A DNA stretch of 64,000 nucleotides from an uncultured bacterium. GTDB lineage: Bacteria > Patescibacteriota > JAHJAL01. How positions within the stretch are numbered: the first letter of the stretch is position 1; each line of letters begins with the position of its first letter. This document shows, piece after piece, positions 1-64,000 of the stretch. The stretch covers positions 2,457 to 66,456 of the forward strand of contig CALKWM010000013.1 of NCBI GenBank assembly GCA_938004065.1, in the 5' to 3' direction. The notes beneath the pieces are model-generated. The model searched no databases. It was not told where the DNA came from and saw only the letters and a program-made list of their open reading frames with translations. Position numbers and translations under genes: made by a program.

Positions 1-269
1 ATTTTCTGTCCTTGTTTGATTTCCATCCCGCCGACCGGGAAATTTCCCAGTCGGATTTTTGGTCCACAAAGATCTTGGAGTATAGCGACCGGTTTGTTTA
101 GTTTTTTGGCTTCTTGGCGTATGATATGAATGGTTTTGGCAAACCAGGAGTGGGTACCGTGAGAGAAATTTAATCTGGCAACATCCATCCCGTTTTTGAT
201 CATGAGATTGATTTTGGTTTTGGTTTCGGTGGCCGGACCGATAGTGCAGACAGTTTTAGTTCGACGCAT
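1..269 (-). CDS. pyk: Pyruvate kinase, N-terminal part; the gene continues beyond the window start.
   Basis: Reverse-complement translation from the ATG at 269 gives MRRTKTVCTIGPATETKTKINLMIKNGMDVARLNFSHGTHSWFAKTIHIIRQEAKKLNKPVAILQDLCGPKIRLGNF. This matches the canonical pyruvate kinase N-terminus (the K-IVCTIGP and NFSHG motifs). Confidence 0.8.
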   Translation of the reverse strand, partial: MRRTKTVCTIGPATETKTKINLMIKNGMDVARLNFSHGTHSWFAKTIHIIRQEAKKLNKPVAILQDLCGPKIRLGNFPVGGMEIKQGQK

Positions 270-271
270 GG

Positions 272-558
272 TGAGTAAGAAATAAGAAGTAAGAAGTAAG
301 AAGTAAGAAATAAGAAACAAGAAACAAGAAACAAGAAAGTATCAAGGATCAATATCCAATATCCAATATTCAATATTCAATATGCAATAAGCAAGAAAGT
401 ATCAATATTCAATATTCAATATGCAATAAGCAAGAAGCAAGAAACTAGAAGCAAGAAACAAGAAGCAAGAAACAAGAAAGTATCAATATTCAATATTCAA
501 TATGCAATAAGCAAGAAGCAAGAAGCAAGACACAAGACACAAGACACAAGACACAAGA
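272..558. repeat. Heptamer-periodic simple-sequence repeat array, ~290 bp, immediately 5' of pyk.
   Basis: Tandem 7-mers AAGTAAG/AAATAAG x5, CAAGAAA x3 and CAAGACA x4. There is a ~40-bp higher-order unit AGTATCAATATTCAATATTCAATATGCAATAAGCAAGAA x3, also made of 7-mers. Confidence 0.9.
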
Positions 559-731
559 GAAAGTAACATGGATTAATAGGTGGTAAGGGGTCAGTGATGA
601 GGGGAAATGATTTAAGAATTTGTATTAAATATTATATACGCATATTTATAATATCCTAAAAATTGAAGATAAAAAAATCACTCCGTGAAAACGTTTTTCA
701 GGAGTGATTTTAAGCAAAATCGATGAAAAAA

Positions 732-1127
732 CTAGATGTTGATTTTATCAGCGTATTGACCGATCATTGGTAGTTGATTCATTTTGCCGGATAGGGCATT
801 GATGATACCCATGATGACAAAAATAAATAGGGCAATACCGGCAACAAAAATGGCTAAGCCAACCAATAGGCCAACTATCCATCCAATGATAGGAATAAGG
901 GCAACAAAGCCGGTGATGGTGCTGACGACACCTAAAATTACACCACTAATCAATAGCACCAATCCTTGTTTTGCATGAAATTGAGCATAAGGACTGTCTT
1001 TTTTGGCTAGTAATGGTATGAGTACCAGTACTCCAATGTAGCTTAGTACGGCCATCAGTTTGTTTTCGTCAATGTCTTTCTGAGTGGCAGTGGTGGCTTG
1101 TACTTTGGTTTCACTTTTTTCAGCCAT
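732..1127 (-). CDS. DUF4870-family small membrane protein.
   Basis: 131 aa with a hydrophilic N-terminus, then the SYIGVLVLIPLL...FHAKQGLVLL motif typical of DUF4870/Tic20-like proteins, followed by hydrophobic segments. Confidence 0.55.
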   Translation of the reverse strand: MAEKSETKVQATTATQKDIDENKLMAVLSYIGVLVLIPLLAKKDSPYAQFHAKQGLVLLISGVILGVVSTITGFVALIPIIGWIVGLLVGLAIFVAGIALFIFVIMGIINALSGKMNQLPMIGQYADKINI

Positions 1128-1230
1128 TTAAATCTCCTATAAAAATAAATAACAATTATTTTCTACTGTTTTATCGTAGAATAGCACTAGGCAGAGTGTC
1201 AAGCATAAGTATTTTTAGATTGAAAAATGC

Positions 1231-2253
1231 CTATTTTTTTTCCGGCTCTTTGGGGGCAAAATAGTGGTCTTTGACTTTCTTTTCAATTTCTTTGGCAAAT
1301 TTGGGATTGTCTTTTAGATATTGCTTGGCGTTTTCGCGTCCTTGGCCGATTTTGTCTTTGCCATAATTGTACCAGGCACCACTTTTTTCGATGATGTTCA
1401 AATTAACCGCGTTGTCCAATAGATCACCTTCATAGGAAATACCTTTGCCGTGAATCATGTCAAAATGTATGACTTTGAAAGGGGGGGCAACTTTGTTTTT
1501 GACAACTTTGACTTGGGTTTGGTTGCCGATGATTTCTTCGCCTTCTTTGATATTGGTTTGACGACGAACGTCAAGTCGGATAGATGAGTAAAATTTGAGG
1601 GCGTTACCACCGGTGGTTGTTTCGGGATTGCCGAACATAACACCGATTTTCATACGTATTTGGTTAATGAAAATTAGAATGGTGTTTGATCGGCTGATAG
1701 CACCGGTAAGTTTACGCAGAGCTTGAGACATAAGCCGGGCTTGCAGTCCCATGTGACTGTCGCCCATATCGCCTTCGATTTCGGCTTTGGGAACGAGGGC
1801 GGCAACGGAATCAACTACAATGACATCAACAGCGTTGGATCTGACCAAGGTTTCGGCAATTTCCAGAGCTTGTTCGCCGGTATCAGGTTGGGAAATGAGT
1901 AAATCATCGAGTTTGACGCCGATAGCTTTGGCGTAAACCGGATCCATGGCATGTTCAGCGTCAATAAATGCCACTAAGCCACCTTTTTTCTGGGCTTCGC
2001 TGGCGATATGGAGGGCTAGAGTGGTTTTACCGCTTGATTCCGGGCCAAATATTTCGATGATACGTCCACGAGGGATGCCGCCTACACCAAGAGCAATGTC
2101 CAGGGAAATTGATCCGGTGGGTATAACATCGACATTGACTAGTTTTTTTTGTCCCAGAGCCATGATCGATCCTTTGCCGAATTGTTTTTCAATTTGAGCA
2201 ACAGCTAAGTCCAGGGCTTGTTTTTTTTGTTTTTGTTCCTCGGTTTTTTGCAT
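1231..2253 (-). CDS. recA: Recombinase RecA.
   Basis: 340 aa containing [19 protein letters not shown], the Walker [13 protein letters not shown], and the L2 loop region. Full-length RecA. Confidence 0.95.
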
Positions 2254-2615
2254 AGCACTTTTGTTAATTTTTAAAACAAATTTATTATAGCATATCGGGA
2301 ATTAATAAATAATTAAGTGTAAAAAAATAATGCTTATATATCACATGGAGATTTCTTTAAACTTTTTTTGGCAGCAAAAAAAGTAACAAAAAAACTGCCG
2401 AGGGTAATAATTGCGGGTATCAGATATTAAATGTAGTTTAGCGCTGAAGGGCCGCAAGTATTACCCCCGGACCCTCTTGTTGCAACGAGATGCGTAGAAA
2501 GAAAAAATTACAAAAAAATATTATATTTATTGATAAAATTATAAGTTAATTTTGATTATGAAAAAAGCGAAATATGGATATTGCGCTTTTTTAAAAATGA
2601 TTATTTTCATAATAA

Positions 2616-3575
2616 TTATATATTTTTGGTGGTGGGTTGGTTGGAGATTTGCAGATCTTCAATAATTTGGTCGTCTTCTCCAAGTGTTCCCAAATCTTGA
2701 TCGTTGATTTCAATAATAGTGGCGCCGGCATCAGATGTGCTAATGAAAATATTGCCGGATTCGGTAAAAGAGTGATTGGTACCGGCGGTAATGGTTCCAT
2801 CGAAGATACTTTCCGAAGAGGAATTTTTGATTCTGACCCAGATGTCTTTTTTGGATGCTTGGATGGTTAGATTCAATTGGCTATTGTCGGAATATGATTC
2901 GTCGATATTGGCCACAACTACTTTGGTGGAGGTGGTAGTTTTTCCGATTTTATTTTTGGCGGTAACTTTGATGATGTTGTAACCGTTTTTAAGCTGAATC
3001 GGAGTTTGAAAGTTGCCATTTTTGTCGGTTGTAAGTGGTTGATTGTTTACGTAGAGGACGTTATCAGGATTGGTTTGGCCGACGATATTGACTTTGTTGA
3101 CAGCAACTACCGTATAGTCGGCCGGTTCGGAGATATTTAGTTGGGGGGTTTGGATGAAATAGTTGATTTGAAAATAGGCGTATAGCCCAATGATGGCAAA
3201 TATTGTTAGCGAGGTAAAAATAGTTACAGTGCGGGGAGTAATAATAAGTTGTTGCCAAAACGATCTCTCGTTTTGGAGTTTGATATGGGAATTGTTTTGG
3301 AGAGTCTTGGTTTCGATTTCAAAACGATTTTTGATTTTTGCCAGATCAAGTTCGAGAAATTTGGCATAGTTTAGAACAAAATTCTTGGCATAATTTAAAC
3401 TGGGTAATTTCTCCCACTCATTGTTTTCAATAGCCACAATATATGACTTGCGAATGTTGGTGTATTGTTCGATATGATGAAGTTTAAGCTTGTGTTTAAG
3501 CCGTGTATTTTTGAGTATGCTACCGAGGGAGTTTTTGCCTCCGGTGAGTTTTTTGGTAGAAAAGATTATTGGCAA
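2616..3575 (-). CDS. RodZ-like cytoskeleton-associated membrane protein.
   Basis: N-terminal HTH-XRE (LGSILKNTRL...YAKNFVLNYAKFLELD), one TM segment, then an extracellular Ig-like/DUF4115-like C-terminus. Confidence 0.5.
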   Translation of the reverse strand: MPIIFSTKKLTGGKNSLGSILKNTRLKHKLKLHHIEQYTNIRKSYIVAIENNEWEKLPSLNYAKNFVLNYAKFLELDLAKIKNRFEIETKTLQNNSHIKLQNERSFWQQLIITPRTVTIFTSLTIFAIIGLYAYFQINYFIQTPQLNISEPADYTVVAVNKVNIVGQTNPDNVLYVNNQPLTTDKNGNFQTPIQLKNGYNIIKVTAKNKIGKTTTSTKVVVANIDESYSDNSQLNLTIQASKKDIWVRIKNSSSESIFDGTITAGTNHSFTESGNIFISTSDAGATIIEINDQDLGTLGEDDQIIEDLQISNQPTTKNI

Positions 3576-3643
3576 AGGGTAGAAATTAAGAGATTGATAT
3601 TTATAATTTTGTAACTTATGAAATTGGAATTTGAAACTTGAAT

Positions 3644-5827
3644 TTATAATTCCTCAAGGGATTTGATGAGGACGGTGCGGGGTTTGTTGCCTTCTTGGGG
3701 GCTGATTACGTTTTTTTGTTCGAGAATATCAATCAATCTGGCGGCGCGAGCATAGCCGATTTTGAGTTTGCGTTGCAGAAATGAAGCCGATGCTTGTTGA
3801 GAAGAAATGACAAGTTCCAGTACGTCTCCGATCAAGTTATCGTCAACATCGGCAAAAATTTCTTTGGCATTTTTGTTTTCGATGTTGGTGGCTTGGGAGG
3901 TGATGTCAGAAAAGTATTCAGGTTCGGGTCCTTCGTTTTTCCAGAATTGAGTGATAGCTTCGATTTCCGGATCGGATACAAATACACCTTGAATACGTCG
4001 GGGTTTGCCGGTTTCGCGGGAGATATAGAGCATATCACCTTTGCCAAGTAATTTTTCGGCGCCGGCCATGTCCAAAATAGTGCGAGAGTCTATCTGGGAG
4101 GCGACGGCAAAGGCAATGCGGGTTGCGATATTGGCTTTGATTAGACCGGTGATGACATCGACAGATGGTCTTTGAGTGGCAACTACGAGATGAATGCCGG
4201 TTGCACGAGCCATTTGGGCTAGACGACAGATGGCGGTTTCAATATCGTTGCCGGCAGTCATCATTAGATCGGCCAATTCGTCGATTACGACGATAATATA
4301 TGGTAATTTTTTGGTGGGATTTTTAGAATTGTAACCGGTGATATTGCGAGCTTTGGCCTCGGATAAGATTTGGTAGCGATCATTCATCTCGGTTAGAGCC
4401 CATTTGAGTGCGTTGAGAGCTTTTTGCGGTTCGGTTACGACGGGTGTTAGAAGATGCGGTAGTTTATTGTATGACGAAAGTTCAACTTTTTTGGGATCGA
4501 TAAGGATGAATTTGATTTGTTCAGGTTTGAAATTGGTAAGTAGGGTGGTTAAGAAAGTATTAATGAAGACACTTTTTCCGGAACCGGTTGAACCGGCAAT
4601 CAGTAGATGAGGCATTTTGGTTAGATCATCGATGGTGGGAGTGCCGGAAATGTCTCGGCCCAGTGGGACGGGGATAAAAAACTTTTGTTCGGTAAAAATG
4701 GGTGATTCCAGAATTGGTTTAAGTCGTACCGGGGCGGCTTTTTTGTTGGGGATTTCAATTCCGACCAGAGATTTTCCGGGAATCGGTGCTTCAACTCTGA
4801 TGGGATGAGCGGCCAATCTTAGGGCCAGATCATTTTGCAAACTGGTGATTTTGGAAAGTTTGACGCCGGTGGCCGGTTTGAAAGTGTATTGAGTAACGGT
4901 GGGACCGATATTGACGTCTTTCATTTCGACATCGATACCAAATTCGGAAAGAGTATTTTCGATAGTTTTGACGTTGAGATCGATGTTCCCGCTTTGAATT
5001 TTCATGGTTGATTCTTCCAGAAGAGAAAGTGGGGGTAGTTGCCAGTCGATATTGATTTCTTCCGTTGTATTATCGATGGTTGGTTTTTCTTCTTCGGTTT
5101 GGATTTTGGTGGTAGTGATATTTTTGAGTTTAGATAATTTGTGAATTATATTGTCTGTTTTAACATCAGTTTCAGATTGATTGCTGTCTTGGGTTTGATC
5201 CAAATTGTCCAGTTCGTTTTTATAACTGTTGATGTTAACATCTTTGGGATAGTTTTTGATGGCAACGTATTTTTTGGTTAACAATCGATTACGAATAGTG
5301 GCAATGAAGTTGATGATGGAGGTATTGAAAAAAAGGAGAAAAGATATAATCAAGAGAGTGATTAGGAACAGAAAGGTACCTTGAAAGCCGATGACTTTTT
5401 GACAGACGATAACCAGTCCGTGTCCGATATAACCACCGGCAGAGATATTGTTTGAGTTGGGATTGAAAAATAAATCCGAAACTCCCGGAAGAGTTATTAG
5501 CAGTAGAACAATGCTGAATGACTGTCTGGTTTGTATATTGATTTTTTCAGGAATAATGGCGTTAAGGGCGTAGTAGATGAGAATAAAAGGAATAATAAAT
5601 GCGGAGAAACCAAAGGAGATAGTCAGAAGAGTTTTAATGATAGTACCGGCCGGTCCCAACCAACCAACCATGGCCAATAGCAAAAAAAGAGCAATCAGAC
5701 CGATGATAAAGGCGGCAATTTCTCGACTGGTATCGGGATTTAGATCTAGTTCAACTTTGAAATTATCAAATTTGATAGAACGTTTCTTTTTGCTTTTGGA
5801 TTTTTTATTTGTTCTCCTTTTGGGCAT
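3644..5827 (-). CDS. ftsK: DNA translocase FtsK/SpoIIIE.
   Basis: N-terminal polytopic membrane region and a linker. The motor has Walker A AGSTGSGKS and Walker B VVIDELADLMM. The C-terminal gamma winged-helix is SFLQRKLKIGYARAARLIDILE. Confidence 0.9.
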   Translation of the reverse strand: MPKRRTNKKSKSKKKRSIKFDNFKVELDLNPDTSREIAAFIIGLIALFLLLAMVGWLGPAGTIIKTLLTISFGFSAFIIPFILIYYALNAIIPEKINIQTRQSFSIVLLLITLPGVSDLFFNPNSNNISAGGYIGHGLVIVCQKVIGFQGTFLFLITLLIISFLLFFNTSIINFIATIRNRLLTKKYVAIKNYPKDVNINSYKNELDNLDQTQDSNQSETDVKTDNIIHKLSKLKNITTTKIQTEEEKPTIDNTTEEINIDWQLPPLSLLEESTMKIQSGNIDLNVKTIENTLSEFGIDVEMKDVNIGPTVTQYTFKPATGVKLSKITSLQNDLALRLAAHPIRVEAPIPGKSLVGIEIPNKKAAPVRLKPILESPIFTEQKFFIPVPLGRDISGTPTIDDLTKMPHLLIAGSTGSGKSVFINTFLTTLLTNFKPEQIKFILIDPKKVELSSYNKLPHLLTPVVTEPQKALNALKWALTEMNDRYQILSEAKARNITGYNSKNPTKKLPYIIVVIDELADLMMTAGNDIETAICRLAQMARATGIHLVVATQRPSVDVITGLIKANIATRIAFAVASQIDSRTILDMAGAEKLLGKGDMLYISRETGKPRRIQGVFVSDPEIEAITQFWKNEGPEPEYFSDITSQATNIENKNAKEIFADVDDNLIGDVLELVISSQQASASFLQRKLKIGYARAARLIDILEQKNVISPQEGNKPRTVLIKSLEEL

Positions 5828-5940
5828 ATATTGTGTTAAAAAGGGTTATTTTATACCATTATTTATTATAGCAATAAACAATGATTAAAGACTAAATTTT
5901 TTTAGATAATTTATTTTAAGGAGGTTTTATCGGTTTATTT

Positions 5941-7848
5941 TTATACTTCGATAATGGCGGGCATGATCATCGGGCGACGCTGGGTTTCATTGAAAATAAA
6001 CTCACCGATTTCGTCTCGTATGCGGTTTTTGATTGTGGAAAGATCTATTTGGGTTTTTTCGTGGCGATGATTGATAATGTCGAGGATTTTGATTTTGATT
6101 TTTTTCATCAGTGGATCGGCTTCTTTCATATATACAAAACCGCGGGAAATGATGTACAGATCATCGTCATTGGTTTTGATGTTATCTTTTTTTACAATGG
6201 CGATAATTGTCATCATACCATCGACAGATAGCTGTTGACGATCGCGAATGACAACATTGCCGACGTCGCCGACGCCCAATCCATCGACAAAAACCAAACC
6301 GGAGGTTACTTTTTTGTTGGCATTTATTAATTGATAGTTGCCAAATTCAGCGATTTGACCGTTGTCCAACAAGATATTATTATCTTCCGGAATACCCAAG
6401 TCGATTCCGATTTGCATCAAATTGTGGCGCATACTGAGTGATCCATGGATGGGTAAGAGATATTTGGGACGAATGAGGGCGATCATGGTTTTTAAATCTT
6501 CGGCTGAGCCATGGCCGGAGGCGTGTATGTCCATTGATTTGTCGTCAATAACTTTGGCGCCTTGGCGGATGATGTTGTCGATCATATTGGTAATCGGATT
6601 TTCGTTGCCGGGAATGGGAGAGGAAGAAAGAATAACTGTATCGGTTTTTTTGAGTTTAACACGATTGTGATCGCCGGTGGCCATACGACCAACGGCGGAA
6701 TTTTCTTGTCCTTGACTGCCGGTGGCGATAATGACCAGATTTTTATCAGGAGTTTTATTGATATCTCGGGGGTCAATAAGTACATTTGGTGGTAGTTTAA
6801 AATATTTTAGTTGAGTGGCTATTTCGACATTTTGGAGCATTGAGCGTCCCAAAAAAGTAACTTTGCGATGGTGTTTATAGGCGGCGTTGATGATTTGTTG
6901 GATACGACTAAGGAGGGTGGAAAATGTGGCAATAATTATACGGCCATCACATTTGGTAAATGCGATATCGAGGTTTTCGCCGATTTCTTTTTCAGATATG
7001 GTGTGACCTTTTTGGCCGGCGTTGGTGCTTTCAGAAAGCAATACGGTTACTTTGTTGCTACCGATGGCGGCGATACGTTGCAGATTTGCCGGCTTGTCAG
7101 TAGCGGGAGTAAAATCAAATTTGTAATCTCCTGTATGAACGATTGTTCCTTGGGGAGAGTGGATAACGATGCCGATGGCATCGGGGATGTTGTGATTGAC
7201 GCGGAAAAATTCGATATTGAAGCTTCCGAGTTTGATTTTGTCTATTTCAGGATTGATAGTTTTGAGGGTAGCGGTGATATCAGGAAATTCGGTTAGTCGT
7301 TGTTTGATGAGATTGATAGTTAGTTGTGAACCGAAAATTGGTGGATAACCAATTTGATTGATTAGATATGGGATACCACCGGTGTGATCCAGATGTCCGT
7401 GGGTGATAAAAAGTCCCCGCAATTTGGAACGATTTTTTTTGATGTAATCCAAATCCGGTAAAACAAAATCAACTCCAAGCATATCTTTATCAGGAAATTG
7501 GAATCCAAGATCAATTAAGATTATGTCATTGTCGTATTCAATAGCGGTGCAATTTTTTCCAACTTCTTCAAAACCGCCGAGGGCAATTATTTTTAAAGTT
7601 TTGCCTTTGTAGTTTGTCTTGGGAGTGGTTGGTTTTTTTGAGTAGGTTTGCTTGATAGGTGATTTTCGGGTAGAGAATGGCTTTTTTTGATTGGTTGAGT
7701 GGTGGTGTTGTTTGTGTTTTTTCAGTTTTTCGATGAGTTTTTTTTCTGTTTCCATTTGTTTTTTGGATTTTTCATCGTGGGTTTTTTTGATTTTATTGAT
7801 AGTGCTTACGATTTTTTTGCGTGTAAATTGTGATTTGATGTTGTCCAT
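5941..7848 (-). CDS. rnj: Ribonuclease J (metallo-beta-lactamase / beta-CASP) with an ~80-aa lysine-rich N-terminal extension.
   Basis: HGHLDHTGGIPYL motif, beta-CASP and C-terminal domains. The N-terminus is a K/H-rich low-complexity stretch. Confidence 0.9.
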   Translation of the reverse strand: MDNIKSQFTRKKIVSTINKIKKTHDEKSKKQMETEKKLIEKLKKHKQHHHSTNQKKPFSTRKSPIKQTYSKKPTTPKTNYKGKTLKIIALGGFEEVGKNCTAIEYDNDIILIDLGFQFPDKDMLGVDFVLPDLDYIKKNRSKLRGLFITHGHLDHTGGIPYLINQIGYPPIFGSQLTINLIKQRLTEFPDITATLKTINPEIDKIKLGSFNIEFFRVNHNIPDAIGIVIHSPQGTIVHTGDYKFDFTPATDKPANLQRIAAIGSNKVTVLLSESTNAGQKGHTISEKEIGENLDIAFTKCDGRIIIATFSTLLSRIQQIINAAYKHHRKVTFLGRSMLQNVEIATQLKYFKLPPNVLIDPRDINKTPDKNLVIIATGSQGQENSAVGRMATGDHNRVKLKKTDTVILSSSPIPGNENPITNMIDNIIRQGAKVIDDKSMDIHASGHGSAEDLKTMIALIRPKYLLPIHGSLSMRHNLMQIGIDLGIPEDNNILLDNGQIAEFGNYQLINANKKVTSGLVFVDGLGVGDVGNVVIRDRQQLSVDGMMTIIAIVKKDNIKTNDDDLYIISRGFVYMKEADPLMKKIKIKILDIINHRHEKTQIDLSTIKNRIRDEIGEFIFNETQRRPMIMPAIIEV

Positions 7849-7871
7849 GAGATTGGATTAATAAGTAATAA

Positions 7872-7909
7872 GTATGCGCCCAAGGCGCACCAGATGACTG
7901 GAAAAGTAA
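7872..7909 (+). promoter_or_regulatory. Conserved 38-bp double-dyad element, copy 1 (GTATGCGCCCAAGGCGCACCAGATGACTGGAAAAGTAA); on the coding (minus) strand it ends 23 nt upstream of the rnj ATG.
   Basis: Exact 38-mer shared with copies at 37494 and 53515/53556. It contains the dyads TGCGCC-CAA-GGCGCA and CCAG-ATGA-CTGG. Confidence 0.6.
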
Positions 7910-7985
7910 TAAGTAAGAATTGTTAAATGGTCGGATAAAAAATTGTCATATTGCAATATCAAAATATTGTGAAGTCGAATATGAT

Positions 7986-8555
7986 TTATGGTTTTTGTTC
8001 TTGTTTGATTTTTTCTATTATTAATGGAATTTTTTTGAAGTCTGATTCGATAGCGTTACGATTGGCGGGATTGTAGAGTCCGGCCGCCGGGTGATAGAGC
8101 GGTAGGAAAACCTGTCCCTGAAATCTTTTAGGTTGGCCATGGTCGCGGGAAATTTTGAGGTCGGGGAGAAAAAAGTTCATGGCGTGTCGCCCCAAAGTAC
8201 AAATGATGATAGGTTTGATAATATCGATTTGAGCTTTAAGATAGGGAGAACAAGTGTTTATCTCGATTGGAAATGGATCACGGTTTCCGGGTGGTCGGCA
8301 TTTAACGATGTTGGTTATGAAGATATCTTCGCGGTTTAAGTTGATTGAAGACAAAAGTTGATCGAGGTATTTACCGGCGGCGCCGACAAATGGTTTGCCT
8401 TGCAGATCCTCATTTTTTCCCGGTCCTTCACCGATAAACATTATTTCCGCCCGGGGGTTGCCGGCGCCGGGAACGGTAAAGGTGCGGGTTTTAAATAAGT
8501 TGCAATTTTGACAGTTAGAAACGGCTTGGGTAATTTTGGTTAACTTAGTATTCAT
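7986..8555 (-). CDS. Uracil-DNA glycosylase, family 4.
   Basis: [23 protein letters not shown] and [15 protein letters not shown] motifs, plus an N-terminal Cys cluster (CQNCNL). Confidence 0.8.
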
Positions 8556-9720
8556 TGTGGAAATTTACATAACCGGATATTTGGTCACCAACAATCTGAT
8601 ATTGAATGGTCTGATAGGATTGAAAAAGATTTTTGGTGGAGGGAAACAGCTCGATTAACGATGAGATGGGGATGATGTTGATGGGCTCATTGGCGGAATC
8701 TTTCTCATTGGAAAATAAAATATCTTGATTTTCGAGCCAAATGGTAATAGTTTCTGATTGTTGATTGGAATAGGAAATACCGTTTTCAAATGTAGTAACT
8801 TCCAATTTGGAAGCAGGGTCGGGTAAAAATAATTTGCTTGTGGTGTCGTCCGGTAAAGTAACTGTTTGAAGCGAATATGGAGACTCAATTTTAAGGGAAG
8901 AAGTTATTTCGGAAAATACTTGATTGGCTGTATTTGGATCATAATAGTTGAAACGTAGATTTTCCAAGTAATCGATAGTGATAAAATTGATTATTTCAGG
9001 TGAAAAGTTTTCCAAAGAGAGATAGGAAATGTTTAATTTTTGGTCAATGATTTTAGAAATGGCATTTTTGTCGATAGGGTTTTGTTTCGAATATTGAAAA
9101 ACAAAATTGGTATTTTCAGAGTCTGATGATTTGAAAAGGGTTTTAGAGTTTATGTATATATTGTTGTCTTGCCAAATCAGATGAATGGGGAGGTGGTGAA
9201 GAAGTTGAGAGATGTTTAAACCGGTGATTGTGGTTGGTTGGAATTCGGGTAAATTCAGGTTGTAGATATTGAGGAATGAGTCAGTTGGAGGAGTAATCGG
9301 TTCGGGGAGATCATAAGTAGTGGAAAAGGAAAGATAGTTGCCAATAGTTTGCACGTGATAATTTCCCAAATTTTCCGATATTGACTTATCAAATTTTTTG
9401 ATAGTTGGGATAAAAATACTGTAATCTGATTTTTGATTTGGTTTTTGACGAATAAAGAAATGATATTCACAACCCAGATGGAGAGAATTGGTTTTGATAT
9501 AGTCCGCAACGAGAGAAGATTCGGGAAAAAAGTAAAGAATTTTTTCGTTGATTTGGTTGGCGTCGATGTATGAGGGATTGTAGTTGCAATTGGTAGAAAT
9601 GTAGGTTTCCAGTGGATTTGTAGCAATTGATTGATTTTTTGGGTAGTATTCAGATGCCGGTTTGGTACAACCGGAAAAAAAGATGGAGAGGAGAAGGATG
9701 CTAATTGTTTTGAATCGCAT
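8545..9720 (-). CDS. Hypothetical lipoprotein.
   Basis: Signal peptide with a lipobox (LLSIFFSGC). No recognisable domain. Overlaps the UDG start by 11 nt and begins 3 nt after the pnp stop. Confidence 0.5.
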   Translation of the reverse strand: MRFKTISILLLSIFFSGCTKPASEYYPKNQSIATNPLETYISTNCNYNPSYIDANQINEKILYFFPESSLVADYIKTNSLHLGCEYHFFIRQKPNQKSDYSIFIPTIKKFDKSISENLGNYHVQTIGNYLSFSTTYDLPEPITPPTDSFLNIYNLNLPEFQPTTITGLNISQLLHHLPIHLIWQDNNIYINSKTLFKSSDSENTNFVFQYSKQNPIDKNAISKIIDQKLNISYLSLENFSPEIINFITIDYLENLRFNYYDPNTANQVFSEITSSLKIESPYSLQTVTLPDDTTSKLFLPDPASKLEVTTFENGISYSNQQSETITIWLENQDILFSNEKDSANEPINIIPISSLIELFPSTKNLFQSYQTIQYQIVGDQISGYVNFHNEY

Positions 9721-9723
9721 ACT

Positions 9724-11880
9724 TTATTTATTTCTTTCTTTGTATGGTGGTTTTTGATGGTGGGATTTACTGGAAGAATTTTGTTCTGAATTTAAATTGG
9801 TGGTCAAGTTAATACGGCCTTGAGAATCTATTTCGGATACTTTAACTTGGACTTGGTCGCCAACATTGACGACGTCAGTTACTTTATTGACGCGATGAGG
9901 AGCTAGTTTGGAGATATGAATCAGACCTTCTTGTTTTGGCAGTATTTCTACAAAGGCACCAAAATCCATAATTCTGGTAACAGTACCGGTAAAAATTTCG
10001 CCGGCTTTGATTTCGCGAGTGAGATTTTTGATGAAGTCGGCGGCTTCTTGAGTTTTGACGGCGTCGGTGCCAAAGATAAAGACATTACCATCATCTTCGA
10101 TGTCGATAGTGGTGCCGGTTTTGTCGATAATTTCATTGATCATTTTGCCTCCCGGTCCGATGACTGTACCGATTTGTTCCGGTTTGATTTTGAGGATCAT
10201 GACGCGTGGAGCATATGGAGACAATTCGGATTTTGGTTGGCTGATGGTGGCCAGCATTTTTTGTAATATGTGGAGACGTCCTTTTTGAGCGGAATTGATG
10301 GCGTCTTTGATGATATCGTGGTTAATGCCTTGAACTTTGATATCCATTTGCAGAGCGGTAATACCTTCATCGGCACCGGTTACTTTGAAATCCATGTCAC
10401 CAAAGTGATCTTCATGACCGGCAATATCGGATAAAATTTTGTATTGACCTTGTTCGTTGATTAAAAGTCCCATAGCAACTCCGGAAATTGGTTTTTTGAT
10501 CGGGACGCCGGCTGCCATCAGTGAAAGAGTGCTACCGCAGGTTGAGCCCATGGAAGTGGAGCCGTCAGAAGACAGTGCTTCCGAGACAACGCGAATAGTG
10601 TAAGGAAAGTCTTCTTTGGCGGGGATGACTGGCAATAGAGCTTTTTCGGCTAAGGCGCCATGTCCGATTTCTCTTCTGCCGGGACCACGAAGTGGCCGTA
10701 CTTCGGTTACGGAATACGGAGGAAAATTATAATGATGCATGTATCTTTTGGTTGTTTCAGACGCCATTCCTTCGATGATTTGTTCATCGCTGGTGGAACC
10801 GAGAGTGGTGGAGGTGAGAATCTGAGTGTATCCACGGGTAAAGAGACCGGAGCCATGAACTCGGGGTGAAATGTCAATTTCACATTCGATTGGTCGGATT
10901 TCGTCTAGTTTGCGACCATCGATACGGGTTTCAGTGTTGAAAATCTGATCGCGAACGAATTTTGTCAGAGTTTTTTCCCATGCTGAAGATAGTTGTTTTT
11001 TGGTATATTTGCCGATAGTTTCTTCCAGAGAACCATGTTCGGAAAATAATTTGTCAAATAATGGTTTGATGTTTTGGTCGCGTTCTTTTTTGTCAGAGGA
11101 GCAGATAGTTTCAAAGACTTTATTTTGGACAAAGAAATCATTTACCAATTTATCCAAATTTTCATCAACAGGTTCCGGCTCAATAATTTGAGGTTTTTTC
11201 CCCAATTTGGCCGCCAACTCGTTTTGGATGGGGATACATTTTTTCAATTCATCATGGCCCAGTTTGATGGCTTCGATTATTTTGTCTTCCGGCAATAAAT
11301 TGGCGCCGGCTTCAATCATCATAACCGAATCAGCGGTACCGGAGACGATAAGATCAAGATCGGAAATTTCCAGTTGGGCTTTGGTGGGGTGGGCAATTAA
11401 TTCATTGTTGATACAGGCAACTCGACAAGCGGCGATCGGTCCGGCAAATGGTGCTTCGGCCAGCAATAATGAAGCGGAGGCAGCGATAGTGGCGGCGGTA
11501 GAGGGGTCGTGGTCGGCATCAAGCGAGAGGACACTGACAATGATTTGGATGTCATGGCGAAAATGTTGGGGAAATAGGGGGCGTAGCGGGCGATCAATCA
11601 AACGAGAAGTCAAGACTGCCAGTTCTGATGGACGACCTTCGCGTTTGATAAATCTGGAGCCGACGATTTTGCCGGCGGCGTAGTATTTTTCTTCATAGTC
11701 AACCATGAGAGGGAAATAGTCGATTCCTTCACGAACGTCGGTAGAAATGTTGGTAGTGGCTAAAACCAATGTATCGCCCCAACGGACGGTAACCGCTCCT
11801 TTGGATAGTCTGGCAAATTTGCCGGTTTCAATGGTTAGTTCGTTTTGTCCGTATAAAATTGAAGTTTTGGTTGTTTGCAT
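9724..11880 (-). CDS. pnp: Polynucleotide phosphorylase (PNPase).
   Basis: Two RNase PH domains followed by KH and S1 (GEIFTGTVTRIMDFGAFVEI) domains; 718 aa. Confidence 0.95.
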   Translation of the reverse strand: MQTTKTSILYGQNELTIETGKFARLSKGAVTVRWGDTLVLATTNISTDVREGIDYFPLMVDYEEKYYAAGKIVGSRFIKREGRPSELAVLTSRLIDRPLRPLFPQHFRHDIQIIVSVLSLDADHDPSTAATIAASASLLLAEAPFAGPIAACRVACINNELIAHPTKAQLEISDLDLIVSGTADSVMMIEAGANLLPEDKIIEAIKLGHDELKKCIPIQNELAAKLGKKPQIIEPEPVDENLDKLVNDFFVQNKVFETICSSDKKERDQNIKPLFDKLFSEHGSLEETIGKYTKKQLSSAWEKTLTKFVRDQIFNTETRIDGRKLDEIRPIECEIDISPRVHGSGLFTRGYTQILTSTTLGSTSDEQIIEGMASETTKRYMHHYNFPPYSVTEVRPLRGPGRREIGHGALAEKALLPVIPAKEDFPYTIRVVSEALSSDGSTSMGSTCGSTLSLMAAGVPIKKPISGVAMGLLINEQGQYKILSDIAGHEDHFGDMDFKVTGADEGITALQMDIKVQGINHDIIKDAINSAQKGRLHILQKMLATISQPKSELSPYAPRVMILKIKPEQIGTVIGPGGKMINEIIDKTGTTIDIEDDGNVFIFGTDAVKTQEAADFIKNLTREIKAGEIFTGTVTRIMDFGAFVEILPKQEGLIHISKLAPHRVNKVTDVVNVGDQVQVKVSEIDSQGRINLTTNLNSEQNSSSKSHHQKPPYKERNK

Positions 11881-12074
11881 GTTTAAAATAAGTAAATAAA
11901 GAGATAAAATAGATAGTTGTTTTTATCTATTTTCCATACCGATAAATTTTCTTAATGCAATTTCCAAAATGTAGATTTAAAAAAAATAAATGGATTGGAA
12001 ACTGTGTTTAAAAAAATATGGATATTTAAAAAATAGAAAAAACGGATGTTGATATGTTAATTATACTTGATAAT

Positions 12075-12133
12075 GTAAAAAAATATAAAAAAAAGTAGCT
12101 AAAAAATGTGATGAAGAAAAGTGGTATAGCTAC
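12075..12133 (-). terminator. Rho-independent terminator downstream of rpsO in the rpsO-pnp intergenic region.
   Basis: Stem GTAGCTA/TAGCTAC (12095-12101 / 12127-12133). On the minus strand it is followed by a T8 run (plus-strand A-run 12087-12094). Confidence 0.55.
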
Positions 12134-12171
12134 TCTTTGATAAACAACTTGTTGATGTAGGTATAAAAGAA

Positions 12172-12441
12172 TTATTTTCTGATACCGAGTTTCTTGATAA
12201 TTTTGTTGTATCTGGTTTCGTCATTTTTTTTCAGGTAGTCGAGTAGTCTTCTTCTTTTGCCAACGAGTTTCAATAATCCCAAACGTGAATGATTGTCTTT
12301 TTTATGTTTTTTTAAGTGTTTGGTTAGATAGTTGATGCGTTCGGTGATGATTGCAATTTGTACCTCGGGAGAGCCGGTATCATCATTGTGAGTTTGGTAT
12401 TTCTTGATAGTCTTTTGTTTGGAACCTTTTGTAAGAACCAT
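12172..12441 (-). CDS. rpsO: 30S ribosomal protein S15.
   Basis: 89 aa with an S15 signature ([47 protein letters not shown]). Confidence 0.9.
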
Positions 12442-12552
12442 AGTTGGGGTATAAATTTTTAGATAAGTATTTTAATTTTAACAAATGGAGACCCAAATGT
12501 CAAAGCTCTGTATAAATTAATACTTACCAAAATTTTAAATTAATAGAAAATA

Positions 12553-12580
12553 TTTCTTACTTATTAATTTGGGTAAGAAA
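12553..12580 (-). terminator. Hairpin with a T-rich tail downstream of the DHH phosphoesterase gene.
   Basis: TTTCTTAC-N12-GTAAGAAA perfect 8-bp stem. On the minus strand it is followed by TATTTTCTATT. Confidence 0.35.
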
Positions 12581-12629
12581 AATCAGAATAAAGATAGTGA
12601 ATTTGGATAATAATTGAATGAAAAGATAT

Positions 12630-14042
12630 TTAGTAATTGTATTCCTCGTCCTCTTTTTCTTCCGGTGGCAGGGTTGGATCAAAAGGTTCGGCGTTGGGAT
12701 CGAAATCCAGGTCTTCAGGGTCAATTTCCGGTTCGTTTGACGTGGATTTTTGGGATTTGATCTGGTTGTTGATTGAATAAGGTGATGACGATGTTTCCGG
12801 ATTTGGTTGGGCGGGGGATTGTGATTTGGTAGAGTCAATATCGTTAGTAGTTTCGTTAGCGATACTGTGTGTTGGAGACGACTGGTTTTGATTGGTGGAG
12901 AGGTGTTTTTCGATGATTTGTAGTACATAATTTTCGGTATCAGCAAGGGTCATGTCGTAAATTTTGAAGCCGCTGGCCTGGTTGTGGCCACCACCTCCCA
13001 ATTCAACCGCAATCGGATTGATGTTGACTGATGGCAATGAACGTAAACTGCCTTTGATGTGTTCAGCGGTTTGGGTGAGCAACATGAAAACATTGATGTC
13101 CGGTAGGTTTTTTATGAGAGCGTCAATGACTCCATGAGTTTGTTCCGGTTTGGCATTGATCTCTTGCAGGTCAGCCAGAGAAATTTTAGACCAAGCAAGT
13201 TTCAGACTGGGTTTGATTTGCAAATTGGTTAGAATTTTACCCCAGCATTTTAGTTCGGATATACTTTGGGTTTTGAATAGGTTTTTGATAATCAGTTGAT
13301 GATTGGCGCCGGCGGCGATCATCTGGGCGGCTACGGTGAGGGCTTTGGATGTGGTGTTATTGTTTTGAAAACTGCCGGTGTCGGACAAAATACCGGTTAA
13401 GATACAGGTGGAAATATCTTTGTCGATTAGGTTTTGGTTTGGTGAAAGAGTTTCGATAATAGAGCTCATTATTTCAGCGACGGAGGAACTTTCGGAATTT
13501 ACAAAATTGAGTTCCCCGTAATTTTCATTGTCCCCGTGGTGATCAATGTTGACGATTGGTATTTCATGAAATAACTCTTGGTTGTCGTGGTAAATATCAC
13601 CGAGATATTCGAGATTGGGAGTGTCTAATGAAATGATTAGATCATAATTGGGGCCGGCATTGGTGAAGCTGATATCGGAGTCGGAGAATTGACCGGTTTC
13701 CGGGGTGATAATGAGATGAATCTTGCTGTCTTCAGTTTTGTATTTTACTTTGTGTGGGGCGGAAGTGTTGCTGGTATCAAGTGTAATGACAAATTCTTTG
13801 GTCGAGTTGATTTTGTTTTGCAATTCGTTAAATCCCGGCAGAAAAGAGGTGTTTTGATCGGATTTTCCGGAAGCGGCAATGGTAACTTTTTTGCCTATTT
13901 TTCCCAATGAATGTTTAAGCGCCAGCGAACTGCCTAAAGCATCTCCGTCGGGATTGTTGTGGCAAACAATCAGGATATTGTTGGCGGATTGAATTTTTTC
14001 AACTATTTGTTGTTTAACGGATAGCTTTGGTTGATTTTCCAT
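12630..14042 (-). CDS. DHH/DHHA1 phosphoesterase (NrnA-like) with an acidic low-complexity C-terminal tail.
   Basis: DHH motif region ILIVCHNNPDGDALGS, DHHA1 GGGHNQASGF, and a C-terminal D/E/P-rich tail. Confidence 0.65.
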   Translation of the reverse strand: MENQPKLSVKQQIVEKIQSANNILIVCHNNPDGDALGSSLALKHSLGKIGKKVTIAASGKSDQNTSFLPGFNELQNKINSTKEFVITLDTSNTSAPHKVKYKTEDSKIHLIITPETGQFSDSDISFTNAGPNYDLIISLDTPNLEYLGDIYHDNQELFHEIPIVNIDHHGDNENYGELNFVNSESSSVAEIMSSIIETLSPNQNLIDKDISTCILTGILSDTGSFQNNNTTSKALTVAAQMIAAGANHQLIIKNLFKTQSISELKCWGKILTNLQIKPSLKLAWSKISLADLQEINAKPEQTHGVIDALIKNLPDINVFMLLTQTAEHIKGSLRSLPSVNINPIAVELGGGGHNQASGFKIYDMTLADTENYVLQIIEKHLSTNQNQSSPTHSIANETTNDIDSTKSQSPAQPNPETSSSPYSINNQIKSQKSTSNEPEIDPEDLDFDPNAEPFDPTLPPEEKEDEEYNY

Positions 14043-14280
14043 AAGTGTATGAAGTAAATAATTGGTAGGGATATTAAAATTATTATTCTTTATTGTAACA
14101 TAATATTTCCTGTTACGTCAATACTATTTGTCTTTGATATATTAATGATAATCCTTTGTATATTTTTATTTTAGCTCTTTTTTATGTTTTTGAAAATATT
14201 AATAATGTGTGATAGTATTTATTTGTTTGAAGAGATATAATGGATATAAGGATTACTATTATAAAATTAATGTAAAAATC

Positions 14281-14562
14281 ATGGCCAATATCAAAAGTGC
14301 AAAAAAGAGAATTATTACTGCCAATAAAGCCCGAGTGAGAAATGACCGGAAGCGCAATGTTGCCAAAGGATCGATAAAAGATGTGATAAAACAGGCGGTT
14401 ACGGAAAAGAAATCGGTTGCGGAAATCAAGGATTTGATCAATCGCGCCAATATGAATGTGGATAAAGCGGCGAAAGTTGGGGCCATTCATCCAAATAAAG
14501 CATCTCGTATGAAATCGAGAATGATGAACAGATTGAATAAAGCGGGCGGTAGAGGAAAATAG
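14281..14562 (+). CDS. rpsT: 30S ribosomal protein S20.
   Basis: MANIKSAKKRIITANKARVRNDRKRN matches the S20 N-terminus. The ORF-track start at 14209 is an upstream extension. Confidence 0.85.
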   Translation: MANIKSAKKRIITANKARVRNDRKRNVAKGSIKDVIKQAVTEKKSVAEIKDLINRANMNVDKAAKVGAIHPNKASRMKSRMMNRLNKAGGRGK

Positions 14563-14588
14563 GAGAAATCTTAAATCTCAAATTTCAA

Positions 14589-14622
14589 ATCCCAAACTTT
14601 TTGGATGTTTGGGATTTGTTTT
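14589..14622 (+). terminator. Rho-independent terminator of rpsT.
   Basis: ATCCCAAAC-tttttggat-GTTTGGGAT stem-loop followed by TTTGTTTT. Confidence 0.6.
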
Positions 14623-14665
14623 ATAATATAGGAAGAAATAGAAAAAATAATTTAATTTAAATAAT

Positions 14666-14800
14666 ATGAAATTGCTTAGGCAAGCTTTTATGATGGTAGT
14701 GGCGATAGTTGTGGTGTTGGTTTTGATCTGGATTGCTAGAGGTTTTTTAAACAATGTGGTGCCCGGTTGGTGGGCTTGGCTTTTGAGTAAATTGCCATAA
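14666..14800 (+). CDS. Possible small membrane protein of 44 aa, not in the ORF track.
   Basis: ATG..TAA ORF encoding MKLLRQAFMMVVAIVVVLVLIWIARGFLNNVVPGWWAWLLSKLP, a single TM helix. It lies between the rpsT terminator and holA. Confidence 0.25.
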   Translation: MKLLRQAFMMVVAIVVVLVLIWIARGFLNNVVPGWWAWLLSKLP

Positions 14801-14804
14801 AGGA

Positions 14805-15722
14805 CTATCTAAAGATTAATTGGAAAATTATATTGGAAAAATTGTTTTTTCCGGTTTTTAGTTCGATATCGGCTTGAGTTAAGCGGTGGTGGATTTTGAT
14901 TATTTCCGACAAAGAAAAGTTGTTTGCTTGCTTGATTATTTTGGGAATAACGTATGGATGAATTTTCGATTGTTCTTTGATCTGGTTGAGAGTGAAGCCG
15001 AGAGCAGTCAGATCTTTGATAATCAGAATATTTTGAAAATGAGTAGTTAAAGTGGCGAGGATTTTTAATTGATCTTCGCCTTTTTTGATTAGATTGAGGG
15101 CGGTGTTATAAGCTGACAATTTTTTTCTGTTGCCGATTTGATCGGTTAGATCAAAGATTATTTCTTGATGATTCGGGGGAGTTAGGATATCGATTGCGGT
15201 TGTAGTAATGTTGTTGTTGGTGAAGTTTTTAAGTTTTTTGATCTCGTTTGTTAGCTGATAACTATCCGGTGTTTTGTCGATAAGTAGCAATAAGGCCTGA
15301 TGGTCGATTTGGATATTGTTTTGCCGACAATAATTTTGGACCCAGGAAATAAGTTGAGGTTTTTTTAATGGCTGAAATTCAAAAATATTTTTTTTGTTTT
15401 TGGTGAAAAATTTATACAAGTAAGATCTTTTGTCGAGAGTGTTTTTTTCCCAAAAAATAATGTCGATATCGGAGTCGGGGTTTTTAAAAGCATTTTTGAC
15501 AATTTCATGAACTTTATTTTGTTTATTGGCCAGTAGATTTTTGATAATCAATAGTTTTTTTTCGGCAAACAATTGCAGTGGTTTCAGAGTGTTAGAAAGA
15601 GTTTCGGGGTTGATGATTGTGCCATCGATTTGGTCGATTTTGTGGGTTGTTTGTTGTTTGATGGTGGCGTTGATTTGTTGTTGAGCTCGGAAAGTGTCCG
15701 GACCAAAATACAGAGATAGCAT
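14805..15722 (-). CDS. holA: DNA polymerase III delta subunit-like.
   Basis: 305 aa with a delta-subunit-like layout: an N-terminal clamp-loader fold and a C-terminal helical domain. Similarity is weak. Confidence 0.45.
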   Translation of the reverse strand: MLSLYFGPDTFRAQQQINATIKQQTTHKIDQIDGTIINPETLSNTLKPLQLFAEKKLLIIKNLLANKQNKVHEIVKNAFKNPDSDIDIIFWEKNTLDKRSYLYKFFTKNKKNIFEFQPLKKPQLISWVQNYCRQNNIQIDHQALLLLIDKTPDSYQLTNEIKKLKNFTNNNITTTAIDILTPPNHQEIIFDLTDQIGNRKKLSAYNTALNLIKKGEDQLKILATLTTHFQNILIIKDLTALGFTLNQIKEQSKIHPYVIPKIIKQANNFSLSEIIKIHHRLTQADIELKTGKNNFSNIIFQLIFR

Positions 15723-15747
15723 ATGAAAAATTTAGTAAGTTTAAAAA

Positions 15748-15821
15748 AGCCGTCCATCGGAATTGAACCGATAACCTATGGTTTACGATACCATTGCTCT
15801 ACCAAATTGAGCTAGGACGGC
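15748..15821 (-). tRNA. tRNA-Thr (anticodon CGT).
   Basis: The minus-strand sequence is GCCGTCC-TA-GCTC-AATTTGGTA-GAGC-A-ATGGT-ATCGTAA-ACCAT-AGGTT-ATCGG-TTCAATT-CCGAT-GGACGGC-T. It has a 7-bp acceptor stem, a GG D-loop and a TTCAATT T-loop. The anticodon loop is ATCGTAA, giving anticodon CGT (Thr). CCA is not encoded. Confidence 0.8.
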
Positions 15822-15831
15822 GTGGTAAGAA

Positions 15832-15869
15832 GTATGCGCCCTAGGCGCACCAGATGACTGGAAAAGTAA
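15832..15869 (+). promoter_or_regulatory. 38-bp double-dyad element, copy 2 (CCTAGG variant), ending 10 nt upstream of the mature tRNA-Thr 5' end.
   Basis: GTATGCGCCCTAGGCGCACCAGATGACTGGAAAAGTAA. A degenerate partial copy (GTATGCCCCTAGGGTGGAAAGTA) lies at about 15925. Confidence 0.55.
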
Positions 15870-15969
15870 AAAGTAATAAATAAGAAGGGGAGAGTAAAAA
15901 GTAATAAATAAGAAGCAAGAAGTATGCCCCTAGGGTGGAAAGTACCAATGTCCAATATCCAACGATTAA

Positions 15970-18789
15970 TTACAATAATTTTCTGTTTGTCTGATTTTTA
16001 ATTTTTACCATTTCGCCCCAATTGGGGCCGATTTCGAGATCGACTTTGAGTGGAACGGATAATTTGGCAATTGACTCCATGGAATTTTTAAACATATGGG
16101 TGGCTTGTTTGACTTCCTCGTCAGGTACTTCAAAAATCAATTCATCATGAACTTGAGAGATGATTTTGGTTTGTAAATTGTGTTTTCTGATGTCGAAGAA
16201 GGTTTTGACCATGGCCAGTTTCATGATATCGGCGGCGGTACCTTGGATGGGGGTGTTGATAGCGATACGCTCTGCTTGGGATTTGATTTGTTGGGTGCGG
16301 GAGTTGATTTCAGGAACCGGTCGGATGCGGTCGTATAGGGTTTTAGTGTAGCCATGTTCACGAGTGTAGGTAATAGCTTTTTCCATGTAGGATTTGATTT
16401 GTGGGAATTTTTGAAAATATTGATCGATAAATTCTTGCGCTTCGGCAAAGGAGATGTTGAGTTGTCCGGCTATATTGCGTGGTCCGGCGCCGTAGATAAT
16501 GGAAAAATTGATCGTTTTAGCGTTGTTTCGCTCGGTTTCAGTGATTTTCGCCAAAGGTTTGTTGTAGATGATAGAGGCGGTGGAGAGATGAATGTCCTGG
16601 TTTGAATTGAATGCTTTGGTCATGGTTGGTTCTTGGGCGATGTGGGCCATAATTCGTAGTTCTATTTGAGAATAATCGATGGCCAAGATTTGATGTTGTG
16701 GGGGAGCGATGAAGCCCTGGCGAATTTCGCGACCGATTTGCGATTTGACAGGTATGTTTTGAAGATTGGGGTTGGATGAAGAGAGACGACCGGTGGCGGT
16801 AATGGTTTGATTGAAACTGGCATGGATGCGACCATCTGCTTTGACGAGTTTGGGTAGAGTGTCAACATAGGTATTTTTGAGTTTGGTATAGAGACGGTAG
16901 TCTTGAATCAAAGGAATAATCGGATGTTCATTTTTTAATTTGTCGAGTTCGGAAGCGGCGGTTGATAGTCCGGTTTTGGTTTTTTTGATTTTATTGGTGG
17001 AAATATGCAACTTGTGAAATAAAATTTCGGATAGTTGTTGAGTGGAAGAAATATTGAAGTCTGCGCCAGCTATTTTTTGAATTTTTTTGACGATGTTTTG
17101 GATTTTTGCAGTAATAATATGATTGAATTGTGAAAAGTAATTGGTGTCCAGTAGAAATCCGGATTGTTCGATGTGTACCAGGACTTCAATCAATGGCATT
17201 TCAATGTGGGTAAAAATTTTTTCCAGATTTTTGTTTTTTAGTTCCGCAGAAAATTTTTGGTAGAGCTGGTGTGTATAATCGGCGTCTTCGCAGGCGTAAA
17301 TGTTGGCATTTTTTAGATTGACTTTGGCAAAACTTACTTGAGTTGATTTTTTTTCACCGATCAAGAGAGTGATAGGGATCATACGGTGTCCGAGATGATT
17401 GAAAGCCAGATAATCCAGATTGTGAGTATTGGCGGAATTGGGATTAAGCAGATAAGACGCAATCATGGTGTCAAATGCTATGCCTTGAGTGGTGATATTT
17501 TCCAAAAGTAGTGCTTGGATGTCAAATTTGAGATTGTGGCCGAATTTGGGGATTTGAGGATTGGCAAAAATTGGTCCAATGATTGAGAGCGCATCTTTTT
17601 TTGGTAATTGTGTTTCGTCGGTTTCGTGGGCAAGGGGGAGATAATAGGCCTCATCTTTTTTTATCGAAATAGAGATTCCGACCAATTTAGTTTGGTTCAA
17701 TAGATCCAGATCCGATGTTTCGGTGTCGAAAGTAAAGCCGTTTTGCAGTTTGGGGACGAGTTTTTTTAATTTGTCGATGGTGTTGATCAGATGGTATTTT
17801 TTGTTTTTGGGTGTGGTTAGTATTTCAGAGTTGAAAGTTGATGTGGAATTTGGGGAGGTGTTTTGGTTCGGATTGGTAAAAAGTGTGTTTTGGGATGGTT
17901 TGGTGGAGACAGGCAAGCGATCGATCAAAGATTTAAATTCCAGTTTTTGAAATAAATCGATAGCTTTTTGTTGGTTGTATTCTTTGACGATGCAGTTTTG
18001 GATATCAAAGTTGGGAAGTGGTTGATCGGTGATTATGGTGGCCAGTTGTTTGCTTAAAAGAGCCATATCTTTATTTTCCAGGAGATTTTTTTTGACAGCA
18101 GGTTTAAATTCGGTTGTGTCGGGATTATCGCTGAGAAATTGGTAGATATTTTCAATATTTTTGAATTTTTGGATCAAAATGGTGGCAGTTTTTTCGCCAA
18201 TCCCTTTGACGCCGGGAATGTTGTCGGAAGGATCGCCGCGAAGAGCTTTGTAATCGATAATTTGCTTGGGGTTAAAGCCGAATCTTTGTTTGACGGTTTT
18301 GGGGTTATAGAGAACGGTGTCTTTGATGCCACGACGAAGGGTAAAAACTTTGGTGGATTCATCGACCAATTGCAGAGCATCCATATCTCCGGTAACGATA
18401 ATTACCGGAGTGTGATTGGATTTGGTCTGTTTGGCGATGATACCGATGATGTCATCGGCTTCCAGGCCTTCCTGTTCGTAGATCGGGATATTGAGCCCTT
18501 TTAAAATTTCTTTGGTAAGGGGAATTTGCTCGATAAGTTCATCATCGGATTTTTTGCGATGGGCTTTGTATTGTTGATATTGGATGTGTCGAAAAGTGGG
18601 CTTGGGGAGATCGTAGGCGGCTGCGATGTAGGTTGGTTGGAGTTGATTGATGGCGTTTAACAGCATCATGGTAAAACCATAAGCGGCATTGGTGGGAATA
18701 CCGGAGGAAGTAGTGAGGTGGGGGATAGCGTGGTATCCGCGATGGATCAGGGCATTGGCGTCAATTAGTACAAAGATGTTTTTGGACAT
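15970..18789 (-). CDS. polA: DNA polymerase I (5'-3' exonuclease + 3'-5' exonuclease-like + polymerase domains).
   Basis: 939 aa with an N-terminal FEN-like domain (IDANALIHRGYHA). The polymerase motifs are DYSQIELR, RRxAKxxNFGxxYG-like KTINFSIIYG, and QVHDEL. Confidence 0.95.
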   Translation of the reverse strand: MSKNIFVLIDANALIHRGYHAIPHLTTSSGIPTNAAYGFTMMLLNAINQLQPTYIAAAYDLPKPTFRHIQYQQYKAHRKKSDDELIEQIPLTKEILKGLNIPIYEQEGLEADDIIGIIAKQTKSNHTPVIIVTGDMDALQLVDESTKVFTLRRGIKDTVLYNPKTVKQRFGFNPKQIIDYKALRGDPSDNIPGVKGIGEKTATILIQKFKNIENIYQFLSDNPDTTEFKPAVKKNLLENKDMALLSKQLATIITDQPLPNFDIQNCIVKEYNQQKAIDLFQKLEFKSLIDRLPVSTKPSQNTLFTNPNQNTSPNSTSTFNSEILTTPKNKKYHLINTIDKLKKLVPKLQNGFTFDTETSDLDLLNQTKLVGISISIKKDEAYYLPLAHETDETQLPKKDALSIIGPIFANPQIPKFGHNLKFDIQALLLENITTQGIAFDTMIASYLLNPNSANTHNLDYLAFNHLGHRMIPITLLIGEKKSTQVSFAKVNLKNANIYACEDADYTHQLYQKFSAELKNKNLEKIFTHIEMPLIEVLVHIEQSGFLLDTNYFSQFNHIITAKIQNIVKKIQKIAGADFNISSTQQLSEILFHKLHISTNKIKKTKTGLSTAASELDKLKNEHPIIPLIQDYRLYTKLKNTYVDTLPKLVKADGRIHASFNQTITATGRLSSSNPNLQNIPVKSQIGREIRQGFIAPPQHQILAIDYSQIELRIMAHIAQEPTMTKAFNSNQDIHLSTASIIYNKPLAKITETERNNAKTINFSIIYGAGPRNIAGQLNISFAEAQEFIDQYFQKFPQIKSYMEKAITYTREHGYTKTLYDRIRPVPEINSRTQQIKSQAERIAINTPIQGTAADIMKLAMVKTFFDIRKHNLQTKIISQVHDELIFEVPDEEVKQATHMFKNSMESIAKLSVPLKVDLEIGPNWGEMVKIKNQTNRKLL

Positions 18790-18930
18790 GGATAGGTGGT
18801 GAGTAAGAAGTAAGAAGTAAGAAATAAAAAGTAAGATGTTGATATTTGTGGCTGTTTATTTGGGGGAAAATGGGTGTTTGGTAGACTGGTTATTAATTCT
18901 ATTTTAACACGTAATTTTCGGTATATGATA

Positions 18931-18959
18931 TTGACAAATATTTTTATATTTGCTATAAT
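18931..18959 (+). promoter_or_regulatory. Near-consensus sigma70 promoter for the 18999 gene.
   Basis: TTGACA (18931-18936), a 17-nt spacer, then TATAAT (18954-18959) preceded by TGC (extended -10). It lies 40 nt upstream of the ATG. Confidence 0.55.
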
Positions 18960-18998
18960 GCTAGGAAAGAATATATTTATCATTAAGTTGATAAAAAA

Positions 18999-19610
18999 AT
19001 GAGTAATATTGATATTAAAAACTCAGTTGGTGCGCCACCTTCTTTGCAGAGACAAGTGATGGGTATTTTGTCCGGTCCTCAAGCCGAAAAATATGAATTG
19101 GGTCAGGATATAAAAATCGCATATGAATCGACTTTAGAATCTATGAATTATGATGGTAAAGAATTGGGTTTGGGCCTGAGTAAAAATATTCCGGAAAATG
19201 ACAAATTGAAAGTTTTTTTGGTTGAATTGTCAAATAGAGGTTTTGGCGGTATGAAGATTTTTGGCAGAGAAGTAATGACTTCCCCTTTAAAAAGTTTGTA
19301 TAATTATGCAGAAATGAAAACCAAGGAGAAGCGAGATGATAATCAAAGAAGAAATATTGCCAAACCAATCAAGATGGAGACTGATTCAAATCAAATCATT
19401 GCCAATGAAGCAATGAGATTTATGATTGAACGCGCTGGGGAGATAAAGGAAATTGCGAGATTAGATAAGATAACTAGATTGGTTTCAGGTAAGGAAGTTA
19501 AATTAGAAAATAAATCTGCCAATGATAAGGTGAAAAATTTTAGGGAGCTGGTTCTAATTGCTCAAAGAGATTTGGTGAAAAAAGAGTTTAAAAAAGTTGT
19601 AAGAAATTAG
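18999..19610 (+). CDS. Hypothetical protein.
   Basis: 203-aa ORF downstream of a consensus promoter. No recognisable domain. Confidence 0.45.
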   Translation: MSNIDIKNSVGAPPSLQRQVMGILSGPQAEKYELGQDIKIAYESTLESMNYDGKELGLGLSKNIPENDKLKVFLVELSNRGFGGMKIFGREVMTSPLKSLYNYAEMKTKEKRDDNQRRNIAKPIKMETDSNQIIANEAMRFMIERAGEIKEIARLDKITRLVSGKEVKLENKSANDKVKNFRELVLIAQRDLVKKEFKKVVRN

Positions 19611-19665
19611 CTTTTTGTACATTTATTGTATAAAAGAGCAGCTTTGTTAAAAGAGCTGCTCTTTA

Positions 19666-20313
19666 TTAATAATAAAAGATAGGAATACCTAACTTGTTTA
19701 AAATCTTATAAGATTTTTTATGAATGTTTTTCTTATCATTTTTGTCATAAAAAACTGTTACGTCTTTTGGCTTGATATCTAAGGTGGAGATAGTGTTTGC
19801 GCATGTATTAATTGGTCTGAATACGGAAGCAACAAGGAAGTTGTTATTTTGTGGAGGAAACAAATTGGCCAATGAATAACTAACTTGAAAATCGAGGTTA
19901 TTCATCAGTTCAAAATCAATGTAGATCAATCGTCTGGTGGCGGTTTTTTTTTCAATATTTGTTGTGTAAGGAGGTAGATTTTCAAAATTATTTCTATAAA
20001 ATGGACCACCCAATTCTTTGTGGAATTTTAGGTTATCAATTGCATTGGAGACAATCTCGGTAGAGATTGTATTTGGAAAGGATAGATATATTAATCGTGG
20101 GCTGTATTCTATTATACTTATAAACAAATCCGTAGCTAATAAATCTTGGATTTGTTTATGGTATAGTAGATCGAAAAAAAGTGGCATGCTCCAGATCAAG
20201 ATATTGTGATCGGGGTGTTTGTCTTTGACCTGAAGATATGTTTTTCTAATAATATCAGACGAATTAGTTGCCAGGTCAAAGTGGAATATTATTAAAATAT
20301 TTCTCCATGTCAT
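19666..20313 (-). CDS. Hypothetical protein.
   Basis: 215-aa ORF. No recognisable motif. Confidence 0.4.
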   Translation of the reverse strand: MTWRNILIIFHFDLATNSSDIIRKTYLQVKDKHPDHNILIWSMPLFFDLLYHKQIQDLLATDLFISIIEYSPRLIYLSFPNTISTEIVSNAIDNLKFHKELGGPFYRNNFENLPPYTTNIEKKTATRRLIYIDFELMNNLDFQVSYSLANLFPPQNNNFLVASVFRPINTCANTISTLDIKPKDVTVFYDKNDKKNIHKKSYKILNKLGIPIFYY

Positions 20314-20465
20314 TTATATTCTTCCTTTCTTTTTAAAATACTATCAGGATTGTATGCTATTTTTGGGGTTTTTGGCAAGAGTTTTTTTAAGAAATTAACA
20401 CTTTTTTAAAGTTTTTTAAATAATGATAAGATATAGGTGTAGATAAAGAATTCAAGGAGGAAAAA

Positions 20466-21971
20466 ATGAAATTGTCAATTTTTTGTGAGGAATTTTCAGA
20501 TTTGAAGGCGGATGCGGTGGTGATTTTCAATGAAAAGGGACGGGTAGCTTTACGGGGAATGGATAATGAGGTAAATAAAAGTTTGGATGGTTTTTTGAGC
20601 GAAATTCTCGAATCCGGAGAGTTTTCCAGTTGCCAAGATCAATTTCATTATTTTTATAGTTTTGATAAGATTAAAAAAATTCCCCGAGTGGCAATGGCGG
20701 GATATAGTCTGGATGGAGAAAAAACATTGAATCCTTTGCGGTCGGCGGCGGCAGTGGCGGTCAAGAAATTACGCGAGGTGGGTTTGAAAAAAATTGCTTT
20801 GATTATGCCCAATGTCAGAAGTTGGGAAATGGCGGAAAGTACTCGAGCGATTGTGGAGGGGGTATTGTTGGGATTGTATCGTTTTGATAAATATTTGGAG
20901 AATAGAAAGAAAAACGAAATTTCCGAAATACTTTTGGTGGGAGAAACCAAAGATAAAAGGACGTTTGAAAAAGCGATATTGTTGGGAGAGATGGAGTCCA
21001 GTGGGGTGATGTTGTCGCGAGATGTGGGAAATGAACCGAGCAATGTTTTAACTCCTCGCGGATTTGCGGTGGTGGCGGAAAGAGTGATGAAAAATTTGAA
21101 AGTCGGTTGTCGGGTTTTGGATGAAGGGGAAATCAAGAAGCAAGGATTGGGATTGCTTTATGGCGTTGGCAAAGGTAGTGATGAACCGCCAAGGTTGGTG
21201 GTGGTAAACTATCATGCTGGGAAAAAATATCCGACAGTGGCGTTGGTGGGGAAAGGAATAACTTTTGATAGTGGCGGGACCAGTTTAAAAGTGGGTGATG
21301 CGGCCGGGCCGATGTTGTTTGATATGAAGAGAGATATGGCGGGTGCCGGTGCGGTTTTGGGAACTATGAGTGTGATTGCCAAGCTAAAACCAAAGTTAAA
21401 TGTGGTTGGTGTTTTGCCACTTGCGGAAAATATGCTGAGTGGCCGGGCGTATAAACCGGGTGATATATTGGTGAGTTATAGCGGTAAAACGGTGGAGGTT
21501 TTCAATACCGATGCGGAAGGAAGATTGGTGATGGCGGATGCGATGAGTTATGCTCAGGAAAACTATAAACCGGATTTTTTGATAGATATTGCAACTTTGA
21601 CGGGGGCGGTGTTGCGGGCGGCCGGACCAAGTTTGATCGGTTTGTTTGGTAATGATAATCGGTTTTTGGAGAGGGCTAGAAAGGCGGCGCTGATATCAGG
21701 AGAAGAGACAATGGATTTTCCTTTGTACGAAGGTTATCGTAGTCGAGTCAAGTCGCATTTTGCCGATGTAAAAAATCTAAGTTACAAAGGTTCGGGGGCG
21801 ATCAATAGTGCCTTGTTTTTGAATGAATTTGTTGAAGAGGGAGTGAAATGGGTGCATTTTGATATGGCAGCGGTGGGTACACAGGTTGGTGATGGAACTT
21901 ATCTAACCAGGGGTGCGACCGGTGCGGGAGTGAGATTGTTGACGCATTTACTGTTAGGGATGGCGAAATAA
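20466..21971 (+). CDS. pepA: Leucyl aminopeptidase (M17 family).
   Basis: NTDAEGRLVMADAMSYA signature and M17 C-terminal catalytic domain. A strong SD (AAGGAGG) precedes the ATG. Confidence 0.9.
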   Translation: MKLSIFCEEFSDLKADAVVIFNEKGRVALRGMDNEVNKSLDGFLSEILESGEFSSCQDQFHYFYSFDKIKKIPRVAMAGYSLDGEKTLNPLRSAAAVAVKKLREVGLKKIALIMPNVRSWEMAESTRAIVEGVLLGLYRFDKYLENRKKNEISEILLVGETKDKRTFEKAILLGEMESSGVMLSRDVGNEPSNVLTPRGFAVVAERVMKNLKVGCRVLDEGEIKKQGLGLLYGVGKGSDEPPRLVVVNYHAGKKYPTVALVGKGITFDSGGTSLKVGDAAGPMLFDMKRDMAGAGAVLGTMSVIAKLKPKLNVVGVLPLAENMLSGRAYKPGDILVSYSGKTVEVFNTDAEGRLVMADAMSYAQENYKPDFLIDIATLTGAVLRAAGPSLIGLFGNDNRFLERARKAALISGEETMDFPLYEGYRSRVKSHFADVKNLSYKGSGAINSALFLNEFVEEGVKWVHFDMAAVGTQVGDGTYLTRGATGAGVRLLTHLLLGMAK

Positions 21972-22074
21972 GAAGTAAGAAGTAAGAAGTAAGAGATGAA
22001 GGCCGGTTCTTATAGAGGGTCTGTGTGGAGAAAGTATTGTATAATGGAGTTATAATTATTAATAAAATTAAATA

Positions 22075-23121
22075 ATGAGTGAAAAAATTGTGTCGGAGCG
22101 GGTAGTAAGCTCCAAGAAAGTTACCAAACAGGGTTATGTGCAGGAAAAGTGGGGGAATTTGATGGATTCCTTGAGTGCGTTTTGTATGGCGCCGGTATTG
22201 ATTGTGGTGGCAATCGGTTTGTTGTTTTATAGTGAAGGTTTTTACAAAAGTTCGGAGGTGTTGAAGAGTTTGTCTCTGGAACAGGCCAGTGATGTTGCGG
22301 GAGAGTCGGGTTTAAAGATGATAACCGGAGAGGTGTCGGTGGAGCAGAAATTGGAAGCACCGGAATTGGGTGAGGTGTTGTATTATGATTTGGTAAAAGA
22401 AGAATTCAAAGAAGTTGAAGAAACGGATTATGAGACTCGAACCAGAATAGAAAATGGTGAAGAAATTGAAGAAAAGGTGGAGACAACCAAATTGGTTGAT
22501 AAATGGGTGGCACAGGAAGAGCAAAAAGGAAAGTGGGCGGATTTTAGTTTAGGTCAGATCGATATTGACCCAAAGAATGCCGAGCTTAGAATTGATTTTA
22601 AAAAGAAAACATATTTGGAAAATATCTTTGGCGAATTGGAGGAAAGTTCCATCTCTGACCCCGAGCTGGGTGATATTCGAGTGGTGATAAATTATTTGCC
22701 CGTGGATAATGATTTGATTGTGGTGGGTGAGTTGAAAAACGACAAGATTGAGGGAGGAGTTGAATTTATCGTAACCAATAAAACAGCAGAAGGGTTGCTC
22801 GGAGATGTCCAAAATGAAGAAAATTTCTGGTATTGGTTTTTGAAATTTTTGATATGGTTGTTGTTTACGATAGGTATGACTTCGATTGTGGGGCCGATTT
22901 TGGCGCTACTTGATTTCATTCCACTGGTGGGGTCGGCGGCCAAGACGGTGGCTGGTATCATATCGGCAGTTATTGCTTTGGTGATTGTGTTGATAGCTAC
23001 TATACTTATTAAATTTTGGTGGTTATTTTTGATTGTAGTTTTATTGGCGGTAGTGGGAATGATATTATTACTCTTGTATTTATGGAAAAAGTTGGCATCA
23101 AAAAAAGAAATTAAGAATTAA
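22075..23121 (+). CDS. Hypothetical membrane protein.
   Basis: N-terminal TM, an acidic central domain, and 3-4 C-terminal TM helices. Confidence 0.45.
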   Translation: MSEKIVSERVVSSKKVTKQGYVQEKWGNLMDSLSAFCMAPVLIVVAIGLLFYSEGFYKSSEVLKSLSLEQASDVAGESGLKMITGEVSVEQKLEAPELGEVLYYDLVKEEFKEVEETDYETRTRIENGEEIEEKVETTKLVDKWVAQEEQKGKWADFSLGQIDIDPKNAELRIDFKKKTYLENIFGELEESSISDPELGDIRVVINYLPVDNDLIVVGELKNDKIEGGVEFIVTNKTAEGLLGDVQNEENFWYWFLKFLIWLLFTIGMTSIVGPILALLDFIPLVGSAAKTVAGIISAVIALVIVLIATILIKFWWLFLIVVLLAVVGMILLLLYLWKKLASKKEIKN

Positions 23122-23139
23122 TAGATAAGGTTATAATAA

Positions 23140-23174
23140 ACAAAGAGGAGACATGTAAATTGTCGCCTCTTTGT
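23140..23174. terminator. Bidirectional hairpin between convergent genes (22075 plus-strand gene and the uridine kinase/CYTH gene).
   Basis: ACAAAGAGG-N17-CCTCTTTGT, a perfect 9-bp stem, with T-rich flanks on both strands. Confidence 0.45.
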
Positions 23175-23198
23175 TGTGTGTCGTAAATTTTTTGGTGG

Positions 23199-24713
23199 TT
23201 ATGCTTGGTTTTGAACCATTTGGTCGATGTAGGGACCAACCGAGATGTGGTGTTCCAACTCCAATTCTTTTTTGAGCTTGTTGATTTCAGGGATGTTTTT
23301 TTCATCGTCGGTAATGAATTCGATGTAGTATCCCAGTTTGTCAACATAGTCGATGATCAGGATAACACCGTTTTTTTGAAAAGTAACTCTTTTCTTTTTG
23401 ATAGTGGCCAGGGTTTTAAATCCGGAAAGTTCGAAGTCCTGTAATAATTCTTTGGCATTGTGGTAATGTGTGCCAAATTCTTCTTTTTTGACCAGTGTTT
23501 CAGCCGGTCGGATAATCTTGTTTTTGGTGTTTAAAAAGCGAGGTCCTTTGTAAACCAGGTCGATTTGGCCTTTTTCTTCTCTGATTCGCAGAATGTATTT
23601 TTGATAGTCTTCACTATCGGGAGAAGCTAGCGTGTCGTCTGCCATATAGTAGTCTGTCTGGTTAGTTTTGTCGATCATTTGATAACCTTTCTGATCGATT
23701 ATTTTTCGCCAGACGTTCGGTAGTTCATTTTTGCTGATTTTGATTTTATCTTGGACTTCGCAGTAGCTGGTGTTGACCGCTTCGGGCAGGGTGTGGGGAT
23801 TTTCGCAGATGGAGCCGGCATTTTTTCTGGTGGGCAAGATGTGTTTTTGGGCGGCAGGCATAACTATTCTCAAGTTTATCATCAGGGCTGTTTCAGGTGT
23901 AAAGCTGGAACGGGCATTTGGTCCAACCACATCTCTAAATAATCTTCGAAGCAGGAGATGGGCTTTGTTGGGAACTTCGATGAAGGATTTGATGTCAGCG
24001 TGATTGGCTATTTTTTCGTTGAGGGCGTAGATTCCTTCCATGATGATGATATCGTAATCAGTGGGGTCGATTTCCTGATCTTCGGTAGGTTCGGAGAATT
24101 TCATGTTGTAGTTGGGTAGGTTGGTTTTTTGGCCGGATTTGATGTCGGTCAGGATGCTATCAATTTGATCCAGATTTATCGCATCAGGTGTGTCAAAATC
24201 TATTCGGGAGAATTCTCTATGGATGTTTTGGTTGAGATCGGACATGGAATCGATGGGGAAGTTGTGTTTTGTAATTAAAAATTGACCGATTGCGGATATG
24301 TTTTCCTCGGAAAATTTTTGATCGAAAGGATGGTTTTTTATGATTTCTCTAACTTGCTGATTTATGATCGGATAATCTGCTGGTGGGATAAATGGGTAGT
24401 TGGGCAGTACTTTTTCCATGATCATTTGTGATATACCTTTGTAAAACAAGTCGGTGGAAAAATTCAGTACTTTTTTGTTTTTTGTCGATAAGCTTTTGGT
24501 TAGGCGTTGGGTAGCTTCTCCTTTGCCTCCGCAAGAAGGTCCGGCCAGAGCGATAATTACCGGTTTTTTGTTTTCTGATAAATGCAAAACTTCTGTGGTG
24601 GTGTGATCGGTCCAGTGGTCGATATTGCCTACAAAGGAAAATTTTTCGAGTGGTTTTTCCGGTATTTCGTCAGTTAGAAAATGCAGATCATGATCGATAT
24701 TGTTGCTAAGCAT
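23199..24713 (-). CDS. Uridine kinase/PRK-like P-loop kinase fused to a C-terminal CYTH (CyaB/thiamine triphosphatase-like) domain.
   Basis: P-loop IIALAGPSCGGKGEATQRL with a uridine-kinase-like fold. The C-terminus (YILRIREEKGQIDLVYKGPRF...VILIIDYVDKLGYYIEFI) is CYTH-like. Confidence 0.5.
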   Translation of the reverse strand: MLSNNIDHDLHFLTDEIPEKPLEKFSFVGNIDHWTDHTTTEVLHLSENKKPVIIALAGPSCGGKGEATQRLTKSLSTKNKKVLNFSTDLFYKGISQMIMEKVLPNYPFIPPADYPIINQQVREIIKNHPFDQKFSEENISAIGQFLITKHNFPIDSMSDLNQNIHREFSRIDFDTPDAINLDQIDSILTDIKSGQKTNLPNYNMKFSEPTEDQEIDPTDYDIIIMEGIYALNEKIANHADIKSFIEVPNKAHLLLRRLFRDVVGPNARSSFTPETALMINLRIVMPAAQKHILPTRKNAGSICENPHTLPEAVNTSYCEVQDKIKISKNELPNVWRKIIDQKGYQMIDKTNQTDYYMADDTLASPDSEDYQKYILRIREEKGQIDLVYKGPRFLNTKNKIIRPAETLVKKEEFGTHYHNAKELLQDFELSGFKTLATIKKKRVTFQKNGVILIIDYVDKLGYYIEFITDDEKNIPEINKLKKELELEHHISVGPYIDQMVQNQA

Positions 24714-24958
24714 AATGTCCTTTTGTAAAAATAAATAAATTTTTTACATAGAAATATATAAAAAAACTGGAGATCATTGCGATCTCCAGTTTGGATTGCT
24801 TGGAAAAATTTTCTAAAATTGTGGGAAAATTTTTGGGGCATGGTTATGGCTGTGATTTTTCTGCTATGTGTATATTATCAAATGTTGTATGAAATGTCAA
24901 TATTTATTTTACAATCACCTTTTTATGGGGAAAAAATATGTGGATGTTGTTTTAAAAA

Positions 24959-26785
24959 TTATTCAACGGTAACGCTTTTGGCGAGGTTGCGGGGTTTGTC
25001 GACATCGAGATTTTTCATCACTCCCAGATAGTAGGCAAGAAATTGAAAGGGAATAACTGATAGGATAGGTGTAAGCATTTCCAGTGTTTTGGGTATGAAG
25101 ATGATATCGTCGGCGATTTGGGAAAGATTTTTATTGCCTTGAGTAGTAATGGCAATTATTTCGCCACCGCGGGCTTTGATTTCTTCCATTCCGGAGATAT
25201 TTTTTTCATAGACACTGTCTTTGGGGGCAATAAAAATAGCCGGGAAATTTTTATCGATAAGGGCGATTGGACCGTGTTTCATTTCGCCGGAAGGGTATCC
25301 TTCGGCGTGGATATAGGAAATTTCTTTGATTTTGAGGGCGCCTTCAAGAGCAATAGGAAAGTTGTATTTGCGACCCATACAGAGAAAATTGTGGCATGAG
25401 AAGTATTTCTTGGCAATTTTTTTGATATTGTCTTTTTGGGTCAAGGTTTTTTGTACTAAGTTTGGGATATGTGACAATTCAGTAATAATTCTTTTACCCA
25501 TGGTTAAAGACATGTCTCTTTGTCGTCCCAATATAACAGTTAGTAGTGCGAGTACGGTCAGTTGCGAAGTAAATGCTTTGGTTGAGGCAACACCGATTTC
25601 CGGTCCGGAGTGATTGTAAACCCCGGCGTCTGTTTCGCGAGCGATAGTGGCCCCGACAACGTTGACAATTCCGAGAGTTAGAGCATTTTTAAGCTTGGCT
25701 TCCTTGATGGCGGCGAGAGTGTCGGCAGTTTCTCCGGATTGGGAGATAGCCAGGACGGCTACAGTGTGGTCGAGGTGAGTTTTTCGGTATCGAAATTCAG
25801 AAGCGTATTCGACAGCAGTGTCGATACCGGCGTATTCTTCGAACATGTATTTGCCAACCAAACCGGCATAATATGATGTACCGCAAGAAATAATAATTAT
25901 TTTTTTGATATTTTTTAAGTTGGGCAAAATGTCATTTATTCCTCCCAATTTAGCCAATCCTTCTTTGATGTCGAGACGGCCACGCATGGTGTCGAGAAGT
26001 GAATGCGGTTGTTCCATAATTTCTTTGAGCATAAAGTGTTTGTATCCCTGTTTTTCAGCAGTATCCAGATCCCAATCCACCTGACTGATATTTTTGTCGA
26101 TGAGTTGATTGTTGATGTTGATAATTTCATATCCGTTTTTATTGAGGATAAGAATTTCTCCATCATCGAGGTAAATGATATTTTTGGTGTATTTAATGAT
26201 GGCTGAAATGTCGGATGCGATAAAATACTCATTGTTGCCGATGCCCAGGATAAGTGGACTGCCTTGTTTGGCAGCGATGAGTTGATCTTGTTCGTCTTGA
26301 TTTAGTATGACCAATCCGTATGTTCCTTTGAGTTGTTTGATGGTTTTGAGGACGGAGTTTTTGAAATTATTTTTTTTGAGGTTTTCTTCAATCAAATGGG
26401 CGATTACTTCGCTATCCGTTTGCGATACAAATTGATGATTTTTTTGAAGTTTGGTGGAAAGTTTTTGATAGTTTTCGATGATGCCGTTGTGGACGATATG
26501 AATTTTACCGGTGCAATCATAATGAGGGTGTGAATTGATTGTCGATGGTTTGCCGTGAGTGGCCCATCTGGTATGAGCAAGGCCGATATTGGTTTTGATG
26601 TGATGTTTTTTTAGTTTTGATTCGAGTGCGGAAATTTTGCCAACCGCTTTGTGACAAACTGCTTTTTTGTTTTCAATTACGGTCAGTCCACAGCTGTCGT
26701 ATCCCCGGTATTCCAGATGGTGTAGTCCGGTTAAAAGGATAGGTATTGCGTTTTTTTGGCCAAGGTAGGCAATGATACCGCACAT
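24959..26785 (-). CDS. glmS: Glutamine--fructose-6-phosphate aminotransferase.
   Basis: Starts MCGIIAYLG (N-terminal nucleophile Cys) and has two SIS domains. The ORF-track start at 26851 runs through the upstream AAGTAAG repeats and is rejected. Confidence 0.9.
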   Translation of the reverse strand: MCGIIAYLGQKNAIPILLTGLHHLEYRGYDSCGLTVIENKKAVCHKAVGKISALESKLKKHHIKTNIGLAHTRWATHGKPSTINSHPHYDCTGKIHIVHNGIIENYQKLSTKLQKNHQFVSQTDSEVIAHLIEENLKKNNFKNSVLKTIKQLKGTYGLVILNQDEQDQLIAAKQGSPLILGIGNNEYFIASDISAIIKYTKNIIYLDDGEILILNKNGYEIININNQLIDKNISQVDWDLDTAEKQGYKHFMLKEIMEQPHSLLDTMRGRLDIKEGLAKLGGINDILPNLKNIKKIIIISCGTSYYAGLVGKYMFEEYAGIDTAVEYASEFRYRKTHLDHTVAVLAISQSGETADTLAAIKEAKLKNALTLGIVNVVGATIARETDAGVYNHSGPEIGVASTKAFTSQLTVLALLTVILGRQRDMSLTMGKRIITELSHIPNLVQKTLTQKDNIKKIAKKYFSCHNFLCMGRKYNFPIALEGALKIKEISYIHAEGYPSGEMKHGPIALIDKNFPAIFIAPKDSVYEKNISGMEEIKARGGEIIAITTQGNKNLSQIADDIIFIPKTLEMLTPILSVIPFQFLAYYLGVMKNLDVDKPRNLAKSVTVE

Positions 26786-26789
26786 TTGA

Positions 26790-26838
26790 TAAGAAGTAAG
26801 AAATAAGAAGTAAGAAGTAAGAAATAAGAAGTAAAAAG
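26790..26838. repeat. AAGTAAG/AAATAAG heptamer array immediately 5' of glmS.
   Basis: AAGAAGTAAGAAATAAGAAGTAAGAAGTAAGAAATAAGAAGTAAAAAG. Confidence 0.85.
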
Positions 26839-26857
26839 AAACAATATGCAAATAATC

Positions 26858-28195
26858 TCAGTGTTTGATAAGTATTTCTTTTAATAATTCCTCTATAATT
26901 TCTTTTTCGTTCCAAGGGATTTTTTTGTCCGGATACATCATAATGGTTTCGGCTCCTTTGCCGGTGATGACGACGATATCACCTTTTTTAGCCAGTTTCA
27001 GAGCTTTCGAAATTGCTTCCTTGCGATCTTTGATGATATATAAATCTTTATTCATGGTTTTGCCGGCTTTAATTAATCCAGGTTTGATCATATTGATGAT
27101 GTCGATAGGTTTTTCGGTCCAAGAGTCTTCGTGGGTCAAGATGGCGATATCGGCATATGTGCCGACGATTTCTCCCATGATTGGTCTTTTGCCTTGATCA
27201 CGATCGCCGCATGAGCCAAAAACGGCAATAATTTTTTGTTTGGCGATGGGTTTGATAGTGTCTTTGTATAGTTTTTCAAGAGAATCGGGAGTAAGGGCGT
27301 AATCGATATAAACGGTAAAATTTTGGCCGGCGTCGATTTTTTCCAATCTGCCCGGAATATTTTGAATTTTTTCGAGTGCGGTTTTAATCGTTGCGAGTTT
27401 GATTTTTTGAGAACGAGCTATACATGTTGCTAGTAGGGCATTTTGGATATTGAATCGGCCGGGGATTTGCAAACTGAATTTTTTAGAATAGTTGGGTGTA
27501 TTGATGGTAAATTTTGAACCATTGGTTTCAAGCTCAATATCTGAGGTATAAATAAAGATTGTTTGCGGGTGTTTTTTCAATTTTATGGCTGATTGTTTGG
27601 TTAAAGAATAACCATAGCTTTTGTGGCGGGTATATGTGATTAGTTTCCGCCAGGATGTGTCTTGGAGATTGAAGACGGATATTTTTTTAATGCCTTTTTT
27701 CTTTTTTGATTTTTTGAATGTTTGAAATAGTTTTAGTTTGGTGGCGGTGTATTCTTCCATAGTGTGGTGATAGTCCAGGTGTTCACGGGTAATATTGGTG
27801 ATGCCGACGATATCGTAATTGATTCCCCAGATGCGTTGTTGGCTGATAGCGTGTGAGGATGTTTCGATAATGGCATATTTGCATTTGGCCAAAACCATCC
27901 GGCGAAGTAGTGATTGTAATTGCCAGGCGGAGAGAGTGGTCATTTTTGTTTCATTGACCCATTCTTTTTTACCAATTTTAAAATTGATGGTAGTGGCTAG
28001 CCCGACTCGGTAGCCATCTTCTTGGAGTATTTTTGCAATCATATTGCAACTGGTTGTTTTACCGTTGGTGCCGGTGATGCCGATGACGGTTATTTTTTCC
28101 GATGGAAATCCGAAATAGTAAGCGGCGAAAATGGCTTTTAACTTGTGGTAGAACAGGATTAATGATTGGGGAATAAGTTTTTTTATGGTTGACAT
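26858..28195 (-). CDS. Mur ligase family protein, MurE-like, with a short N-terminal domain.
   Basis: P-loop VIGITGTNGKTTS, a central HTTMEEY region, and a C-terminal domain with GDRDQGKRP...ITGKGAE motifs. The start was set at MSTIKK (28195) rather than the track start 28249; this is uncertain. Confidence 0.7.
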   Translation of the reverse strand: MSTIKKLIPQSLILFYHKLKAIFAAYYFGFPSEKITVIGITGTNGKTTSCNMIAKILQEDGYRVGLATTINFKIGKKEWVNETKMTTLSAWQLQSLLRRMVLAKCKYAIIETSSHAISQQRIWGINYDIVGITNITREHLDYHHTMEEYTATKLKLFQTFKKSKKKKGIKKISVFNLQDTSWRKLITYTRHKSYGYSLTKQSAIKLKKHPQTIFIYTSDIELETNGSKFTINTPNYSKKFSLQIPGRFNIQNALLATCIARSQKIKLATIKTALEKIQNIPGRLEKIDAGQNFTVYIDYALTPDSLEKLYKDTIKPIAKQKIIAVFGSCGDRDQGKRPIMGEIVGTYADIAILTHEDSWTEKPIDIINMIKPGLIKAGKTMNKDLYIIKDRKEAISKALKLAKKGDIVVITGKGAETIMMYPDKKIPWNEKEIIEELLKEILIKH

Positions 28196-28662
28196 CGAAA
28201 AATAAATAAAAAAATTTGATTTATGCTTTTTGACAACAAAAAGTAACAAAAAATATTGAGAGAAAGTGTCGGATTATTTACGAAAAATTTAAAAAATTGG
28301 TTAAATATAAAGATAACAATTTATGAGTAGTGCTAATTAATTTTCTTATCTGTCATCCTCGAATCGAAAGTCCGCCGACTCGGCGGGCACTTCGATATCG
28401 GGGATCCATACCATTTTATAAATTTTTATTTCTCCAGGGTGATCTATCCGTGTAATTTGAAATGTTTAGGTTACTGTGTTTATTAATTCAAAATATTTTT
28501 CTGATTTAAAATTTTTAAATTGATCAAATCCTTTCGAAATTAAAAATTTAAAAAATTGGGTTATAAAAAATGTAGTAGGTATAAGTAAGGAAAAATATGG
28601 TATAAAAATAAACCCACCTCATTATAGAGGTTTGGATCGGAAAGTGTAAAGAATAAAAAAAG

Positions 28663-29679
28663 TCAGCTCTGTTGGAGGAATTTGGCGGTTTTATAAACTG
28701 TGTGCCAAAAAGGGGAAATGGTTTTTTCCATATGGCCGGCGGTCGAGACTTCGATACCGCCAAAACCATTTTTGAAACGGGTGATACCGGCCCAGGGGTG
28801 ATTGGGTTTGGAACCGGGAGGAGCGATGCCACCAAAATCATAGAATCGGCATTTGTAATCGATAGCGTCTTGGATAGCTTGCCATTGCAGGGCGTAGGTT
28901 GGCATCAGATTGCGGTAGGTGTTGGATGAAGCCCCGTGTAAATAGGTAGCGATATGGCCAAAGTATGAGACCATAATGCTGGCAATTATTTTGTCTTTAT
29001 ACTGAGCGTGATAGAGAAATACTATGTTTTTCGGACCGAGGGTTTTGAGGATGTTTTGGTAGTGTCGTTTGTTATGAGGGCGGAAAGTATTGCGATCACA
29101 AGTTTTTAGTAGTAGTTCGAAAAAATAATCGACATCTTTGACATCAGATGTTTTGATGATTTTGATATGTTTTTTGTGGGCCAGACGAATATTGTATCTG
29201 GTTTTTTGTTTAAAATTTTTGAAAATTTCGTCTTTGGATTGCAAAAGATTTAATATTAGAGTGTCTTTTGGTTGAGTATAACGATTAGTGGCTACAAAAC
29301 CGTTTTCAGCCAAGCTATGATAGAGAGTGTGGCAGGTTTGATAAAATGGTTCGAAACGAATGAAAATAGTATTGGTTAGATCAATGAATTTTTTTATCTC
29401 ATGTAGTAATTTTTGTGTTGTGGCTTGGATTTCGGGAGGAGTGAGTTCTTTGCTAATCACCGGACCATAGGGGGCGTAGAAATAATTTTTGTTCATAGTT
29501 AAATCGTGTTTGATCAGGAGAACGGAAGATGTTATTTTGCCTTTTTCGGAAGTATATACAATATAGGTTTTTTGTTCTCCCAATTTTTCGATATTAAGCC
29601 AATATCCCGTTTGAGTAAGTGCCCGGGGGTTATTGTGAGCGATAAAATCATTAATTGTTTCCTTGGTGATGTGAGTCAT
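28663..29679 (-). CDS. FemAB-family aminoacyltransferase (FemX-like peptidoglycan interpeptide bridge formation).
   Basis: 338 aa. The C-terminal YLHGASSNTYRNLMPTYALQWQAIQDAIDYKCRFYDFGGI segment matches the FemAB family. Confidence 0.65.
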   Translation of the reverse strand: MTHITKETINDFIAHNNPRALTQTGYWLNIEKLGEQKTYIVYTSEKGKITSSVLLIKHDLTMNKNYFYAPYGPVISKELTPPEIQATTQKLLHEIKKFIDLTNTIFIRFEPFYQTCHTLYHSLAENGFVATNRYTQPKDTLILNLLQSKDEIFKNFKQKTRYNIRLAHKKHIKIIKTSDVKDVDYFFELLLKTCDRNTFRPHNKRHYQNILKTLGPKNIVFLYHAQYKDKIIASIMVSYFGHIATYLHGASSNTYRNLMPTYALQWQAIQDAIDYKCRFYDFGGIAPPGSKPNHPWAGITRFKNGFGGIEVSTAGHMEKTISPFWHTVYKTAKFLQQS

Positions 29680-29897
29680 TTTTTTTGGATGGTCCTTAAT
29701 TTTTGCTTTCTAATGATATTATATAAGTATTGTGGGCCAATATCCAATATGTAAATTGGGAGCGGTATAATGGATAATGAGTAATTAATAATTTACAATT
29801 AGTAATTGGTAGAGAAAAAATTGTTTGCACCCTAGGCGATCTTGCATACGCGGGACGAGACATGCTTATAATGTATAAATTGTATTAAGTTATTGTT

Positions 29898-30989
29898 ATG
29901 GTGTTGATATTGGGAATTGAAACTAGTTGCGATGAGACGGGAATTGCCATCGTGGAAGATGGGAGTAGGATTGTGTCCGAAAAATTAAAAAGCTCGGTTG
30001 ATTTGCAGGCGGAATACGGGGGGGTGGTACCGGAATTGGCTAGTCGGGTACATGTGGAGTATGTAAATATTTTGATAAAAGAGGCATTGGATGAGGCCGG
30101 TTTAACCATGACGGAAATTGATGCGGTGGCGGTGGCCAATGGTCCGGGATTGGTGGGAGCTTTGTTAGTGGGAACAATGGTGGCCAAGACGATCGGATTG
30201 GTGGAGAAAAAAAAGTTGATAGCGGTAAATCATCTGGAAGGACATATTTTCTCATCTTTTTTATCATTAGAAAAAAAAGATGAAAAGTTACAAGTATCAA
30301 GAATCAAGGATCAAGTTCTAAGTGAAGAAAAAAACAAGAAAATGATTTTTCCGATGGTGGTTTTGATAGTTAGTGGAGGACATACGGAATTGGTGTTGAT
30401 GGAAGATTATGGAGTGTATAAAATCTTGGGTAGTACGATTGATGATGCGGCCGGCGAAGCGTTTGACAAAGCGGCGAAAATTTTGGGATTGCCATATCCG
30501 GGAGGGCCGAGCATTGCACAGAGTGCTGTGCAAGTATCAAGTATCAAGGATCAAGGATCAAGTAATGAGGAGATAAATTTACCGAGGCCGATGTTGAATT
30601 CGAAAGATTATAATTTTTCTTTTTCGGGGTTGAAAACGGCGCTGTTATACAAAATTACTAATGATAAATTACAAATTACTAATGAAAAGATAAGAAATAT
30701 GTTGGCGTGGGAATTTCAGGAGGCGGTGTGCGATGTATTGGCCAAAAAAACCAAGCGGGCGATGGAAGATTTGGGAGTGAAAAGATTGGCGGTGGTGGGC
30801 GGGGTGGCGGCCAATCAAAGATTGCGGGAGAAATTGCATGAGACAATTGATGATGAGATTGCGATTCCGGAGTTTAAATATTGTACTGACAATGGGGTAA
30901 AAATTGCCACAGCAGGGTATTATAAGTATAGAGTTGGTAATTTTATCGATTGGCAGGATTTGGAGGTAAAGAGTAATTGGAGTTTGTAA
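29898..30989 (+). CDS. tsaD: tRNA N6-adenosine threonylcarbamoyltransferase TsaD (Kae1/YgjD), carrying two in-frame heptamer-repeat insertions.
   Basis: MVLILGIETSCDETGIAIV, HLEGHIFS, SGGHTEL and GVAANQRLRE motifs. The inserted segments encode EKLQVSRIKDQVLSEE and VQVSSIKDQGSS and are written in CAAGTAT/CAAGGAT heptamers. Confidence 0.9.
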   Translation: MVLILGIETSCDETGIAIVEDGSRIVSEKLKSSVDLQAEYGGVVPELASRVHVEYVNILIKEALDEAGLTMTEIDAVAVANGPGLVGALLVGTMVAKTIGLVEKKKLIAVNHLEGHIFSSFLSLEKKDEKLQVSRIKDQVLSEEKNKKMIFPMVVLIVSGGHTELVLMEDYGVYKILGSTIDDAAGEAFDKAAKILGLPYPGGPSIAQSAVQVSSIKDQGSSNEEINLPRPMLNSKDYNFSFSGLKTALLYKITNDKLQITNEKIRNMLAWEFQEAVCDVLAKKTKRAMEDLGVKRLAVVGGVAANQRLREKLHETIDDEIAIPEFKYCTDNGVKIATAGYYKYRVGNFIDWQDLEVKSNWSL

Positions 30990-31209
30990 AAATTACTAAT
31001 TGCGAATTACTAATGACAAATTTTAAATGGATAAATGGCCCAATAGTTAAATAGTTGGATAGTGCTAGAGTACTTTTTATAACTTATTAATTGTCAAATA
31101 TTAGATAGATCGAAAAGAAATTGATTAGAAATTTGAAATTAAAAATTATGACTTGGAGCTTTTTTTGAGAGTATAAATATTTTTAGCTAAATGTAAAAAA
31201 GGTTGAAAA

Positions 31210-33924
31210 ATGGACGATGATAAAAACATATCAATGGACAAGGCGTATGAGTCAAAAAAATTTGAAAAAGATATTTATCAAATGTGGGAAGAGGGCGGAT
31301 TTTTTGAAGCCAAGGTAGATAAAAATAGAAAACCTTATGTGATATCAATGCCACCGCCAAATGCTACCGGAGTGTTGCATCTGGGACATGTGGTATTTAT
31401 CTCAGTATCTGATTCGATAGTTCGGTATCAGCGGATGAAAGGAAAAAATGTTTTATGGTTGCCGGGAACTGATCATGCGGCGATTGCGACGCAAACAAAA
31501 GTTGAAAAGATAGTAGCCAAGCAAGAAGGAAAAACGAGACATGATTATGGTAGAGAAAAATTTGTGGAAAAAGTGAAAGATTTTGTCGAGAATTCCAGGA
31601 GCACTATTCGTGAACAACTGAGGAGAACCGGTGCCAGTTGCGACTGGAAGCATGAGGCCTATACTTTCTCGGAAGAATTGTCGACTGCGGTAAATACGGC
31701 ATTTGAAAAGATGTATCATGATGGTTTGATTTATCGAGGAAATCGAATTGTAAATTGGTGTCCGAGATGTCATTCCACATTGGCTGATGATGAGATAGAA
31801 TACAAAGAACAAAAAGCGGTGTTGTACACATTTAGATATGCATCGGATTTTCCCTTTGAGATAGCAACTACCCGTCCGGAAACGAAACTCGGGGATACGG
31901 CGGTGGCGGTTAATCCTGATGATGTTCGTTATCAAAAATATATCGGTCAAGAATTTGAAGTTGATTTTTGTGGACAAAAATTAAGACTAAAAGTGATTGC
32001 CGATCTGGAAGTTGATATGGATTTTGGAACTGGTGCTTTGGGTGTTACTCCGGCGCATAGTTATGTCGATTTTGATATGGCGCAAAAAAACAATTTGCCG
32101 GTGATCAAGGTGATTGATGAAGATGGCAAAATGAATGAAAATGCGGGTGAATTTGCCGGTATGACTGTTTTGGAAGCGAGAGACAAGGTGGTGGAATGTT
32201 TGAAAGAAAGTGGTTTAATGATAAGTCAAGTGGAAATTGATAATAATTTGTCTGTTTGTTACCGGTGCGAAACGTCGATTGAACCGCTGACGAGCGAGCA
32301 GTGGTTTGTCGATGTTAACAAAAAAATTACCGGATGGAAAACAGACCGGATCAAAGGGTTGGTGGAGGGAGAGAAGTATTCTTTGAAAGATGTCTCGAGG
32401 ATGGTGGTAAAATCAAAACAAATCAGATTGTTGCCGGATAGATTTGAAAAAGTGTATTTCGGTTGGATGGACAATTTGCGGGACTGGTGTGTTTCCAGAC
32501 AGATTTGGTGGGGACACCGTATTCCTGTTTTTTATCGAAAACTTAAATCAACTAGCGAGTATCAACTAGAGAGCATCAAGGAAAATGATATTTATGTCGG
32601 GACAAATCCTTCCGGGGAGGGGTGGGTGCAAGATGAGGATACATTGGATACCTGGTTTTCTTCCGGTCTATGGACTTTTTCTTCACTGGGCTGGCCAAAA
32701 CAAACACCGGATTTGAAGTATTTTCATCCGACGGATTTGATGGTAACCGGTCGGGAAATTATCTTTCAATGGGTGGCCAGGATGATTTTGATGTCAACTT
32801 ATTTGGTGGGTGAAATTCCGTTTCGAGATGTTTATCTGACTGGTATTTTGTATGACAAAGATGGGAACAAGATGAGTAAATCGCTGGGAAATGCAATTGA
32901 TCCTTTGGAGATGATTGATCAGTATGGCACTGATGCTTTGAGGTTGTCGGTGATCGGAGGCATTGCTCCCGGGGTTGATTTCAGATTTCACCATGAGAAA
33001 ATTGTCGGGCAGAGAAATTTTGTCAATAAATTGTGGAATGTAAGTCGGTTTATTATCGCCAATTTGGACGCAAGTGTTGGCAGAGAAAAAATTGTTAGGA
33101 AAAATATCGAAGAAATCGATTTGCGAGATGAAGACAAATGGATTTTGTCGAGACTCAGTAAAGTTGCAAAAAGTGTATCCAAATATTTGGATGAATACAA
33201 ATTGAGTTTGGCGATAGAGAGTCTGCATGAATTTATCTGGAGTGATCTGGCTGATTGGTATGTGGAGATGGTAAAAGGTGATTTAAATAGTGAAAATAAA
33301 CAGCGGAAAATTGATGTGCAAAAAATTTTGAGTTTTGTTTTGACTAACACTTTAAAATTGATGCATCCGTTTGCACCGTTTGTGACGGAAGTTATCTGGA
33401 ATAATTTATCAAAAGATGGCTGGGGTAAGTTGATTGTGGCAACTTGGCCGGATGATTTGGATTTTGTCGATGACGTGGCGGAAGAGAAAATAAAGAATAT
33501 TCAAGAAATGGTGGTGGGGGTGAGAAACTTAATTGCGGATTTTGGGATGGCAAATGAAAAAAATATGAAAGTATTTTTGAAATTCGGTACCAATGTTGAT
33601 GCCGAGATAGTCGGTAACCAGATTGTTAAATTGGTTAAAAATATTTCAGAATATGAGGTTGTTGACGAGATAGGTGATGAATTGGTAAGTGGAATATATA
33701 AAATCGGGTCGGCAGGGTTGGAAATAAGTCAGGAGGTAAAAGAAGCACAGAGAAAGAGGGTTCTGGAAGAGGTGGAAAAATTAACCAATTATGCACAGAT
33801 GTTGGGGAAAAAATTGGCCAATGAAAATTATGTCAAAAACGCTCCTGGCGAAGTGGTGGAGAAAGATCGGAAAACCTTGGCGGAAATTGAGGAGAAGCTG
33901 GGGGAATTAATAAGTAATAAGTAA
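31210..33924 (+). CDS. valS: Valine--tRNA ligase.
   Basis: MPPPNATGVLHLGH (HIGH) and KMSKS motifs, an editing domain, and a C-terminal coiled coil; 904 aa. Confidence 0.9.
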   Translation: MDDDKNISMDKAYESKKFEKDIYQMWEEGGFFEAKVDKNRKPYVISMPPPNATGVLHLGHVVFISVSDSIVRYQRMKGKNVLWLPGTDHAAIATQTKVEKIVAKQEGKTRHDYGREKFVEKVKDFVENSRSTIREQLRRTGASCDWKHEAYTFSEELSTAVNTAFEKMYHDGLIYRGNRIVNWCPRCHSTLADDEIEYKEQKAVLYTFRYASDFPFEIATTRPETKLGDTAVAVNPDDVRYQKYIGQEFEVDFCGQKLRLKVIADLEVDMDFGTGALGVTPAHSYVDFDMAQKNNLPVIKVIDEDGKMNENAGEFAGMTVLEARDKVVECLKESGLMISQVEIDNNLSVCYRCETSIEPLTSEQWFVDVNKKITGWKTDRIKGLVEGEKYSLKDVSRMVVKSKQIRLLPDRFEKVYFGWMDNLRDWCVSRQIWWGHRIPVFYRKLKSTSEYQLESIKENDIYVGTNPSGEGWVQDEDTLDTWFSSGLWTFSSLGWPKQTPDLKYFHPTDLMVTGREIIFQWVARMILMSTYLVGEIPFRDVYLTGILYDKDGNKMSKSLGNAIDPLEMIDQYGTDALRLSVIGGIAPGVDFRFHHEKIVGQRNFVNKLWNVSRFIIANLDASVGREKIVRKNIEEIDLRDEDKWILSRLSKVAKSVSKYLDEYKLSLAIESLHEFIWSDLADWYVEMVKGDLNSENKQRKIDVQKILSFVLTNTLKLMHPFAPFVTEVIWNNLSKDGWGKLIVATWPDDLDFVDDVAEEKIKNIQEMVVGVRNLIADFGMANEKNMKVFLKFGTNVDAEIVGNQIVKLVKNISEYEVVDEIGDELVSGIYKIGSAGLEISQEVKEAQRKRVLEEVEKLTNYAQMLGKKLANENYVKNAPGEVVEKDRKTLAEIEEKLGELISNK

Positions 33925-33958
33925 CAGGTTAAATGGTGTTGTAATATGGATATGATTT

Positions 33959-33996
33959 GGAGCAGACTGATTTTGGTCTGCTCCTAACTTTTTTAT
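33959..33996 (+). terminator. Rho-independent terminator of valS.
   Basis: GGAGCAGAC-tgattttg-GTCTGCTCC followed by TAACTTTTTTATTTT. Confidence 0.6.
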
Positions 33997-34475
33997 TTTA
34001 TAAATTCTATTTCCATTTCCATGACCCCGAGTTGTGTGCAGAGGTCATGGTTTTCCGGGCCTCCCATAAATATATCCACTCGATCACCCGAGATATAATC
34101 CGGATTTCCCGTGTCTTCAAATGTGAAGACTTTTTGGGATCCGTCGGTGTGATATTGCAGATATTCCATACCGGATGGAACGGAAACAAATATGGCTTTT
34201 TTACCGAGCCATTTTTTGTCTCCGGCCAAAGTCTGGCCGGCCACCGGTACGGTTTGAGAGGCGGTTAACCCGATTTCGGACCAACTACCGCAACAAATCG
34301 GACAGGAACAATAAAAAGTAACCGTTACTTTTTTGGTTGTTGCTTCCGATTGGCAGTTGGTGGTAGTCGGGATGGTTTTGCTGGCAAGAGAATGTTTGGT
34401 AACATTTTCATGCGGCAAATCCATACCGGAAAAAAGAAATAGAATTATTAATACAATTTGTGGCATATTTGCCAC
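33993..34475 (-). CDS. 3D-domain protein (MltA/YuiC/YocH-like cell-wall hydrolase fold) with a signal peptide.
   Basis: TVTFYCSCPICCG...VPVAGQTLAGDKK...FEDTGNPDYISGDRVDIFMG matches the 3D domain with its conserved Asp residues. Confidence 0.5.
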   Translation of the reverse strand: MANMPQIVLIILFLFSGMDLPHENVTKHSLASKTIPTTTNCQSEATTKKVTVTFYCSCPICCGSWSEIGLTASQTVPVAGQTLAGDKKWLGKKAIFVSVPSGMEYLQYHTDGSQKVFTFEDTGNPDYISGDRVDIFMGGPENHDLCTQLGVMEMEIEFIK

Positions 34476-34612
34476 CTCCTAAAAAATTTTGCCCCGATTA
34501 AATATAAAAGTATAATAAAGATATAAATATCGAGGCATTTTTTTTAAGAGCATCTTCACATGAAATTGTAGGTTTATATTATCATAATAATTAATAATAG
34601 TCAAGGAAAATT

Positions 34613-35533
34613 TTGAATAAAATTGTCAAAAATTTGTTAATGGGGTTGTTGATATTCGTACTGGTTGTGGCAGGCGGTTTGCTGGGGTGGTATTATTCCA
34701 AATCATGGCGGGGGCAAAAATCAGCTCTATATCTCGAGAAATCGGAGCAATATATCGAACAAAAAAGTAGTAATGCTTTGTGGGAATTGGAGAAGGCGTA
34801 TTTGATGGGGATGAATTATGGTGATTATCAAATAAAAAAGGCCTTGGCTCTACTAAAGTTAAATGATGAACGAGCAATCGCACAAGCCAAATTGACGATC
34901 GACAGAGGGTGGGTTAGTGATGATTTGTATTTTTGGTATGGCAAAAGGTTATTTGAAATTGGAGATTATGTAAATGCGGAAAAGCAGTTTTTGAAGATTT
35001 CGGATGATTTGGACGAAAGTAATATCGATGAGTATTATGAGTATATGGCATTTTTGGCCGGTAGCCATGGGAATTTTTCTCAAGCGGTGGAGTTTTTGGA
35101 TAAGTCGTTGGTAAGTGAAAATGAGTTGGCAAATAATATGAAGATATTTTTGGATGCGGTAAATGATAATTGGACAGAGATTGATAAGCTGGAGCTTGCG
35201 GATGAGATGAAGAAAAATTTGGATGAACTGGAAAAAATGAATGGGGATTTGTATGTTTTAAAGTTGGCGGACGTGGCTAATGATATGGGTTTGTCGAGCT
35301 GGTGCCGGGCTTTGATCGATGGTCAACAGTGGAAGGGGGTAAACAATAAATATATCTATCTGGTTTATGCTCGATCGTATTTGGTAGAAAATGATTGTGG
35401 AAATGCATGGGAATATCTAAAAAACGTGGAGGAAGACGATAGTATCGATGAAGATTTGCATATCTTGTTGGCGCAAACGTATAAATGTTTGGGAAATGTG
35501 GAGTGGATGGAATGGGAAGAGGGTAAGCAATAA
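34613..35533 (+). CDS. Hypothetical N-terminally membrane-anchored protein (helical/TPR-like); the gene ends inside a CAATAAG array.
   Basis: N-terminal TM LLMGLLIFVLVVAGGLLGWYY. The stop codon lies inside the heptamer array (..EGKQ*). Confidence 0.45.
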   Translation: MNKIVKNLLMGLLIFVLVVAGGLLGWYYSKSWRGQKSALYLEKSEQYIEQKSSNALWELEKAYLMGMNYGDYQIKKALALLKLNDERAIAQAKLTIDRGWVSDDLYFWYGKRLFEIGDYVNAEKQFLKISDDLDESNIDEYYEYMAFLAGSHGNFSQAVEFLDKSLVSENELANNMKIFLDAVNDNWTEIDKLELADEMKKNLDELEKMNGDLYVLKLADVANDMGLSSWCRALIDGQQWKGVNNKYIYLVYARSYLVENDCGNAWEYLKNVEEDDSIDEDLHILLAQTYKCLGNVEWMEWEEGKQ

Positions 35534-35583
35534 GCAATAAGCAATAAGCAATAAGCAATAAGCAATAAGCAATAAGCAATAAG
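35523..35583. repeat. (CAATAAG)n heptamer array, ~8.5 units.
   Basis: Perfect tandem CAATAAG units in the convergent intergenic space between the 34613 gene and the PilB-like gene. Confidence 0.95.
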
Positions 35584-35687
35584 GGTTATGGAGGTGAGGG
35601 GAGAAATGGATAATAAATATATGTAAGTAAATCAAGAAAAAACGCCATAGGTGGCGTTTTGGTTTGAAAATTATTTGATATATCCTC

Positions 35688-37457
35688 TTACTCTTTGGTG
35701 GCGGACCAAACTTCGGGCATGGTGGTGTGTCCTTGGATAACTTTCATCAGGCCATCTTGTTCCATGGTAGTCATACCATCTTCGAGAGCGGCTTTTTGTA
35801 GCGAGGAAAGGGAGAGTGATCTTAAAACCACTTCTTCAATGCGAGGAGTAACGACAAATGTTTCGATGATAGCGATTCGGCCGGAAAATCCGGTATTGTT
35901 GCATTTGATGCATCCTTTGCCTCTTTTTAATATTTTTGGGACTTCATTTATACCTCGACGTTTGGTGTCGGGGATTTTTTGAAAAATATTGACCATTTCC
36001 TGGTGTATGAGCGAGTCTATCTCGTATTCTTCCTGGCAGTTTTGACATATTCTACGAACAAGTCTTTGAGCGATGATCAGATTGATTGAGCTTATGATGA
36101 GGTATGGTTTGACACCCATTTCAATCAAACGGGGAATGGCACCGGCGGCGTTGTTGGTGTGGATAGTGGATAGTACCAAATGACCGGTCAGTGATGCTTG
36201 AGTGGCGATTTCGGCGGTTTCCGGATCACGGATTTCACCGACTAGAACGATATCCGGATCTTGACGAAGGATAGAGCGTAAGCCGGAGGCGAATCCATAG
36301 TTTTTTTCGTGATGAACTTGGCTTTGGGAGATGCCACTAATTCGATACTCGACCGGATCTTCGAGGGTGATGATTTTATCTTCGGGATTGTTTAATTCTT
36401 GTAAAATTGCGTAGAGAGTGGTGGTTTTACCGGAACCGGTAGGACCGGTGTTTAGTATCAGACCATTGGGTTTGTGGATAGCGTTGTTGATAACCAGATC
36501 GATATCTTCGGGAAAACCAAGTTCTTTTAGACTGACGAATTTTTCTTTTTGTTCCAACATACGCATTACGGTGGATTCACCGTAGATGGTGGGCAGGATA
36601 GAAACACGAATGTCAAATTTGGAGTTGGCGGCGGTAATTGAGAAACGTCCGTCTTGCGGGATATCAGTTATATCCAGTTTTAATTTGGATAGATATTTCA
36701 AGCGAGACATCAGAGGTTTGAAGGCCACTTTGTCCAGATAGGCAATATCTTGCAGTACACCATCCATACGATAGCGCAAACGAATTTGGGTTTCGGTGGG
36801 TTCGATATGGATGTCCGATGCGCCGATTTTGACCGCACCGGTCATAACAACATCAACCAGTTCGGTGGTTGAGACGGTTTTGATTCGTTCTTTGAGTTCA
36901 GATAAACTTGATATTTGTTCTTCAAATTTGGATTCATCTTCCTCGGTAACCATGATTTTTTCGGTTTCTCGTTTATCGGGGGAAACCAATTCATAGAGCT
37001 TGAGGGCAAAATCAATACTCGATTCGGAAGTGATACTGACCAAAAACTCAAATCCGGAGGCGTCTTGAAGTTTTTTTAGAACCTCCATGGTGGCTTGGTT
37101 GTATTCGGTGCTGGCAATACGAATTTTTTTTCCGGCTTTGAGATAGGGAACAACACGGTATTTTTGAGCGATGTCTTTGGGAATTATTTCCATCACTTCC
37201 GGACTGATGGGGTAGTTGAGTAGATTGACATACGGCAAATTGGCTTGTTTGGCTTTTTGCTGGACAAATTTTTCCTCTTCTTCTTGTTGGAAAGATTTGA
37301 TGACACTCGATACTTTGGTGGCTTTACCTCTGCCCAAGTCTTTGGCTTTTTGCTGAGTGGACATGACTTGTTTTGATGCTTCGATTTCTTCGCGCATTTT
37401 TTGCTGAAGCCGTTGAGGAGTATCACCTTGGGTTATTTGTTGTTTGTCGTCAGGCAT
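35688..37457 (-). CDS. Type IV pilus assembly / type II secretion ATPase (PilB/GspE family).
   Basis: N-terminal GspE_N-like domain. Walker A LNTGPTGSGKTTTL, Asp and His boxes, and a tetracysteine motif CQNCQ...CIKC. The start was set at MPDDKQQ (37457) because the track start 37505 runs into the repeat array. Confidence 0.85.
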   Translation of the reverse strand: MPDDKQQITQGDTPQRLQQKMREEIEASKQVMSTQQKAKDLGRGKATKVSSVIKSFQQEEEEKFVQQKAKQANLPYVNLLNYPISPEVMEIIPKDIAQKYRVVPYLKAGKKIRIASTEYNQATMEVLKKLQDASGFEFLVSITSESSIDFALKLYELVSPDKRETEKIMVTEEDESKFEEQISSLSELKERIKTVSTTELVDVVMTGAVKIGASDIHIEPTETQIRLRYRMDGVLQDIAYLDKVAFKPLMSRLKYLSKLKLDITDIPQDGRFSITAANSKFDIRVSILPTIYGESTVMRMLEQKEKFVSLKELGFPEDIDLVINNAIHKPNGLILNTGPTGSGKTTTLYAILQELNNPEDKIITLEDPVEYRISGISQSQVHHEKNYGFASGLRSILRQDPDIVLVGEIRDPETAEIATQASLTGHLVLSTIHTNNAAGAIPRLIEMGVKPYLIISSINLIIAQRLVRRICQNCQEEYEIDSLIHQEMVNIFQKIPDTKRRGINEVPKILKRGKGCIKCNNTGFSGRIAIIETFVVTPRIEEVVLRSLSLSSLQKAALEDGMTTMEQDGLMKVIQGHTTMPEVWSATKE

Positions 37458-37493
37458 GGTGAGAAGTAAGAAATAAGAAGTAAGAAGTAAGAA

Positions 37494-37531
37494 GTATGCG
37501 CCCAAGGCGCACCAGATGACTGGAAAAGTAA
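37494..37531 (+). promoter_or_regulatory. 38-bp double-dyad element, copy 3, flanked on both sides by AAGTAAG repeats, 36 nt upstream of the PilB-like ATG.
   Basis: Exact 38-mer GTATGCGCCCAAGGCGCACCAGATGACTGGAAAAGTAA. Confidence 0.6.
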
Positions 37532-37716
37532 AAAGTAAAAAGTAAGAAATGAAATCTATTATTAGAAAATTGTTGGGTTGTTATTTATTTTTTTTAAAAT
37601 CGTATTATTGTATCACATATGGTAAAAATATGCAAGGTTTTTATGATTGGGAAAATCTGTACTCGAAGAGTATTTATGAGAGTGTGTTTTGGTTATTTTG
37701 TAACTAAAAATACTTA

Positions 37717-38322
37717 TCAAACCATGATTTGTATGGAAGCGGCTAAGGGTGTGTTGTTTTCTAAATCGTTGTCTGAGTAATCCGAGTAAATAAAGACCAT
37801 GTTTCCCACCAGGAGAGTTTCATATGTAATTTGTTGATTGGTGGGGTTTAGGTAAACGGTTTTTTTGTCGATTAAAAAATCAAATGAATTGTCTTGGGAA
37901 AGAATAGTTATTTTTTCCGGTGAAAGATGACTAATAATACCATTTATTGAATTTGGGGGCATAAGGACGACGTGGTAATTTTGATTTTCTGTTAACAAGA
38001 CTATGTGATCGGAGGTTTTTAAATCAGAAATAGTGATTGCTGTGTTGTCGTGAGTGTATGGATCGAATTTATCAATGTTGGTTATGCGATTGGTGTCGAT
38101 AGAGATGGATTCAAATTGGTTGGTGTAGAGCGATATTTGTTCGGGTTCAAGGGAAAAAATTTTGGCAAATGCTTTGTAGTCATTGGGGAGGGTATTGTTG
38201 GCTATTAATTTGGGATAGAAATAGATATTATGATAACTAACGATGAGGATGATAGTGGCAATGATGCAGGAAATAAAACAAAGGATTGTAAGACGTATTA
38301 TTTGTGATTCTTTTGAAAGCAT
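37717..38322 (-). CDS. Hypothetical membrane-anchored protein.
   Basis: The start MLSKESQ (38322) is followed by a TM segment LTILCFISCIIATIILIV. It lies 11 nt downstream of the giant gene's stop. Confidence 0.4.
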   Translation of the reverse strand: MLSKESQIIRLTILCFISCIIATIILIVSYHNIYFYPKLIANNTLPNDYKAFAKIFSLEPEQISLYTNQFESISIDTNRITNIDKFDPYTHDNTAITISDLKTSDHIVLLTENQNYHVVLMPPNSINGIISHLSPEKITILSQDNSFDFLIDKKTVYLNPTNQQITYETLLVGNMVFIYSDYSDNDLENNTPLAASIQIMV

Positions 38323-38333
38323 GGAAAAAATTT

Positions 38334-41300
38334 TTAGAAGCCAATATGGACAGCATCTTCGCAGTTTGTTAGAAAAGGGTTTTGTCGGTCTTCGCATTTT
38401 TTGACAAAGATATTCAATACATCAAATCGATCTTCATACCAAACAAAATCGAATTTTTCTTTGGATTTGGGGGCGATTTTATCTTGGATAGTGGAGGCGA
38501 AATCGGAAAATATCTGTAGTGGGTAGTAATTTTTGATATATTCCCTAGGATTGTTCGTCATTTCCGGGTTGTTGATCGGGAATCCGTTTTCGTCAGCTGC
38601 TTCAACAATTTCTCCATTTTCGTTTTCCATGATGATATTGTATTTTAGGTGAGCTGTTTTATTGCGATCAAATGTTAAAACCATGTCCAGGAAGTGGATG
38701 ATGTTGTCTTGGGCGATTTTTTTCTTGCATTTGGTAAACACAAAGCCGGCAACGGGGTTATTGACCCAACTGCCAACGAAGCCAATGCCGATATTGGCTA
38801 CATTGAATCCGAGACCCATGTCAAAACTGGCCCCCAGATTTGTTAGTATTGATACATCTGCCTTCAGGAATTCTTTGATTAGATATTGGCTAGCAAACTG
38901 CATGATGGCTTCAGTTGGAAATTCACCATTTAGAATGCTCATGATAGAATTACTCATCAAACCACCCAGGGGACCATCAAGTTTGGAAAGCAGGTGTTTA
39001 TCTAAAAATTTCATCGACGTTTGTTTGATAAATCCGTCAATGTCGCCGTTCATCAGATTTTGGATACCGCCAATATCGAAATAATCGCCAAGTTCGCTTG
39101 ATTCAAGCCATTCGGTTATTTTGTCAGCGACTTTGGGTGAGGATAGGATGGAGTTGGCGATAGCTTGGGGATCGCCGCTAAGGGCGGCGTTGACGATACC
39201 GCCATAATCGCTCATGAAGCTTTGGAATTCTTCTTTGCCGATAGCATCTTGGAAAAAGTTGGCGGTCATGATGGTGCTAACCGCTTTTTGGGGGGTGATA
39301 TCGCCACTGGCGACGAGCCCATAGATACTGGAAATATCACCGAGTGTGCCGGGATCGATGTCTTGCAGTACGTTTTTTTGAATAAAATCCGATTGCAATA
39401 ATTTGGGAATATTTTTTGGGTCAGGTGGTACTCCGAGGGTGTTGGTAAGCTCCTGAACTACGGCTAGTTTTTCCAAGCCCGATTCGGATGTTATCTTGTT
39501 GGCCATGATTTCCATAACTGTGTCGGATGCTTTTTGAGGTGAAAAGTTTTGAACCAAATCTAGTAGTTGCTCCGGTCCGGTACCGATGGCGTCTCTGATT
39601 TCGTTGTTGATGTTAAATTTATCTTGAATGAGAGGAATATCTTCCAGGAGAGCAAAATAGTTGCCACTTTCGATGTCGGAATAGATTTTTAATGGATCAA
39701 CCCCATTGATAGCGATATTGCCATCCGGTCCGATGTTCCAGGTGGAATTATTTGAAAGATTATCAAAAACTCCGTTGTCTTTCAAAAAGCCGGTCATGGA
39801 TTTGATGCCAGTTTCGATGTCGCCGGTTTGCCATGATTTGACGATACCCATGGCGTTAGTCAGTTGAGTTAATTTGTTTTCCAATATTGCCTGGTCGCTA
39901 ACATCGGTAAACATACTGGCGATGTCAATGCCGGTCATACTGGCGGCGATAACTGTAACACCGAGGTTGGATAGATTTTCTTTGGCTTGATTGTCGCTTT
40001 TGCCGATACTATTTAAAGTGTTATAGATTGTTCCACTGCCTCCTAAAAAGGCGTTGTTGTCAAAGGTGGCATAAGTTGAGTCAGGAAGTTGGTAGCTGAA
40101 TTGATGTTTTTCGAGGAATGCGGTTTTTAGCGGGTCTTGGGAGAGAATGTTTTGAATTTGAGAGAAGCCGGAAGTGGTATTGGGTAGAGTCGGAGTGATG
40201 CGATTGTAAATATTTGATGGAAGATTTTGATTTATACCCGGAATTTGTTGGTTGTTGGAAGTAATCGGAGTGATAACAATTGGTTTTTCTTGGGCGTATT
40301 TGATGATATTGGTGGTGGTGCTAAGTAATTTGAAATTACCAGTTTGACTATGATAGTTGTTGTTGCCGCGGATTCCCGGGAGGGCGATTTCGGCGAGATC
40401 TACTTTGGGATAAGCGTAGTAAATCTCTCCGGGTTCAAAGTATTCGGAGTAAGTAGCGTTGATGGGGGATGGAAATGAAGTGCCACCGTAAGAGCTAAAA
40501 TAATCAGGATTTGTAGTGTTTTGGTCAGGAGAAAGTAGAGCGTTGTTTTTTTGTTCAAAGGTGGTAGAGTGGACAATTTCCAGTGAGTTTAAATCAACGT
40601 TCAAGGAACGTAGTACTCCTTGAAATTGAGTATCTGATGCGCCATTTTGGCCGGGTTTGGTGGTGGTATCAATGTAATCAATTTGTGATAACTCATCTTT
40701 TTTTACTCTTTCGGAAAAGGAAATTTTGATTGGCGCTACCAGATAACTGATTTCATTTTTGGCTTTGGCCGAGTCGCTGTTGGGATCGGAGATGGATTGG
40801 TCAATGGTGGATACTATGCGGTCATGAAACTGAGTGATGGGTTCGGAATTACCAAATTTTGTGGAATAATCTTGAGAAAGTTTTTGTAGTTCGGGGGAAT
40901 ATGCGTATGGATTGTAACCATAGCCATATGGTGAATAGTTGTTGAATGCGGGATTGGTGGATTCCGGTAAGTTATTGACAATTTGAATGTAGTCTTGCAG
41001 GTAGGCCAGTTTTTCAATGTCGGTTTTATTTAAATCGATGCCAAATTTATCCAGTTTGATGGAATTGGAAATGGCGGCCATCATGAGTTGCCCAGCTTGA
41101 GCGTTGTCGCCCGAGTAGGCCGGATTGAGACCGTAGTCAACCAGTAATTCCAGAGACTCGGGGGTGAAGTTGATGTTTTTTAAAGCGGCTTGCTCAAAAT
41201 CGATTTTGTTAAGCAGAGTGTTTTTGAAAGTAACAAATGGCATTGAGGTGGGGTTGTCAACGAAGTCTTTGATGAATTGCGCGTCTTCAGTATTGATAGC

Positions 41301-44012
41301 GAATATTTTTGACAAATCCTCGGTTTCCATGAGTTGCATGGCGGAGTTTAGCGAGAAGTCTTGGCCTTGTGAAATTGCGGTGGTTAACGCTTGATTGATG
41401 CGTTGATTGTCAGTTACGTCAGACAATAGACTGCTGGTTAAAGACATGGCGGTGTTTTTGGGGTTTTTGATATCAAAGATGAAATTTGTCGGCAGGCCTT
41501 CAATTTTGGCCAAGCCATGTTGTCCCAATTTATTGGCGATGCCGATAAACCCTTCACCGGAAAAACTATCCAAATCAAGGATCCCGTCCGGCCATCCCAA
41601 TACATTTGAATTCAGTTCTTTTAGGCCCAAATTGGCGAAAGCCAGCCCCATGGCTTCGGGGTTGTCGCCATTTTGGATAGCGATGTTCATGGCTTCCTGC
41701 AGTTTGGGAGGTAGGTTGAGATTGGGGGTAAAATTTAAAGCTGATAGGGCGGCGTCTTTGAAATCACCGGACATCATAGCGGAGATGATGGGTGTGAAAG
41801 AGCCAAATTCCAGTCCAAGTTGCTCGTCGAGGTAGTTGCCGGTAATGGATGTGATTAGTGCTTCGGGGTTGGGATTTAACCAATTGACGCTAGAAGAAAA
41901 ACCATCGGGTAGTCCCAGTTTGCCAAATACTTTTTCATCAAGCCACTGGTTGCCCATTTCGCTCATGAAGTTTTCAAATCCACCTTGGGCCAGTTTGGCG
42001 ACATCGAAATTTTTAAAACCGGAATTAAATAACTGTTCGATGGCTCCTTGGGCAAGACCTTTGAGCATATTGGTAATACTGAAACCATTTTCCGGATCAA
42101 ATGGTAGCGCTTGGTCGAGAGCGGCACCGGCCAGATCGGAGGCGATTGAACCGTAGTCTTCGTTTTGCCATTTGACTTTCACTCCCATGGTATTGGGATT
42201 GGCGGAGTCGAGTATGGGAGGACAACATGGTTGGCAAAGAGTTCCCCAGAAGATAGGTGCGGTGCAAAGGAGCATGCATATCGCTGAATTGCGATAGATA
42301 TTCCAAAAAGGAACATTGTTTTCGGTAGCGGCACCGAGACTGTATTGAGATGCGGCCATGGGACCGGCAACTGTCATCAGGTAGGCGCTAATTAATGAAT
42401 CTACAACAGCGGTGATGGATTTGCAAGAGACTATATCGCCACAGGCGGAACAGTCAGTGGATTCGTTGTATAATCCGATTTCGGAGATATCAACCGCTTT
42501 GAGGTCATAGTGAGGATTGACAACTTCCAATTCGTCTTCACCTATTTCATCGGAAGCGTATGGTGCGTTTAAACCCAGCCAGATTTTGAGGTGGGCTCGG
42601 TCTTTGTAGGGAACACCGAGATTGTCAATGTTGCCGGTCATGACATCAAAAACAAAATAAGTGGCACTGACTATTCCGCAGAGGTTGGCGGGGTTATCAC
42701 ATTTTTCCGGACTGTTTTCGATGTTTTTGCCACAGGCGGTTTTGATGGCCCCCGGGGTAGTGGCGTCTTGGATGACTTTGTCAGCTAGGTACCTTTCGTA
42801 AGTTTCGCCGTTCATTTCCATAGTTTGGAAGACGTGGTAAAGCAGGTAGTAGATTCTTTCGTCAACCTGAATGCCTTGTTTGTAGTAGCTGTTGAATTCG
42901 GCGATGGTTTGGGGCAACAATACTTTTACTTCCGCCGGGTTTTCAAATTCAAGTGGGGGTGGAAAAAATTCTTGGGTAGGCGGGTTGCCACTTTTTGGTT
43001 CAGGAATGTTATTGATTTCATTTTGAAGTTGTTGAAATTCCGGGCTGTTGGTATCCGGATTTTCAAAATATGGAGCTATTGAATCGTTGTTGATCGTTTG
43101 AGGATTGTTTTCGGGAGGATTTAGTTCGGGCGCGGGTGGAGTGCTGAGAGAGGCATAGGTTTTGGTTATGCCCAGATATTGGGCGAGTTTATTGTTGCCA
43201 TTGGTCGAAGTGGTAGATGGTTCGGTAGTAAAATTGTTTTGCAAAATTTGTCGTGAAGTATCGGTATTGAAAGCGATATTTATGTCGGGGTTATCAACTC
43301 GAGCGTCGTTGTTTTGCTGGGGATCTGAACCTTTGAGAGCGTTGGGGCCGGGAGGGCAGGCGATTAGTCCTTCGCCGATAGCTTTGGAAATAAATTCTTT
43401 GTGGGAAAGCATATCACCATTTATTTCGGCGCCAATTTCGGCTTTGATCATTAGGCATTCGAATACTTGGTTGAAATTGAAAAGCTCGGCCAGATTTTGT
43501 GATTGCTCCAAATAGTGGTCGTAGATATGTTGAGCCCAGGCGTCTTCATTGCTATTGTAATCATTTTTACTGAGATTTTTGATCTCATCAACTTTGGCTT
43601 TGGCTTTGGTAAAAATTTCGTTATTTAAATCGATAACTCTTTGAGTTTCGATCAAGGTATCAACTTTTTCGATTTCATCGTAAACGACAGTATTTAAGTT
43701 TTCTTCCAAAGTTTGGATTTCTTTGGCCCAGTCGCGGAATTTGTCGGTAATGTTGGGAGTTTCGATTTCGTCTTGGATGATATCCAGACTGTTGATGATG
43801 GTGTCGTTGGCAGAGAATTGATCGATAGTAGTGTTCTGATTGATTTCTTCCAAAAAAGGGTTAAGGTTAGGATCAATGTCATGGGAATTTGGTACCGGCG
43901 GGGTTGCGTGAACCGGTGTAAATTTCAGTTGGGGATTGGCATATGGCGAAATGGCGGCGATGAAGCAGACGAGAATCAGTTTGATGATGATTTTTTTGTT
44001 GATTGGATTCAT
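38334..44012 (-). CDS. Giant secreted/surface protein of 1892 aa with a signal peptide, Pro/Asn-rich low-complexity stretches and Cys-rich regions; function unknown.
   Basis: Uninterrupted 5.7-kb ORF. The N-terminus MNPINKKIIIKLILVCFIAAISPYA is signal-like. No catalytic motif was recognised. Confidence 0.6.
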   Translation of the reverse strand: MNPINKKIIIKLILVCFIAAISPYANPQLKFTPVHATPPVPNSHDIDPNLNPFLEEINQNTTIDQFSANDTIINSLDIIQDEIETPNITDKFRDWAKEIQTLEENLNTVVYDEIEKVDTLIETQRVIDLNNEIFTKAKAKVDEIKNLSKNDYNSNEDAWAQHIYDHYLEQSQNLAELFNFNQVFECLMIKAEIGAEINGDMLSHKEFISKAIGEGLIACPPGPNALKGSDPQQNNDARVDNPDINIAFNTDTSRQILQNNFTTEPSTTSTNGNNKLAQYLGITKTYASLSTPPAPELNPPENNPQTINNDSIAPYFENPDTNSPEFQQLQNEINNIPEPKSGNPPTQEFFPPPLEFENPAEVKVLLPQTIAEFNSYYKQGIQVDERIYYLLYHVFQTMEMNGETYERYLADKVIQDATTPGAIKTACGKNIENSPEKCDNPANLCGIVSATYFVFDVMTGNIDNLGVPYKDRAHLKIWLGLNAPYASDEIGEDELEVVNPHYDLKAVDISEIGLYNESTDCSACGDIVSCKSITAVVDSLISAYLMTVAGPMAASQYSLGAATENNVPFWNIYRNSAICMLLCTAPIFWGTLCQPCCPPILDSANPNTMGVKVKWQNEDYGSIASDLAGAALDQALPFDPENGFSITNMLKGLAQGAIEQLFNSGFKNFDVAKLAQGGFENFMSEMGNQWLDEKVFGKLGLPDGFSSSVNWLNPNPEALITSITGNYLDEQLGLEFGSFTPIISAMMSGDFKDAALSALNFTPNLNLPPKLQEAMNIAIQNGDNPEAMGLAFANLGLKELNSNVLGWPDGILDLDSFSGEGFIGIANKLGQHGLAKIEGLPTNFIFDIKNPKNTAMSLTSSLLSDVTDNQRINQALTTAISQGQDFSLNSAMQLMETEDLSKIFAINTEDAQFIKDFVDNPTSMPFVTFKNTLLNKIDFEQAALKNINFTPESLELLVDYGLNPAYSGDNAQAGQLMMAAISNSIKLDKFGIDLNKTDIEKLAYLQDYIQIVNNLPESTNPAFNNYSPYGYGYNPYAYSPELQKLSQDYSTKFGNSEPITQFHDRIVSTIDQSISDPNSDSAKAKNEISYLVAPIKISFSERVKKDELSQIDYIDTTTKPGQNGASDTQFQGVLRSLNVDLNSLEIVHSTTFEQKNNALLSPDQNTTNPDYFSSYGGTSFPSPINATYSEYFEPGEIYYAYPKVDLAEIALPGIRGNNNYHSQTGNFKLLSTTTNIIKYAQEKPIVITPITSNNQQIPGINQNLPSNIYNRITPTLPNTTSGFSQIQNILSQDPLKTAFLEKHQFSYQLPDSTYATFDNNAFLGGSGTIYNTLNSIGKSDNQAKENLSNLGVTVIAASMTGIDIASMFTDVSDQAILENKLTQLTNAMGIVKSWQTGDIETGIKSMTGFLKDNGVFDNLSNNSTWNIGPDGNIAINGVDPLKIYSDIESGNYFALLEDIPLIQDKFNINNEIRDAIGTGPEQLLDLVQNFSPQKASDTVMEIMANKITSESGLEKLAVVQELTNTLGVPPDPKNIPKLLQSDFIQKNVLQDIDPGTLGDISSIYGLVASGDITPQKAVSTIMTANFFQDAIGKEEFQSFMSDYGGIVNAALSGDPQAIANSILSSPKVADKITEWLESSELGDYFDIGGIQNLMNGDIDGFIKQTSMKFLDKHLLSKLDGPLGGLMSNSIMSILNGEFPTEAIMQFASQYLIKEFLKADVSILTNLGASFDMGLGFNVANIGIGFVGSWVNNPVAGFVFTKCKKKIAQDNIIHFLDMVLTFDRNKTAHLKYNIIMENENGEIVEAADENGFPINNPEMTNNPREYIKNYYPLQIFSDFASTIQDKIAPKSKEKFDFVWYEDRFDVLNIFVKKCEDRQNPFLTNCEDAVHIGF

Positions 44013-44015
44013 ATA

Positions 44016-44471
44016 TCAAGCATTGGTTTGTTCGATTAATGTTTTTTGATTGGTTTCGGGCAAGGAAGCGTACCAGTCAATTTGAATGTCGGAGATGAGA
44101 GTGCCTTTGGTTACAATCCAATTTAAGATTTCGTTTTTGGTTTCGGCGTATTGAGTATCGAGGTTTAAGTCGGTGGGGTTTTTGGCAGTCAGATAGATGT
44201 CGATTTTGGAGATGGACTGGCCACTAGGAAAAATAGAGTATTCGAAGTATTCATTGTCGGCAAAATACGGCAGGTCTTTTTGGATTGAGTATTGGGGGTA
44301 CTCGGTGTCGATAATTTGGTTGAATGTGATTTGACTGTTGGCAAAATAATTGTCCGGCAAGATATATAGTTGCTCGACTTTTGTTTGTTGTCGATAGATA
44401 AAAACGATGATAATTGCGATAGGGATGGCAATGGCTAAATATTTAATGATTTTTTGTTTTAATATTGGCAT
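44016..44471 (-). CDS. Small N-terminally membrane-anchored protein.
   Basis: 151 aa with a TM segment YLAIAIPIAIIIVFIY followed by a soluble domain. The gene is tightly packed between its neighbours. Confidence 0.4.
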   Translation of the reverse strand: MPILKQKIIKYLAIAIPIAIIIVFIYRQQTKVEQLYILPDNYFANSQITFNQIIDTEYPQYSIQKDLPYFADNEYFEYSIFPSGQSISKIDIYLTAKNPTDLNLDTQYAETKNEILNWIVTKGTLISDIQIDWYASLPETNQKTLIEQTNA

Positions 44472-44476
44472 AAGGA

Positions 44477-45877
44477 TTATTTTTTATTGGCGTAATATAA
44501 TATTGTGTTGGAATAACCTCTATTAGCGTCACCAAACTCGGCTAGTTCCAAATCGGACCAGGAGATTTTGGTACGATTGCGATTGCCCGGATCGTTGAGG
44601 ATTACTCCTTCTTGATCATACCCGACGGCAACGACAAAATGGCTGGGACCACCGGATGACAAATTGGGACCGCCACCAAGGACTACCGGTATTCCTTTGT
44701 CCAAATAAGTGGTAATGGTCTTTTGTTGTTGACTGAAATCAAAAACGAATTGATTTTCTTCAACGATAATATCCGGGTATTCGCTGTGGATGTTTTGGGC
44801 AGTAACTGTGATACCGGTTAAACTGCATACAGATGTTGGGTCAACGTCTTTGCCCATAAATTTTAGTACCATAGCAAGAGAGGTGCAGTAACAGCCGGCT
44901 TTTTGGATATCGGCACTGTAATCACCTTGATTAAAATACCACTCACGCGGTTTGTCCAGTGATTTGGCACCGGAGGGTGTGTCGTATGTTGGTGTTACTG
45001 CTTCGGCTTGGGTGGAAATATCGGTTGGGTAGTGTTTGTTGCCACTGCCCATGCCACCCATAGCTAGAAAAAGGACAACAATTAGAAAAATTATGATGAC
45101 GATAATGATGATGATCAAAATAACTACTACTACCGGCCAACCAACCGCGGCAGCGCCTCCGGCGGCAGCGGCAGTTCCACCAGCGGCAGCGGCAGCTCCG
45201 CCCGCTGCAGCGGCACCTCCACCAGCGGCGGCCACGGTTCCACCGGCAGCAGCTGTACCGGCACCGGCTGCTCCCGCTCCCGCGGCTCCGGCACCGGCTC
45301 CGGTTGCACCAGCAGTGCCAGCACCAGTTGCTCCCGTGCCTGCTCCGGCACCGGCTGACGGACCACCCGGTGGCATTTTGCCGGTAGGTGTTTTTGGGGA
45401 TTGCGTGCCCGGCTGACCGGGTTTTTGACCGGAACCGGGTTTGTCCGGTTGCTTGTTTTTGTCGGCATCTTCGCGATTAATCTTGCGGTTTTTGTCCGGT
45501 TGGGATTTGTCCTGGTCGGTGTCTTGTTTGTCTTTATCTTTGTCCTGTTTTTTGTCTTTATCCTTGTCTTGATCTTTTTCTTTGTCCTTGTCTTTATCCT
45601 GATCCTGATCTTTATCTTTATCTTTATCCTTTTCTTTTTCTTTGTCTTGATCCTGATCTTTTTCTTTGTCAGGTTCCTGGTCGGGTTTTTTTTCCGGAGA
45701 TGGTTGTTCCGGACTACTGGTACTTTGTGGTGAAGTGTCGGGTTGGCGGTCAAGATTGATTGATTGCGGTTCTGATCCACCGGCTGATGACGATTGTCCG
45801 CCACCTGGTGTGGAGGTACCGGATATATTTATCTCAATGTCTTTTTTTTCGATATCTTCGCGTTTGAATTTGGCCAT
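44477..45877 (-). CDS. Membrane-anchored papain-like cysteine peptidase (Peptidase_C39-like domain) with a disordered KD-repeat and Gly/Ala/Thr-rich N-terminal region.
   Basis: The N-terminus contains (KDKD/QDKD) repeats, then a GAGAGTGATGAG stretch, then a single TM VVVILIIIIIVIIIFLIVVLFLA. The C-terminal domain carries a catalytic-Cys motif AGCYCTSLAMVL and a His motif PSHFVVAVGYD. Confidence 0.6.
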   Translation of the reverse strand: MAKFKREDIEKKDIEINISGTSTPGGGQSSSAGGSEPQSINLDRQPDTSPQSTSSPEQPSPEKKPDQEPDKEKDQDQDKEKEKDKDKDKDQDQDKDKDKEKDQDKDKDKKQDKDKDKQDTDQDKSQPDKNRKINREDADKNKQPDKPGSGQKPGQPGTQSPKTPTGKMPPGGPSAGAGAGTGATGAGTAGATGAGAGAAGAGAAGAGTAAAGGTVAAAGGGAAAAGGAAAAAGGTAAAAGGAAAVGWPVVVVILIIIIIVIIIFLIVVLFLAMGGMGSGNKHYPTDISTQAEAVTPTYDTPSGAKSLDKPREWYFNQGDYSADIQKAGCYCTSLAMVLKFMGKDVDPTSVCSLTGITVTAQNIHSEYPDIIVEENQFVFDFSQQQKTITTYLDKGIPVVLGGGPNLSSGGPSHFVVAVGYDQEGVILNDPGNRNRTKISWSDLELAEFGDANRGYSNTILYYANKK

Positions 45878-45953
45878 AAAAAATATTGCAATAAGATTTA
45901 ATTATAGCAATATTTTTTAGAGAAAATACAGTGGGAAAATGGTTAATATTTTG

Positions 45954-46055
45954 ATAATTTCTAGTTAATATTTTTTTAATATAAATTTGGATATGGTGAG
46001 AGAGTGAATGTAATTGTGATAAGGGGGTGAAATTTAAAAAAAATGTTAAGAAAAT
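45954..46055 (+). promoter_or_regulatory. Conserved ~100-nt leader, copy A, upstream of the 46077 gene.
   Basis: About 92% identical to 47034-47135. It contains the G-rich boxes GGTGAGAGAGTGAATG and GATAAGGGGGTGAAAT. Confidence 0.5.
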
Positions 46056-46076
46056 TTACGAAAGGTGTGATAAATA

Positions 46077-46961
46077 ATGAACAGATTGGTTTGGATAATG
46101 ATGATAATGTGGTTATTGTGTAGTATAGCGAATGCCGAGATGATTACAAATCTGGTAGGAATTGTGGACAAAGATTTGTATTTTCTGAAGCTTGATTACA
46201 AAAATTTCGTGATTGATTTTAATCATAAAATTTTAATGCAAGAGCCAATGCTGAAGGTGGAATTTTCTACTAAAAGGAATGGAGAGGTGCTGGTATTTTT
46301 TGGTTCTGATGGTAAGTGCAATAAAGTATGTTTATATAGTAATAGTGGTGAAGAATTGAAGGAGGTGAGTAATGATTGTGATACTTTGTTTGTGAGAGAC
46401 ATGATTTCGGATGGGAATTATGTTATTGGTAGTAATGCCAATATGGGGCAAGTGATTAAAAACAATAAAATAATTTGTGAGCTTGGCAGAGCAAATTATT
46501 TCGGAATAAATGGTGATTGGGTATATTATGCCAGAAGTACTGATAGAGGAACTGCTTTTCCCATGTATAAATTGAATTTGATTTCCCGAGAAAAAATAAA
46601 ATTAGCTGATAAACTTTATGTGTTCGGTGGGTTGGAAATATTTAACCCATTCGAAATATATTATGAAAATTGTTATGGCGAGGGTGGAAATGTGGTAAAC
46701 CGGATGTGGGCTGAAAATGGTGTATATAGAGAAGAGCGTTTGATTGATGGGTATTTGATAAGACATATCGAAGGATTTAACAAGGAATATGTTTTTACTT
46801 TCGGAAATATAGTGCACAAAGATGATTGGAAGGACGATTGGATATGCGGAGGGGTGCCAAAATTATTTAGATTGAGTGATAATAAAATAATTGAATGTGA
46901 GAGTAATGTGGATGAAATAGAAAATATGGGTGATAAAATTTTCAATTTTGATTTGTTATAA
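46077..46961 (+). CDS. Secreted hypothetical protein (signal peptide; DUF5050/propeller-like repeats).
   Basis: Signal peptide MNRLVWIMMIMWLLCSIANA and a GDWVYYARSTDRG...YKLNL motif. Paralogous in style to the next gene and shares its leader. Confidence 0.5.
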   Translation: MNRLVWIMMIMWLLCSIANAEMITNLVGIVDKDLYFLKLDYKNFVIDFNHKILMQEPMLKVEFSTKRNGEVLVFFGSDGKCNKVCLYSNSGEELKEVSNDCDTLFVRDMISDGNYVIGSNANMGQVIKNNKIICELGRANYFGINGDWVYYARSTDRGTAFPMYKLNLISREKIKLADKLYVFGGLEIFNPFEIYYENCYGEGGNVVNRMWAENGVYREERLIDGYLIRHIEGFNKEYVFTFGNIVHKDDWKDDWICGGVPKLFRLSDNKIIECESNVDEIENMGDKIFNFDLL

Positions 46962-46977
46962 AATAAAAATTGATGGA

Positions 46978-47011
46978 AGATCACTAAATACGAATTTAGG
47001 ATCTTTTTTTT
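46978..47011 (+). terminator. Rho-independent terminator of the 46077 gene.
   Basis: AGATCACTAAAT-acga-ATTTAGGATCT imperfect hairpin followed by a T8 run. Confidence 0.55.
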
Positions 47012-47033
47012 CGTCAAAAAGATAGTTTAGGTT

Positions 47034-47135
47034 TAATGTCTAGATAATTTCTGGTTAATATTTTATTAATAATAATTTGGATATGGTGAGAGGGTGAATG
47101 AAAATGTGATGAGGGGGTGAAATTTAAAAAAAATG
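47034..47135 (+). promoter_or_regulatory. Conserved ~100-nt leader, copy B, upstream of the 47170 gene.
   Basis: ATAATTTCTGGTTAATATTTTATTAATAATAATTTGGATATGGTGAGAGGGTGAATG...GGGGGTGAAATTTAAAAAAAATGTTAAGAAAAT, nearly identical to copy A. Confidence 0.5.
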
Positions 47136-47169
47136 TTAAGAAAATACTTGTGAAAGGAAGTGGAGCGAA

Positions 47170-48237
47170 TTGAAAAAATTAGTTTTTTTGTTGCTAATGG
47201 TAGTTTTTTGCAGTCAAATGGTGTTAGCCGGGGACAAGGTGATTTTTATTAGATCTTCGTCAATGTTGGAAAGTCAGATAATAATTGTTGATCTGTCAGA
47301 ACAAAGTTCTCAGATATATGCAGATGGTTTTAGCAAATTTAGTTATGGTATTTCTTATGATGGTGATTGTTATGTATTGAGCCGGGATGGTAAATTGTTC
47401 TGGTATGGATTTGATGGGATGGAAAAGCAATTAACCTTTAATGCCGTGCCTTGCGAAAGCACCGGTTCGGATGCAGGTCTGTCATTAACCAGTGAGGCCA
47501 ATATAATGCCGGTTTTGAATGCCGGAGGAAAAAAGCTTGTTTTTTTGAAGACCAAATTGATTTCAAGGCCGTTAATTTATGGTGCTGTGTGTTACATGTC
47601 CGACATAAATTCGTCCTCAGTTAGTTTGCGTACCGGGGGATATACTACGCCGGTATGGTTAAATGATGGTTGTATTCTGGCGGCCAAGGTGGAACATTAT
47701 AACAAGGCGGAGTATCATTGTGAGGAGATTTATAGTGTGCCGAGGTTATTGTATTTGGATGGCCGAGATGATGTGAAAATTGCCAATGAAGAAGTGATGG
47801 CCAAGGGGCGAATATTGACAAAATTTTCATCCGAGTCTTCAAATGGAAAACAATTCTTTTTTAAAAAAGAACGATATGTTCGTATAAATGATAATGAATG
47901 GGATGAAAAATATCAGATAGTATTGATGAATGCCGGGGATCTATCTTTTGTAAAAGAATTTACAGGGGCGACTGATGGGGCGTGGTGTGGTGATAAGTTG
48001 ATTCTGGTCAACAAAGACGGGCGCGGAGACAATGTGGGAGTATATAACAGCAAGGGAGAGGTGATTAAAAAACATCGTTTTGGTCATTGCGGGGTACATG
48101 AAGAGATTTATGATATTGTGGGTGTAAATGGGAACAAGATATACATCCATGATGGTGGGGATCATATGTATGTTTTTGATGTGGAAAAAGGGAAAGAAGA
48201 AGTGATTAACCTCTATGGGTATTATATGGGGAGGTAA
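47170..48237 (+). CDS. Secreted hypothetical protein (signal peptide); apparent TTG start.
   Basis: Signal peptide MKKLVFLLLMVVFCSQMVLA. SD-like GGAAGTGGAG upstream. 355 aa. Confidence 0.5.
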   Translation: MKKLVFLLLMVVFCSQMVLAGDKVIFIRSSSMLESQIIIVDLSEQSSQIYADGFSKFSYGISYDGDCYVLSRDGKLFWYGFDGMEKQLTFNAVPCESTGSDAGLSLTSEANIMPVLNAGGKKLVFLKTKLISRPLIYGAVCYMSDINSSSVSLRTGGYTTPVWLNDGCILAAKVEHYNKAEYHCEEIYSVPRLLYLDGRDDVKIANEEVMAKGRILTKFSSESSNGKQFFFKKERYVRINDNEWDEKYQIVLMNAGDLSFVKEFTGATDGAWCGDKLILVNKDGRGDNVGVYNSKGEVIKKHRFGHCGVHEEIYDIVGVNGNKIYIHDGGDHMYVFDVEKGKEEVINLYGYYMGR

Positions 48238-48252
48238 AAAAGGAAAATAAAT

Positions 48253-48280
48253 AATCCGCCGGTTTATCAATCGGCGGATT
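48253..48280. terminator. Bidirectional terminator hairpin between convergent genes.
   Basis: AATCCGCCG-gtttatcaat-CGGCGGATT, a perfect 9-bp GC-rich stem. On the minus strand it is followed by a T-rich run. Confidence 0.5.
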
Positions 48281-48315
48281 TGAATGTGTATTGTTATGTT
48301 TTTGTCGATAGTCAA

Positions 48316-49863
48316 TTAGTGATCTTTTTTTAGTGTATATAAGTAGTTTTCCATATCAGTGAAGTAGAGGGTAAATGATGATGGGTCGAAAGCTAGAGAA
48401 TCAATACTGTTTGCACCTTGTTGCTTTTGATCGAAATTGGTGGAGAATATTGTATCATTTTGAATGCTATCTGATTTGCGTGATGTATCAAAATAATAAA
48501 ATTGGTCGGTACTGTTGGGATAATCGCCTGGTGTAATTGTAGGGAGATATGTTGGGATAGCTAAGATAAATTCTGTATTAGATATCCAAGTTAGTTTTTT
48601 GATAAATGATTTGATCAAAAGTGGTCTGAAATATATATCATTGTTGTCATTTTTTCGAATAAACTCAATTGAAGGCAATCCTTTGTTATCTATTATTTCG
48701 GCGAGTAGTGTTTCATTATCAGGAGACCAGCTAATATCTGTAATGGTTCTGATTGCTGGAATTTCTTCAATCAAGTTGTTTTCAAAATGAAAAATAAATG
48801 CAGTATGATCTTGCGAAATAATCGCAAGTTTGGTGTTGTCGGTTGTAATTTTTATTTCTGGATTAAGAATTTTTGATGGTAGCTTATAAATATTTTGCCA
48901 TTGACTGCCATCGGGATTGGCTATCGTTAAACTATTGTGGTTTTCTCCTTCTGTGTAAACAGGAGCCCATCCTCTGCCACCACTAGGCATATCTGGATCG
49001 GGAATTGATTTTTCATCGATTGTTTGGTTTTGGAATATATAATATATTTTTTCAGAGTCTTTTGACCAGGCAATTTTGTCTGAAGGAATTGTTGAGTTAA
49101 TTATTTTTTGGGTAACTATGTCGAGGTAATATTTTTTTTCTAAAGTTTCATCGTTTTCGGTGCCGTTAAAGATAACTTTATTAAAATTTGGCGACCATAA
49201 AATATCTTTGATATTTTTGAATTCATTTGTTTCAAAAATTATTGTTTCTTGGTTGTTTTCAATTTTTTTGAATTGAAATTTATTTGAAAATGAACTATTT
49301 GCTTCGTCGAAGATGGTAATCTGTTCGATATAATGGGGTGTATTATTTATAGAATTATTTTGTAGCCCAATAACAATATTTTGGGTTTTTTCTTTGATTG
49401 AAGGAATTAGGTTGGCATCTATATTGGTAGTTTGCCAGAAATAAACAATGAAATCCTTTTGAAAATCAAGGTAGTTTTCTTTTTTAATTACTAAACTATA
49501 GTTGCCTGGTGGTAAAGATAAAAAGGTGCTTTGAGTTTGACTATAAAATTCAATTTTTGAATCTAAAAATGGACAATTAGAATAACCTTCTTGGTGAACA
49601 ATATCTGCGGTATTGCATATATAAGCTTTGGTTGATGACTGGTTGGAATGAATTAATAATTTTCCTTTATTTATTAAAGGCCAAGTAATTAATATTCCAA
49701 TAACTAGAATAATAATTCCTGCAGAAATATAAAGATAATTTTTCTTGAAAAATTCGATAATATTGGATTTTTTTTCTTTAGTATTAGAAGAGATATTGTC
49801 TGGTTGTAGGTTTAGTTTTTTCATTATTTTTATAAATGGATTAGCATTTGTAATAGAGGACAA
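48316..49863 (-). CDS. N-terminally membrane-anchored PD40/TolB-like beta-propeller protein.
   Basis: TM segment YISAGIIILVIGILITWPL, then repeated WSP(N/D)..K..F motifs (ILWSPNFNKVIF, ISWSPDNETLLA, KIAWSKDSEKIYY). Confidence 0.5.
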   Translation of the reverse strand: MSSITNANPFIKIMKKLNLQPDNISSNTKEKKSNIIEFFKKNYLYISAGIIILVIGILITWPLINKGKLLIHSNQSSTKAYICNTADIVHQEGYSNCPFLDSKIEFYSQTQSTFLSLPPGNYSLVIKKENYLDFQKDFIVYFWQTTNIDANLIPSIKEKTQNIVIGLQNNSINNTPHYIEQITIFDEANSSFSNKFQFKKIENNQETIIFETNEFKNIKDILWSPNFNKVIFNGTENDETLEKKYYLDIVTQKIINSTIPSDKIAWSKDSEKIYYIFQNQTIDEKSIPDPDMPSGGRGWAPVYTEGENHNSLTIANPDGSQWQNIYKLPSKILNPEIKITTDNTKLAIISQDHTAFIFHFENNLIEEIPAIRTITDISWSPDNETLLAEIIDNKGLPSIEFIRKNDNNDIYFRPLLIKSFIKKLTWISNTEFILAIPTYLPTITPGDYPNSTDQFYYFDTSRKSDSIQNDTIFSTNFDQKQQGANSIDSLAFDPSSFTLYFTDMENYLYTLKKDH

Positions 49864-52800
49864 AATCCGACCATCCTTCTCCTTCCTCCCAGTTTGCTTT
49901 TTTGGTTATGCTATTTATGGTAGGATCAAAAAATTTATCGATGGGTGTAGGTTCATTCGGTCCGTTGTAACCTAGTTGTTGATAACAACCCGAGTTATTA
50001 ATTATTAGATTTTTTACCCCGTCTATTTCTTGGTAACTTTTGATCGTGACATAATGACCGGAAAAACCGCCAATACCAATATTATAATAATAGTATGTAC
50101 CAACTACTACTGGTATGCCTTGTTTGGCAAGGTTAATTATTTCCTGTTTGGTGGCACCTCGATGAATACAGCTTTGTTTGTCTTGTGGGATGTGTTTTTT
50201 CATTTGTTTTTCAAGATAATCCATGTTGGTAGATTGCGATAGTGGTCTGACGCATTTTGATGAATCATTACAAGTGTAGTCATCATAAAATGATCTTTCT
50301 CCGAAACTAGTGGCAAAACCTTGTGATTGCAATAACATAAGCAAGGCAGTAGGTCCGCAACCATCATCAGTGGTTTGACAGTAGTGAGGCATTTCTCCTG
50401 GTGTAACTACAGTAGGTGTAGTGCTGGGTGTGCTACATTGTTCGGAAGTAGTTTGTAAATAGGGGTATGGGTCTTGGAAATCGGGTAAATCTATACTACA
50501 TCCATCTGGATTTGCATTTAAAGGTCGCTCAAAGTGCATCATACAACATGGACCAATATCGTCTACTGTTGCTATTTGTTGTCCGGCTCTTATTTTTGTG
50601 CCTTGAGTGATGAAAGGTTCAGTGTTTACTTCACCATAACCGTTAAATGAACCATCGGCGTCGTTTTTAACCATAATGTAGTCTTTGCCACAATAGAAAT
50701 TTTCTTTTACATATTCTACTGTTCCGGATTCAATAGCTATTACTGGCCAACTAGCACCGGTTTGACCGCAATTGTTAGGTCCAGGACCAGCTTCTCCAAC
50801 AATAAGATCAAAACCTGCGTGTGCTCTAGAGACAGGACAATCGCCTTGAGGCCGAGATGCTTTGAAGTGTCTTGGTCCATTTGGAGCTCCTTTGTTTCCG
50901 TACTCGAGAGTAGCTTCTTTGCCATCGGCGCCAATAATTGGCCAGCATCTGCCACCGGGAGGAACATCGGAAATTGTTTGCGTTTGTTCTTGACATTTTT
51001 TAATACAGTCATCAATTTCTTGTTGGGTGTATCCCGGAAAAGATCCACCATTATTACCAGTTGAGCCGGTTGTGCCACCTTGGCCACCGCAGATTTCGGA
51101 GTCGGAACCAATAATATTGAATTGTTTTTTGGCGGTAATAACTCGATTGTATGATTCTTCAATCCTATTTTTTAGTGCTTCATTTTCTCTGGCTTTGTTA
51201 GCGATGTTAGTTATTACTTCGTTTATAGTTCCGGATGTTGCAGAAACAAGCATAATGATATCATTTCCGGCATTGATAGCTTTTTCGACTCTATCTGTGG
51301 TGGAATCGTTGGTTGATAGTGATGCGCCAACAGCGTTCAAGTCGTCGGTGATTATCAGTCCGTTAAAACCATTTCGGGCTTTGTCAACAATTTCTTTGGT
51401 ATAGGCAGCGTTTTCGGAAGAAATTTTGGTATAGGTAATACTATTCATCATGATAGCTACTTTATTTCCATATTTTTGTTTTAAATCATCGAATGGTTTT
51501 ATATATTGATAAGGATCTTCACTAGATGTGCCTTTTTCATAATCGGTGTGAGCACTTGCCGGATAGCCAGGAAAATGTTTAAGTGTGGGAATAACACTAG
51601 CGAGAATCAAGCCATCAATGTAATTTGATGCTTCAGTAGTAATATCACCATCAAAAGTACGACCGTCAGCACTAATTGGACTGTCGCTTAGGTTTGGGTC
51701 TACTACTGGTGCAAGATTCATATTGATACCGAAAGATTTCATATCCTTACCGCATGATGTCATAGATGTTTTTGGATCAGACATATTGGCGGCTGATGGC
51801 AAGTTGGAGCAATTGTTTGCGGTGCTGGTATATTTAAGTCTGTTGACTACTCCACCTTCGATGTCGCTGGCGATAATTGGTTTTATTTTCAATGTGTTGG
51901 TAATTGTTTTTATTTTAGCAAGACTATTATCTTCACTGCCTCCCATCATTATGATACTACCAATTTTCAGTTTTTCTAATTCATCAGTAGTAAAATTGGC
52001 TTCGTTGACCATAAGTATTTGGCCAATTTTTTCTTCCAAGCTTAGTTCTTTACATTTCTGGCTGGATCCTTCGATGTAAAATAGTTTCCCTGGATCTTGT
52101 GAGTGGACGATATTGGTCATATATTTGGTAAAATCAGTAATTTCATATTTAGCCATTTCACCACTTGAGCCGTTATTTTTTACACCAGTATATACAGTAC
52201 CGTGATCTTCGTAGGGATCGTTGACAATAAAGGAAGTAATTTGACCAGAGGAATCTTTGGTATAACCGATAATTAGAACTATGTGGCCGTAATTGCCATC
52301 GGTATTTGATGTGCGCATGAATCCGGTAAATGCGACCATGGGAGTACCTTGGTCAATCAGGCCGGTTATTTTAGGAATGCTATTGGTGTCATATTTGAAT
52401 TCCGTTACAGTTGATCCTGTTTCGGTTGTAGCAAAACTTTGAATAGTACCTGATCCATTTCTTGTAGCGTCTTTACCGTTTAATGTTTTGTTTTGTTCAA
52501 TAGTACTCCAGACCGGTTCGATGGTGGTGTAGTAGGTGCCGGGGTCAATATCTGTACTATTGGCATAATTGACAGCCATAACTGTTGAAACGAATCCGCA
52601 ACCGGCACTTTCAATGGTGTCGACACTGTCTAGTTTGACATTGGGATATTGTTTTTGATTATAATGTTTGATTCCGGAAATATAAGTTTTGTCGTCATTA
52701 GATGTGGGACCGGAGGAGATGTCTTGGCATTGCATGTTTTCAAAAATTGCTTTTGCATAATTAACTCTTTTGGTAAATGGTGTTAGGTCGTCTGAGCATT

Positions 52801-53485
52801 CAAAAAGATCGTGAAAAGTACCAACCAAATCTTCAATTTTTGTATATTCTGGAAAAAAACTATACAAGCTTTTATATCCTTCTTCATAATATTTTTCCCC
52901 ATAAATGCTTTCTCTTGGGATAAGATAGACATTGCATAAAGCAGGTCCGGTGAATTCTTTCCAAAAAAATTCAAGTTGAGCTTGAAGGCTGTCGATAGGT
53001 TGATTGGTTGATTCGCAATAAGAAGATAAGGCATCGTGTCTGCTTCCATACCATTGGGCCAATCCGTATGCTCCGCTATCTGGGTTGAGAGCTGTAGGAG
53101 AAAATTGGGATTCCTGTTGGAAATTACCTGCTATTGCTGCAGCTTGAGTTTTGTTGAGTCCTTTGGATGTAAGAAAACTTATAACAGTGTTGATGTTTTT
53201 TCTTTGGGATTCGTCAATTGAATTACCTGTATAGGTGCAGGGGCCGGTAGATGAACCTCTAGGTCCGTATGTTTCTAGCAAACAATCCTCAACGCATTTT
53301 CGATCGGTGGGCGAAAGTAAACTATCCGGAGTCAAGCCGGTCATGCCTAACATGGCCATCATGAGAGGTAGTAGAAACATTAATATACCGCAACAGCAAA
53401 GGGTGCAGCAAATATAGAGTATATAGCGCAAGGGGTCGTCCTGGAGATTTGTTTCGTCAGGGATTTGTGGGGTTGGCTCGGACAT
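49841..53485 (-). CDS. Giant membrane-anchored multidomain peptidoglycan hydrolase, in the position of a T4SS VirB1/PrgK/CwlT-type lysin.
   Basis: The start was set at MSEPTPQ (53485) rather than the track start 53533. From N- to C-terminus:
- TM segment RYILYICCTLCCCGILMFLLPLMMAML.
- Phage-tail-lysozyme-like motif AAIAGNFQQESQFSPTA...GAYGLAQW.
- C39-like domain 1 (AGCGFVSTVM...YGHIVLIIGY...NDPYEDH).
- GH3/NagZ-like domain (LEEKIGQILMV...ASDIEGG...KHFPGY...AHTD, GLIITDDLNAVGA).
- M23/LytM-like domain (AHAGFDLIV...QQIATVDDIG...MMHFE).
- C39-like domain 2 (GCGPTALLMLLQSQG...GHYVTIKSY). Confidence 0.7.
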   Translation of the reverse strand: MSEPTPQIPDETNLQDDPLRYILYICCTLCCCGILMFLLPLMMAMLGMTGLTPDSLLSPTDRKCVEDCLLETYGPRGSSTGPCTYTGNSIDESQRKNINTVISFLTSKGLNKTQAAAIAGNFQQESQFSPTALNPDSGAYGLAQWYGSRHDALSSYCESTNQPIDSLQAQLEFFWKEFTGPALCNVYLIPRESIYGEKYYEEGYKSLYSFFPEYTKIEDLVGTFHDLFECSDDLTPFTKRVNYAKAIFENMQCQDISSGPTSNDDKTYISGIKHYNQKQYPNVKLDSVDTIESAGCGFVSTVMAVNYANSTDIDPGTYYTTIEPVWSTIEQNKTLNGKDATRNGSGTIQSFATTETGSTVTEFKYDTNSIPKITGLIDQGTPMVAFTGFMRTSNTDGNYGHIVLIIGYTKDSSGQITSFIVNDPYEDHGTVYTGVKNNGSSGEMAKYEITDFTKYMTNIVHSQDPGKLFYIEGSSQKCKELSLEEKIGQILMVNEANFTTDELEKLKIGSIIMMGGSEDNSLAKIKTITNTLKIKPIIASDIEGGVVNRLKYTSTANNCSNLPSAANMSDPKTSMTSCGKDMKSFGINMNLAPVVDPNLSDSPISADGRTFDGDITTEASNYIDGLILASVIPTLKHFPGYPASAHTDYEKGTSSEDPYQYIKPFDDLKQKYGNKVAIMMNSITYTKISSENAAYTKEIVDKARNGFNGLIITDDLNAVGASLSTNDSTTDRVEKAINAGNDIIMLVSATSGTINEVITNIANKARENEALKNRIEESYNRVITAKKQFNIIGSDSEICGGQGGTTGSTGNNGGSFPGYTQQEIDDCIKKCQEQTQTISDVPPGGRCWPIIGADGKEATLEYGNKGAPNGPRHFKASRPQGDCPVSRAHAGFDLIVGEAGPGPNNCGQTGASWPVIAIESGTVEYVKENFYCGKDYIMVKNDADGSFNGYGEVNTEPFITQGTKIRAGQQIATVDDIGPCCMMHFERPLNANPDGCSIDLPDFQDPYPYLQTTSEQCSTPSTTPTVVTPGEMPHYCQTTDDGCGPTALLMLLQSQGFATSFGERSFYDDYTCNDSSKCVRPLSQSTNMDYLEKQMKKHIPQDKQSCIHRGATKQEIINLAKQGIPVVVGTYYYYNIGIGGFSGHYVTIKSYQEIDGVKNLIINNSGCYQQLGYNGPNEPTPIDKFFDPTINSITKKANWEEGEGWSDFVLYYKC

Positions 53486-53514
53486 GGTAAGAAATAAGAA
53501 GTAAGAAATAAGAA

Positions 53515-53593
53515 GTATGCGCCCAAGGCGCACCAGATGACTGGAAAAGTAATAAGTATGCGCCCAAGGCGCACCAGATGACTGGAAAAGTAA
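53515..53593 (+). promoter_or_regulatory. Two tandem copies of the 38-bp double-dyad element (53515-53552 and 53556-53593), 29 nt upstream of the lysin ATG, preceded by AAATAAG/AAGTAAG repeats.
   Basis: GTATGCGCCCAAGGCGCACCAGATGACTGGAAAAGTAA x2, separated by TAA. Confidence 0.6.
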
Positions 53594-53795
53594 AAGAAAA
53601 AGAAAAATTTAAGGTATATATTAAAAAGAAAAATTAGAACATGAAAAGTTCTAATTTTATTATACGGGGGAGGAGTAAACTTAACAAACTTATCAATTAT
53701 CGAACAAGATAAATAAAGTATCAAGTATAAAGTGAGGTGTTGCTTCGCAACATATTAATTAGATATATAGTTTTTTAAATATTTTTTTCTGGATT

Positions 53796-53810
53796 CCCGC
53801 CCAAGGCGGG
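53796..53810. other. GC-rich hairpin CCCGCC-CAA-GGCGGG downstream of the VirB4-like stop.
   Basis: Perfect 6-bp stem with the same CCCAAGG centre as the 38-bp element core. It is isolated in AT-rich DNA. Confidence 0.4.
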
Positions 53811-53900
53811 CAGGTAAGGCGGATCGAGGATGACATTTTTGTTTTGTTGATTGTTTTAAAAAGTTTGGAATGGTTTGAATGTGTTTGAAAAAAGTTTGAT

Positions 53901-55751
53901 TTACGCGCCCAGGGAGTTTTTGAGGGCCAAAACTTCTTCCGGGTTACTGGTAATGATGCGGTTTTCGGTGTAGGAGGCGACGATTTTGATTAAGACATGG
54001 TTCATACCGGCAAAGAAAATTCCTTCACCAACATTGGCTTCCAGAAGTGCCATTTTTTCACCGTCGGTTAGATGGAAAGTTTTGGCAATTAGGTCGATGG
54101 AGGCGGGGGATTGTTTGAGTAGGATTTGCATTGCTGAGTTGGAGATGATGGCTTTACCGTATTTTGATCCCAAGAAGTCTTCGACATCTTGGGAGATGGT
54201 GGTGATACCCAGGTAGTATTTACGAGATCGTTTGGTCAAGTTATGCAAAAATTTAGCGGAATCTTCGTATTGCATCAAGTTCCAGGCCTCGTCGATGATC
54301 ATGATACGCCTTTTGAGTTTGGTGCGGATTTTGGTCCAGATGAAGTGAGTGATAACAAACATGGCCACCGGACGCAAAGATTCTTCCAAATCACGGACGG
54401 AAAAGACGATCATGTTGGTGGTCAGGTCGATATTGGTGTGGTGGTTTAATAGTCCGGCGTAGGAGCCCTCGGTGTATTTTTGCAGACGACGGGCCATGGA
54501 TTCGGATCCCTGCATATTGGCCAGAACGTTTTGCAGGTCTGAGAGCAAAGGTGGGGGATTTTTATGCGAGACGGGATCTTCGGTAATGTCTTTGAGAGCG
54601 TATGCTTCCTTGATAGCGCGATCCATGATGGCTGATTCTTCGGGTGTTAATTGACCCAACATGATGCTCATCAGAGCTCCCAGTTCAACCACACTGGAAC
54701 GCAGGGCGTTTTCTTCTTCGCCTTCACTGGTTTCCGGTAAGTCGAGAGGATTGATTTTCTTTTCGGAATTGAGATTGATTGGGATGTAAGTGCCACCGAC
54801 GGCTTCACATAGGGTTTGGTATTCGTTTTCCGGATCGATAATAATGATGTCAGTTCCCAACATCAGGTAGCGTAAGCATTCCAGTTTGACGGTGTAACTT
54901 TTACCGGCACCGGAAGTGGCAAAGATGGTACAGTTGGGGTTGGCCAGATCGAAGCGGTCAAAAATTACCAGAGATTGATTGTGGCCGTTAAATCCGTAGA
55001 AAATGCCGTTGTCACTGGTTAGGTCAACGGAGGTGAAAGGAAATGTGGTGGAGATGGCGTCAGTATCCAAGTTGCGGGTGATGTACAATTCGTCATTGGC
55101 TAGAGGTAGGGTGGAATTAAAACCTTGTTCTTGTTGAAGAATGGCATTTTTAGTATAGATCAGGGCGCCACCGAGGGTGGTTTCCAAGTGATCGACATTG
55201 GCTTTGAGTTCTTTTTCACTGTCGGCGTAAACGGTAAAATACATGCCAAATAGAAAAAGTTTTTCGCTGCCTTGTTGGATACGATAGCGTAGTTCTTCCG
55301 CGTCCTGGATAGCGGTTTCCAGTTTGGGGTCGGATACTTCACCTTTTTCGCGATTGATGGCGTATGTGGCTTGCATGCGGCCGACTCGGTTGCGGAGGTC
55401 TTCCAATACGGCTTTACTTTCCTGTGGATAGATATACATACTGATGTCCATGGTGGCGTCGTAGGCGATGATGGGGGAGAGCCAGTTGGTGGTTAAAAAG
55501 CGGGGATAGGTAAAAACAAACAGAGTTTGCACGTAGCTGTTGTTGATGATGATGTAGTTGGGATTGATACGGAAAGCGCTGGGAGCGAGGATATCTTTGA
55601 GAGTGGACATACCTTCTTCGAAGACGGCACGAGCTTCTTGCAGATGTTTTTTTTCCGTTTCCAGACGTTTTTTCTCCTCCAAAGCTTTGAGTTTTTCCGG
55701 ATCTTTGGGTTTACGTTGGAAGAGGTTTTTGATTTTATCGGTTATGGCCAT
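53901..55751 (-). CDS. VirB4/TrbE/TraE-family conjugative (T4SS) ATPase, Gram-positive-like type.
   Basis: 616 aa. N-terminal region with YPRFLTTNWLSPIIAYDATMDISMYIYP. Walker A FATSGAGKSYTVK, Walker B IMIIDEAWNLM, and a C-terminal DUF87/AAA_10-like region. Confidence 0.75.
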   Translation of the reverse strand: MAITDKIKNLFQRKPKDPEKLKALEEKKRLETEKKHLQEARAVFEEGMSTLKDILAPSAFRINPNYIIINNSYVQTLFVFTYPRFLTTNWLSPIIAYDATMDISMYIYPQESKAVLEDLRNRVGRMQATYAINREKGEVSDPKLETAIQDAEELRYRIQQGSEKLFLFGMYFTVYADSEKELKANVDHLETTLGGALIYTKNAILQQEQGFNSTLPLANDELYITRNLDTDAISTTFPFTSVDLTSDNGIFYGFNGHNQSLVIFDRFDLANPNCTIFATSGAGKSYTVKLECLRYLMLGTDIIIIDPENEYQTLCEAVGGTYIPINLNSEKKINPLDLPETSEGEEENALRSSVVELGALMSIMLGQLTPEESAIMDRAIKEAYALKDITEDPVSHKNPPPLLSDLQNVLANMQGSESMARRLQKYTEGSYAGLLNHHTNIDLTTNMIVFSVRDLEESLRPVAMFVITHFIWTKIRTKLKRRIMIIDEAWNLMQYEDSAKFLHNLTKRSRKYYLGITTISQDVEDFLGSKYGKAIISNSAMQILLKQSPASIDLIAKTFHLTDGEKMALLEANVGEGIFFAGMNHVLIKIVASYTENRIITSNPEEVLALKNSLGA

Positions 55752-55800
55752 GGGTGGAAAGAATTAATATCTAATGTGAATAATAATTTGTGAAAATAAA

Positions 55801-55838
55801 CAAAGTATCAAGTAACAAGTATCAAGTAACAAGTATTT
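55801..55838. repeat. (CAAGTAT CAAGTAA)x2-3 heptamer array just 5' of the VirB4-like gene.
   Basis: CAAAGTATCAAGTAACAAGTATCAAGTAACAAGTATTT. Confidence 0.8.
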
Positions 55839-55869
55839 TGAGTCCCTCGACTTACGCTCGGGACGATAT

Positions 55870-56562
55870 TTATTCACTCGTTCCGGAGATGACGTCAGAG
55901 GTTAGGGATTCGATTTTGAAAAGTTTTTGATGGCGGGAGGTGGTGGGATTGAAGTGGTTGTACATCAATTCGGTGATTTCCTGGGTGGATAGGGTAACGG
56001 CACTAAGTCCCATCGATCCCAATCCGTTGGTGATAACGTTGATGCGCTCGGAGATTTTTTCTTTGGCCAGTTGAAAATCTTTTTCTTTGACGATAATTTC
56101 GTTGGATGATGGAAAAAGTTTTTGCCAAAACCCCTTGGTGGGAGCGGATGGGGGATAATAGGAAACTACCAGGAAGAATTTTTTTTCCATGACATTGGTA
56201 ACTTCCAGCAGACGCTGGATAAAGGCGATGTATTCTTGCATTTGAATTTTCAAGAGATCGTTTTGCTGTTTGATTTCCAAATCTTTGAGTTTGGAGATGT
56301 AGTCGGTTAAATCCAGTTTTTTGGATTGGACTATTATCTGAACCGGAAATGCCAGTGAATTTAGAAAGTTTTGGTATTGGTAGATGATGGCGTTTTGTTC
56401 GTCATCGGATTTGAGATCGAAGTTGACACTGGAGGTTAGCAGGATGCTACGCAGACTGCCGTCTTTCATGATGACCAGACCGTCACGGATTTCTTTGAAT
56501 GGGATATAGTTTTGGGTGGAGTTGCGGGGGTTGTGGGATTTTTTTTTGGTTTTTTTCTTCAT
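55870..56562 (-). CDS. Hypothetical T4SS-associated protein of 230 aa, between the VirB3-like and VirB4-like genes.
   Basis: Basic N-terminus with no TM. The IPFKEIRDGLVIMKDGSLRSIL segment loosely resembles VirB4 N-terminal regions. The gene is tightly linked, with 118 nt to the VirB4-like start. Confidence 0.4.
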   Translation of the reverse strand: MKKKTKKKSHNPRNSTQNYIPFKEIRDGLVIMKDGSLRSILLTSSVNFDLKSDDEQNAIIYQYQNFLNSLAFPVQIIVQSKKLDLTDYISKLKDLEIKQQNDLLKIQMQEYIAFIQRLLEVTNVMEKKFFLVVSYYPPSAPTKGFWQKLFPSSNEIIVKEKDFQLAKEKISERINVITNGLGSMGLSAVTLSTQEITELMYNHFNPTTSRHQKLFKIESLTSDVISGTSE

Positions 56563-56700
56563 AAAATCTAAAATGACTAAATGATTATAATTGCAGAATT
56601 GAAATATAGTAATAATTGTCTAAATTTTGATAACCAATATTTCCTTGGAAAAAAAATATGAAATCTTCTCGTTAAATTGGATATTGATATTTGATAATTG

Positions 56701-57375
56701 TTATTTACTACGAGCTATTTCGAGCATTTTTTGTTTTTTGTCTTCTTTCTGTTTGACCGCTTCTTCGTTGACCGAGGGTTGAGCTTTCGGTTTTCTGGTA
56801 AACAGGCCGGTAATGGTTGAGGAAAGTTGTTTGAATCCGGATTGGATATTGTGGGCGATGGATTTGGTGGCTTCGGAAGTGGACGGGATGGGTTTTTTGG
56901 TTGGTGTTGAGTGTTGTTCAACATTTAATTCTTCGGCTTTGGCGCGGATGTCTTGAGGAGTCATCTGGGTGTCGAGGATAAGTGATAGTTGTTGCAGTTG
57001 AGATTTAACTTCTTCCGGATGTTTGATGGCTTCAATTTCACTTTTTTTGTCTTCTTTTTTGGCCTGGGGAGCGGTTTCAAATACGGGAGGTGGTAGTTGT
57101 AGCCACAGTAAAGTTTTAGGTTTAAATAAAAACAGGACAAAATTGGCGACAAATTTGGAAAATGGTTGTTCATTGACGGGTACAAATGCAAATGCCAGAG
57201 CCATCAGTGCCACCGGGATCGAAAGGGCGTAGAAATAGTTGTTGTATCCGACATAAATATACACTACGTATATTATACCTGATGCGAAAAGCAGGTATAA
57301 AAATTGTTCGAGGGTGAGTGGACCGATAATCTGGTCCGGCATTTTGATGTTTTGTGGGACTTTGAATTGGAGCAT
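56701..57375 (-). CDS. VirB3-like small two-TM protein (PrgI/ConD/TcpE-like) with a K/E-rich C-terminal tail.
   Basis: IGPLTLEQFLYLLFASGIIYVVYIYV (TM1) and ALSIPVALMALAFAFV (TM2), followed by a hydrophilic tail. The gene sits between the VirB6-like and VirB4-like genes, as VirB3 does in other T4SS loci. Confidence 0.45.
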   Translation of the reverse strand: MLQFKVPQNIKMPDQIIGPLTLEQFLYLLFASGIIYVVYIYVGYNNYFYALSIPVALMALAFAFVPVNEQPFSKFVANFVLFLFKPKTLLWLQLPPPVFETAPQAKKEDKKSEIEAIKHPEEVKSQLQQLSLILDTQMTPQDIRAKAEELNVEQHSTPTKKPIPSTSEATKSIAHNIQSGFKQLSSTITGLFTRKPKAQPSVNEEAVKQKEDKKQKMLEIARSK

Positions 57376-57382
57376 GGTTTGT

Positions 57383-59821
57383 TTATGTAAATATCACGAG
57401 GTCGCTTAGGTAGTCGTCTTTTTTTGTATTAGCATTGAATTCTTTCATTTTGTCAGTCATCGATTTTTTAGAGTCTTTCATGGTTTCGAGAAGTTTGGAA
57501 TCTTTACCAAAGAATTTTTCTTTGGTTTCGTTAGATGATTTGAGAATAAAATATTCCATTTGAGCATTAAGATCGTCTGCTCTTTTACCTTTAGAAATGG
57601 AGGATTTTAGTGTAGAAAAATCACCTTGAGTTTCAATATCGGCCTTTTTTGTTTTTATGTTTTGATAAACAATATATTCAGGTTCGTCTTTAGGTGTTGA
57701 TGATATTTTGCTATCAACATTTGACATATTAATATTTAACTTGGGATTTGATGCTGAATTATCGATTATTTCTTTGATTACTTTTTGTTTTGCATTATTT
57801 GCTTTTTCAAATGTATTTTGCATTTGAAGCTTGTTTAAACTGGGAAGAAAAGTACCTGATTCATCAGTTTCTAAAGCTTCGACTTTTTTGATATAGCTAT
57901 CATCAAATCCAAGGTTTCTAAGTTTACTAACCATACTGCTTTTGTTGCCGTTTTTGAGGTTTTCGCTCAGATTTTGTAAATCTAAAGATCCAACTTTATT
58001 GTTATGTACACCAATTAGATTGGAGGCATTGTTTTTGGCTTGTTTTGTAAAGTCGTCTTTAAAATGCGTTTTAAGTTCCGTCAAGTTTCTTGGGACGCCG
58101 GTAGCTTCTTTTTTATAATGTAGTTTTAGATCGTTTTGAATGTTTTGTTCAACTTTACTGGAGTCTATACCTGACTTGAGAGTTAAACCTCTTCCGGTAC
58201 CTGTTAATTCATCGTTGATACTTTCGGGAGTATAGTATCTAGACAATATATGAGAGTTAACATCTGGGTCAGAACTATCAAATTCTTTTGGTTTGGGGCC
58301 GGCCAGAAAGTCTTTGTTGTATAATAGCCAGTTATTTTCGAGAAATTTGGTGGCATCAGCATGACCGGGATGAAATTGGTTTTGGGCTCTTTGAGCTAAT
58401 TCTTTGTTCATACCGGCTAGCTCATTGAACGCATCTCCATCTCTCAATGTTTTGTCGCGGTATTTTTCAAAGTCAGGATGCTTTTGTATGTTTTTTATCA
58501 GATCGCTTGATTTTGTACCTTTGAATGGTTCGTCTGAATCTTTTGTCAACGATCTAAGAATTGAGTCTCTCAATTTGATATCTTCTTTGGTGGTTGGGTT
58601 TTGATTGAGAGTAGTTTGTAGTTGTCTGCTTTTTAGTGATGTTTCCGCTCTTTTGGAAGTTAACATTTTGTCATAAGATCTTTGACCGAGGATTTGGCCA
58701 AGTGCATTGAAATCTTTGTTCCAGCCCAATTTTTTGAAAGGTTGTATTGGGGCATGTGCAAGAGAAGATGCTCTCTCTTTCAACTGTAAAGCATTGGGGA
58801 TGTGTTTGGTGAGAGCTCCTTGCCAAAATTTCATGATCTGGCTACCGAGTCCGCCGAGCTGGAAGGGGACGATGAGAGCAGCGAGCATGATAGCGATACC
58901 GGCCAGATAGAACAGCCATTGTCGAGCAAATGTTTCCAGTCCGGAAACTATATCAGGTGCACCGGTGGTTGATTCTTCACTGGTTTGGAAAAAAGTAACC
59001 AAACGTAACAGGAAAAAAATAATGGGGGACATAAAAGCCCATTGGATAAAACCATCCATCCATTTTTGACCATAGGTGCGGGTTGGTGGAAAGAAAAATG
59101 CCAGTACTCCCAAAGGGGCGATGACGACCAGGATGTAGAGGATGATGATACGGGCTAAACTGACGATTGCCAGAGCGAGCATGACAACGGTGGGGACAAA
59201 AAGTATTAATAATGCAACGATTAAGCCCAAAATTGTGCCGGCTCCAATACCACCCATCATACTACCGATAGCCATAGCGCTCAGGAGATTTGTTACTACC
59301 GCTGTTATGGCTTTTGCTTCTGTGGTATCAATATTGGCCAAATCAACTCCGGTAATAAAAGACATCAGTTGCATGCCCAGTCCTTCACCGCTTGCGGTTG
59401 GACCGGATATCAATTCAAAAACGATAATGTCGGTAAAATCAAGAACCGCTTTACAGATGTAGAGACTGAAGTTAGCCAGCAATAATCCGGCTACCAGTGA
59501 AGGAAGGGTTTTTTTGATTTCGTATGTTTCCAGATTGAGCCGCAAGGCATTGGCGAGGGCCAGAGCCAGTAAAAAGAAAACGGCGGCGATATTGACATAG
59601 TAGATGGAACTTTCCCAACCGGAACTGATCATTTCCGAGAGCCGGACTTGGGAAGCTCCTTGCAAAAGGTAAACCGCAAGATTAGTTAAAAAGAGGACTA
59701 CACTAAGTACAACTTTGAGGGTGTCCATGAATGTCTGTGAAAGACTTTCAAGTATCGCAGTTTTAATACCGGCAACGGGCAAGATGAAAGTAATGATGGA
59801 TTGTGAAAAAATGTCTGGCAT
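57383..59821 (-). CDS. VirB6/TrbL/ConG-like polytopic membrane protein with a large hydrophilic C-terminal extension.
   Basis: Six or more TM helices in the first ~330 aa, then a ~480-aa K/D/E-rich soluble region. The gene ends 8 nt before the VirB3-like gene. Confidence 0.55.
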   Translation of the reverse strand: MPDIFSQSIITFILPVAGIKTAILESLSQTFMDTLKVVLSVVLFLTNLAVYLLQGASQVRLSEMISSGWESSIYYVNIAAVFFLLALALANALRLNLETYEIKKTLPSLVAGLLLANFSLYICKAVLDFTDIIVFELISGPTASGEGLGMQLMSFITGVDLANIDTTEAKAITAVVTNLLSAMAIGSMMGGIGAGTILGLIVALLILFVPTVVMLALAIVSLARIIILYILVVIAPLGVLAFFFPPTRTYGQKWMDGFIQWAFMSPIIFFLLRLVTFFQTSEESTTGAPDIVSGLETFARQWLFYLAGIAIMLAALIVPFQLGGLGSQIMKFWQGALTKHIPNALQLKERASSLAHAPIQPFKKLGWNKDFNALGQILGQRSYDKMLTSKRAETSLKSRQLQTTLNQNPTTKEDIKLRDSILRSLTKDSDEPFKGTKSSDLIKNIQKHPDFEKYRDKTLRDGDAFNELAGMNKELAQRAQNQFHPGHADATKFLENNWLLYNKDFLAGPKPKEFDSSDPDVNSHILSRYYTPESINDELTGTGRGLTLKSGIDSSKVEQNIQNDLKLHYKKEATGVPRNLTELKTHFKDDFTKQAKNNASNLIGVHNNKVGSLDLQNLSENLKNGNKSSMVSKLRNLGFDDSYIKKVEALETDESGTFLPSLNKLQMQNTFEKANNAKQKVIKEIIDNSASNPKLNINMSNVDSKISSTPKDEPEYIVYQNIKTKKADIETQGDFSTLKSSISKGKRADDLNAQMEYFILKSSNETKEKFFGKDSKLLETMKDSKKSMTDKMKEFNANTKKDDYLSDLVIFT

Positions 59822-60021
59822 GTTTGTTTATTTTTTTATCGTATTATTGTATCAAATTTGTTCCTGTTTTGTCAAGGTTTTTTCTGAGTAAAATTTGGGG
59901 GGAGGAGTAATGTTACCAAAATTTATCGGTGCTAGTAAATGGTTTTTTTTAGAACGTTTTTATGACATGAAAAAACTACCAGAAATAAGTGGTAGTTTTT
60001 TGTTGAAAGTTGATTATCAGA

Positions 60022-60366
60022 CTATGCTTTGCCCGTTTGCAAGAAAGTGATGGTGAATTCAATGATCATATATGCAAGCATAATTACGATTAATCCAATA
60101 ACAGACCAGGTGATGGTGGAAACCGCTTGTTTGGAATTTTCCGGATTGCCCATGGAAGTGATGTATTGATACCCGCCATAGACGATATAGGCGATGGCGA
60201 TCAGTCCGGCCAGACCGGTCAGGGTAATGGCAAACAGATTGATAATTCCCCAAACATCGGTGATGTTGGCGTGGTTTTTGAAGGGATTGAGGCTGTCAAA
60301 ATAACTTTCCGAAGAGAGTTGGTATTCTGCCATCAGATAGATAAAACGGCCGGTGATTGGATTCAT
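60022..60366 (-). CDS. VirB2/TrbC-like pilin paralog 1.
   Basis: 114 aa with two hydrophobic helices flanking the YGGYQYITSMGNPENSKQAVSTITWSVIGLIVI core shared by all seven paralogs. Confidence 0.6.
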   Translation of the reverse strand: MNPITGRFIYLMAEYQLSSESYFDSLNPFKNHANITDVWGIINLFAITLTGLAGLIAIAYIVYGGYQYITSMGNPENSKQAVSTITWSVIGLIVIMLAYMIIEFTITFLQTGKA

Positions 60367-60390
60367 TTACTTTTTTAGATAAAAAGAAAA

Positions 60391-60756
60391 TTATTTTATG
60401 GTTGGATCAACACCGAGGATGTTTTTCTGGACGGTGTAAACGATAGCGAAGGCGGCAAAGATGATGATCAAACCGATAACAGCGTTTAGCAAAGTGGAAG
60501 TGGCTTTTTTGGTTTGTTCCTCATTGCCTTGGGCGGTGATGTAGCTGAAACCACCGATGATCAAAAATACTACCGCGACTAGTCCGGAGATACCCAAGAC
60601 GTAGTTTAAAATCGTGATTATTAATTGTTCGACTTCTTGTTCCTGAGGAGTGTTGGTTGGTCTTTCTAGGGTTTCGGCAAAAGTGATGCCGTAGAGCATT
60701 ACGGTTGAGCCGAGAGCAGAGACTGCCGTAATCGCCTTTTTTACAGTTTTTTTCAT
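60391..60756 (-). CDS. VirB2/TrbC-like pilin paralog 2, the only paralog in the array with a classical Sec signal peptide and a strong SD.
   Basis: The start MKKTVKKAITAVSALGSTVMLYGITFA-ETL is signal-peptide-like and is preceded by AAGGAGA. Core IGGFSYITAQGNEEQTKKATSTLLNAVIGLIIIFAAFAIV. The ORF-track start at 60909 lies in the repeats and is rejected. Confidence 0.65.
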   Translation of the reverse strand: MKKTVKKAITAVSALGSTVMLYGITFAETLERPTNTPQEQEVEQLIITILNYVLGISGLVAVVFLIIGGFSYITAQGNEEQTKKATSTLLNAVIGLIIIFAAFAIVYTVQKNILGVDPTIK

Positions 60757-60766
60757 TTTTTTCTCC

Positions 60767-61095
60767 TTAAAAATAATATATTTTAATAAATAATAAGTAA
60801 TAAGCAATATGCAATAAGCAATATGCAAGAAGCAAGAAGTAATATGCAATATGCAAGAAACAAGAAGCAAGAAGCAAGAAGCAAGAAGTAAGAAAGTATC
60901 AAGGATCAATATTCAATATCCAATATCCAATAAGCAATATGCAAGAAACAATAAGCAAGAGACAAGAAGCAAGAAGCAAGAAGCAAGAAAGTATCAGGGG
61001 TCAATATCCAATATCCAATATCCAAGAAGCAATATGCAATAAGCAAGAAACAAGAAGTATGCGTCCAAGGTGCACCAGATGACTGGAGAAGCAAG
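60767..61095. repeat. Heptamer-periodic SSR spacer between pilin paralogs 2 and 3, containing a diverged copy of the 38-bp element at 61057-61094.
   Basis: Units AATAAGC, AATATGC, AAGAAGC (x3 runs), ATATCCA and AAGAAAC. The element variant is GTATGCGTCCAAGGTGCACCAGATGACTGGAGAAGCAA. Confidence 0.85.
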
Positions 61096-61120
61096 AAAGT
61101 ATTAATATTATTGCATGTTG

Positions 61121-61429
61121 TTAACTAAACAGTACATTAGTAAATAGAGTGTTTACTATAGCATATGATGCGAAAACAATCAAGAGGCCGATGATGGCAT
61201 AGGTAAGAGTCTGAACGGCTTTTTTGCTAGCTTCGTCATTGCCGGCGGAGGTGATGTATTGGTATCCGCCGTAAATTATGAAAATGATAGCGATAATACC
61301 GGCCAAATCGATAGCATAGGTGGCGATGATGAGGATTAGATCAGAAATTTCACCGCCTCCCAAAGGGTCGAGTGAGTTTTCGGGACTGGCGACAGCGAGG
61401 GAAGAGAAAAATTTGGTAATTAAGTTCAT
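61121..61429 (-). CDS. VirB2/TrbC-like pilin paralog 3.
   Basis: MNLITKFFSSLAVA leader, then ...DPLGGGEISD..., and the YGGYQYITSAGNDEASKKAVQTLTYAIIGLLIVFASYAIV core. Confidence 0.6.
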   Translation of the reverse strand: MNLITKFFSSLAVASPENSLDPLGGGEISDLILIIATYAIDLAGIIAIIFIIYGGYQYITSAGNDEASKKAVQTLTYAIIGLLIVFASYAIVNTLFTNVLFS

Positions 61430-61611
61430 AATAGATGGTAAAAAAAAGTATCAAAGATAAATAAGCAAGAAATAAGAATCAAGAAGAAAGAAGCAAGAAT
61501 CTGGTAAAAACAATAATTTTAAAAAAGAAGAATTTACAAAGAAAAATTAGTTGAATATTGCATATTGCGTATTGATTATTGCATATTGTATATTGCATAT
61601 TGCATATTTTG
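61430..61611. repeat. SSR spacer between pilin paralogs 3 and 4.
   Basis: AAATAAGCAAGAAATAAGAATCAAGAAGAAAGAAGCAAGAA, then TATTGCATATTGCGTATTGATTATTGCATATTGTATATTGCATATTGCATATT, which is the inverse orientation of the AATATGCAATA units. Confidence 0.8.
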
Positions 61612-61920
61612 TTACAGTCCGATGGCGGATTTGATGCTACGGACGATGATGATGGCGGCAAAGGCGACGATGATGCCGATGATGGCGTAGGTGAGGGTGG
61701 AAGTGGCTTGTTTGGCTTTGGTTTCGTCACCGGCGGAAGTGATATAGAGGAAACCACCATATATAACCATGATAACAGCGATAATCCCAACCAGGTCAAA
61801 AGCGTATTCAACGATACTGGTAATCAGGCCGGTAAGGTCTTTATTGCCCAAAGGGTCGGTAACTTTGTCTTCGAGTTTATCGATAGCGAGGGAAGAGAAT
61901 AGAGGTTGTAGTATATTCAT
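61612..61920 (-). CDS. VirB2/TrbC-like pilin paralog 4.
   Basis: The start MNILQPLFSSLAIDKLEDKVTDPLGNKD (ATG at 61920; the track uses an upstream TTG). Core YGGFLYITSAGDETKAKQATSTLTYAIIGIIVAFAAIIIV. Confidence 0.6.
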   Translation of the reverse strand: MNILQPLFSSLAIDKLEDKVTDPLGNKDLTGLITSIVEYAFDLVGIIAVIMVIYGGFLYITSAGDETKAKQATSTLTYAIIGIIVAFAAIIIVRSIKSAIGL

Positions 61921-62111
61921 GTTCTTATTTTGAAGATAATATTTAATAAGCAATAAGCAATATGCAAGAAAGTATCAAGGACCAATATCCAATATCCAAG
62001 AAGCAAGAAACAAGAAGCAAAAAACAAGAAAGTATCAAGGATCAATATCCAATATCAAAGAAGCAATATGCAATATGCAATATTCAATTTCTAGGTGTTT
62101 TTAATATTGTT
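61921..62111. repeat. SSR spacer between pilin paralogs 4 and 5.
   Basis: AATAAGCAATAAGCAATATGCAAGAAAGTATCAAGGACCAATATCCAATATCCAAGAAGCAAGAAACAAGAAGCAAAAAACAAGAAAGTATCAAGGATCAATATCCAATATCAAAGAAGCAATATGCAATATGCAATATTCAA. Confidence 0.85.
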
Positions 62112-62492
62112 TTATCCGCCGATGGCGGAGCGGACAGTGCGGACGATTACCAATGCACCGAGGGTGATGATGATACCAATCACAGCGTAGGTGATGATGG
62201 ATTGGCCTTGTTTGGCTTTTTGTTCATCACCAGCGGAAGTTATGTAGATAAAACCGCCATAAACGAGCATAGCGACCGCGATAATGCCGACCAGATCGAA
62301 AGCGTATTCGATAACGTTGGTGATGAGATCGGTGATGTTTTGGCCGGGGATGATGCCTTCGAGAAAATTGATACGGTTGGAAAGTTGTGATTTAACAGCT
62401 TCCGGTTCGCCACCGCCGGCAGGTGTTGATCCGGTAACCGGAGCGATGGCTTCATCGGCTAAAAATGTAAAGAATGTATAGAGGGTGTTCAT
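62112..62492 (-). CDS. VirB2/TrbC-like pilin paralog 5.
   Basis: MNTLYTFFTFLADEAIAPVTGSTPAGGGEPEAV leader region. Core YGGFIYITSAGDEQKAKQGQSIITYAVIGIIITLGALVIV. The track start at 62609 lies in the repeats and is rejected. Confidence 0.6.
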   Translation of the reverse strand: MNTLYTFFTFLADEAIAPVTGSTPAGGGEPEAVKSQLSNRINFLEGIIPGQNITDLITNVIEYAFDLVGIIAVAMLVYGGFIYITSAGDEQKAKQGQSIITYAVIGIIITLGALVIVRTVRSAIGG

Positions 62493-62771
62493 CGAAGTAA
62501 TAAGTGAAAAGTAAGAAGTAATAAGTAATATGCAATATCCAATAAGCAATATGCAAGAAGCAATAAGCAATAAGCAATAAGCAAGAAGCAAGAAAGTATC
62601 AATAACCAATATTCAATATCCAATAAGCAAGAAGCAAGAAGCAAGAAAGTATCAAGGATCAATATCCAATATCCAATAAGCAATATGCAAGAAAGTATCA
62701 AGGACCAATGTCCAGTATCCGATAAGCAATATGCAATAAAGTATCAAGGATCAACATCCAATTTTTTAAGA
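62493..62771. repeat. SSR spacer between pilin paralogs 5 and 6.
   Basis: AAGTAAT, AATATGC, AATAAGC x3, AAGAAGC, the AGTATCAAGGATCAATATCCAATATCCAATAAGCAATATGC unit, and diverged copies toward 62760. Confidence 0.85.
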
Positions 62772-63200
62772 TTATGGTCCGGTGTTGGGGTTGAGCTGGT
62801 TGAAATTTTTGGGGTCGGTGGGGATTTCGGTAAATGAAACACCGGAAAATTGGTCGAGGAAAGTGCTGACGATCAGGTATGCGCTCATGGCTACCAGAAA
62901 TCCGATGATAGCATAGGTCAAAGTGTTTTTGCCTTTTTGGACCTGGTCTTGGTTTCCGGAAGACATAACGATAGTAAATCCGCCGATCATCATATATATT
63001 ATAGCAACAAAACCGGCGATGCCGATAAGATTTTTACCCAGGTATAGCAAAAAGCCGATGGCATCGATGAAAGTAAGTTTGGAAGGTGTTTTTCCAAATT
63101 CGTAACCTAGAAATGTGAGATTCTCCGCTTCGGCGGCGTAGGCGGTAGTCAGGAGATTGAGGTGGATTGTGGATAAAAATTGATAGATTTTGGTAAACAT
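62772..63200 (-). CDS. VirB2/TrbC-like pilin paralog 6 (more diverged).
   Basis: 142 aa. Core IGGFTIVMSSGNQDQVQKGKNTLTYAIIGFLVAMSAYLIV, with an extra ~35-aa C-terminal tail. Confidence 0.55.
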   Translation of the reverse strand: MFTKIYQFLSTIHLNLLTTAYAAEAENLTFLGYEFGKTPSKLTFIDAIGFLLYLGKNLIGIAGFVAIIYMMIGGFTIVMSSGNQDQVQKGKNTLTYAIIGFLVAMSAYLIVSTFLDQFSGVSFTEIPTDPKNFNQLNPNTGP

Positions 63201-63222
63201 AAAAATTTGATTATGAAAAAAA

Positions 63223-64000
63223 TCATGTTGCCAGTCCCAGGATGCTTTGGATGGAGGCCAGGATCAGAGAGGAGAGTAGAACGAGTGCCAAACCGATGAT
63301 GGCGTAGGTAAGTCCGGTTTGGGCTTTTTTGATAGTTTCCTGGTTACCGCCGGCGGTAACCATACCGTAACCATTGATGATGATAAATATGGTGGCGATG
63401 ATACCGGCTAATCCGAGCAAGATGTTGATAATTCGATTGAAAATAGGGGCTAACATATGTAGCAGATCGGCGTTTTCGGTGGGGATGTTGAGATTGGAAA
63501 CGACAAAGTTGGGGATGTTGTAGGTGATCGGTACAGTTTCTATGTTTTCACCGGGAGGAGTTTCGCCGTTGCTACATTGTTCCTCGGTGGCGAGGGTTGT
63601 TCCGGCCGGGCAGGTCTCACCTTGGATGGATTGGCAAAATCCGGAATCCGGATCCAGACAGAGGATGGTGCCGGCAGGAGGGGTGGGATTGGCAGGGTCG
63701 GTAGGATCGGAATTGATCTTCATGGCATTGACTATTTTGATCCTGGCGGCGGAGTCGGAACCGCAAACGATGGTGTCCAAATCGGTGGGGTGATCAACGA
63801 CGGTAACCGGTAGTGTACTGCAAATATCACGCAAAGCGGGAGGGAGAAAATCAACCGCGGTTTTGAATTGGCCGTATTGGGTACCTGGATACAATTTGGT
63901 ACCATTAGCGCCGAATCCTTGATCTTTGAGCCAGGTCAGTAATTCTTGACTGGCGGTAGTGTAGGGAGGACAATCATCGGGGTTTTCCGAAGGACATTCC
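63223..64000 (-). CDS. Larger protein with a C-terminal VirB2/TrbC-like pilin domain (paralog 7); the ORF stays open to the window end, so it is 5'-partial.
   Basis: C-terminal NGYGMVTAGGNQETIKKAQTGLTYAIIGLALVLLSSLIL core. The N-terminal part is Cys/Pro/Thr-rich. The reading frame continues past 63894 (the track's TTG start) up to position 64000. Confidence 0.55.
   Translation of the reverse strand, partial: ECPSENPDDCPPYTTASQELLTWLKDQGFGANGTKLYPGTQYGQFKTAVDFLPPALRDICSTLPVTVVDHPTDLDTIVCGSDSAARIKIVNAMKINSDPTDPANPTPPAGTILCLDPDSGFCQSIQGETCPAGTTLATEEQCSNGETPPGENIETVPITYNIPNFVVSNLNIPTENADLLHMLAPIFNRIINILLGLAGIIATIFIIINGYGMVTAGGNQETIKKAQTGLTYAIIGLALVLLSSLILASIQSILGLAT

Follow-up and report, generated by a model that had tools for sequence, protein, structure and literature searches.

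The STRR repeats of heterocystous cyanobacteria are built from CCCCAGT-type heptamers, and the report describing them in Calothrix is said to date from 1990. The Calothrix STRR repeats are heptamer microsatellites (PMC4692102, PMC4679880), and other heptamer repeats of prokaryotes are GGGAATC in Xanthomonas and GGGGAYT in Nostoc (PMC4679880, PMC4692102). Heptameric SSRs are over-represented in prokaryotes, intergenic and variable between close relatives, and polymerase slippage has been proposed to generate them (PMC4679880, PMC4692102); for the general prokaryotic excess of heptamers, both papers cite Mrazek et al. 2007. In marine Beggiatoaceae, direct repeats of TAACTGA are found upstream of start codons (MacGregor 2015, PMC4679880), where binding of S1 or Csp has been proposed (PMC4679880), and in Haemophilus influenzae (ATCTTTC)n repeats lie in the 5'-UTRs of hmw1A and hmw2A (PMC12721329).

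The stretch of DNA analysed here, a 64-kb window from a Patescibacteria (CPR) host, contains heptamer arrays that belong to this known but unexplained class. Like other prokaryotic heptanucleotide long SSRs, they are made of strict 7-nt units that follow one another head to tail beyond chance (as detected with TRF and with our own period-7 detector), with several unit sequences per genome; they are strongly concentrated in intergenic, non-coding DNA, and they vary extensively in length, copy number and unit sequence among close relatives, slippage being the proposed origin in both cases. They differ in residing in a reduced-genome Patescibacteria lineage, in having units that are A-rich (YAAKNNN) instead of G-rich and therefore not quadruplex-forming, in a near-complete strand polarity within the window, in abutting gene ends, and in forming 46-95-nt higher-order modules with an embedded hairpin element. 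Assignment to the cyanobacterial STRR was rejected, as the host is a Patescibacteria MAG and the units are YAAKNNN. The TAACTGA repeats are similar in that heptamers lie a few nucleotides from the start codons of unrelated genes, essential ones included, in that canonical Shine-Dalgarno sequences are rare in those spacers, and in occasional in-frame copies within ORFs. However, the unit is a different one, present in 2-6 copies in Beggiatoaceae and in up to ~40 here, and the orientation, gene-forward in Beggiatoaceae, is here fixed on the DNA strand, with arrays on stop codons as well, so that the arrays cannot be placed among those start-codon-proximal repeats. With the hmw repeats they have in common a pyrimidine-rich heptamer SSR between promoter (here a predicted one) and start, and a copy number that varies between isolates; the hmw repeats are transcribed as part of the leader, as those of the window may be. 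Unlike the present arrays, the hmw repeats form a long hairpin (~10 repeats and a G-rich arm, cleaved by RNase III), of which folding predicts no equivalent here, and they belong to one adhesin locus of a pathogen, whereas ours occupy ~20 spacers, mostly beside housekeeping genes.

A first-pass annotation had listed arrays of strict 7-nt period in front of minus-strand genes, and TRF and our own detector confirmed period-7 tandem arrays at all the coordinates it gave (Table 1). Within the window, our detector found 23 arrays with a period of 7 nt, whereas each of the other periods from 4 to 12 yielded 0-1. All array units in the window fall within the single YAAKNNN family, and the in-phase pattern of three YAAKNNN units followed by YAAK matches 102 times, compared with 0.05 expected from shuffles, 98 of these matches being on the + strand. 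The autocorrelation that the annotation had suggested as a check peaks in intergenic DNA at lags 7, 14, 21 and 28 (0.413, 0.401, 0.380 and 0.366, against ~0.28-0.35 at other lags), with no lag-7 peak in coding DNA (0.264). Arrays cover 12.8% of intergenic DNA versus 0.15% of coding DNA, and 121 of the 129 in-phase triplets are intergenic, eight lying in + strand coding sequences and none in minus-strand ones. An AAATCTC array at 14566-14596 was considered as a further member and rejected, because it makes up the left arm of the hairpin in the rpsT terminator.

Table 1. Heptamer arrays and embedded hairpin elements of the window, in window coordinates.
Feature	Position	Strand	Context
Composite heptamer array in front of pyk	276-558	+	Between promoter-like region and pyk start codon (269-267)
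Short TAATAAG units around hairpin element 7876-7901	7859-7918	+	11 nt upstream of RNase J start (7848)
Hairpin element 15836-15861, AAAAGTA-type array 15862-15924, module remnant 15938-15960	15836-15960	+	Between polA stop and tRNA-Thr (15748-15821, minus strand)
(AGTAAGA)5	18802-18836	+	13 nt upstream of polA start (18789)
(TAAGAAG)4	21965-21994	+	Includes stop codon of + strand M17 aminopeptidase gene 20466-21971; upstream of promoter-like TATAAT of next + gene
(TAAGAAR)7	26790-26838	+	Fills 72-nt spacer from Mur ligase stop (26858) to glmS start (26785)
Degenerate TAATNNN heptamers	29768-29807	+	Divergent spacer between minus-strand gene 28663-29679 and tsaD
Two in-frame arrays, CAAGTAT/CAAGGAT units	30291-30322, 30531-30564 (span 30291-30564)	+	Within tsaD (+ strand)
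(TAATAAG)2.4	33908-33924	+	Includes stop codon of valyl-tRNA synthetase (+ strand)
Perfect (TAAGCAA)8.6	35524-35583	+	Includes stop codon of + gene 34640-35533; convergent spacer before PilB-like gene; public MAG contig begins within array
(AGAAGTA)5, hairpin element 37498-37523, (AAAAGTA)3	37462-37545	+	Between predicted extended -10 promoter and start of PilB-like gene (37457)
(TAAGAAR)4, then two tandem hairpin elements	53487-53607	+	Beside start of multidomain lysin gene (53485)
(AAGTATC/AAGTAAC)2.4	55803-55836	+	52 nt upstream of VirB4/TraG-like ATPase start (55751)
274-nt composite array and degenerate hairpin element 61061-61086	60784-61086	+	Between pilins 60391-60756 and 61121-61429
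AAGCAAG-type array	61442-61499	+	Upstream of pilin 61121-61429
(CAATATG)n	61551-61608	-	Sole array of opposite orientation; inverted copy of 62043-62104, the pair flanking pilin gene 61612-61920
Composite array, two modules	61937-62088	+	Upstream of pilin 61612-61920
Composite array, 46/53-nt higher-order modules	62494-62762	+	Upstream of pilin 62112-62492
Hairpin element copies	7876-7901, 15836-15861, 37498-37523, 53519-53544, 53560-53585, 61061-61086 (degenerate)		All in the same orientation

Eleven minus-strand genes have an array abutting their start codon, and at pyk, polA, glmS, the PilB-like gene, the lysin gene and one pilin gene the array ends 2-14 nt from the AUG. The earlier statement that every pilin gene is preceded by an array applies to four of the seven pilin genes, and fails for the starts at 60366 and 63200 and for the pilin at the window end. 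The first-pass annotation had overlooked two further locations of arrays, the stop codons of + strand genes and the coding sequence of tsaD, in both of which the A-rich strand is always on +. Of the 23 arrays, 22 have their A/G-rich strand on +, the orientation that the annotation gave for arrays 5' of minus-strand genes, and this orientation is retained beside + strand genes, where the predicted transcript of the array is A/G-rich. Of 16 spacers, 13 have the 5' end of their array lying nearer the left-hand gene (p = 0.02), stop codons of + genes included; arrays start hard against the gene end on their 5' side, which is the start codon of minus genes or the stop codon of plus genes. Because arrays are present there, naive ORF calling runs genes into them, producing N-terminal extensions such as LLTSYFL....

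The array in front of pyk, a gene whose PK barrel domain was assigned to 3-269, contains a module built as GTAT-CAAGGAT-(CAATATC)n-(CAATATT)n-CAATATG-CAATAAG-(CAAGAAR)n three times, and ends in (TAAGAAR)n beside the ATG and in (CAAGACA)4.7 at the far side; its higher-order period according to TRF is 46, 74 or 81 nt and not the 40 bp given previously. A conserved 40-nt double-hairpin element is set amid the heptamers at six sites, always in one orientation, and its tandem copies beside the lysin gene form a 41-nt unit. As in REP/BIME-like elements, this hairpin element is a short, conserved, GC-rich palindrome, dispersed in intergenic DNA and sometimes tandemly duplicated, but all six copies share one orientation, lie upstream of genes and are flanked by heptamers, and they have no Rfam match. 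At both gathering and permissive thresholds, Rfam yielded no family for the arrays or for the hairpin element. The embedded element gives a hint that the leader may be organised and not mere junk.

Arrays of invariant length across strains would, by the annotation's own test, have spoken against it, but length does differ at the pyk spacer, the one compared: the array measures 438 nt in a ~97%-identical strain (96-99% in the flanks) and 277 nt in the window, a difference of 23 heptamers, with the modules shared and the counts and types of units changed. For the other spacers, exact-protein look-ups gave no further strain with GlmS, gene 18999-19610 or the 100% PolA cluster representative, and with the pilins they gave the identical NCBI contig alone. 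Among syntenic relatives whose PolA is 77, 75, 67 and 66% identical, there are 1.3, 1.9, 0 and 0 arrays per 10 kb, compared with 4.8 in the window, and array positions are not conserved, these relatives having them in other spacers or lacking them. The relative with 75% PolA identity, for example, carries (TAAGAAG)n before holA, a place where the window shows just 'aaacttact'; its polA is preceded by a degenerate period-7 stretch rich in A/T, and an array of the TAAGAAG type found in the window is absent there. Neither E. coli TsaD nor an orthologue of 65% identity has the in-frame TsaD insertions, which are predicted to be loops.

Heptamer arrays are also found well outside this lineage. Repeats of the form (YAAGAAR)n occur in at least 120 metagenome contigs, and the 80 contigs examined range from 27 to 70% GC, several of them bearing multiple distinct heptamer units. 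In 1.17 Mb from mostly unrelated genome loci, 7 was the commonest tandem period among those from 5 to 11 (9 arrays, two of them from the present organism, against 0-4 for the others). The JGI metagenomes, scanned for exact copies of this organism's module GAAAGTATCAAGGAYCAATATYC, yielded 0 matches. A crude analysis of the ORF context of the 80 metagenome loci was discarded, because ORFs necessarily terminate at TAAG units and spurious ORFs arise in contigs of high GC.

Two functional readings deserve attention, and both concern the leaders of minus-strand genes. CspB binds T-rich heptamers, and leaders of the type (CUUCUUA)n or (UUUCUUG)n could be landing pads in the 5'-UTR for a single-strand-binding OB-fold protein, the candidates being ribosomal protein S1 or a cold-shock-domain protein (with a site of ~7 nt), which would replace the Shine-Dalgarno sequence and enhance or regulate translation. 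The close approach of arrays to the AUG fits such a role, and so does the unstructured, U/C-rich tract that, as in S1-type enhancers, precedes the start: positions -30 to -1 are 72% pyrimidine in array genes and 48% in other genes, the mean MFE of the start region is -0.97 against -2.44 kcal/mol (p = 0.014), and whole leaders fold no better than shuffles. The same idea has been put forward for the TAACTGA repeats (PMC4679880). An S1-type enhancer, however, has its sense tied to the gene and is retained at orthologues, neither of which is seen here. A pyrimidine-sense array at the start was found for none of nine + strand genes (~2.6 expected, P about 0.05), arrays near + genes being A/G-rich in the transcript, and arrays precede a tRNA gene, sit on stop codons, lie within tsaD and are not conserved at orthologous genes. 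The absence of a Shine-Dalgarno sequence, reported earlier as a trait of array leaders, is real for the array genes and yet no peculiarity of theirs: it is missing at 37 of 45 starts in the window, including 27 of the 34 genes without arrays, which shows that initiation without it is independent of arrays in this organism. The S1-dependent U-rich enhancer proposed in the first-pass annotation is therefore weakened, as far as sequence can tell, and since array orientation follows the DNA strand and not the gene, the arrays are probably not dedicated translation signals; we regard the wider reading as functional 5'-UTR elements as unlikely. By analogy with hmw1A, where a pyrimidine-rich heptamer SSR in the 5'-UTR sets the expression level (PMC12721329), unit number might instead tune or switch the downstream gene, mainly for surface structures (T4SS pilins, PilB-like ATPase, lysin), and this would agree with the 23-heptamer difference between strains with 96-99% identical flanks, with the location of the largest arrays in the pilin cluster, where four large ones lie at 60784-62762, and with the inverted array pair around one pilin gene. 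But the targets are mostly housekeeping genes (pyk, polA, glmS, RNase J, tRNA-Thr), and the arrays are found neither in reading frames nor between the -35 and -10 of recognisable promoters, where the SSR of a classical contingency locus resides. They lie downstream of predicted promoters, namely a promoter-like -10 TATAAT at 636-631 (minus strand) for pyk and an extended -10 promoter TGATACAAT at 37615-37607 (minus strand) for the PilB-like gene, which has TACAATAATACGAT in common with the strong TrbL promoter; in tsaD they are 21-nt multiples without stop codons, and switches there would be lethal, not adaptive. The contingency-locus suggestion of the annotation is thus not supported in its classical form, a graded rheostat effect on expression is possible, and as an explanation of the arrays we consider such elements quite improbable. 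A long hairpin of repeats and a purine-rich arm, as in hmw, was ruled out by folding (MFE z = -0.11 for the pyk leader, in which the ~90 nt nearest the AUG are predicted to stay unpaired), and the PilB leader is predicted to fold solely at the small hairpin element. Stacked overlapping promoters were considered and dropped, no convincing promoter being found within the pilin arrays; a generic sigma-70 scan was uninformative overall (57 found, 56 expected). As to H-DNA/triplex formation and A-tract curvature, the purine tracts are interrupted at 7-nt intervals, a spacing that does not correspond to a helical repeat.

The strand on which the arrays lie raises a different kind of explanation. The generating process is strand-asymmetric, the A-rich strand being nearly always on the chromosome's G-rich strand, an observation that comes from the 64-kb window, 9 kb of extension and a single relative (L209), all of the same skew, so that no flip is visible and the effect of the strand cannot be told fully apart from that of the prevailing gene direction. 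The arrays might be polar elements at the DNA level, footprints or signals of a one-way chromosomal process tied to replication. Examples would be slippage where replication and transcription meet at the ends of genes, or binding sites of a protein that reads the strand, for which we know of no candidate. The 98 of 102 in-phase matches on the G-rich strand regardless of the orientation of the neighbouring gene, the preference for the left-hand gene, the same polarity relative to GC skew in L209 and a weak bias in the same direction among unrelated metagenome loci (42 of 67, against 25; p = 0.019) speak for it; in other organisms, on the other hand, both array orientations occur within a few kb, and relatives with equally strong skew have no arrays, which makes this reading very doubtful to us. 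Mis-joins or collapsed repeats are a far smaller concern. Arrays do cause public assemblies of the lineage to break at these spacers, short-read contigs ending within them, and copy numbers in any single assembly may therefore be wrong, but two independent ENA assemblies of the 96-99%-identical strain contain the identical 438-nt pyk array (471-nt array region), six arrays of the window recur with 100% identity in the NCBI MAG, and ~20 sites with a consistent grammar and sensible flanks make an assembly artefact almost negligible as a cause.

We favour the view, with a probability of roughly 0.6, that the arrays are slippage-generated, strand-polar heptanucleotide microsatellites that are tolerated in untranslated spacers. 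The common generating mechanism suspected from the outset is supported by the single YAAKNNN family, by growth and shrinkage in whole units, and by the period-7 excess in unrelated genomes too. Short motifs in untranslated spacers would serve as seeds, for example one CTTACT close to a start codon or TAAG where a gene stops, and slipped-strand mispairing would multiply them one unit at a time; units would then mutate and amplify again, giving the YAAKNNN family and its higher-order modules. For minus-strand genes, the outcome would be a pyrimidine-rich, almost unstructured leader running into the AUG, compatible with the Shine-Dalgarno-independent initiation apparently used by most genes of the window; the arrays are not required for such initiation and are not conserved from gene to gene. 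The scheme would also include a link to the direction of replication and, given the predicted promoters, a location of arrays in 5'-UTRs. The arrays persist only where they are harmless, in 5' leaders, 3' trailers, intercistronic spacers and TsaD surface loops, and our analysis argues that they are primarily mutational products.

Some observations point the other way. This is a tiny, gene-dense genome with 13% of its spacer DNA in arrays of up to 280-440 nt, which would take either a strong mutational drive or a benefit. Exact abutment on 11 start codons, together with weaker structure at the start, would be expected if the leader sequence matters, and the double-hairpin element recurs with fixed orientation.

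The origin and function of heptamer microsatellites are unsettled (PMC4692102, PMC4679880). The window adds a very dense, strongly polar and fast-changing example in a minimal-genome CPR bacterium, which has little room for spare DNA, and the comparison set is clean: one strain that is nearly identical, and syntenic relatives of which some have arrays and others none. Because the A-rich strand lies on the strongly G-rich strand, arrays begin exactly at the gene end on one side regardless of how that gene is oriented, and ~80% of the genes in the conserved syntenic region of the lineage are on the C-rich strand, the arrays may record a directional, replication-linked process that generates repeats, a suggestion we make tentatively and hold to be rather unlikely. 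In a related scenario, the arrays and the embedded hairpin element would together be used by a protein that reads single-stranded nucleic acid in a 7-nt register. If the polarity of the arrays flips at the origin and terminus, they would give a natural indication of the way in which heptamer microsatellites originate, and slippage at replication-transcription encounters, or a 7-nt footprint of the polymerase, would then be candidate causes.

Our analysis of one 64-kb window and a 9-kb extension points to the period-7 arrays being heptanucleotide microsatellites, a reading to which we give a probability of roughly 0.6. Tandem Repeats Finder detected period-7 arrays at every site reported in the first-pass annotation and at several further sites in the window, and our own lag-k run detector returned 23 period-7 arrays and a single one of period 6, with nothing at periods 4, 5 or 8-12. 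A single plus-strand pattern, YAAKNNN, covers all the units (including TAAGAAG, TAAGAAA, CAAGAAA, CAAGAAG, CAATATC/T/G, CAATAAG, CAAGACA, CAAGTAT, CAAGGAT and TAAGCAA), and four in-phase cores of this pattern give 102 matches (98 on the plus strand, 4 on the minus strand), where shuffles predict 0.05. Autocorrelation in intergenic DNA has its maxima at lags 7, 14, 21 and 28, the coding DNA of the window gives no signal at lag 7, and arrays make up 12.8% of intergenic versus 0.15% of coding bases. The original observation, a strict 7-nt period across differing units, is therefore confirmed. Four of its details had to be revised: for the 40-bp higher-order repeat described in the pyk array we found 46/74/81 nt, only four of the seven T4SS-pilin genes, rather than every pilin, have arrays, the pyk start codon lies at 269-267, and arrays also occur elsewhere than 5' of minus-strand genes.

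Gene identities were checked with Pfam for pyk, glmS, a Mur ligase, RNase J, holA, the T4SS pilins, TsaD, ValRS, an M17 peptidase, a TMEM43-like protein, the lysin and the VirB4/TraG-like ATPase; those of the PilB-like ATPase and PolA were also checked. The arrays do stand immediately 5' of minus-strand genes, as had been proposed, at 11 starts (2-52 nt from array to start codon), but they are not confined there. Recognisable promoters are predicted upstream of the arrays. The predicted TATAAT of pyk lies in a 170-nt stretch that is almost identical between strains, and the PilB promoter has the sequence TACAATAATACGAT in common with the strong TTGACA-18-TACAAT promoter of the TrbL gene. Thus the arrays are most likely 5' leaders, or intercistronic spacers in the pilin cluster and before glmS. 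First-start ORF calling reads genes into arrays (e.g. the extension LLTSYFL...). The AAATCTC-type run after rpsT, an arm of a terminator-like hairpin, was rejected as a member of the family; in the relative L004 a similar AATCTCA array is followed by its own inverted complement.

With a canonical anti-SD assumed, since the window holds no 16S rRNA gene, an SD precedes 8 of 45 starts: one among the 11 that have arrays and seven among the other 34. On these counts SD-poor initiation appears to be general in this window and not a property of arrays, so that the earlier claim of leaders without SD holds, but also for most genes that have no array. C/A-rich sequence, for instance CACC-ATG or AAAC-ATG, stands before many starts. 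Behind arrays, start regions have a higher pyrimidine content and less structure (p = 0.014); apart from a small hairpin element, folding of the pyk and PilB leaders does not exceed that of shuffled sequence. An unstructured leader would be compatible with SD-independent initiation; a requirement for it is unsupported.

The window has 39% GC and a GC skew strongly positive on the plus strand throughout, even where genes lie on that strand. The purine-rich strand of arrays beside minus-strand genes was said to be the plus strand. Of all 102 in-phase matches in the window, 98 have this orientation, which also holds beside plus-strand genes. Plus-oriented arrays include the stop codons of three of these (M17 peptidase, ValRS and 34640-35533), and marginally of a fourth, and the orientation is retained upstream of plus-strand genes, where the transcript would read A/G-rich. 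If arrays served genes, about 2.6 of the nine plus-strand genes would be expected to start behind a pyrimidine-sense array; none does. Array polarity therefore tracks the DNA strand rather than the transcript. Of 16 spacers with arrays, 13 have the 5' end of the A-rich strand nearer to the left-hand gene than the 3' end is to the right-hand one (p = 0.02). The skew ranges from +0.1 to +0.48, and from +0.27 to +0.36 in relatives down to 66% PolA identity. Yet it is the C-rich strand that carries about 80% of genes, polA, recA, pyk, glmS, PNPase and ftsK among them, and likewise in syntenic relatives; if the usual rule applies, the lagging strand would hold most genes. The sole reverse array and its inverted copy flank a pilin gene (96% complementary over 24 nt, 77% over 62 nt); they could pair in an enclosing transcript or support DNA inversion.

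Two arrays lie inside tsaD, an essential conserved gene, where lengths in multiples of 21 nt preserve the reading frame. They encode LQVSRIKDQV... and VQVSSIKDQ as loop insertions of 16 and 4-7 aa, both absent from E. coli and Salmonella TsaD and from the 65%-identical orthologue of a syntenic relative. Read in the plus sense, CAAGTAT-type units lack a stop codon, and their complement has one, which fits the distribution of array matches in coding sequence (eight on the plus strand, none on the minus strand).

The long arrays have a modular anatomy, GTAT-CAAGGAT-(CAATATC)n-(CAATATT)n-CAATATG-CAATAAG-(CAAGAAR)n, the phase shifting by 4 nt at 'AAGTAT' where modules meet. Allowing up to 3 mismatches, we counted 12 copies of the junction GAAAGTATCAAGGAYCAATATYC, of which 6 are exact and all are on the plus strand. 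Among the heptamers stands a 40-nt element, AAGTATGCGCCCAAGGCGCACCAGATGACTGGAAAAGTAA, at six sites, which folds as two adjacent small hairpins. Five copies are found 15-75 nt upstream of genes on the minus strand (RNase J, tRNA-Thr, the PilB-like gene and, with two copies, the lysin). The sixth, a diverged copy at 61061, is some 300 nt upstream of one pilin gene and 35 nt beyond the preceding pilin's stop, and its G-U pairs are kept only when the plus strand is read. One pair is tandemly duplicated with a 41-nt unit. Neither the arrays nor this element match an Rfam family; the element could be a processing site, attenuator or operator.

Positions of array-associated and neighbouring features in the window
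Feature	Position	Strand	Description
pyk start codon	269-267		ATG; corrects the first-pass annotation
pyk TATAAT (predicted)	636-631		just beyond preceding gene's terminator hairpin
PilB extended -10 (predicted)	37615-37607		TGATACAAT
40-nt element	7876-7901	+	
40-nt element	15836-15861	+	
40-nt element	37498-37523	+	
40-nt element	53519-53544	+	
40-nt element	53560-53585	+	
40-nt element	61061-61086	+	
AAATCTC-type run	14566-14620		left arm of hairpin (AAATCCCAAAC...GTTTGGGATTT)
tsaD array	30291-30322		inside plus-strand gene
tsaD array	30531-30564		inside plus-strand gene
1892-aa ORF	38334-44012	-	between PilB-like region and low-complexity protein gene; no Pfam match
Low-complexity protein gene	44477-45877	-	long (Asp/Glu-Lys)n and (Ala-Gly)n tracts, then transmembrane stretch, then C-terminal globular domain
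DNA repeats in that gene	45147-45670		tandem 6, 21, 42 nt
T4SS cluster	49841-64000		conjugation-type; also L086
T4SS cluster lysin			multidomain: phage tail lysozyme, C39-like, GH3, M23
T4SS cluster, others			VirB4/TraG-like ATPase, TraC-like, PrgI-like, TrbL-like genes, seven tandem T4SS-pilin paralogues
Sole reverse array	61551-61608		inverted copy of 62043-62104
Pilin gene between them	61612-61920		

GlmS and PolA relationships place the organism in the Patescibacteria (CPR); the nearest GTDB representatives, including a Moraniibacteriota MAG, are only 61-62% identical in GlmS, and PolA matches with a source name mostly carry Patescibacteria-group labels. Array length varies between strains, a comparison that the first-pass annotation had proposed as a check: in the short-read assemblies from which copy numbers derive, the pyk spacer between fixed anchors measures 438 nt in a related strain (flanks 95.7-98.6% identical) and 277 nt in the window, with a common three-module grammar and differing unit numbers and some differing unit types. 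Among syntenic relatives found via PolA, period-7 arrays per 10 kb number 4.8 in the window (PolA 100%), 1.3 in L208 (77%), 1.9 in L209 (75%) and 0 in both L211 (67%) and L210 (66%); all four relatives have the strong GC skew, and array positions differ among them. The tRNA-Thr/holA spacer is 16 nt with no repeat in L210, 26 nt with one 'cttact' in the window, and 53 nt of (CTTCTTA)n reaching the ATG in L209, whose arrays keep the same DNA polarity beside genes of either orientation. The window's TAAGAAG-type array upstream of polA has no counterpart in the relatives examined, L209 having only a degenerate A/T-rich period-7 stretch. Such a distribution fits expansion from short seeds within individual lineages, not conserved cis-regulatory elements.

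An exact scan found (YAAGAAR)x3+YAAG in at least 120 JGI metagenome contigs, and the 80 loci examined span 27-70% GC. Other units often adjoin (AGAAGAC, GGTAATG, ATTCGTA and others, L087-L166), at several loci in both orientations, and some arrays are very long, L121 for example having more than 700 nt of AAGATGY/AAGAAGY. The purine-rich strand coincides with the G-rich strand at 42 versus 25 of 67 metagenome loci (p = 0.019). Period 7 is also the commonest tandem period (5-11 tested) across 1.17 Mb of genome loci, most of them unrelated, with other unit sequences. Our literature search turned up no account of such arrays in CPR/Patescibacteria.

The earlier proposals, S1-dependent enhancers or contingency repeats, fare unevenly against these results. 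A landing pad for S1/Csp is unlikely: polarity follows the DNA strand, the arrays are not conserved, and one precedes a tRNA gene. Length variation does favour a rheostat or contingency element like the (ATCTTTC)n of the hmw1A 5'UTR, which acts via an RNase III hairpin (PMC12721329), but no such hairpin is predicted for the pyk and PilB leaders and most of the targets are housekeeping genes, leaving this reading a slim chance. An equally slim one attaches to a replication-linked element at the DNA level, for which the polarity is suggestive, although only positive skew was sampled in the window, extension and relatives. That the arrays are an assembly artefact is scarcely credible: the window is 100% identical to the NCBI MAG GCA_036848155.1, and two independent ENA assemblies of the related strain span the pyk spacer and are concordant over 471 nt. 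Public assemblies do break at the arrays: contig 5 of that MAG (DAIUKQ010000005.1) starts inside the TAAGCAA array (35530), and Logan contigs terminate inside the pyk array.

On the microsatellite reading, slippage would generate the arrays, and either their origin or their survival would differ between the strands. Their growth would reach as far as a coding boundary, the nearest selective barrier, and they would be tolerated where RNA is untranslated or in loops of proteins; minus-strand genes would thereby gain an unstructured, pyrimidine-rich leader. Heptameric SSRs are the over-represented class of long SSR in prokaryotes, intergenic and variable between close relatives, with polymerase slippage as the proposed cause (Mrazek 2007, as cited in PMC4679880 and PMC4692102). 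The present arrays share the defining features of this general class, but not those of the specific named systems: the TAACTGA repeats adjoining start codons in Beggiatoaceae (PMC4679880), the STRR repeats, tandemly repeated heptanucleotides of the cyanobacterium Calothrix PCC 7601 (as cited in PMC4692102), or hmw. What is notable here is the density of arrays in a minimal genome, their near-complete strand polarity, their position adjoining gene ends and the 40-nt hairpin element embedded among the heptamers.

Follow-up and report, generated by a model that had tools for sequence, protein, structure and literature searches.

The tsaD gene and its heptamer tracts

The window, i.e., the whole stretch of 64,000 nt that was analyzed, comes from a genome of low GC content, to which MAGs designated 'Patescibacteria group bacterium' are the closest named relatives, and it carries a tsaD gene that encodes a protein of 363 amino acid residues. 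The protein matched the solved TsaD structures 3zet, 4ydu, 6n9a and 8iey (E-values 2e-79 to 4e-67, residues 4–362), with values of 1e-75 to 1e-79 for solved bacterial TsaD, and Pfam PF00814 is precomputed on all of its close homologues. The residues H112 and H116 (HxxxH), S159-G-G-H162 and D331-N332 (CTDN) showed no variation across an alignment of 89 sequences that includes the window TsaD. Based on the full-length similarity, the HxxxH for metal binding, the loop with SGGH and the conserved C-terminal Asp, the protein was assigned to the TsaD family (PF00814/Kae1/Qri7). Four contigs were read that encode the identical protein, for which there are records from NCBI, ENA and Logan; an assembly artefact is therefore an unlikely source of the repeats in the gene. 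The features of the locus are as follows.

29774..29807, minus strand: inverted copy of the site D repeat, upstream of tsaD (inverted repeats I1 and I2)
29898..30989, plus strand: tsaD coding sequence, host of the repeats (open reading frame, 363 aa; similarity to solved TsaD; Pfam PF00814)
30264..30344, plus strand: site B insertion, aa 123–149, SLEKKDEKLQVSRIKDQVLSEEKNKKM, flanked by the HLEGH motif and by the strand that precedes SGGH
30266..30360, plus strand: strain-level divergence hot spot, comprising tract B plus the A-rich sequence that follows (window versus relative L081)
30291..30316, plus strand: heptamer tract B, CAAGTAT CAAGAAT CAAGGAT CAAGT, encoding QVSRIKDQV (TRF period 7, 3.7 copies)
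30528..30548, plus strand: site C insertion proper, VQVSSIK, 7 aa = 21 nt = three heptamer units (HMMER gap)
30531..30564, plus strand: heptamer tract C, CAAGTAT twice, CAAGGAT twice, CAAGTA, encoding QVSSIKDQGSS (TRF period 7, 4.9 copies, 92% matches)
30652..30683, plus strand: site D repeat, AAATTAC TAATGAT AAATTAC AAATTAC TAATGA, encoding KITNDKLQITN (TRF period 7, 4.6 copies)
30990..31022, plus strand: copy of the site D 14-nt/heptamer repeat, directly 3' of the tsaD stop codon (TRF period 14, 2.4 copies)

Period-7 arrays were located by TRF at 30291–30316 and 30531–30564, where a sequence-only reading of the window had noticed heptamers within the tsaD frame; the tracts are real, and the starts given for them were 2–4 nt too low. 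As that reading had stated, both are translated in frame within the 363-aa product, between the conserved blocks that it named (tract B as ...KLQVSRIKDQVL..., tract C as ...AVQVSSIKDQGSSN...). Over 38 nt, tracts B and C form a direct repeat of 82%. All of the tracts are short, and their repeats are imperfect, with no more than two identical adjacent units and 84–92% matches over 3.7–4.9 copies. The motif ATTACTAAT(G/T)A, which had been counted three times in the gene and twice downstream, was found at all of these sites, although one copy in each place carries a mismatch: it is exact at 30654 and 30675 in tsaD and at 31006 downstream, and has one mismatch at 30668 and 30992. The copies at 30990–31022 and at site D form a direct repeat of 79%, and the inverted copy upstream (32 nt at 29776–29807) pairs with 30991–31022 (I1, 81% over 32 nt) and with 30653–30683 (I2, 84% over 31 nt).

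Insertions, strain divergence and reading frame

Site B comprises 5 residues in the TsaD of E. coli and Salmonella, and the window TsaD is longer there than that of E. coli by ∼22 aa. The distance from HxxxH to SGGH is 42 residues, versus a median of 23 in homologues and of 20 (IQR 20–20) in array-free distant TsaDs. The heptamers had been taken for the insert itself; the tract does lie inside the insertion, but it encodes only ∼9 of the ∼22 extra residues. At site C, the excess over E. coli TsaD is exactly 7 aa, or three units, and the HMMER alignments with 3zet_B and 4ydu_A showed a 7-residue gap exactly at VQVSSIK, with another single-residue gap nearby. From PGGP to SGLK, 38 aa were counted in the window TsaD versus a median of 29 (IQR 29–30) in array-free TsaDs, an excess of about 7–9 aa. 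At both sites, the length is tight in array-free TsaDs and greater in every array-bearing one. At site D, where the loop has 25 aa versus a family median of 24, the repeat adds no length, and the claim that the tracts are insertions relative to orthologs thus holds for B and C only.

The comparison with orthologs that had been proposed as a check bore out this claim for B and C, the array-free TsaDs being shorter at both sites. The insertions predate the species of the window: the relative L086, in which repeats are nearly absent, has loops about as long, made up of unrelated residues and with no periodicity. Neither the residues nor the lengths of B and C are conserved in the clade, even at 60–70% identity, and P0004 and P0005 have no site B insertion.

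Outside sites B and C, the AF2 model of TsaD has a pLDDT of 95 or more. For site B, the three ten-residue blocks gave 66/48/69, with coil at residues 125–142, and the segment is modelled as disordered. At site C, the model has a helix (202–217) and then coil, at a pLDDT of about 80, so that the insert extends the helix by two turns and passes into coil rather than forming a simple loop. Site D covers the end of one helix (243–255), a loop (256–262) and the start of the next helix (263–292), with a pLDDT of 90 or more. The proposal that the tracts occupy surface loops is therefore consistent with the predicted structure at B, whereas C is predicted to extend a helix and D to lie on confidently modelled helix ends.

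When the window was compared with the near-identical allele of L081, the differences were concentrated at 30266–30360. In this patch, ∼20 substitutions were counted, and manual realignment resolved the length difference (net +12 nt in L081) into two in-frame indels, one of 3 nt and one of 15 nt, where the mafft alignment had placed one 12-nt gap. The remaining ∼1000 nt of tsaD contain 5 differences, all synonymous, and those of a third allele (P0122) also fall mainly in the patch. Site B thus shows a ∼50-fold local excess of divergence between near-identical strains. This excess is larger than relaxed constraint alone would give, since the rest of the gene is nearly identical even at synonymous sites, and the pattern suggests local hypermutability or recombination. 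Mutagenesis of the DGR type was considered for the hot spot and rejected, given that the substitutions also affect bases other than adenine and that a template repeat was not evident.

The tracts at sites C and D were identical in the three alleles and in every read contig carrying the window's own allele, and no change in unit number was seen among these three near-identical alleles (three alleles only). The view that the repeat family is active in the gene was thus not supported. Between species, by comparison, unit number and unit sequence in tsaD differ completely. It had also been pointed out that one unit gained or lost would shift the frame. The arithmetic is right, but the tracts are short and imperfect, and no frameshifted tsaD was found when 169 loci were checked for frame by tblastn (0/169), all three alleles being in frame. 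Four of these loci gave matches in two frames; in each, tsaD is intact and the second frame is a separate weak match upstream (24–37% identity over the first ∼125 residues), which we take to be a TsaB-like paralogue.

The heptamer family in the window and in other genomes

The long arrays of the window lie between genes.

272..565, plus strand: long intergenic heptamer array, with AGTATCAAGGATCAA at 338–352
60782–61057, 61937–62093 and 62500–62762: other long intergenic heptamer arrays
338, 60895, 62031, 62648 and 62740: exact AGTATCAAGGATCAA in intergenic arrays

The exact 15-mer AGTATCAAGGATCAA occurs six times in the window, once inside tract C (30540–30554) and five times in the big intergenic arrays, which confirms the proposed kinship between the tsaD tracts and these arrays. 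With up to two mismatches, it gave 19 matches versus 0.14 expected. Tandem ATCAAGNATCAAG was found five times, always in tsaD, versus 0.01 expected. Period-7 segments numbered 43 (1759 nt), versus 0–6 for periods 5, 6 and 8–11. The single heptamer CAAGNAT, by comparison, is not enriched (44 found versus 38.5 expected). A chance origin, which had been named as the outcome that would overturn the reading, describes the single heptamer alone; for the tracts, a compositional artefact of an AT-rich gene can practically be dismissed in view of the tandem counts, the 15-mer family and the specificity for period 7 against shuffles.

The units are A-rich (CAAGNAT/NAAKANN) and have no G-quadruplex potential. 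The arrays abut the start codons of minus-strand genes and overlie the stop codons of plus-strand genes, nearly all in one orientation. Of all the coding sequence in the window (53 kb), only that of tsaD has internal tracts. A dispersed 30-nt GC hairpin element is flanked by heptamer arrays every time and is absent from tsaD. An Rfam scan of the window returned one tRNA only and no family matching the tracts.

The tsaD genes of relatives carry other units at the same sites: (AAATATC)4, (CAAATCT)4 and (AAAAAGT)n in L082, and CAAATCY and CAAGAAG/TAAGAAA in L089. In L084, tsaD contains about 18 nearly perfect units of ACAGAAT/ATAGAAT, and the same two unit variants also form an intergenic array 7 kb away. 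No evidence was found for a recent block copy between that array and tsaD, the longest common substring being 47 nt and shuffled units reaching at least the observed value at a frequency of 0.11. In L088, one ∼60-nt element (heptamers flanking a GC hairpin) is present in frame at three sites of tsaD. Internal heptamer tracts were also found in other housekeeping genes of heptamer-rich genomes, namely ValS in L088, L125 and L149 and LeuRS in L018.

The distant survey covered 152 distinct tsaD loci among the matches listed, almost all 40–47% identical, which were reused as the control set. Period-7 tracts were present in 21 of these 152 listed loci, from Nitrospirota and other lineages, and they fell almost only at the three variable sites, with essentially none of other periods. 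Arrays per kb were 3.6 to 10 times more frequent in tsaD than in its flanks across the same listed loci.

Origin of the tracts

The heptanucleotide LSSRs of prokaryotes (Mrazek, Guo and Shah 2007, as summarized in PMC4679880), which include the GGGNATC repeats of Xanthomonas and Nostoc (PMC4692102) and the TAACTGA repeats of Beggiatoaceae (PMC4679880), resemble the repeats of the window in several respects. Both consist of head-to-tail 7-nt units beyond chance expectation, spread genome-wide, mostly intergenic and scarce in coding sequence, and both lie a few bases upstream of start codons (antisense) or over stop codons (sense). Replication slippage is the proposed generator of such repeats (PMC4679880, PMC4692102), and the same sources mention intragenic copies only in passing. 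The window differs in its low-GC host related to Patescibacteria/CPR, in its A-rich NAAKANN units lacking G-quadruplex potential, and in having in-frame tracts that recur in many lineages at corresponding sites of a universally conserved enzyme. A literature search found no report of heptamer repeats in coding sequences of CPR or Nitrospirae.

The tracts are probably short degenerate heptanucleotide repeats of the intergenic family, lying inside lineage-specific insertions at permissive sites of TsaD. On the best reading, slippage-prone repeats colonized permissive protein segments while purifying selection kept the frame. Units of 7 nt would gain and lose copies readily in this lineage by replication slippage, perhaps with exchange with other arrays. 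Within a gene, the changes that survive would be those that preserve the frame (three units, i.e., 21 nt or 7 aa, and other multiples of 3 nt) and that involve units without in-frame stop codons, so that tracts would build up only where the added residues do no harm. A unit read through all three phases would give 7-aa quasi-repeats such as QVSSIKD, and point mutations may then spoil the perfect repeat and stabilize the tract against more slippage. The encoded peptides probably have no catalytic role, and tsaD would remain an ordinary functional gene.

In most bacteria, tsaD is an essential or near-essential gene, which counts against the phase-variation switch that a 7-nt unit, not being divisible by 3, brings to mind, in which the gain or loss of one unit would turn the gene on or off and make low-t6A subpopulations. 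The precedent is neuO of E. coli K1, where (AAGACTC)n within the coding sequence is translated as 7-aa repeats and is in frame only if the unit number is divisible by 3 (PMC13001214). The tsaD tracts share the 7-nt unit inside coding sequence and its translation into 7-aa repeats, but neuO is an accessory gene with 3–53 perfect units near the 5' end, out of frame in most genomes, whereas in tsaD the tracts are short and imperfect, lie mid-gene and are in frame at all 169 loci. The ∼18 nearly perfect units of L084 should slip often; in the window, by comparison, tracts with at most two identical adjacent units were unchanged at C and D among the alleles and contigs. The tsaD tracts are thus probably not a switch, and this explanation was considered very unlikely. 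It is improbable, too, that the tracts are remnants of a transposable RPE/MITE-like repeat that integrates in frame. Such a repeat is expected both in conserved genes, in frame, and between genes, as was found here, and the GC hairpin of the window always sits between heptamer arrays. The Rickettsia palindromic elements (Ogata et al. 2000, as reviewed in PMC10969869) are likewise genome-specific repeats located between genes and in frame in housekeeping genes at fold-compatible positions. They are, however, discrete palindromes of ∼150 bp with a conserved peptide, whereas the window tracts are plain tandem heptamers of 26–34 nt without hairpin, inverted or terminal inverted repeats, or target duplication. 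The hairpin element present three times in the tsaD of L088 closely resembles RPEs (PMC10969869) and is a closer analogue of them than the window tracts, and the 47-nt block shared in L084 is no longer than shuffled units would give.

If the tracts were cis-acting DNA or RNA elements, bound or read like the arrays next to start and stop codons and kept in tsaD for that reason, then the layout and the nearly uniform orientation of the arrays would be expected, the same layout being reported for the heptamers of Xanthomonas and Nostoc (PMC4692102), as would the persistence of tracts at the same tsaD sites while the unit sequence is wholly replaced. Yet relatives differ in their unit sequence, tracts are missing from several members of the clade, Rfam gave no match, and a scan around tsaD, itself uninformative, revealed no promoter- or terminator-like signal tied to them; we regard this role as rather improbable. 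An adaptive extension of the CPR-clade TsaD, e.g., for a partner or tRNA contact, with the periodicity being merely its origin, is unlikely. It would agree with the retention of the B and C insertions in most clade members, including the repeat-poor L086, and with the ordered helix extension predicted at site C, but not with the variable residues and lengths among relatives 60–70% identical, the absence of the B insert from P0004 and P0005, or the predicted disorder of site B, the fastest-diverging part of tsaD between strains.

Several observations count against the preferred explanation, namely that slippage-prone repeats settled at permissive sites. The gene is the only one in the 53 kb of coding sequence with internal tracts, and across the 152 distant loci its density of arrays is about 10 times that of the flanks, where an unbiased neutral process would not obviously favor one gene; sampling bias or unusually permissive loops could account for this excess. 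The 50-fold excess at site B goes beyond what relaxed constraint alone predicts, and slippage was unobserved, as there was no unit-number polymorphism among the three alleles.

The STRR heptamers of cyanobacteria are mainly intergenic and are now and then tolerated where an essential gene has a variable structural element, as in the array inside the RNase P RNA; their units include CCCCAGT, TTGGTCA and CAACAGT, and only heterocystous cyanobacteria have the family. The window repeats have other sequences (CAAGNAT/NAAKANN) and come from another host, and the intragenic STRR case concerns an RNA gene, not a protein loop. The STRR family was reportedly described by Mazel and colleagues in 1990.

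At this locus, a genome-specific mutational process, heptamer slippage, would have added new peptide segments to a universally conserved enzyme and left it functional, which may give a nucleotide-level origin to some of the insertions that lengthen CPR and Nitrospirota housekeeping proteins beyond textbook orthologues. It is conceivable, though doubtful at present, that heptamer expansion is a general and unrecognized source of lineage-specific insertions in conserved proteins of Patescibacteria, Nitrospirota/Thermodesulfovibrionia and Elusimicrobia, with TsaD as a preferred host. If TsaD is truly a hot spot across phyla, its sites may be exceptionally permissive, or t6A may be linked to the tolerance of frameshift-prone sequence; speculatively, loss of t6A would raise ribosomal frameshifting and partially rescue slipped alleles, making tsaD unusually tolerant of tracts.

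Tracts of this kind can mislead alignment, phylogeny and gene calling, e.g., through spurious N-terminal extensions over arrays. The arrays in the 5' ends of the open reading frames 24959..26851, 35688..37505 and 49841..53533 were artefacts of over-long TTG/GTG calls; the true ATG starts lie just 3' of the arrays, and one product starts with MCGIIAY and is presumably GlmS-like.

Heptamer tracts in tsaD and their position in the protein

Three period-7 arrays were found inside the tsaD open reading frame by Tandem Repeats Finder:

29898-30989, +, tsaD open reading frame (363-aa product)
30291-30316, +, tract B: CAAGTAT CAAGAAT CAAGGAT CAAGT
30531-30564, +, tract C: CAAGTAT twice, CAAGGAT twice, CAAGTA
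30652-30683, +, tract at site D: AAATTAC/TAATGAT units, alternatively a 14-mer

They encode the peptides QVSRIKDQ, VQVSSIKDQGSS and KITNDKLQITNEK. The sequence-only reading, which had described heptamers inserted in frame within tsaD, placed the tracts 2-4 nt too low, but its sequences and encoded peptides were correct. The feature is real, and the sequence-only reading interpreted it correctly in part. Records of an identical TsaD protein come from NCBI, ENA and Logan, with four contigs on which it was read. In the window, the lone heptamer CAAGNAT was at background (44 found, 38.5 expected); its tandem form ATCAAGNATCAAG occurred five times, every time in tsaD, against 0.01 expected. The 15-mer AGTATCAAGGATCAA has exactly six copies in the window, one in tsaD and five in the big intergenic arrays, where it forms the junction joining CAAGAAN and CAATATN blocks; with up to two mismatches, 19 matches were found against 0.14 expected. 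Two exact copies and one near copy of ATTACTAAT(G/T)A lie in tsaD, and one exact and one near copy just downstream; within the window, exact matches were limited to the tsaD locus. The gene is also bracketed by a 32-nt inverted repeat (29776-29807 / 30991-31022, arms 81% complementary), with a third copy inside the gene at site D (30653-30683), 84% complementary to the upstream arm.

Judged from its sequence, the host protein is unambiguously TsaD: E-values against solved bacterial TsaDs were about 1e-75 to 1e-79, and H112/H116, SGGH and CTDN are all kept. Site B (aa 123-149) is ∼22 aa longer than in the E. coli and Salmonella proteins, and the heptamers code for ∼9 of these ∼22 extra residues. 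The distance from HxxxH to SGGH is 42 aa, against a median of 23 in 120 homologues and of 20 (IQR 20-20) in 144 distant TsaDs without period-7 tracts (array-free); in array-bearing ones it is 29-40. The excess at site C (VQVSSIK, aa 211-217) amounts to a gap of 7 residues, which equals 21 nt or three units, and a single residue besides; by our own count PGGP to SGLK spans 38 aa, against a median of 29 (IQR 29-30) in array-free and 34-64 in array-bearing TsaDs. Because of this excess in length, B and C are real insertions; site D (aa 252-263) is not, with 25 aa against a median of 24.

In an AlphaFold2 model based on an alignment of 89 sequences (mean pLDDT 92.9, pTM 0.91), pLDDT values were 66/48/69 across residues 121-150, with a coil at 125-142, so that site B is read as a disordered linker. 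At site C, the predicted helix 202-217 is lengthened by VQVSSIK and followed by coil (pLDDT ∼80), and site D, with pLDDT of at least 90, runs from the end of one helix across a loop of 7 residues into the next helix. On these predicted structures, the earlier proposal of surface loops would hold for B and partly for C, where a helix is extended before the coil, but not for D, which has no insertion.

Variation among alleles, relatives and distant homologues

The 90% identity cluster consists of three alleles. The DNA of the window and of L081, the locus of a second allele, is almost identical across 1.7 kb, with 5 synonymous differences in tsaD and 0 in the following 300 nt, outside two exceptional patches:

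29822-29870, promoter region immediately before tsaD: substitutions as well as indels (37 and 22 nt)
30266-30360, tract B with the adjoining downstream A-rich stretch: ∼20 substitutions and, by our own realignment, two indels that keep the frame (3 and 15 nt; one net 12-nt gap in the mafft alignment)

Tracts C and D are the same in all three alleles, and neither unit-number change nor frameshift was seen among them. Site B is a local hot spot, with divergence roughly 50 times that of the remainder of tsaD, which exceeds what relaxed constraint alone would give because synonymous sites elsewhere hardly differ. Its likely source is either a short recombination tract or low-complexity sequence prone to slip or mutate locally.

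The gene order femAB, tsaD, valS is kept in relatives 58-69% identical; in their tsaD genes, the same sites are occupied by heptamer tracts whose units differ from those of the window:

L082: B, (AAATATC)4; C, (CAAATCT)4; D, (AAAAAGT)n
L089: B, CAAATCY units; C, CAAGAAG TAAGAAA TAAGAAA CAAGAAA CAAGTAT
L084: B, CAATGAC-type units; C, ∼18 units ACAGAAT/ATAGAAT (130 nt), encoding EYRIQNT repeats

The tracts thus follow the repeat repertoire of their own genome. The ACAGAAT/ATAGAAT variants of L084 also build an intergenic array 7 kb off, and no long common block pointing to recent copying was found between the two arrays. In place of such tracts, L088 and its relatives have a ∼60-nt element of AATTTCC heptamers around a CCCTCGCGGGG hairpin, in frame at three tsaD sites; in L088 (L088:174-350, 640-700 and 951-1082) the hairpin is CCCTCGCGGGGATCAGC and the element encodes NFQFFPSRGSAGAEISNFQ. 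The valS of L088 has an internal (CAATTTC)n tract (L088:3128-3157). The B insertion is absent from the homologous proteins P0004 and P0005. In the repeat-poor genome of L086 (one low-complexity segment in 21 kb), the B and C loops are long and without periodicity. The tract sites are permissive, and their content turns over.

A wider survey covered distant TsaDs, mostly of 40-47% identity, among the matches listed in two collection scans. Period-7 tracts were found in tsaD at 21 of these 152 distinct loci, with 36 tracts in 150 kb of tsaD against 28 in 1200 kb of flanks, a ∼10-fold higher density in tsaD (binomial p = 2e-18). Since the ranking was by tblastn with a query itself bearing the B and C insertions, TsaDs with insertions there are over-favoured among the matches listed, where site B had 8 tracts, C 8, the N-terminal hairpin 3 and other places 2; tracts at site D, of which there were 15, are not favoured by this bias. 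Among the matches listed, tsaD density was still 3.6 times that of the flanks once the count was limited to the 20 loci having one or more flank arrays, and other periods were rare in tsaD (5, 10 and 11, none; 8, four). The units were unrelated between loci (AGCACGA, ATTTCGA, AAAATAC, AACTCCG, CAGATAT, CACACAT, GTGCATC, CAAGCTA, GTCAGGT and others). Nine positive loci among the matches listed had an organism name, including seven Nitrospirota/Thermodesulfovibrionia and one other Patescibacterium. No frameshifted tsaD was found among the survey loci checked. Internal tracts also occurred in flanking genes, which were identified by eye from motifs: Pol I, LarC-like and lipoate-ligase-like genes and, in frame next to tsaD in other lineages, aminoacyl-tRNA synthetase genes (ValS of L088 and those listed below); such tracts are therefore not confined to TsaD.

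L018:658-689 and 1258-1302: LeuRS, two tracts
L125:5146-5192 and L149:7312-7348: ValS

Intergenic arrays and the origin of the tracts

An autocorrelation scan of the window found 43 period-7 segments totalling 1759 nt, and 0-6 segments for periods 5, 6 and 8-11. The units fit NAAKANN (TAAGAAG, CAAGAAA, CAATATC, TAAGCAA and others), and their orientation on the plus strand is nearly uniform, with one exception at 61551-61612. GC skew is strongly positive over the entire window (+0.06 to +0.48 in 2-kb windows) regardless of gene strand, despite the minus-strand location of most genes. The arrays are intergenic and abut the ATG of minus-strand genes; at plus-strand genes they extend across stop codons, an equivalent layout at start and stop codons having been described for heptameric repeats of Xanthomonas and Nostoc (PMC4692102). 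An overlap with three ORFs was an artefact of over-long TTG/GTG calls, and tsaD was the sole gene with internal tracts in ∼53 kb of proxy coding sequence.

The tsaD tracts fall within the definition of heptanucleotide long simple sequence repeats (LSSRs), a class for which slippage is the accepted explanation (PMC4679880). In the best-supported reading, a highly active, lineage-specific heptanucleotide SSR process would fill intergenic DNA and would also seed or expand tracts where extra residues are tolerated, TsaD sites B, C and D being such places; out-of-frame lengths and units containing stops would then be purged by selection, and the repeats afterwards degraded through point mutations.

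Chance origin was excluded by shuffles. A phase-variation switch is less well supported: the tracts share the arithmetic of neuO (PMC13001214), but not its features. The same grade applies to an RPE/MITE-type insertion. Rickettsia palindromic elements (RPEs; PMC10969869) are likewise repeated DNA translated in frame in housekeeping genes, and the ∼60-nt element of L088 resembles them; the tsaD tracts of the window are alike in consequence, but lack the defining palindromic element. A selected functional peptide and a cis-acting nucleic-acid element are also less well supported than the SSR process, and cyanobacterial STRRs differ from the tracts in sequence and host. Of most interest are the hot spot at site B and the reappearance of heptamer tracts at identical TsaD sites in different phyla.

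Other repeat features of the window

Arrays bordering genes were placed as follows:

26788-26841, before minus-strand gene 24959..∼26787
37458-37501, before minus-strand gene 35688..∼37457
53486-53519, before minus-strand gene 49841..∼53485
21969-21994, (TAAGAAG)n, its first TAA being the stop of ORF 20466..21971 (+)
33904-33924, (TAATAAG)2, inside which valS (+) ends ...LISNK*
35520-35591, (TAAGCAA)8, within which ORF 34613..35533 (+) terminates

The first three are (CTTCTTA)n in sense orientation with the ATG 0-6 nt later; no Shine-Dalgarno sequence was visible at these three genes, and the arrays may be 5'-UTR or translation-initiation elements. The product of 24959..∼26787 starts MCGIIAY and was read as GlmS-like. 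Units containing TAA supply stops in all three frames.

A conserved 30-nt element with two small hairpins, GTATGCGCCCAAGGCGCACCAGATGACTGG, occurs six times, on the plus strand each time (7872-7901, 15832-15861, 37494-37523, 53515-53544, 53556-53585 and 61057-61086). Heptamer arrays adjoin each copy on both sides (..TAAGAAG / element / AAAAGTAA..), and most copies immediately precede minus-strand genes; a diverged reverse-orientation copy, TGCACCCTAGGCGA, was noted by eye in the strain-variable tsaD promoter patch. The region 60400-62770 (∼2.4 kb), which includes the reverse array, is mostly heptamer arrays with higher-order periods of 46, 53, 60, 74, 81 and 95 nt, and its ORFs are only small and doubtful. 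A class distinct from the heptamers was observed at 45147-45670 in ORF 44477..45877 (-), where coding repeats have periods of 21/42 (GC-rich) and 6/24/42 (CTTTAT-type).

What the first reader, a model, noticed from the sequence alone, without database searches (positions are those of the whole stretch)
38334..44012. 1892-aa secreted giant of unknown function between the PilB-type ATPase and the T4SS-like genes
This is a 5.7-kb uninterrupted ORF with a signal peptide, Pro/Asn-rich low-complexity linkers (NPPENNPQ..., FFPPPLEFENP) and several Cys-rich segments, but no recognisable enzymatic motif. Its size and composition are those of an adhesin or a fibre/tip component. It sits with two membrane-anchored small proteins (37717-38322, 44016-44471) in one minus-strand block, which fits a role at the distal end of the pilus/T4SS-like apparatus.
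Basis: inference. Interest (0 to 1): 0.5.

Follow-up and report, generated by a model that had tools for sequence, protein, structure and literature searches.

The report
Orphan giant protein in a Patescibacteria T4SS cluster
This is a real, strongly conserved 1892-residue exported protein with no known relatives or fold, found only in a small group of ultrasmall (CPR/Patescibacteria) bacteria, where it always lies inside their type IV secretion gene cluster; it is probably a membrane-anchored part of the machinery that contacts the host cell, not a repeat-built adhesin fibre.

Summary
The ORF (38334-44012, minus strand, 1892 aa) is real. The identical protein occurs in independent assemblies, full-length homologues exist down to 27% identity, and non-synonymous change is strongly suppressed along its whole length. 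An exhaustive profile search of 1.84 billion representative proteins found about 13 relatives, all giants from Patescibacteria. Pfam, NCBIfam, PHROGs and PDB sequence searches found nothing.

In every informative locus the gene has the same position: VirB2-like pilins, VirB6, PrgI/VirB3, TrsD, VirB4, cell-wall hydrolase, a ~500-aa beta-propeller-like protein, then the giant, then a lone GspE/PilB-type ATPase. In some relatives the hydrolase/500-aa/giant trio is duplicated in tandem.

All members have one N-terminal transmembrane segment; distant ones carry a 120-240-aa cytoplasmic tail before it. There are no internal repeats. AlphaFold models residues 693-1690 confidently as short alpha-helical bundles plus one alpha/beta insert, with no structural relative in PDB. 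Invariant Cys/His/Asp/Glu residues cluster in an N-terminal domain (346-625) and a C-terminal domain (1745-1892).

My reading is an anchored, extracellular accessory subunit of the T4SS host-contact module, possibly metal-dependent. The adhesin-fibre/pilus-tip idea is only partly supported. The biochemical function remains unresolved.

The parts
38334..44012 (-). Giant ORF, 1892 aa plus stop
   Evidence: Searches confirm the ORF. The exact protein is found in independent assemblies, full-length homologues exist, and the gene is under purifying selection.
43932..44006 (-). Residues 3-27: the single N-terminal hydrophobic segment (signal peptide or signal anchor)
   Evidence: It is the only Kyte-Doolittle peak in every family member. 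In P0006-P0009 it follows a 120-240-aa charged, Gly/Ala-rich tail.
43413..43775 (-). Residues ~80-200: conserved N-proximal region (sequence suggests helical; not modelled)
   Evidence: F180, E185 and L187 are invariant. Conservation profile.
42978..43412 (-). Residues 201-345: variable Pro/Asn/Ser/Thr-rich linker
   Evidence: Lowest conservation and 28-57% gaps; composition.
42138..42977 (-). Residues 346-625: N-domain, the most conserved block, rich in Cys/His/Asp/Glu
   Evidence: Invariant residues include E361, Q415, C427, C438, C445, N464, R472, H474, D488, E489, H501, D508, Y515, N516, E517, D520, C521, C524, C530 and W615. The profile finds only giants among 1.84e9 proteins. No Pfam or PDB hit.
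42480..42518 (-). Residues 499-511, 'NPHYDLKAVDISE': an invariant H-x6-D motif resembling the LAS/Hedgehog zinc site
   Evidence: hhalign aligns 13 columns to Shh 'SLHYEGRAVDITT', but at only 1% probability. This is a lead, not a match.
42222..42422 (-). Residues 531-597: clade-specific hydrophobic, Cys-containing insertion inside the N-domain
   Evidence: Absent from P0006-P0009. It reaches TM-like hydrophobicity in P0005. Two or three helices were predicted at pLDDT 55-65.
38922..42137 (-). Residues 626-1697: non-repetitive, mainly alpha-helical body
40047..40739 (-). Residues ~1092-1322: alpha/beta insert in the body, flanked by variable loops
   Evidence: Strands are predicted at model residues 403-626. 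This stretch has the highest dN/dS, 0.29 over residues 1168-1312, and gapped variable loops.
38337..38780 (-). Residues 1745-1892: C-domain ending '...CEDAVHIGF'
   Evidence: Invariant residues C1762, D1769, N1770, H1773, D1776, K1849, C1873, N1878, C1884 and H1889. AlphaFold confidence below 50. A profile search found only fragments of giants.
44016..44471 (-). 151-aa single-TM protein, 3 nt upstream of the giant
   Evidence: Translation. Homologous-size genes sit at the same place in L016, L003/L004 and L014 but are absent in the distant loci.
37717..38322 (-). 201-aa single-TM protein, 11 nt downstream of the giant
   Evidence: Translation; the gene is called in L001. It is present only in the closest relatives.
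44477..45877 (-). 466-aa protein: Lys/Asp-rich tail, Gly/Ala-rich stretch, TM helix, C39-like peptidase domain
   Evidence: Pfam PF13529, E 2e-13; sequence.
48316..49863 (-). ~500-aa TM-anchored PEGA/beta-propeller-like protein, a conserved partner of the giant
   Evidence: Homologous to the ~497-aa gene immediately upstream of the giant in the distant loci (E 2e-11; alignment A9).
49841..53533 (-). Multi-domain cell-wall hydrolase in the VirB1-like role
   Evidence: Pfam domains Phage_lysozyme2, Peptidase_C39_2, Glyco_hydro_3 and Peptidase_M23.
53901..55751 (-). VirB4-type ATPase
   Evidence: Pfam P-loop_TraG, E 8e-32.
55870..59821 (-). TraC-like/TrsD, PrgI (VirB3-like) and TrbL/VirB6-like genes
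   Evidence: The same families are recorded in the related loci.
60391..63894 (-). Array of three VirB2-like T4SS pilin genes
   Evidence: Pfam T4SS_pilin, E 2e-13 to 7e-9.
35688..37505 (-). GspE/PilB-type ATPase (MshEN + T2SSE), downstream of the giant or of the last giant copy in all six informative loci, with no PilC/PilM/pilin genes nearby
   Evidence: GspE 490 bits, PilB 480 bits, VirB11 51 bits. Adjacency. No T4P genes follow it in L007.

Best explanation
The gene encodes a Sec-exported protein held in the producer's membrane by its single N-terminal helix. It is a lineage-specific accessory subunit of the Patescibacteria monoderm-type (MPF-FATA-like) type IV secretion apparatus.

Proposed anatomy: an anchor; a short conserved N-proximal region; a variable Pro/Asn-rich spacer that could cross the wall; a Cys/His/Asp-rich N-domain; a compact body of about 1000 residues built of alpha-helical bundles with one fast-evolving alpha/beta insert; and a small Cys/His C-domain.

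Proposed mechanism: it works as one module with the adjacent peptidoglycan hydrolase and the ~500-aa propeller-like protein. Together they open and hold the contact between the epibiont's secretion channel or VirB2-like pilus base and the host envelope. The helical body would act as a scaffold. The two terminal conserved domains would form a metal-dependent binding or hydrolytic site, and the variable insert would contribute host specificity.

Shown: the gene is real and constrained; the single-TM topology; synteny and module duplication; the all-alpha non-repeat body; the absence of known relatives.

Inferred: physical association with the T4SS, the scaffold role, a metal or catalytic site, and host specificity.
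For: - Synteny. The giant sits between the hydrolase/~500-aa pair and a GspE/PilB-type ATPase, downstream of VirB4, TrsD, PrgI and VirB6 (VirB2-like pilins lie upstream in the window). This holds in the window and in loci whose giants share only 27-33% identity with it.
- Module duplication. The hydrolase/~497-aa/giant trio is duplicated in tandem in L005/L006 (second copy confirmed as a full-length paralogue), and L008 also carries a second giant upstream.
- Operon structure. Gaps of 3-11 nt to the flanking genes indicate co-translation.
- Topology. All members have a single TM segment, and distant ones have a cytoplasmic tail.
- Selection. The whole length is under purifying selection. dN/dS is lowest in residues 583-882 and highest in the alpha/beta insert.
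- Conserved sites. Invariant His/Asp/Glu/Arg/Cys residues are concentrated in the two terminal domains.
- Structure. A confident all-alpha model without repeats.
- Literature. The Patescibacteria T4SS is MPF-FATA-like, lacks a relaxase, is essential for epibiotic growth in S. epibionticum, and no PrgB-type adhesin has been found in the phylum. A contact component is therefore missing (PMC12102498, PMC10633639, PMC12857230).
Against: - There is no direct evidence of physical association with T4SS proteins.
- The family is restricted to a handful of genomes (4 of 185,579 GTDB species representatives), so it cannot be a general T4SS requirement.
- AlphaFold failed on both terminal domains (pLDDT below 50), so the proposed metal or active site is unverified.
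- No profile method links either domain to any enzyme family.
- Gene neighbourhood alone could also reflect co-regulated but mechanistically separate envelope functions.
Confidence: 0.4

Rival explanations
1. It is a passive surface adhesin or fibre: a long extracellular protein whose only job is to bind the host surface, functionally replacing PrgB-type adhesins of Gram-positive conjugation systems.
For: It is extracellular and large, and it sits in the T4SS cluster. No PrgB-like adhesin is known in Patescibacteria (PMC12102498). It has a variable alpha/beta insert with the highest dN/dS. Tandem duplication with divergence is typical of host-recognition proteins.
Against: There are no repeats, and the body is helical-bundle rather than Ig-like or beta-helix. 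There is no LPXTG sorting signal. The most conserved parts are two domains packed with invariant His/Asp/Glu/Cys, which is unusual for a pure adhesin. A membrane anchor with a cytoplasmic tail in relatives excludes a pilus-tip location.
Confidence: 0.2
2. It is mainly an enzyme. The N-domain, possibly completed by the C-terminal '[DE]-x-x-H' motif, would be a divergent LAS-type (Hedgehog/VanY/M15-like) zinc peptidase or another metallohydrolase that cuts host or own cell-wall peptides, adding a second lytic activity to the VirB1-like hydrolase.
For: H501-x6-D508 is invariant in the context 'HYDxKAVDIS', which matches Shh 'HYEGRAVDIT'. The invariant C-terminal '[ED]-x-x-H1889' resembles the third-ligand motif of VanX/VanY/T5 endolysin (from my own knowledge of those families). 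R472 and H474 are invariant upstream. The gene is adjacent to peptidoglycan hydrolases in all loci.
Against: The match is only 13 columns at 1% hhalign probability, and there is nothing to VanX. No Pfam clan member hit even at E<=10, and there is no PDB sequence hit. The third ligand would lie about 1380 residues away. The chimeric N+C-domain model was unusable (pLDDT 36).
Confidence: 0.13
3. It is a bitopic, energy-coupled envelope-spanning scaffold, VirB10-like in logic, or a partner of the adjacent lone GspE/PilB-type ATPase. The cytoplasmic tail, or the tail of the 466-aa neighbour, would dock the ATPase, and ATP hydrolysis would drive a conformational change or extrusion of the extracellular body.
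For: The giant, or the last giant copy, is followed by the ATPase in all six informative loci. No PilC, PilM or T4P pilins are nearby. Relatives have the tail/TM/Pro-rich-spacer layout. In the Agrobacterium virB operon, virB10 directly precedes virB11, which belongs to the same ATPase superfamily (established knowledge).
Against: There is no TrbI/VirB10 domain. The window protein itself has almost no cytoplasmic tail. The ATPase is GspE/PilB-like, not VirB11-like, and could serve a T4P system encoded elsewhere in the genome. A separate copy of the upstream repeat element precedes the ATPase gene, which suggests its own transcription unit.
Confidence: 0.12
4. It is a secreted toxin or effector delivered to the host, with the downstream 201-aa protein acting as immunity.
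For: It is large, sits in a secretion cluster, has a conserved small C-terminal domain with Cys/His/Asp, and has a small membrane protein immediately downstream.
Against: It has an N-terminal Sec-type anchor rather than a T4SS C-terminal signal. The C-domain is among the most conserved parts rather than polymorphic. The 201-aa gene is missing in L014 and in the distant loci. PADLOC was not run and no toxin family hit was found.
Confidence: 0.05
5. It is an envelope structural protein of the producer (a wall- or S-layer-associated scaffold) that merely shares a neighbourhood with the T4SS genes.
For: It is acidic, abundant in Asn/Ser/Thr, exported, and strongly constrained along its whole length.
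Against: Its position inside the cluster is conserved across 27-70% identity. It is duplicated together with the hydrolase/~497-aa pair. Its invariant Cys-rich domains are atypical of S-layer proteins.
Confidence: 0.08

Closest known systems
Patescibacteria MPF-FATA-like T4SS gene cluster (S. epibionticum SEML1_0006-0019; Quinonero-Coronel et al. 2025, PMC12102498; Wang et al. 2023, PMC10633639)
   Same: The surrounding cluster has the described components: a VirB2-like pilin array, VirB6, PrgI/VirB3, TrsD/TraC-like, VirB4, and large peptidase/lysozyme proteins directly downstream of virB4. No relaxase or T4CP gene lies nearby.
   Different: The passages I read from those papers do not describe a ~1900-aa component or a GspE/PilB-type ATPase as part of the cluster. 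This giant family is limited to about 13 sequences.
Surface adhesins of Gram-positive conjugative T4SSs (PrgB/aggregation substance; also the PrgA helical stalk protein) of pCF10
   Same: They are large exported proteins encoded in a monoderm T4SS cluster and thought to mediate cell-cell contact. PrgA is also largely alpha-helical (own knowledge).
   Different: There is no sequence or fold similarity. The giant has an N-terminal membrane anchor rather than a C-terminal LPXTG. It has no Ig-like or polymer-adhesin domains and no repeats.
TraN of F-like plasmids (Cys-rich mating-pair stabilisation protein)
   Same: It is an extracytoplasmic T4SS accessory protein with many conserved cysteines that engages the partner cell's envelope (own knowledge). 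This is a functional analogy only.
   Different: TraN is a ~600-aa outer-membrane protein of diderms. No homology was detected, and the giant is three times larger and membrane-anchored in a monoderm.
LAS zinc peptidases (Hedgehog N-domain, VanX/VanY, peptidase M15)
   Same: An invariant H-x6-D within 'HYDxKAVDI', and a terminal '[DE]-x-x-H' motif.
   Different: There is no significant profile or fold match. The motifs are about 1380 residues apart. The fold could not be tested.
VirB10 (bitopic T4SS scaffold encoded next to VirB11)
   Same: Relatives share the cytoplasmic tail/TM/Pro-rich-spacer/large extracytoplasmic part layout, and the gene lies directly upstream of an ATPase of the VirB11/PilB superfamily.
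   Different: There is no TrbI/VirB10 beta-barrel domain. The organism is a monoderm. The ATPase is GspE/PilB-type with an MshEN domain. The giant is five times larger.

Membership tests
Patescibacteria MPF-FATA-like T4SS cluster (locus membership) | VirB4 with adjacent TrsD/TraC-like, PrgI/VirB3, VirB6/TrbL, VirB2-like pilin array and wall hydrolase, all co-oriented | tested here: met
   Pfam hits. The same order is found in L005, L007, L014 and L016.
Patescibacteria MPF-FATA-like T4SS cluster (locus membership) | The giant is a conserved syntenic member of that cluster | tested here: met
   It has the same position in 6 informative loci at 27-70% identity and is duplicated together with the hydrolase/~497-aa pair.
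Gram-positive T4SS surface adhesins (PrgB type) | C-terminal LPXTG wall-sorting signal | tested here: not met
   The C-terminus is '...CEDAVHIGF' with no LPXTG, hydrophobic or charged tail.
Gram-positive T4SS surface adhesins (PrgB type) | Recognisable adhesin/Ig-like domains | tested here: not met
   No Pfam or NCBIfam hit. The model is helical.
Repeat-built giant adhesins/fibres (Ig-like, beta-helix, RTX) | Tandem internal repeats | tested here: not met
   Profile self-comparison of 250-aa windows gives a best probability of 12.8%.
Repeat-built giant adhesins/fibres (Ig-like, beta-helix, RTX) | Predominantly beta structure | tested here: not met
   AlphaFold models residues 693-1690 as about 45 short helices, with strands only at about residues 1095-1318.
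LAS / peptidase M15 / Hedgehog-type zinc peptidase | H-x(3-6)-D zinc-ligand motif on a beta-strand | tested here: inconclusive
   Invariant H501-x6-D508 is present. The match to Shh covers only 13 columns at 1% probability. The strand prediction comes from a low-confidence model.
LAS / peptidase M15 / Hedgehog-type zinc peptidase | Third His ligand ([ED]-x-x-H or H-x-H) within the same ~150-aa domain | tested here: not met
   There is no invariant His between residues 509 and 1772. The only candidates are H1773 and H1889 in the C-domain.
LAS / peptidase M15 / Hedgehog-type zinc peptidase | Profile or fold similarity to clan members | tested here: not met
   No Pfam hit at E<=10, no PDB profile hit, and no match to VanX. 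The fold was untestable (pLDDT 36).
VirB10/TrbI | C-terminal TrbI beta-barrel domain | tested here: not met
   No Pfam hit.
Polymorphic toxin / T4SS effector | Variable C-terminal toxin domain with a cognate immunity gene kept downstream | tested here: not met
   The C-domain is among the most conserved regions. The downstream 201-aa gene is absent in L014, L005 and L007.
Phage tape-measure-like proteins | Significant fold or sequence similarity | tested here: not met
   BFVD best E 0.04 with TM below 0.1. No PHROG hit. No relative in IMG/VR.

The most novel reading that the evidence does not exclude
The giant, the lone GspE/PilB-type ATPase that follows it (directly or after one small gene) in every informative locus, and the hydrolase/propeller pair form a previously undescribed hybrid module grafted onto the Patescibacteria T4SS. 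In it, a pilus-type ATPase without a PilC platform would power or position a ~1900-residue, novel-fold extracellular protein at the host interface. Its two termini would join to form a split metal site (H501/D508 plus D1886/H1889) across a 1250-residue insertion.
Probability: 0.1. Interest if true: 0.75.

Novelty: new variant of a known kind. Interest (0 to 1): 0.45.

Why it matters
The T4SS of Patescibacteria is essential for epibiotic growth in the one species tested. Yet its substrate, its contact with the host and its missing parts (no adhesin, no VirB8, no coupling protein near the cluster) are unknown.

A conserved, strongly constrained, novel-fold giant that is hard-wired between the wall hydrolase and an ATPase is a concrete candidate for the host-contact or envelope-spanning element in at least one lineage. 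Its two terminal domains offer a short list of residues to mutate.

Its reach is limited. The family is confined to a few uncultivated genomes, so any insight may not generalise.

Tried and rejected
- Sequence searches on the giant. Pfam, NCBIfam and PHROGs found nothing on the full protein, on all family members, or (Pfam only) on isolated N- and C-domain cores at E<=10. The exception was a weak compositional hit to NF049989 (E 8e-4, residues 1672-1743), which I do not trust.
- PDB sequence searches with the protein and with N- and C-domain profiles found nothing.
- Searches for more relatives. The word-indexed search with the protein, the full alignment and the C-domain profile returned only giants or their fragments. 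The exhaustive HMM search with the N-domain found 10 representatives, all giants, with nothing between E 1e-62 and 1e-3.
- Split-domain idea. I built a chimeric N-domain + C-domain construct to test it. The second ran but gave pLDDT 36 and is uninformative.
- LAS peptidase idea. I kept it as a lead only.
- Internal repeats: none.
- Extending the family through its ~497-aa partner in metagenomes returned only a contig already in hand.
- Viral contigs hold no relative.
- Taxonomy below 'Patescibacteria group bacterium' could not be obtained.
- Lipoprotein was rejected: C16 is not conserved and there is no lipobox. A sortase substrate was rejected: 'LLPQT' is internal and not followed by Gly, TM or a charged tail.
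Full report
**Observation**

The minus-strand ORF 38334-44012 is uninterrupted and encodes 1892 aa. The largest overlapping alternative ORF is 142 aa.

The identical protein is encoded on four contigs from separate assemblies: an NCBI MAG (GCA_036848155.1), a Logan assembly of SRR6007447, and ENA. A search of 5.8 billion clustered proteins returned only nine hits, all 1748-1893 aa and all from Patescibacteria (two named 'Patescibacteria group bacterium'), at 27-100% identity and covering 65-100% of the query. They align end to end.

Against the 67%-identical orthologue, synonymous sites are saturated (pS 0.75) while pN is 0.19. Per-window dN/dS is 0.03-0.29 where it can be estimated. This is a real gene under purifying selection along its whole length.

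**How rare the family is**

A profile of the most conserved block (residues 335-625) was scored against 1.84 billion representative proteins. It found ten proteins, all giants of 1013 (partial) to 1874 aa, with nothing between E 1e-62 and 1e-3.

Only 4 of 185,579 GTDB species representatives carry the family, all labelled 'Patescibacteria group bacterium'. No relative exists in IMG/VR. The C-terminal block recovers only two fragments of giants on short contigs.

Pfam, NCBIfam, PHROGs and PDB sequence searches gave nothing credible. These covered the whole protein, every family member, and (Pfam only) isolated domain cores at E<=10.

**Genomic context**

The window holds a typical Patescibacteria T4SS cluster, all on the minus strand:
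- three VirB2-like pilins (60391-63894)
- TrbL/VirB6 (57383-59821)
- PrgI/VirB3 (56701-57375)
- TraC-like/TrsD (55870-56562)
- VirB4 (53901-55751)
- a 1230-aa hydrolase with Phage_lysozyme2, C39-like, GH3 and M23 domains (49841-53533)
- a ~500-aa TM-anchored PEGA/propeller-like protein (48316-49863)
- two plus-strand ORFs (46077-46961 and 47170-48237)
- a 466-aa TM protein with a C39-like domain (44477-45877)
- a 151-aa TM protein
- the giant
- a 201-aa TM protein
- a GspE/PilB-type ATPase with an MshEN domain (35688-37505)

The order VirB4, hydrolase, ~500-aa protein, giant, ATPase recurs in loci whose giants are 27-33% identical to the window's (L005/L006, L007, L014) and in the closer L003/L004 and L016. 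L014 shows the same set without the plus-strand interruption.

The ~497-aa gene upstream of the distant giants is homologous to window 48316-49863 (alignment A9). In L005/L006 the trio M23-hydrolase/~497-aa/giant occurs twice in tandem, and the second giant is a full-length paralogue (28% identity to the window protein, E 2e-147). L008 has a second giant upstream of the trio.

In all six informative loci the ATPase follows the giant or the last giant copy. No PilC, PilM or pilin genes lie beside it in the window or in L007.

**Anatomy of the protein**

Every member has exactly one strongly hydrophobic segment, at the N-terminus (P0005 has one additional peak at 606-630, inside its N-domain insertion). 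In P0006-P0009 it is preceded by 120-240 residues of acidic/Lys-rich and then Gly/Ala-rich sequence, so there it is a signal anchor with a cytoplasmic tail. In the window protein the segment is residues 3-27, and cleavage cannot be decided.

Conservation across 11 diverse members defines these parts:
- a moderately conserved N-proximal region (80-200)
- a variable Pro/Asn/Ser/Thr-rich spacer (201-345)
- the most conserved block, the N-domain (346-625)
- a long, evenly conserved body (626-1700) with variable loops at about 1001-1040, 1161-1200 and 1241-1280
- a conserved C-domain (1745-1892)

The N-domain's invariant residues are E361, Q415, C427, C438, C445, N464, R472, H474, D488, E489, H501, D508, Y515, N516, E517, D520, C521-x-x-C524, C530 and W615. 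In the window's clade the N-domain is interrupted by a hydrophobic, Cys-containing insertion (531-597).

The C-domain's invariant residues are C1762, D1769, N1770, H1773, D1776, K1849, C1873, N1878, C1884 and H1889. The protein ends four residues after H1889.

The protein is acidic (12.5% Asp+Glu against 6.5% Lys+Arg) and Asn-rich.

**Structure**

Profile self-comparison found no internal repeats (best probability 12.8%).

An AlphaFold2 model of residues 693-1892, built with a 12-sequence alignment, reached mean pLDDT 68 and pTM 0.63. Residues 693-1690 are mostly at 75-90. About 45 short helices form bundles, and an alpha/beta region lies at about 1095-1318. The low-confidence loops coincide with the variable, gapped regions.

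The C-domain stayed below pLDDT 50. A chimeric N-domain + C-domain construct, built to test whether the two conserved ends fold together, gave pLDDT 36 and is uninformative.

The good model has no relative in three searches:
- Foldseek against PDB: best E 0.06, TM about 0.1, generic solenoids.
- Foldseek against BFVD: best E 0.04, with tape-measure proteins at TM below 0.1.

AFDB50 could not be searched. Roughly half of the protein is therefore a confident, non-repetitive, all-alpha architecture without a known counterpart.

**A lead on biochemistry, not a finding**

'NPHYDLKAVDISE' (residues 499-511) resembles the zinc-ligand strand of the Hedgehog/LAS fold ('SLHYEGRAVDITT'). hhalign aligns exactly these 13 columns, but at 1% probability. 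VanX gives nothing.

The invariant C-terminal '[DE]-x-x-H' resembles the third-ligand motif of VanX/VanY-type enzymes. That comparison rests on my own knowledge of those families. Canonical LAS enzymes have all ligands within about 150 residues; here the motifs would be about 1380 residues apart.

Membership in LAS is therefore not supported. The observation only says that the two termini carry the kind of invariant His/Asp/Glu/Cys set expected of a metal or active site.

**Interpretation**

The evidence best fits an exported, membrane-anchored accessory subunit of a lineage-specific version of the Patescibacteria MPF-FATA-like T4SS. It would act as one module with the wall hydrolase and the propeller-like protein.

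The literature describes this T4SS as lacking a relaxase and a nearby coupling protein, carrying VirB2-like pilin arrays, being essential for epibiotic growth of S. epibionticum, and having no detectable PrgB-type adhesin or VirB8 (PMC12102498; PMC10633639; PMC12857230). A host-contact or wall-spanning element is thus an open slot.

I propose that the anchor and Pro/Asn spacer place a large helical scaffold outside the wall. The conserved terminal domains would bind or cut an envelope component. The fastest-evolving folded part, the alpha/beta insert with dN/dS 0.29, would contribute specificity. Tandem duplication of the whole trio in relatives fits adaptation to different hosts. All of these mechanistic steps are inferred. 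Only topology, synteny, constraint and fold class are shown.

**Rivals**

- Passive adhesin. This remains possible, but the lack of repeats, the helical body and the enzyme-like invariant residues weigh against it. A pilus-tip location is excluded by the anchor.
- Dedicated metallohydrolase. Possible, but unsupported by any profile.
- VirB10-like energy-coupled scaffold, or partner of the lone ATPase. This is suggested by the invariable giant-ATPase adjacency and by the tail/TM/Pro-rich layout in relatives. There is no VirB10 domain, however, and the ATPase is preceded by its own copy of a repeated upstream element.
- Toxin/effector. Unlikely, given the Sec-type anchor, the conserved rather than polymorphic C-domain, and the inconsistent downstream gene.
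- Unrelated envelope protein. Unlikely, given the synteny and co-duplication.

**Novelty and score**

The surrounding system is known. This component is not described in the papers I could read, has no homologues outside about 13 sequences, and has no known fold. I class it as a new variant of a known kind: a new accessory component of the Patescibacteria T4SS.

Interest is moderate (0.45). It gives a concrete, mutable candidate for the missing host-contact part. Against that, it is confined to a few uncultivated genomes, and its function could not be pinned down here.

Noticed in passing
window 7874-7890, 15834-15850, 37496-37512, 53517-53533, 53558-53574, 61059-61075 (all minus strand): A ~55-nt repeated element made of two adjacent hairpins (CCAG-TCAT-CTGG and GTGCGCC-TTG-GGCGCAT) followed by a (CTTCTTA)n tract. 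Its six copies lie upstream of RNase J, a tRNA, the PilB-like ATPase, the 1230-aa hydrolase (two tandem copies) and a VirB2-like pilin gene. Zero matches are expected by chance. It looks like a shared promoter-proximal or leader element and would split the T4SS cluster into separate transcription units.
   Followed up: partly
window 35688-37505 (-); L003, L005, L007, L014, L016: A GspE/PilB-type ATPase with an MshEN domain sits at the 3' end of the T4SS cluster in every informative locus, with no PilC, PilM or T4P pilin genes beside it. A pilus-type ATPase tied to a monoderm-type T4SS cluster is not mentioned in the T4SS surveys I read.
   Followed up: partly
L005/L006 6777-24700; L008 1075-15247: In distant relatives the trio M23 peptidase / ~497-aa propeller-like protein / giant is duplicated in tandem, with paralogues diverged to about 30% identity. 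This suggests the three genes evolve as one functional cassette.
   Followed up: partly
window 44477-45877 (-): The 466-aa C39-like protein begins with a Lys/Asp-rich low-complexity tail, then a long Gly/Ala-rich stretch, a very hydrophobic TM helix and 'GxGSGNK'. The distant giants (P0006-P0008) have the same N-terminal layout. This hints at shuffling of a common anchoring module between T4SS-associated exported proteins.
   Followed up: no
window 49841-53533 (-); L016 2884-5469; L014 3749-6454; L005 6777-8471: The VirB1-like hydrolase downstream of VirB4 changes its domain set between relatives: lysozyme+C39+GH3+M23 (1230 aa) in the window, lysozyme+C39+Amidase_2 in L016, lysozyme+C39+M23 in L014, and M23 only in L005. 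This is modular turnover of lytic domains at a fixed position.
   Followed up: no
window 42222-42422 (-), residues 531-597 of the giant: A clade-specific insertion of two or three hydrophobic helices with extra cysteines lies inside the most conserved domain. It is absent from distant homologues and reaches TM-like hydrophobicity in P0005. It could be a membrane-inserting loop; it remains unexplained.
   Followed up: no
whole window 1-64000: GC skew is positive in all 32 consecutive 2-kb windows (0.06-0.48) and AT skew is mostly negative. The plus strand therefore looks like a leading strand, yet about four fifths of the long ORFs, including the whole T4SS cluster, are on the minus strand.
   Followed up: no
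window 46077-46961 and 47170-48237 (+): Two plus-strand ORFs (294 and 355 aa) with no family hit interrupt the otherwise co-oriented cluster between the ~500-aa gene and the 466-aa gene. L016 and L003/L004 have one opposite-strand gene at this place and L014 has none.
   Followed up: no
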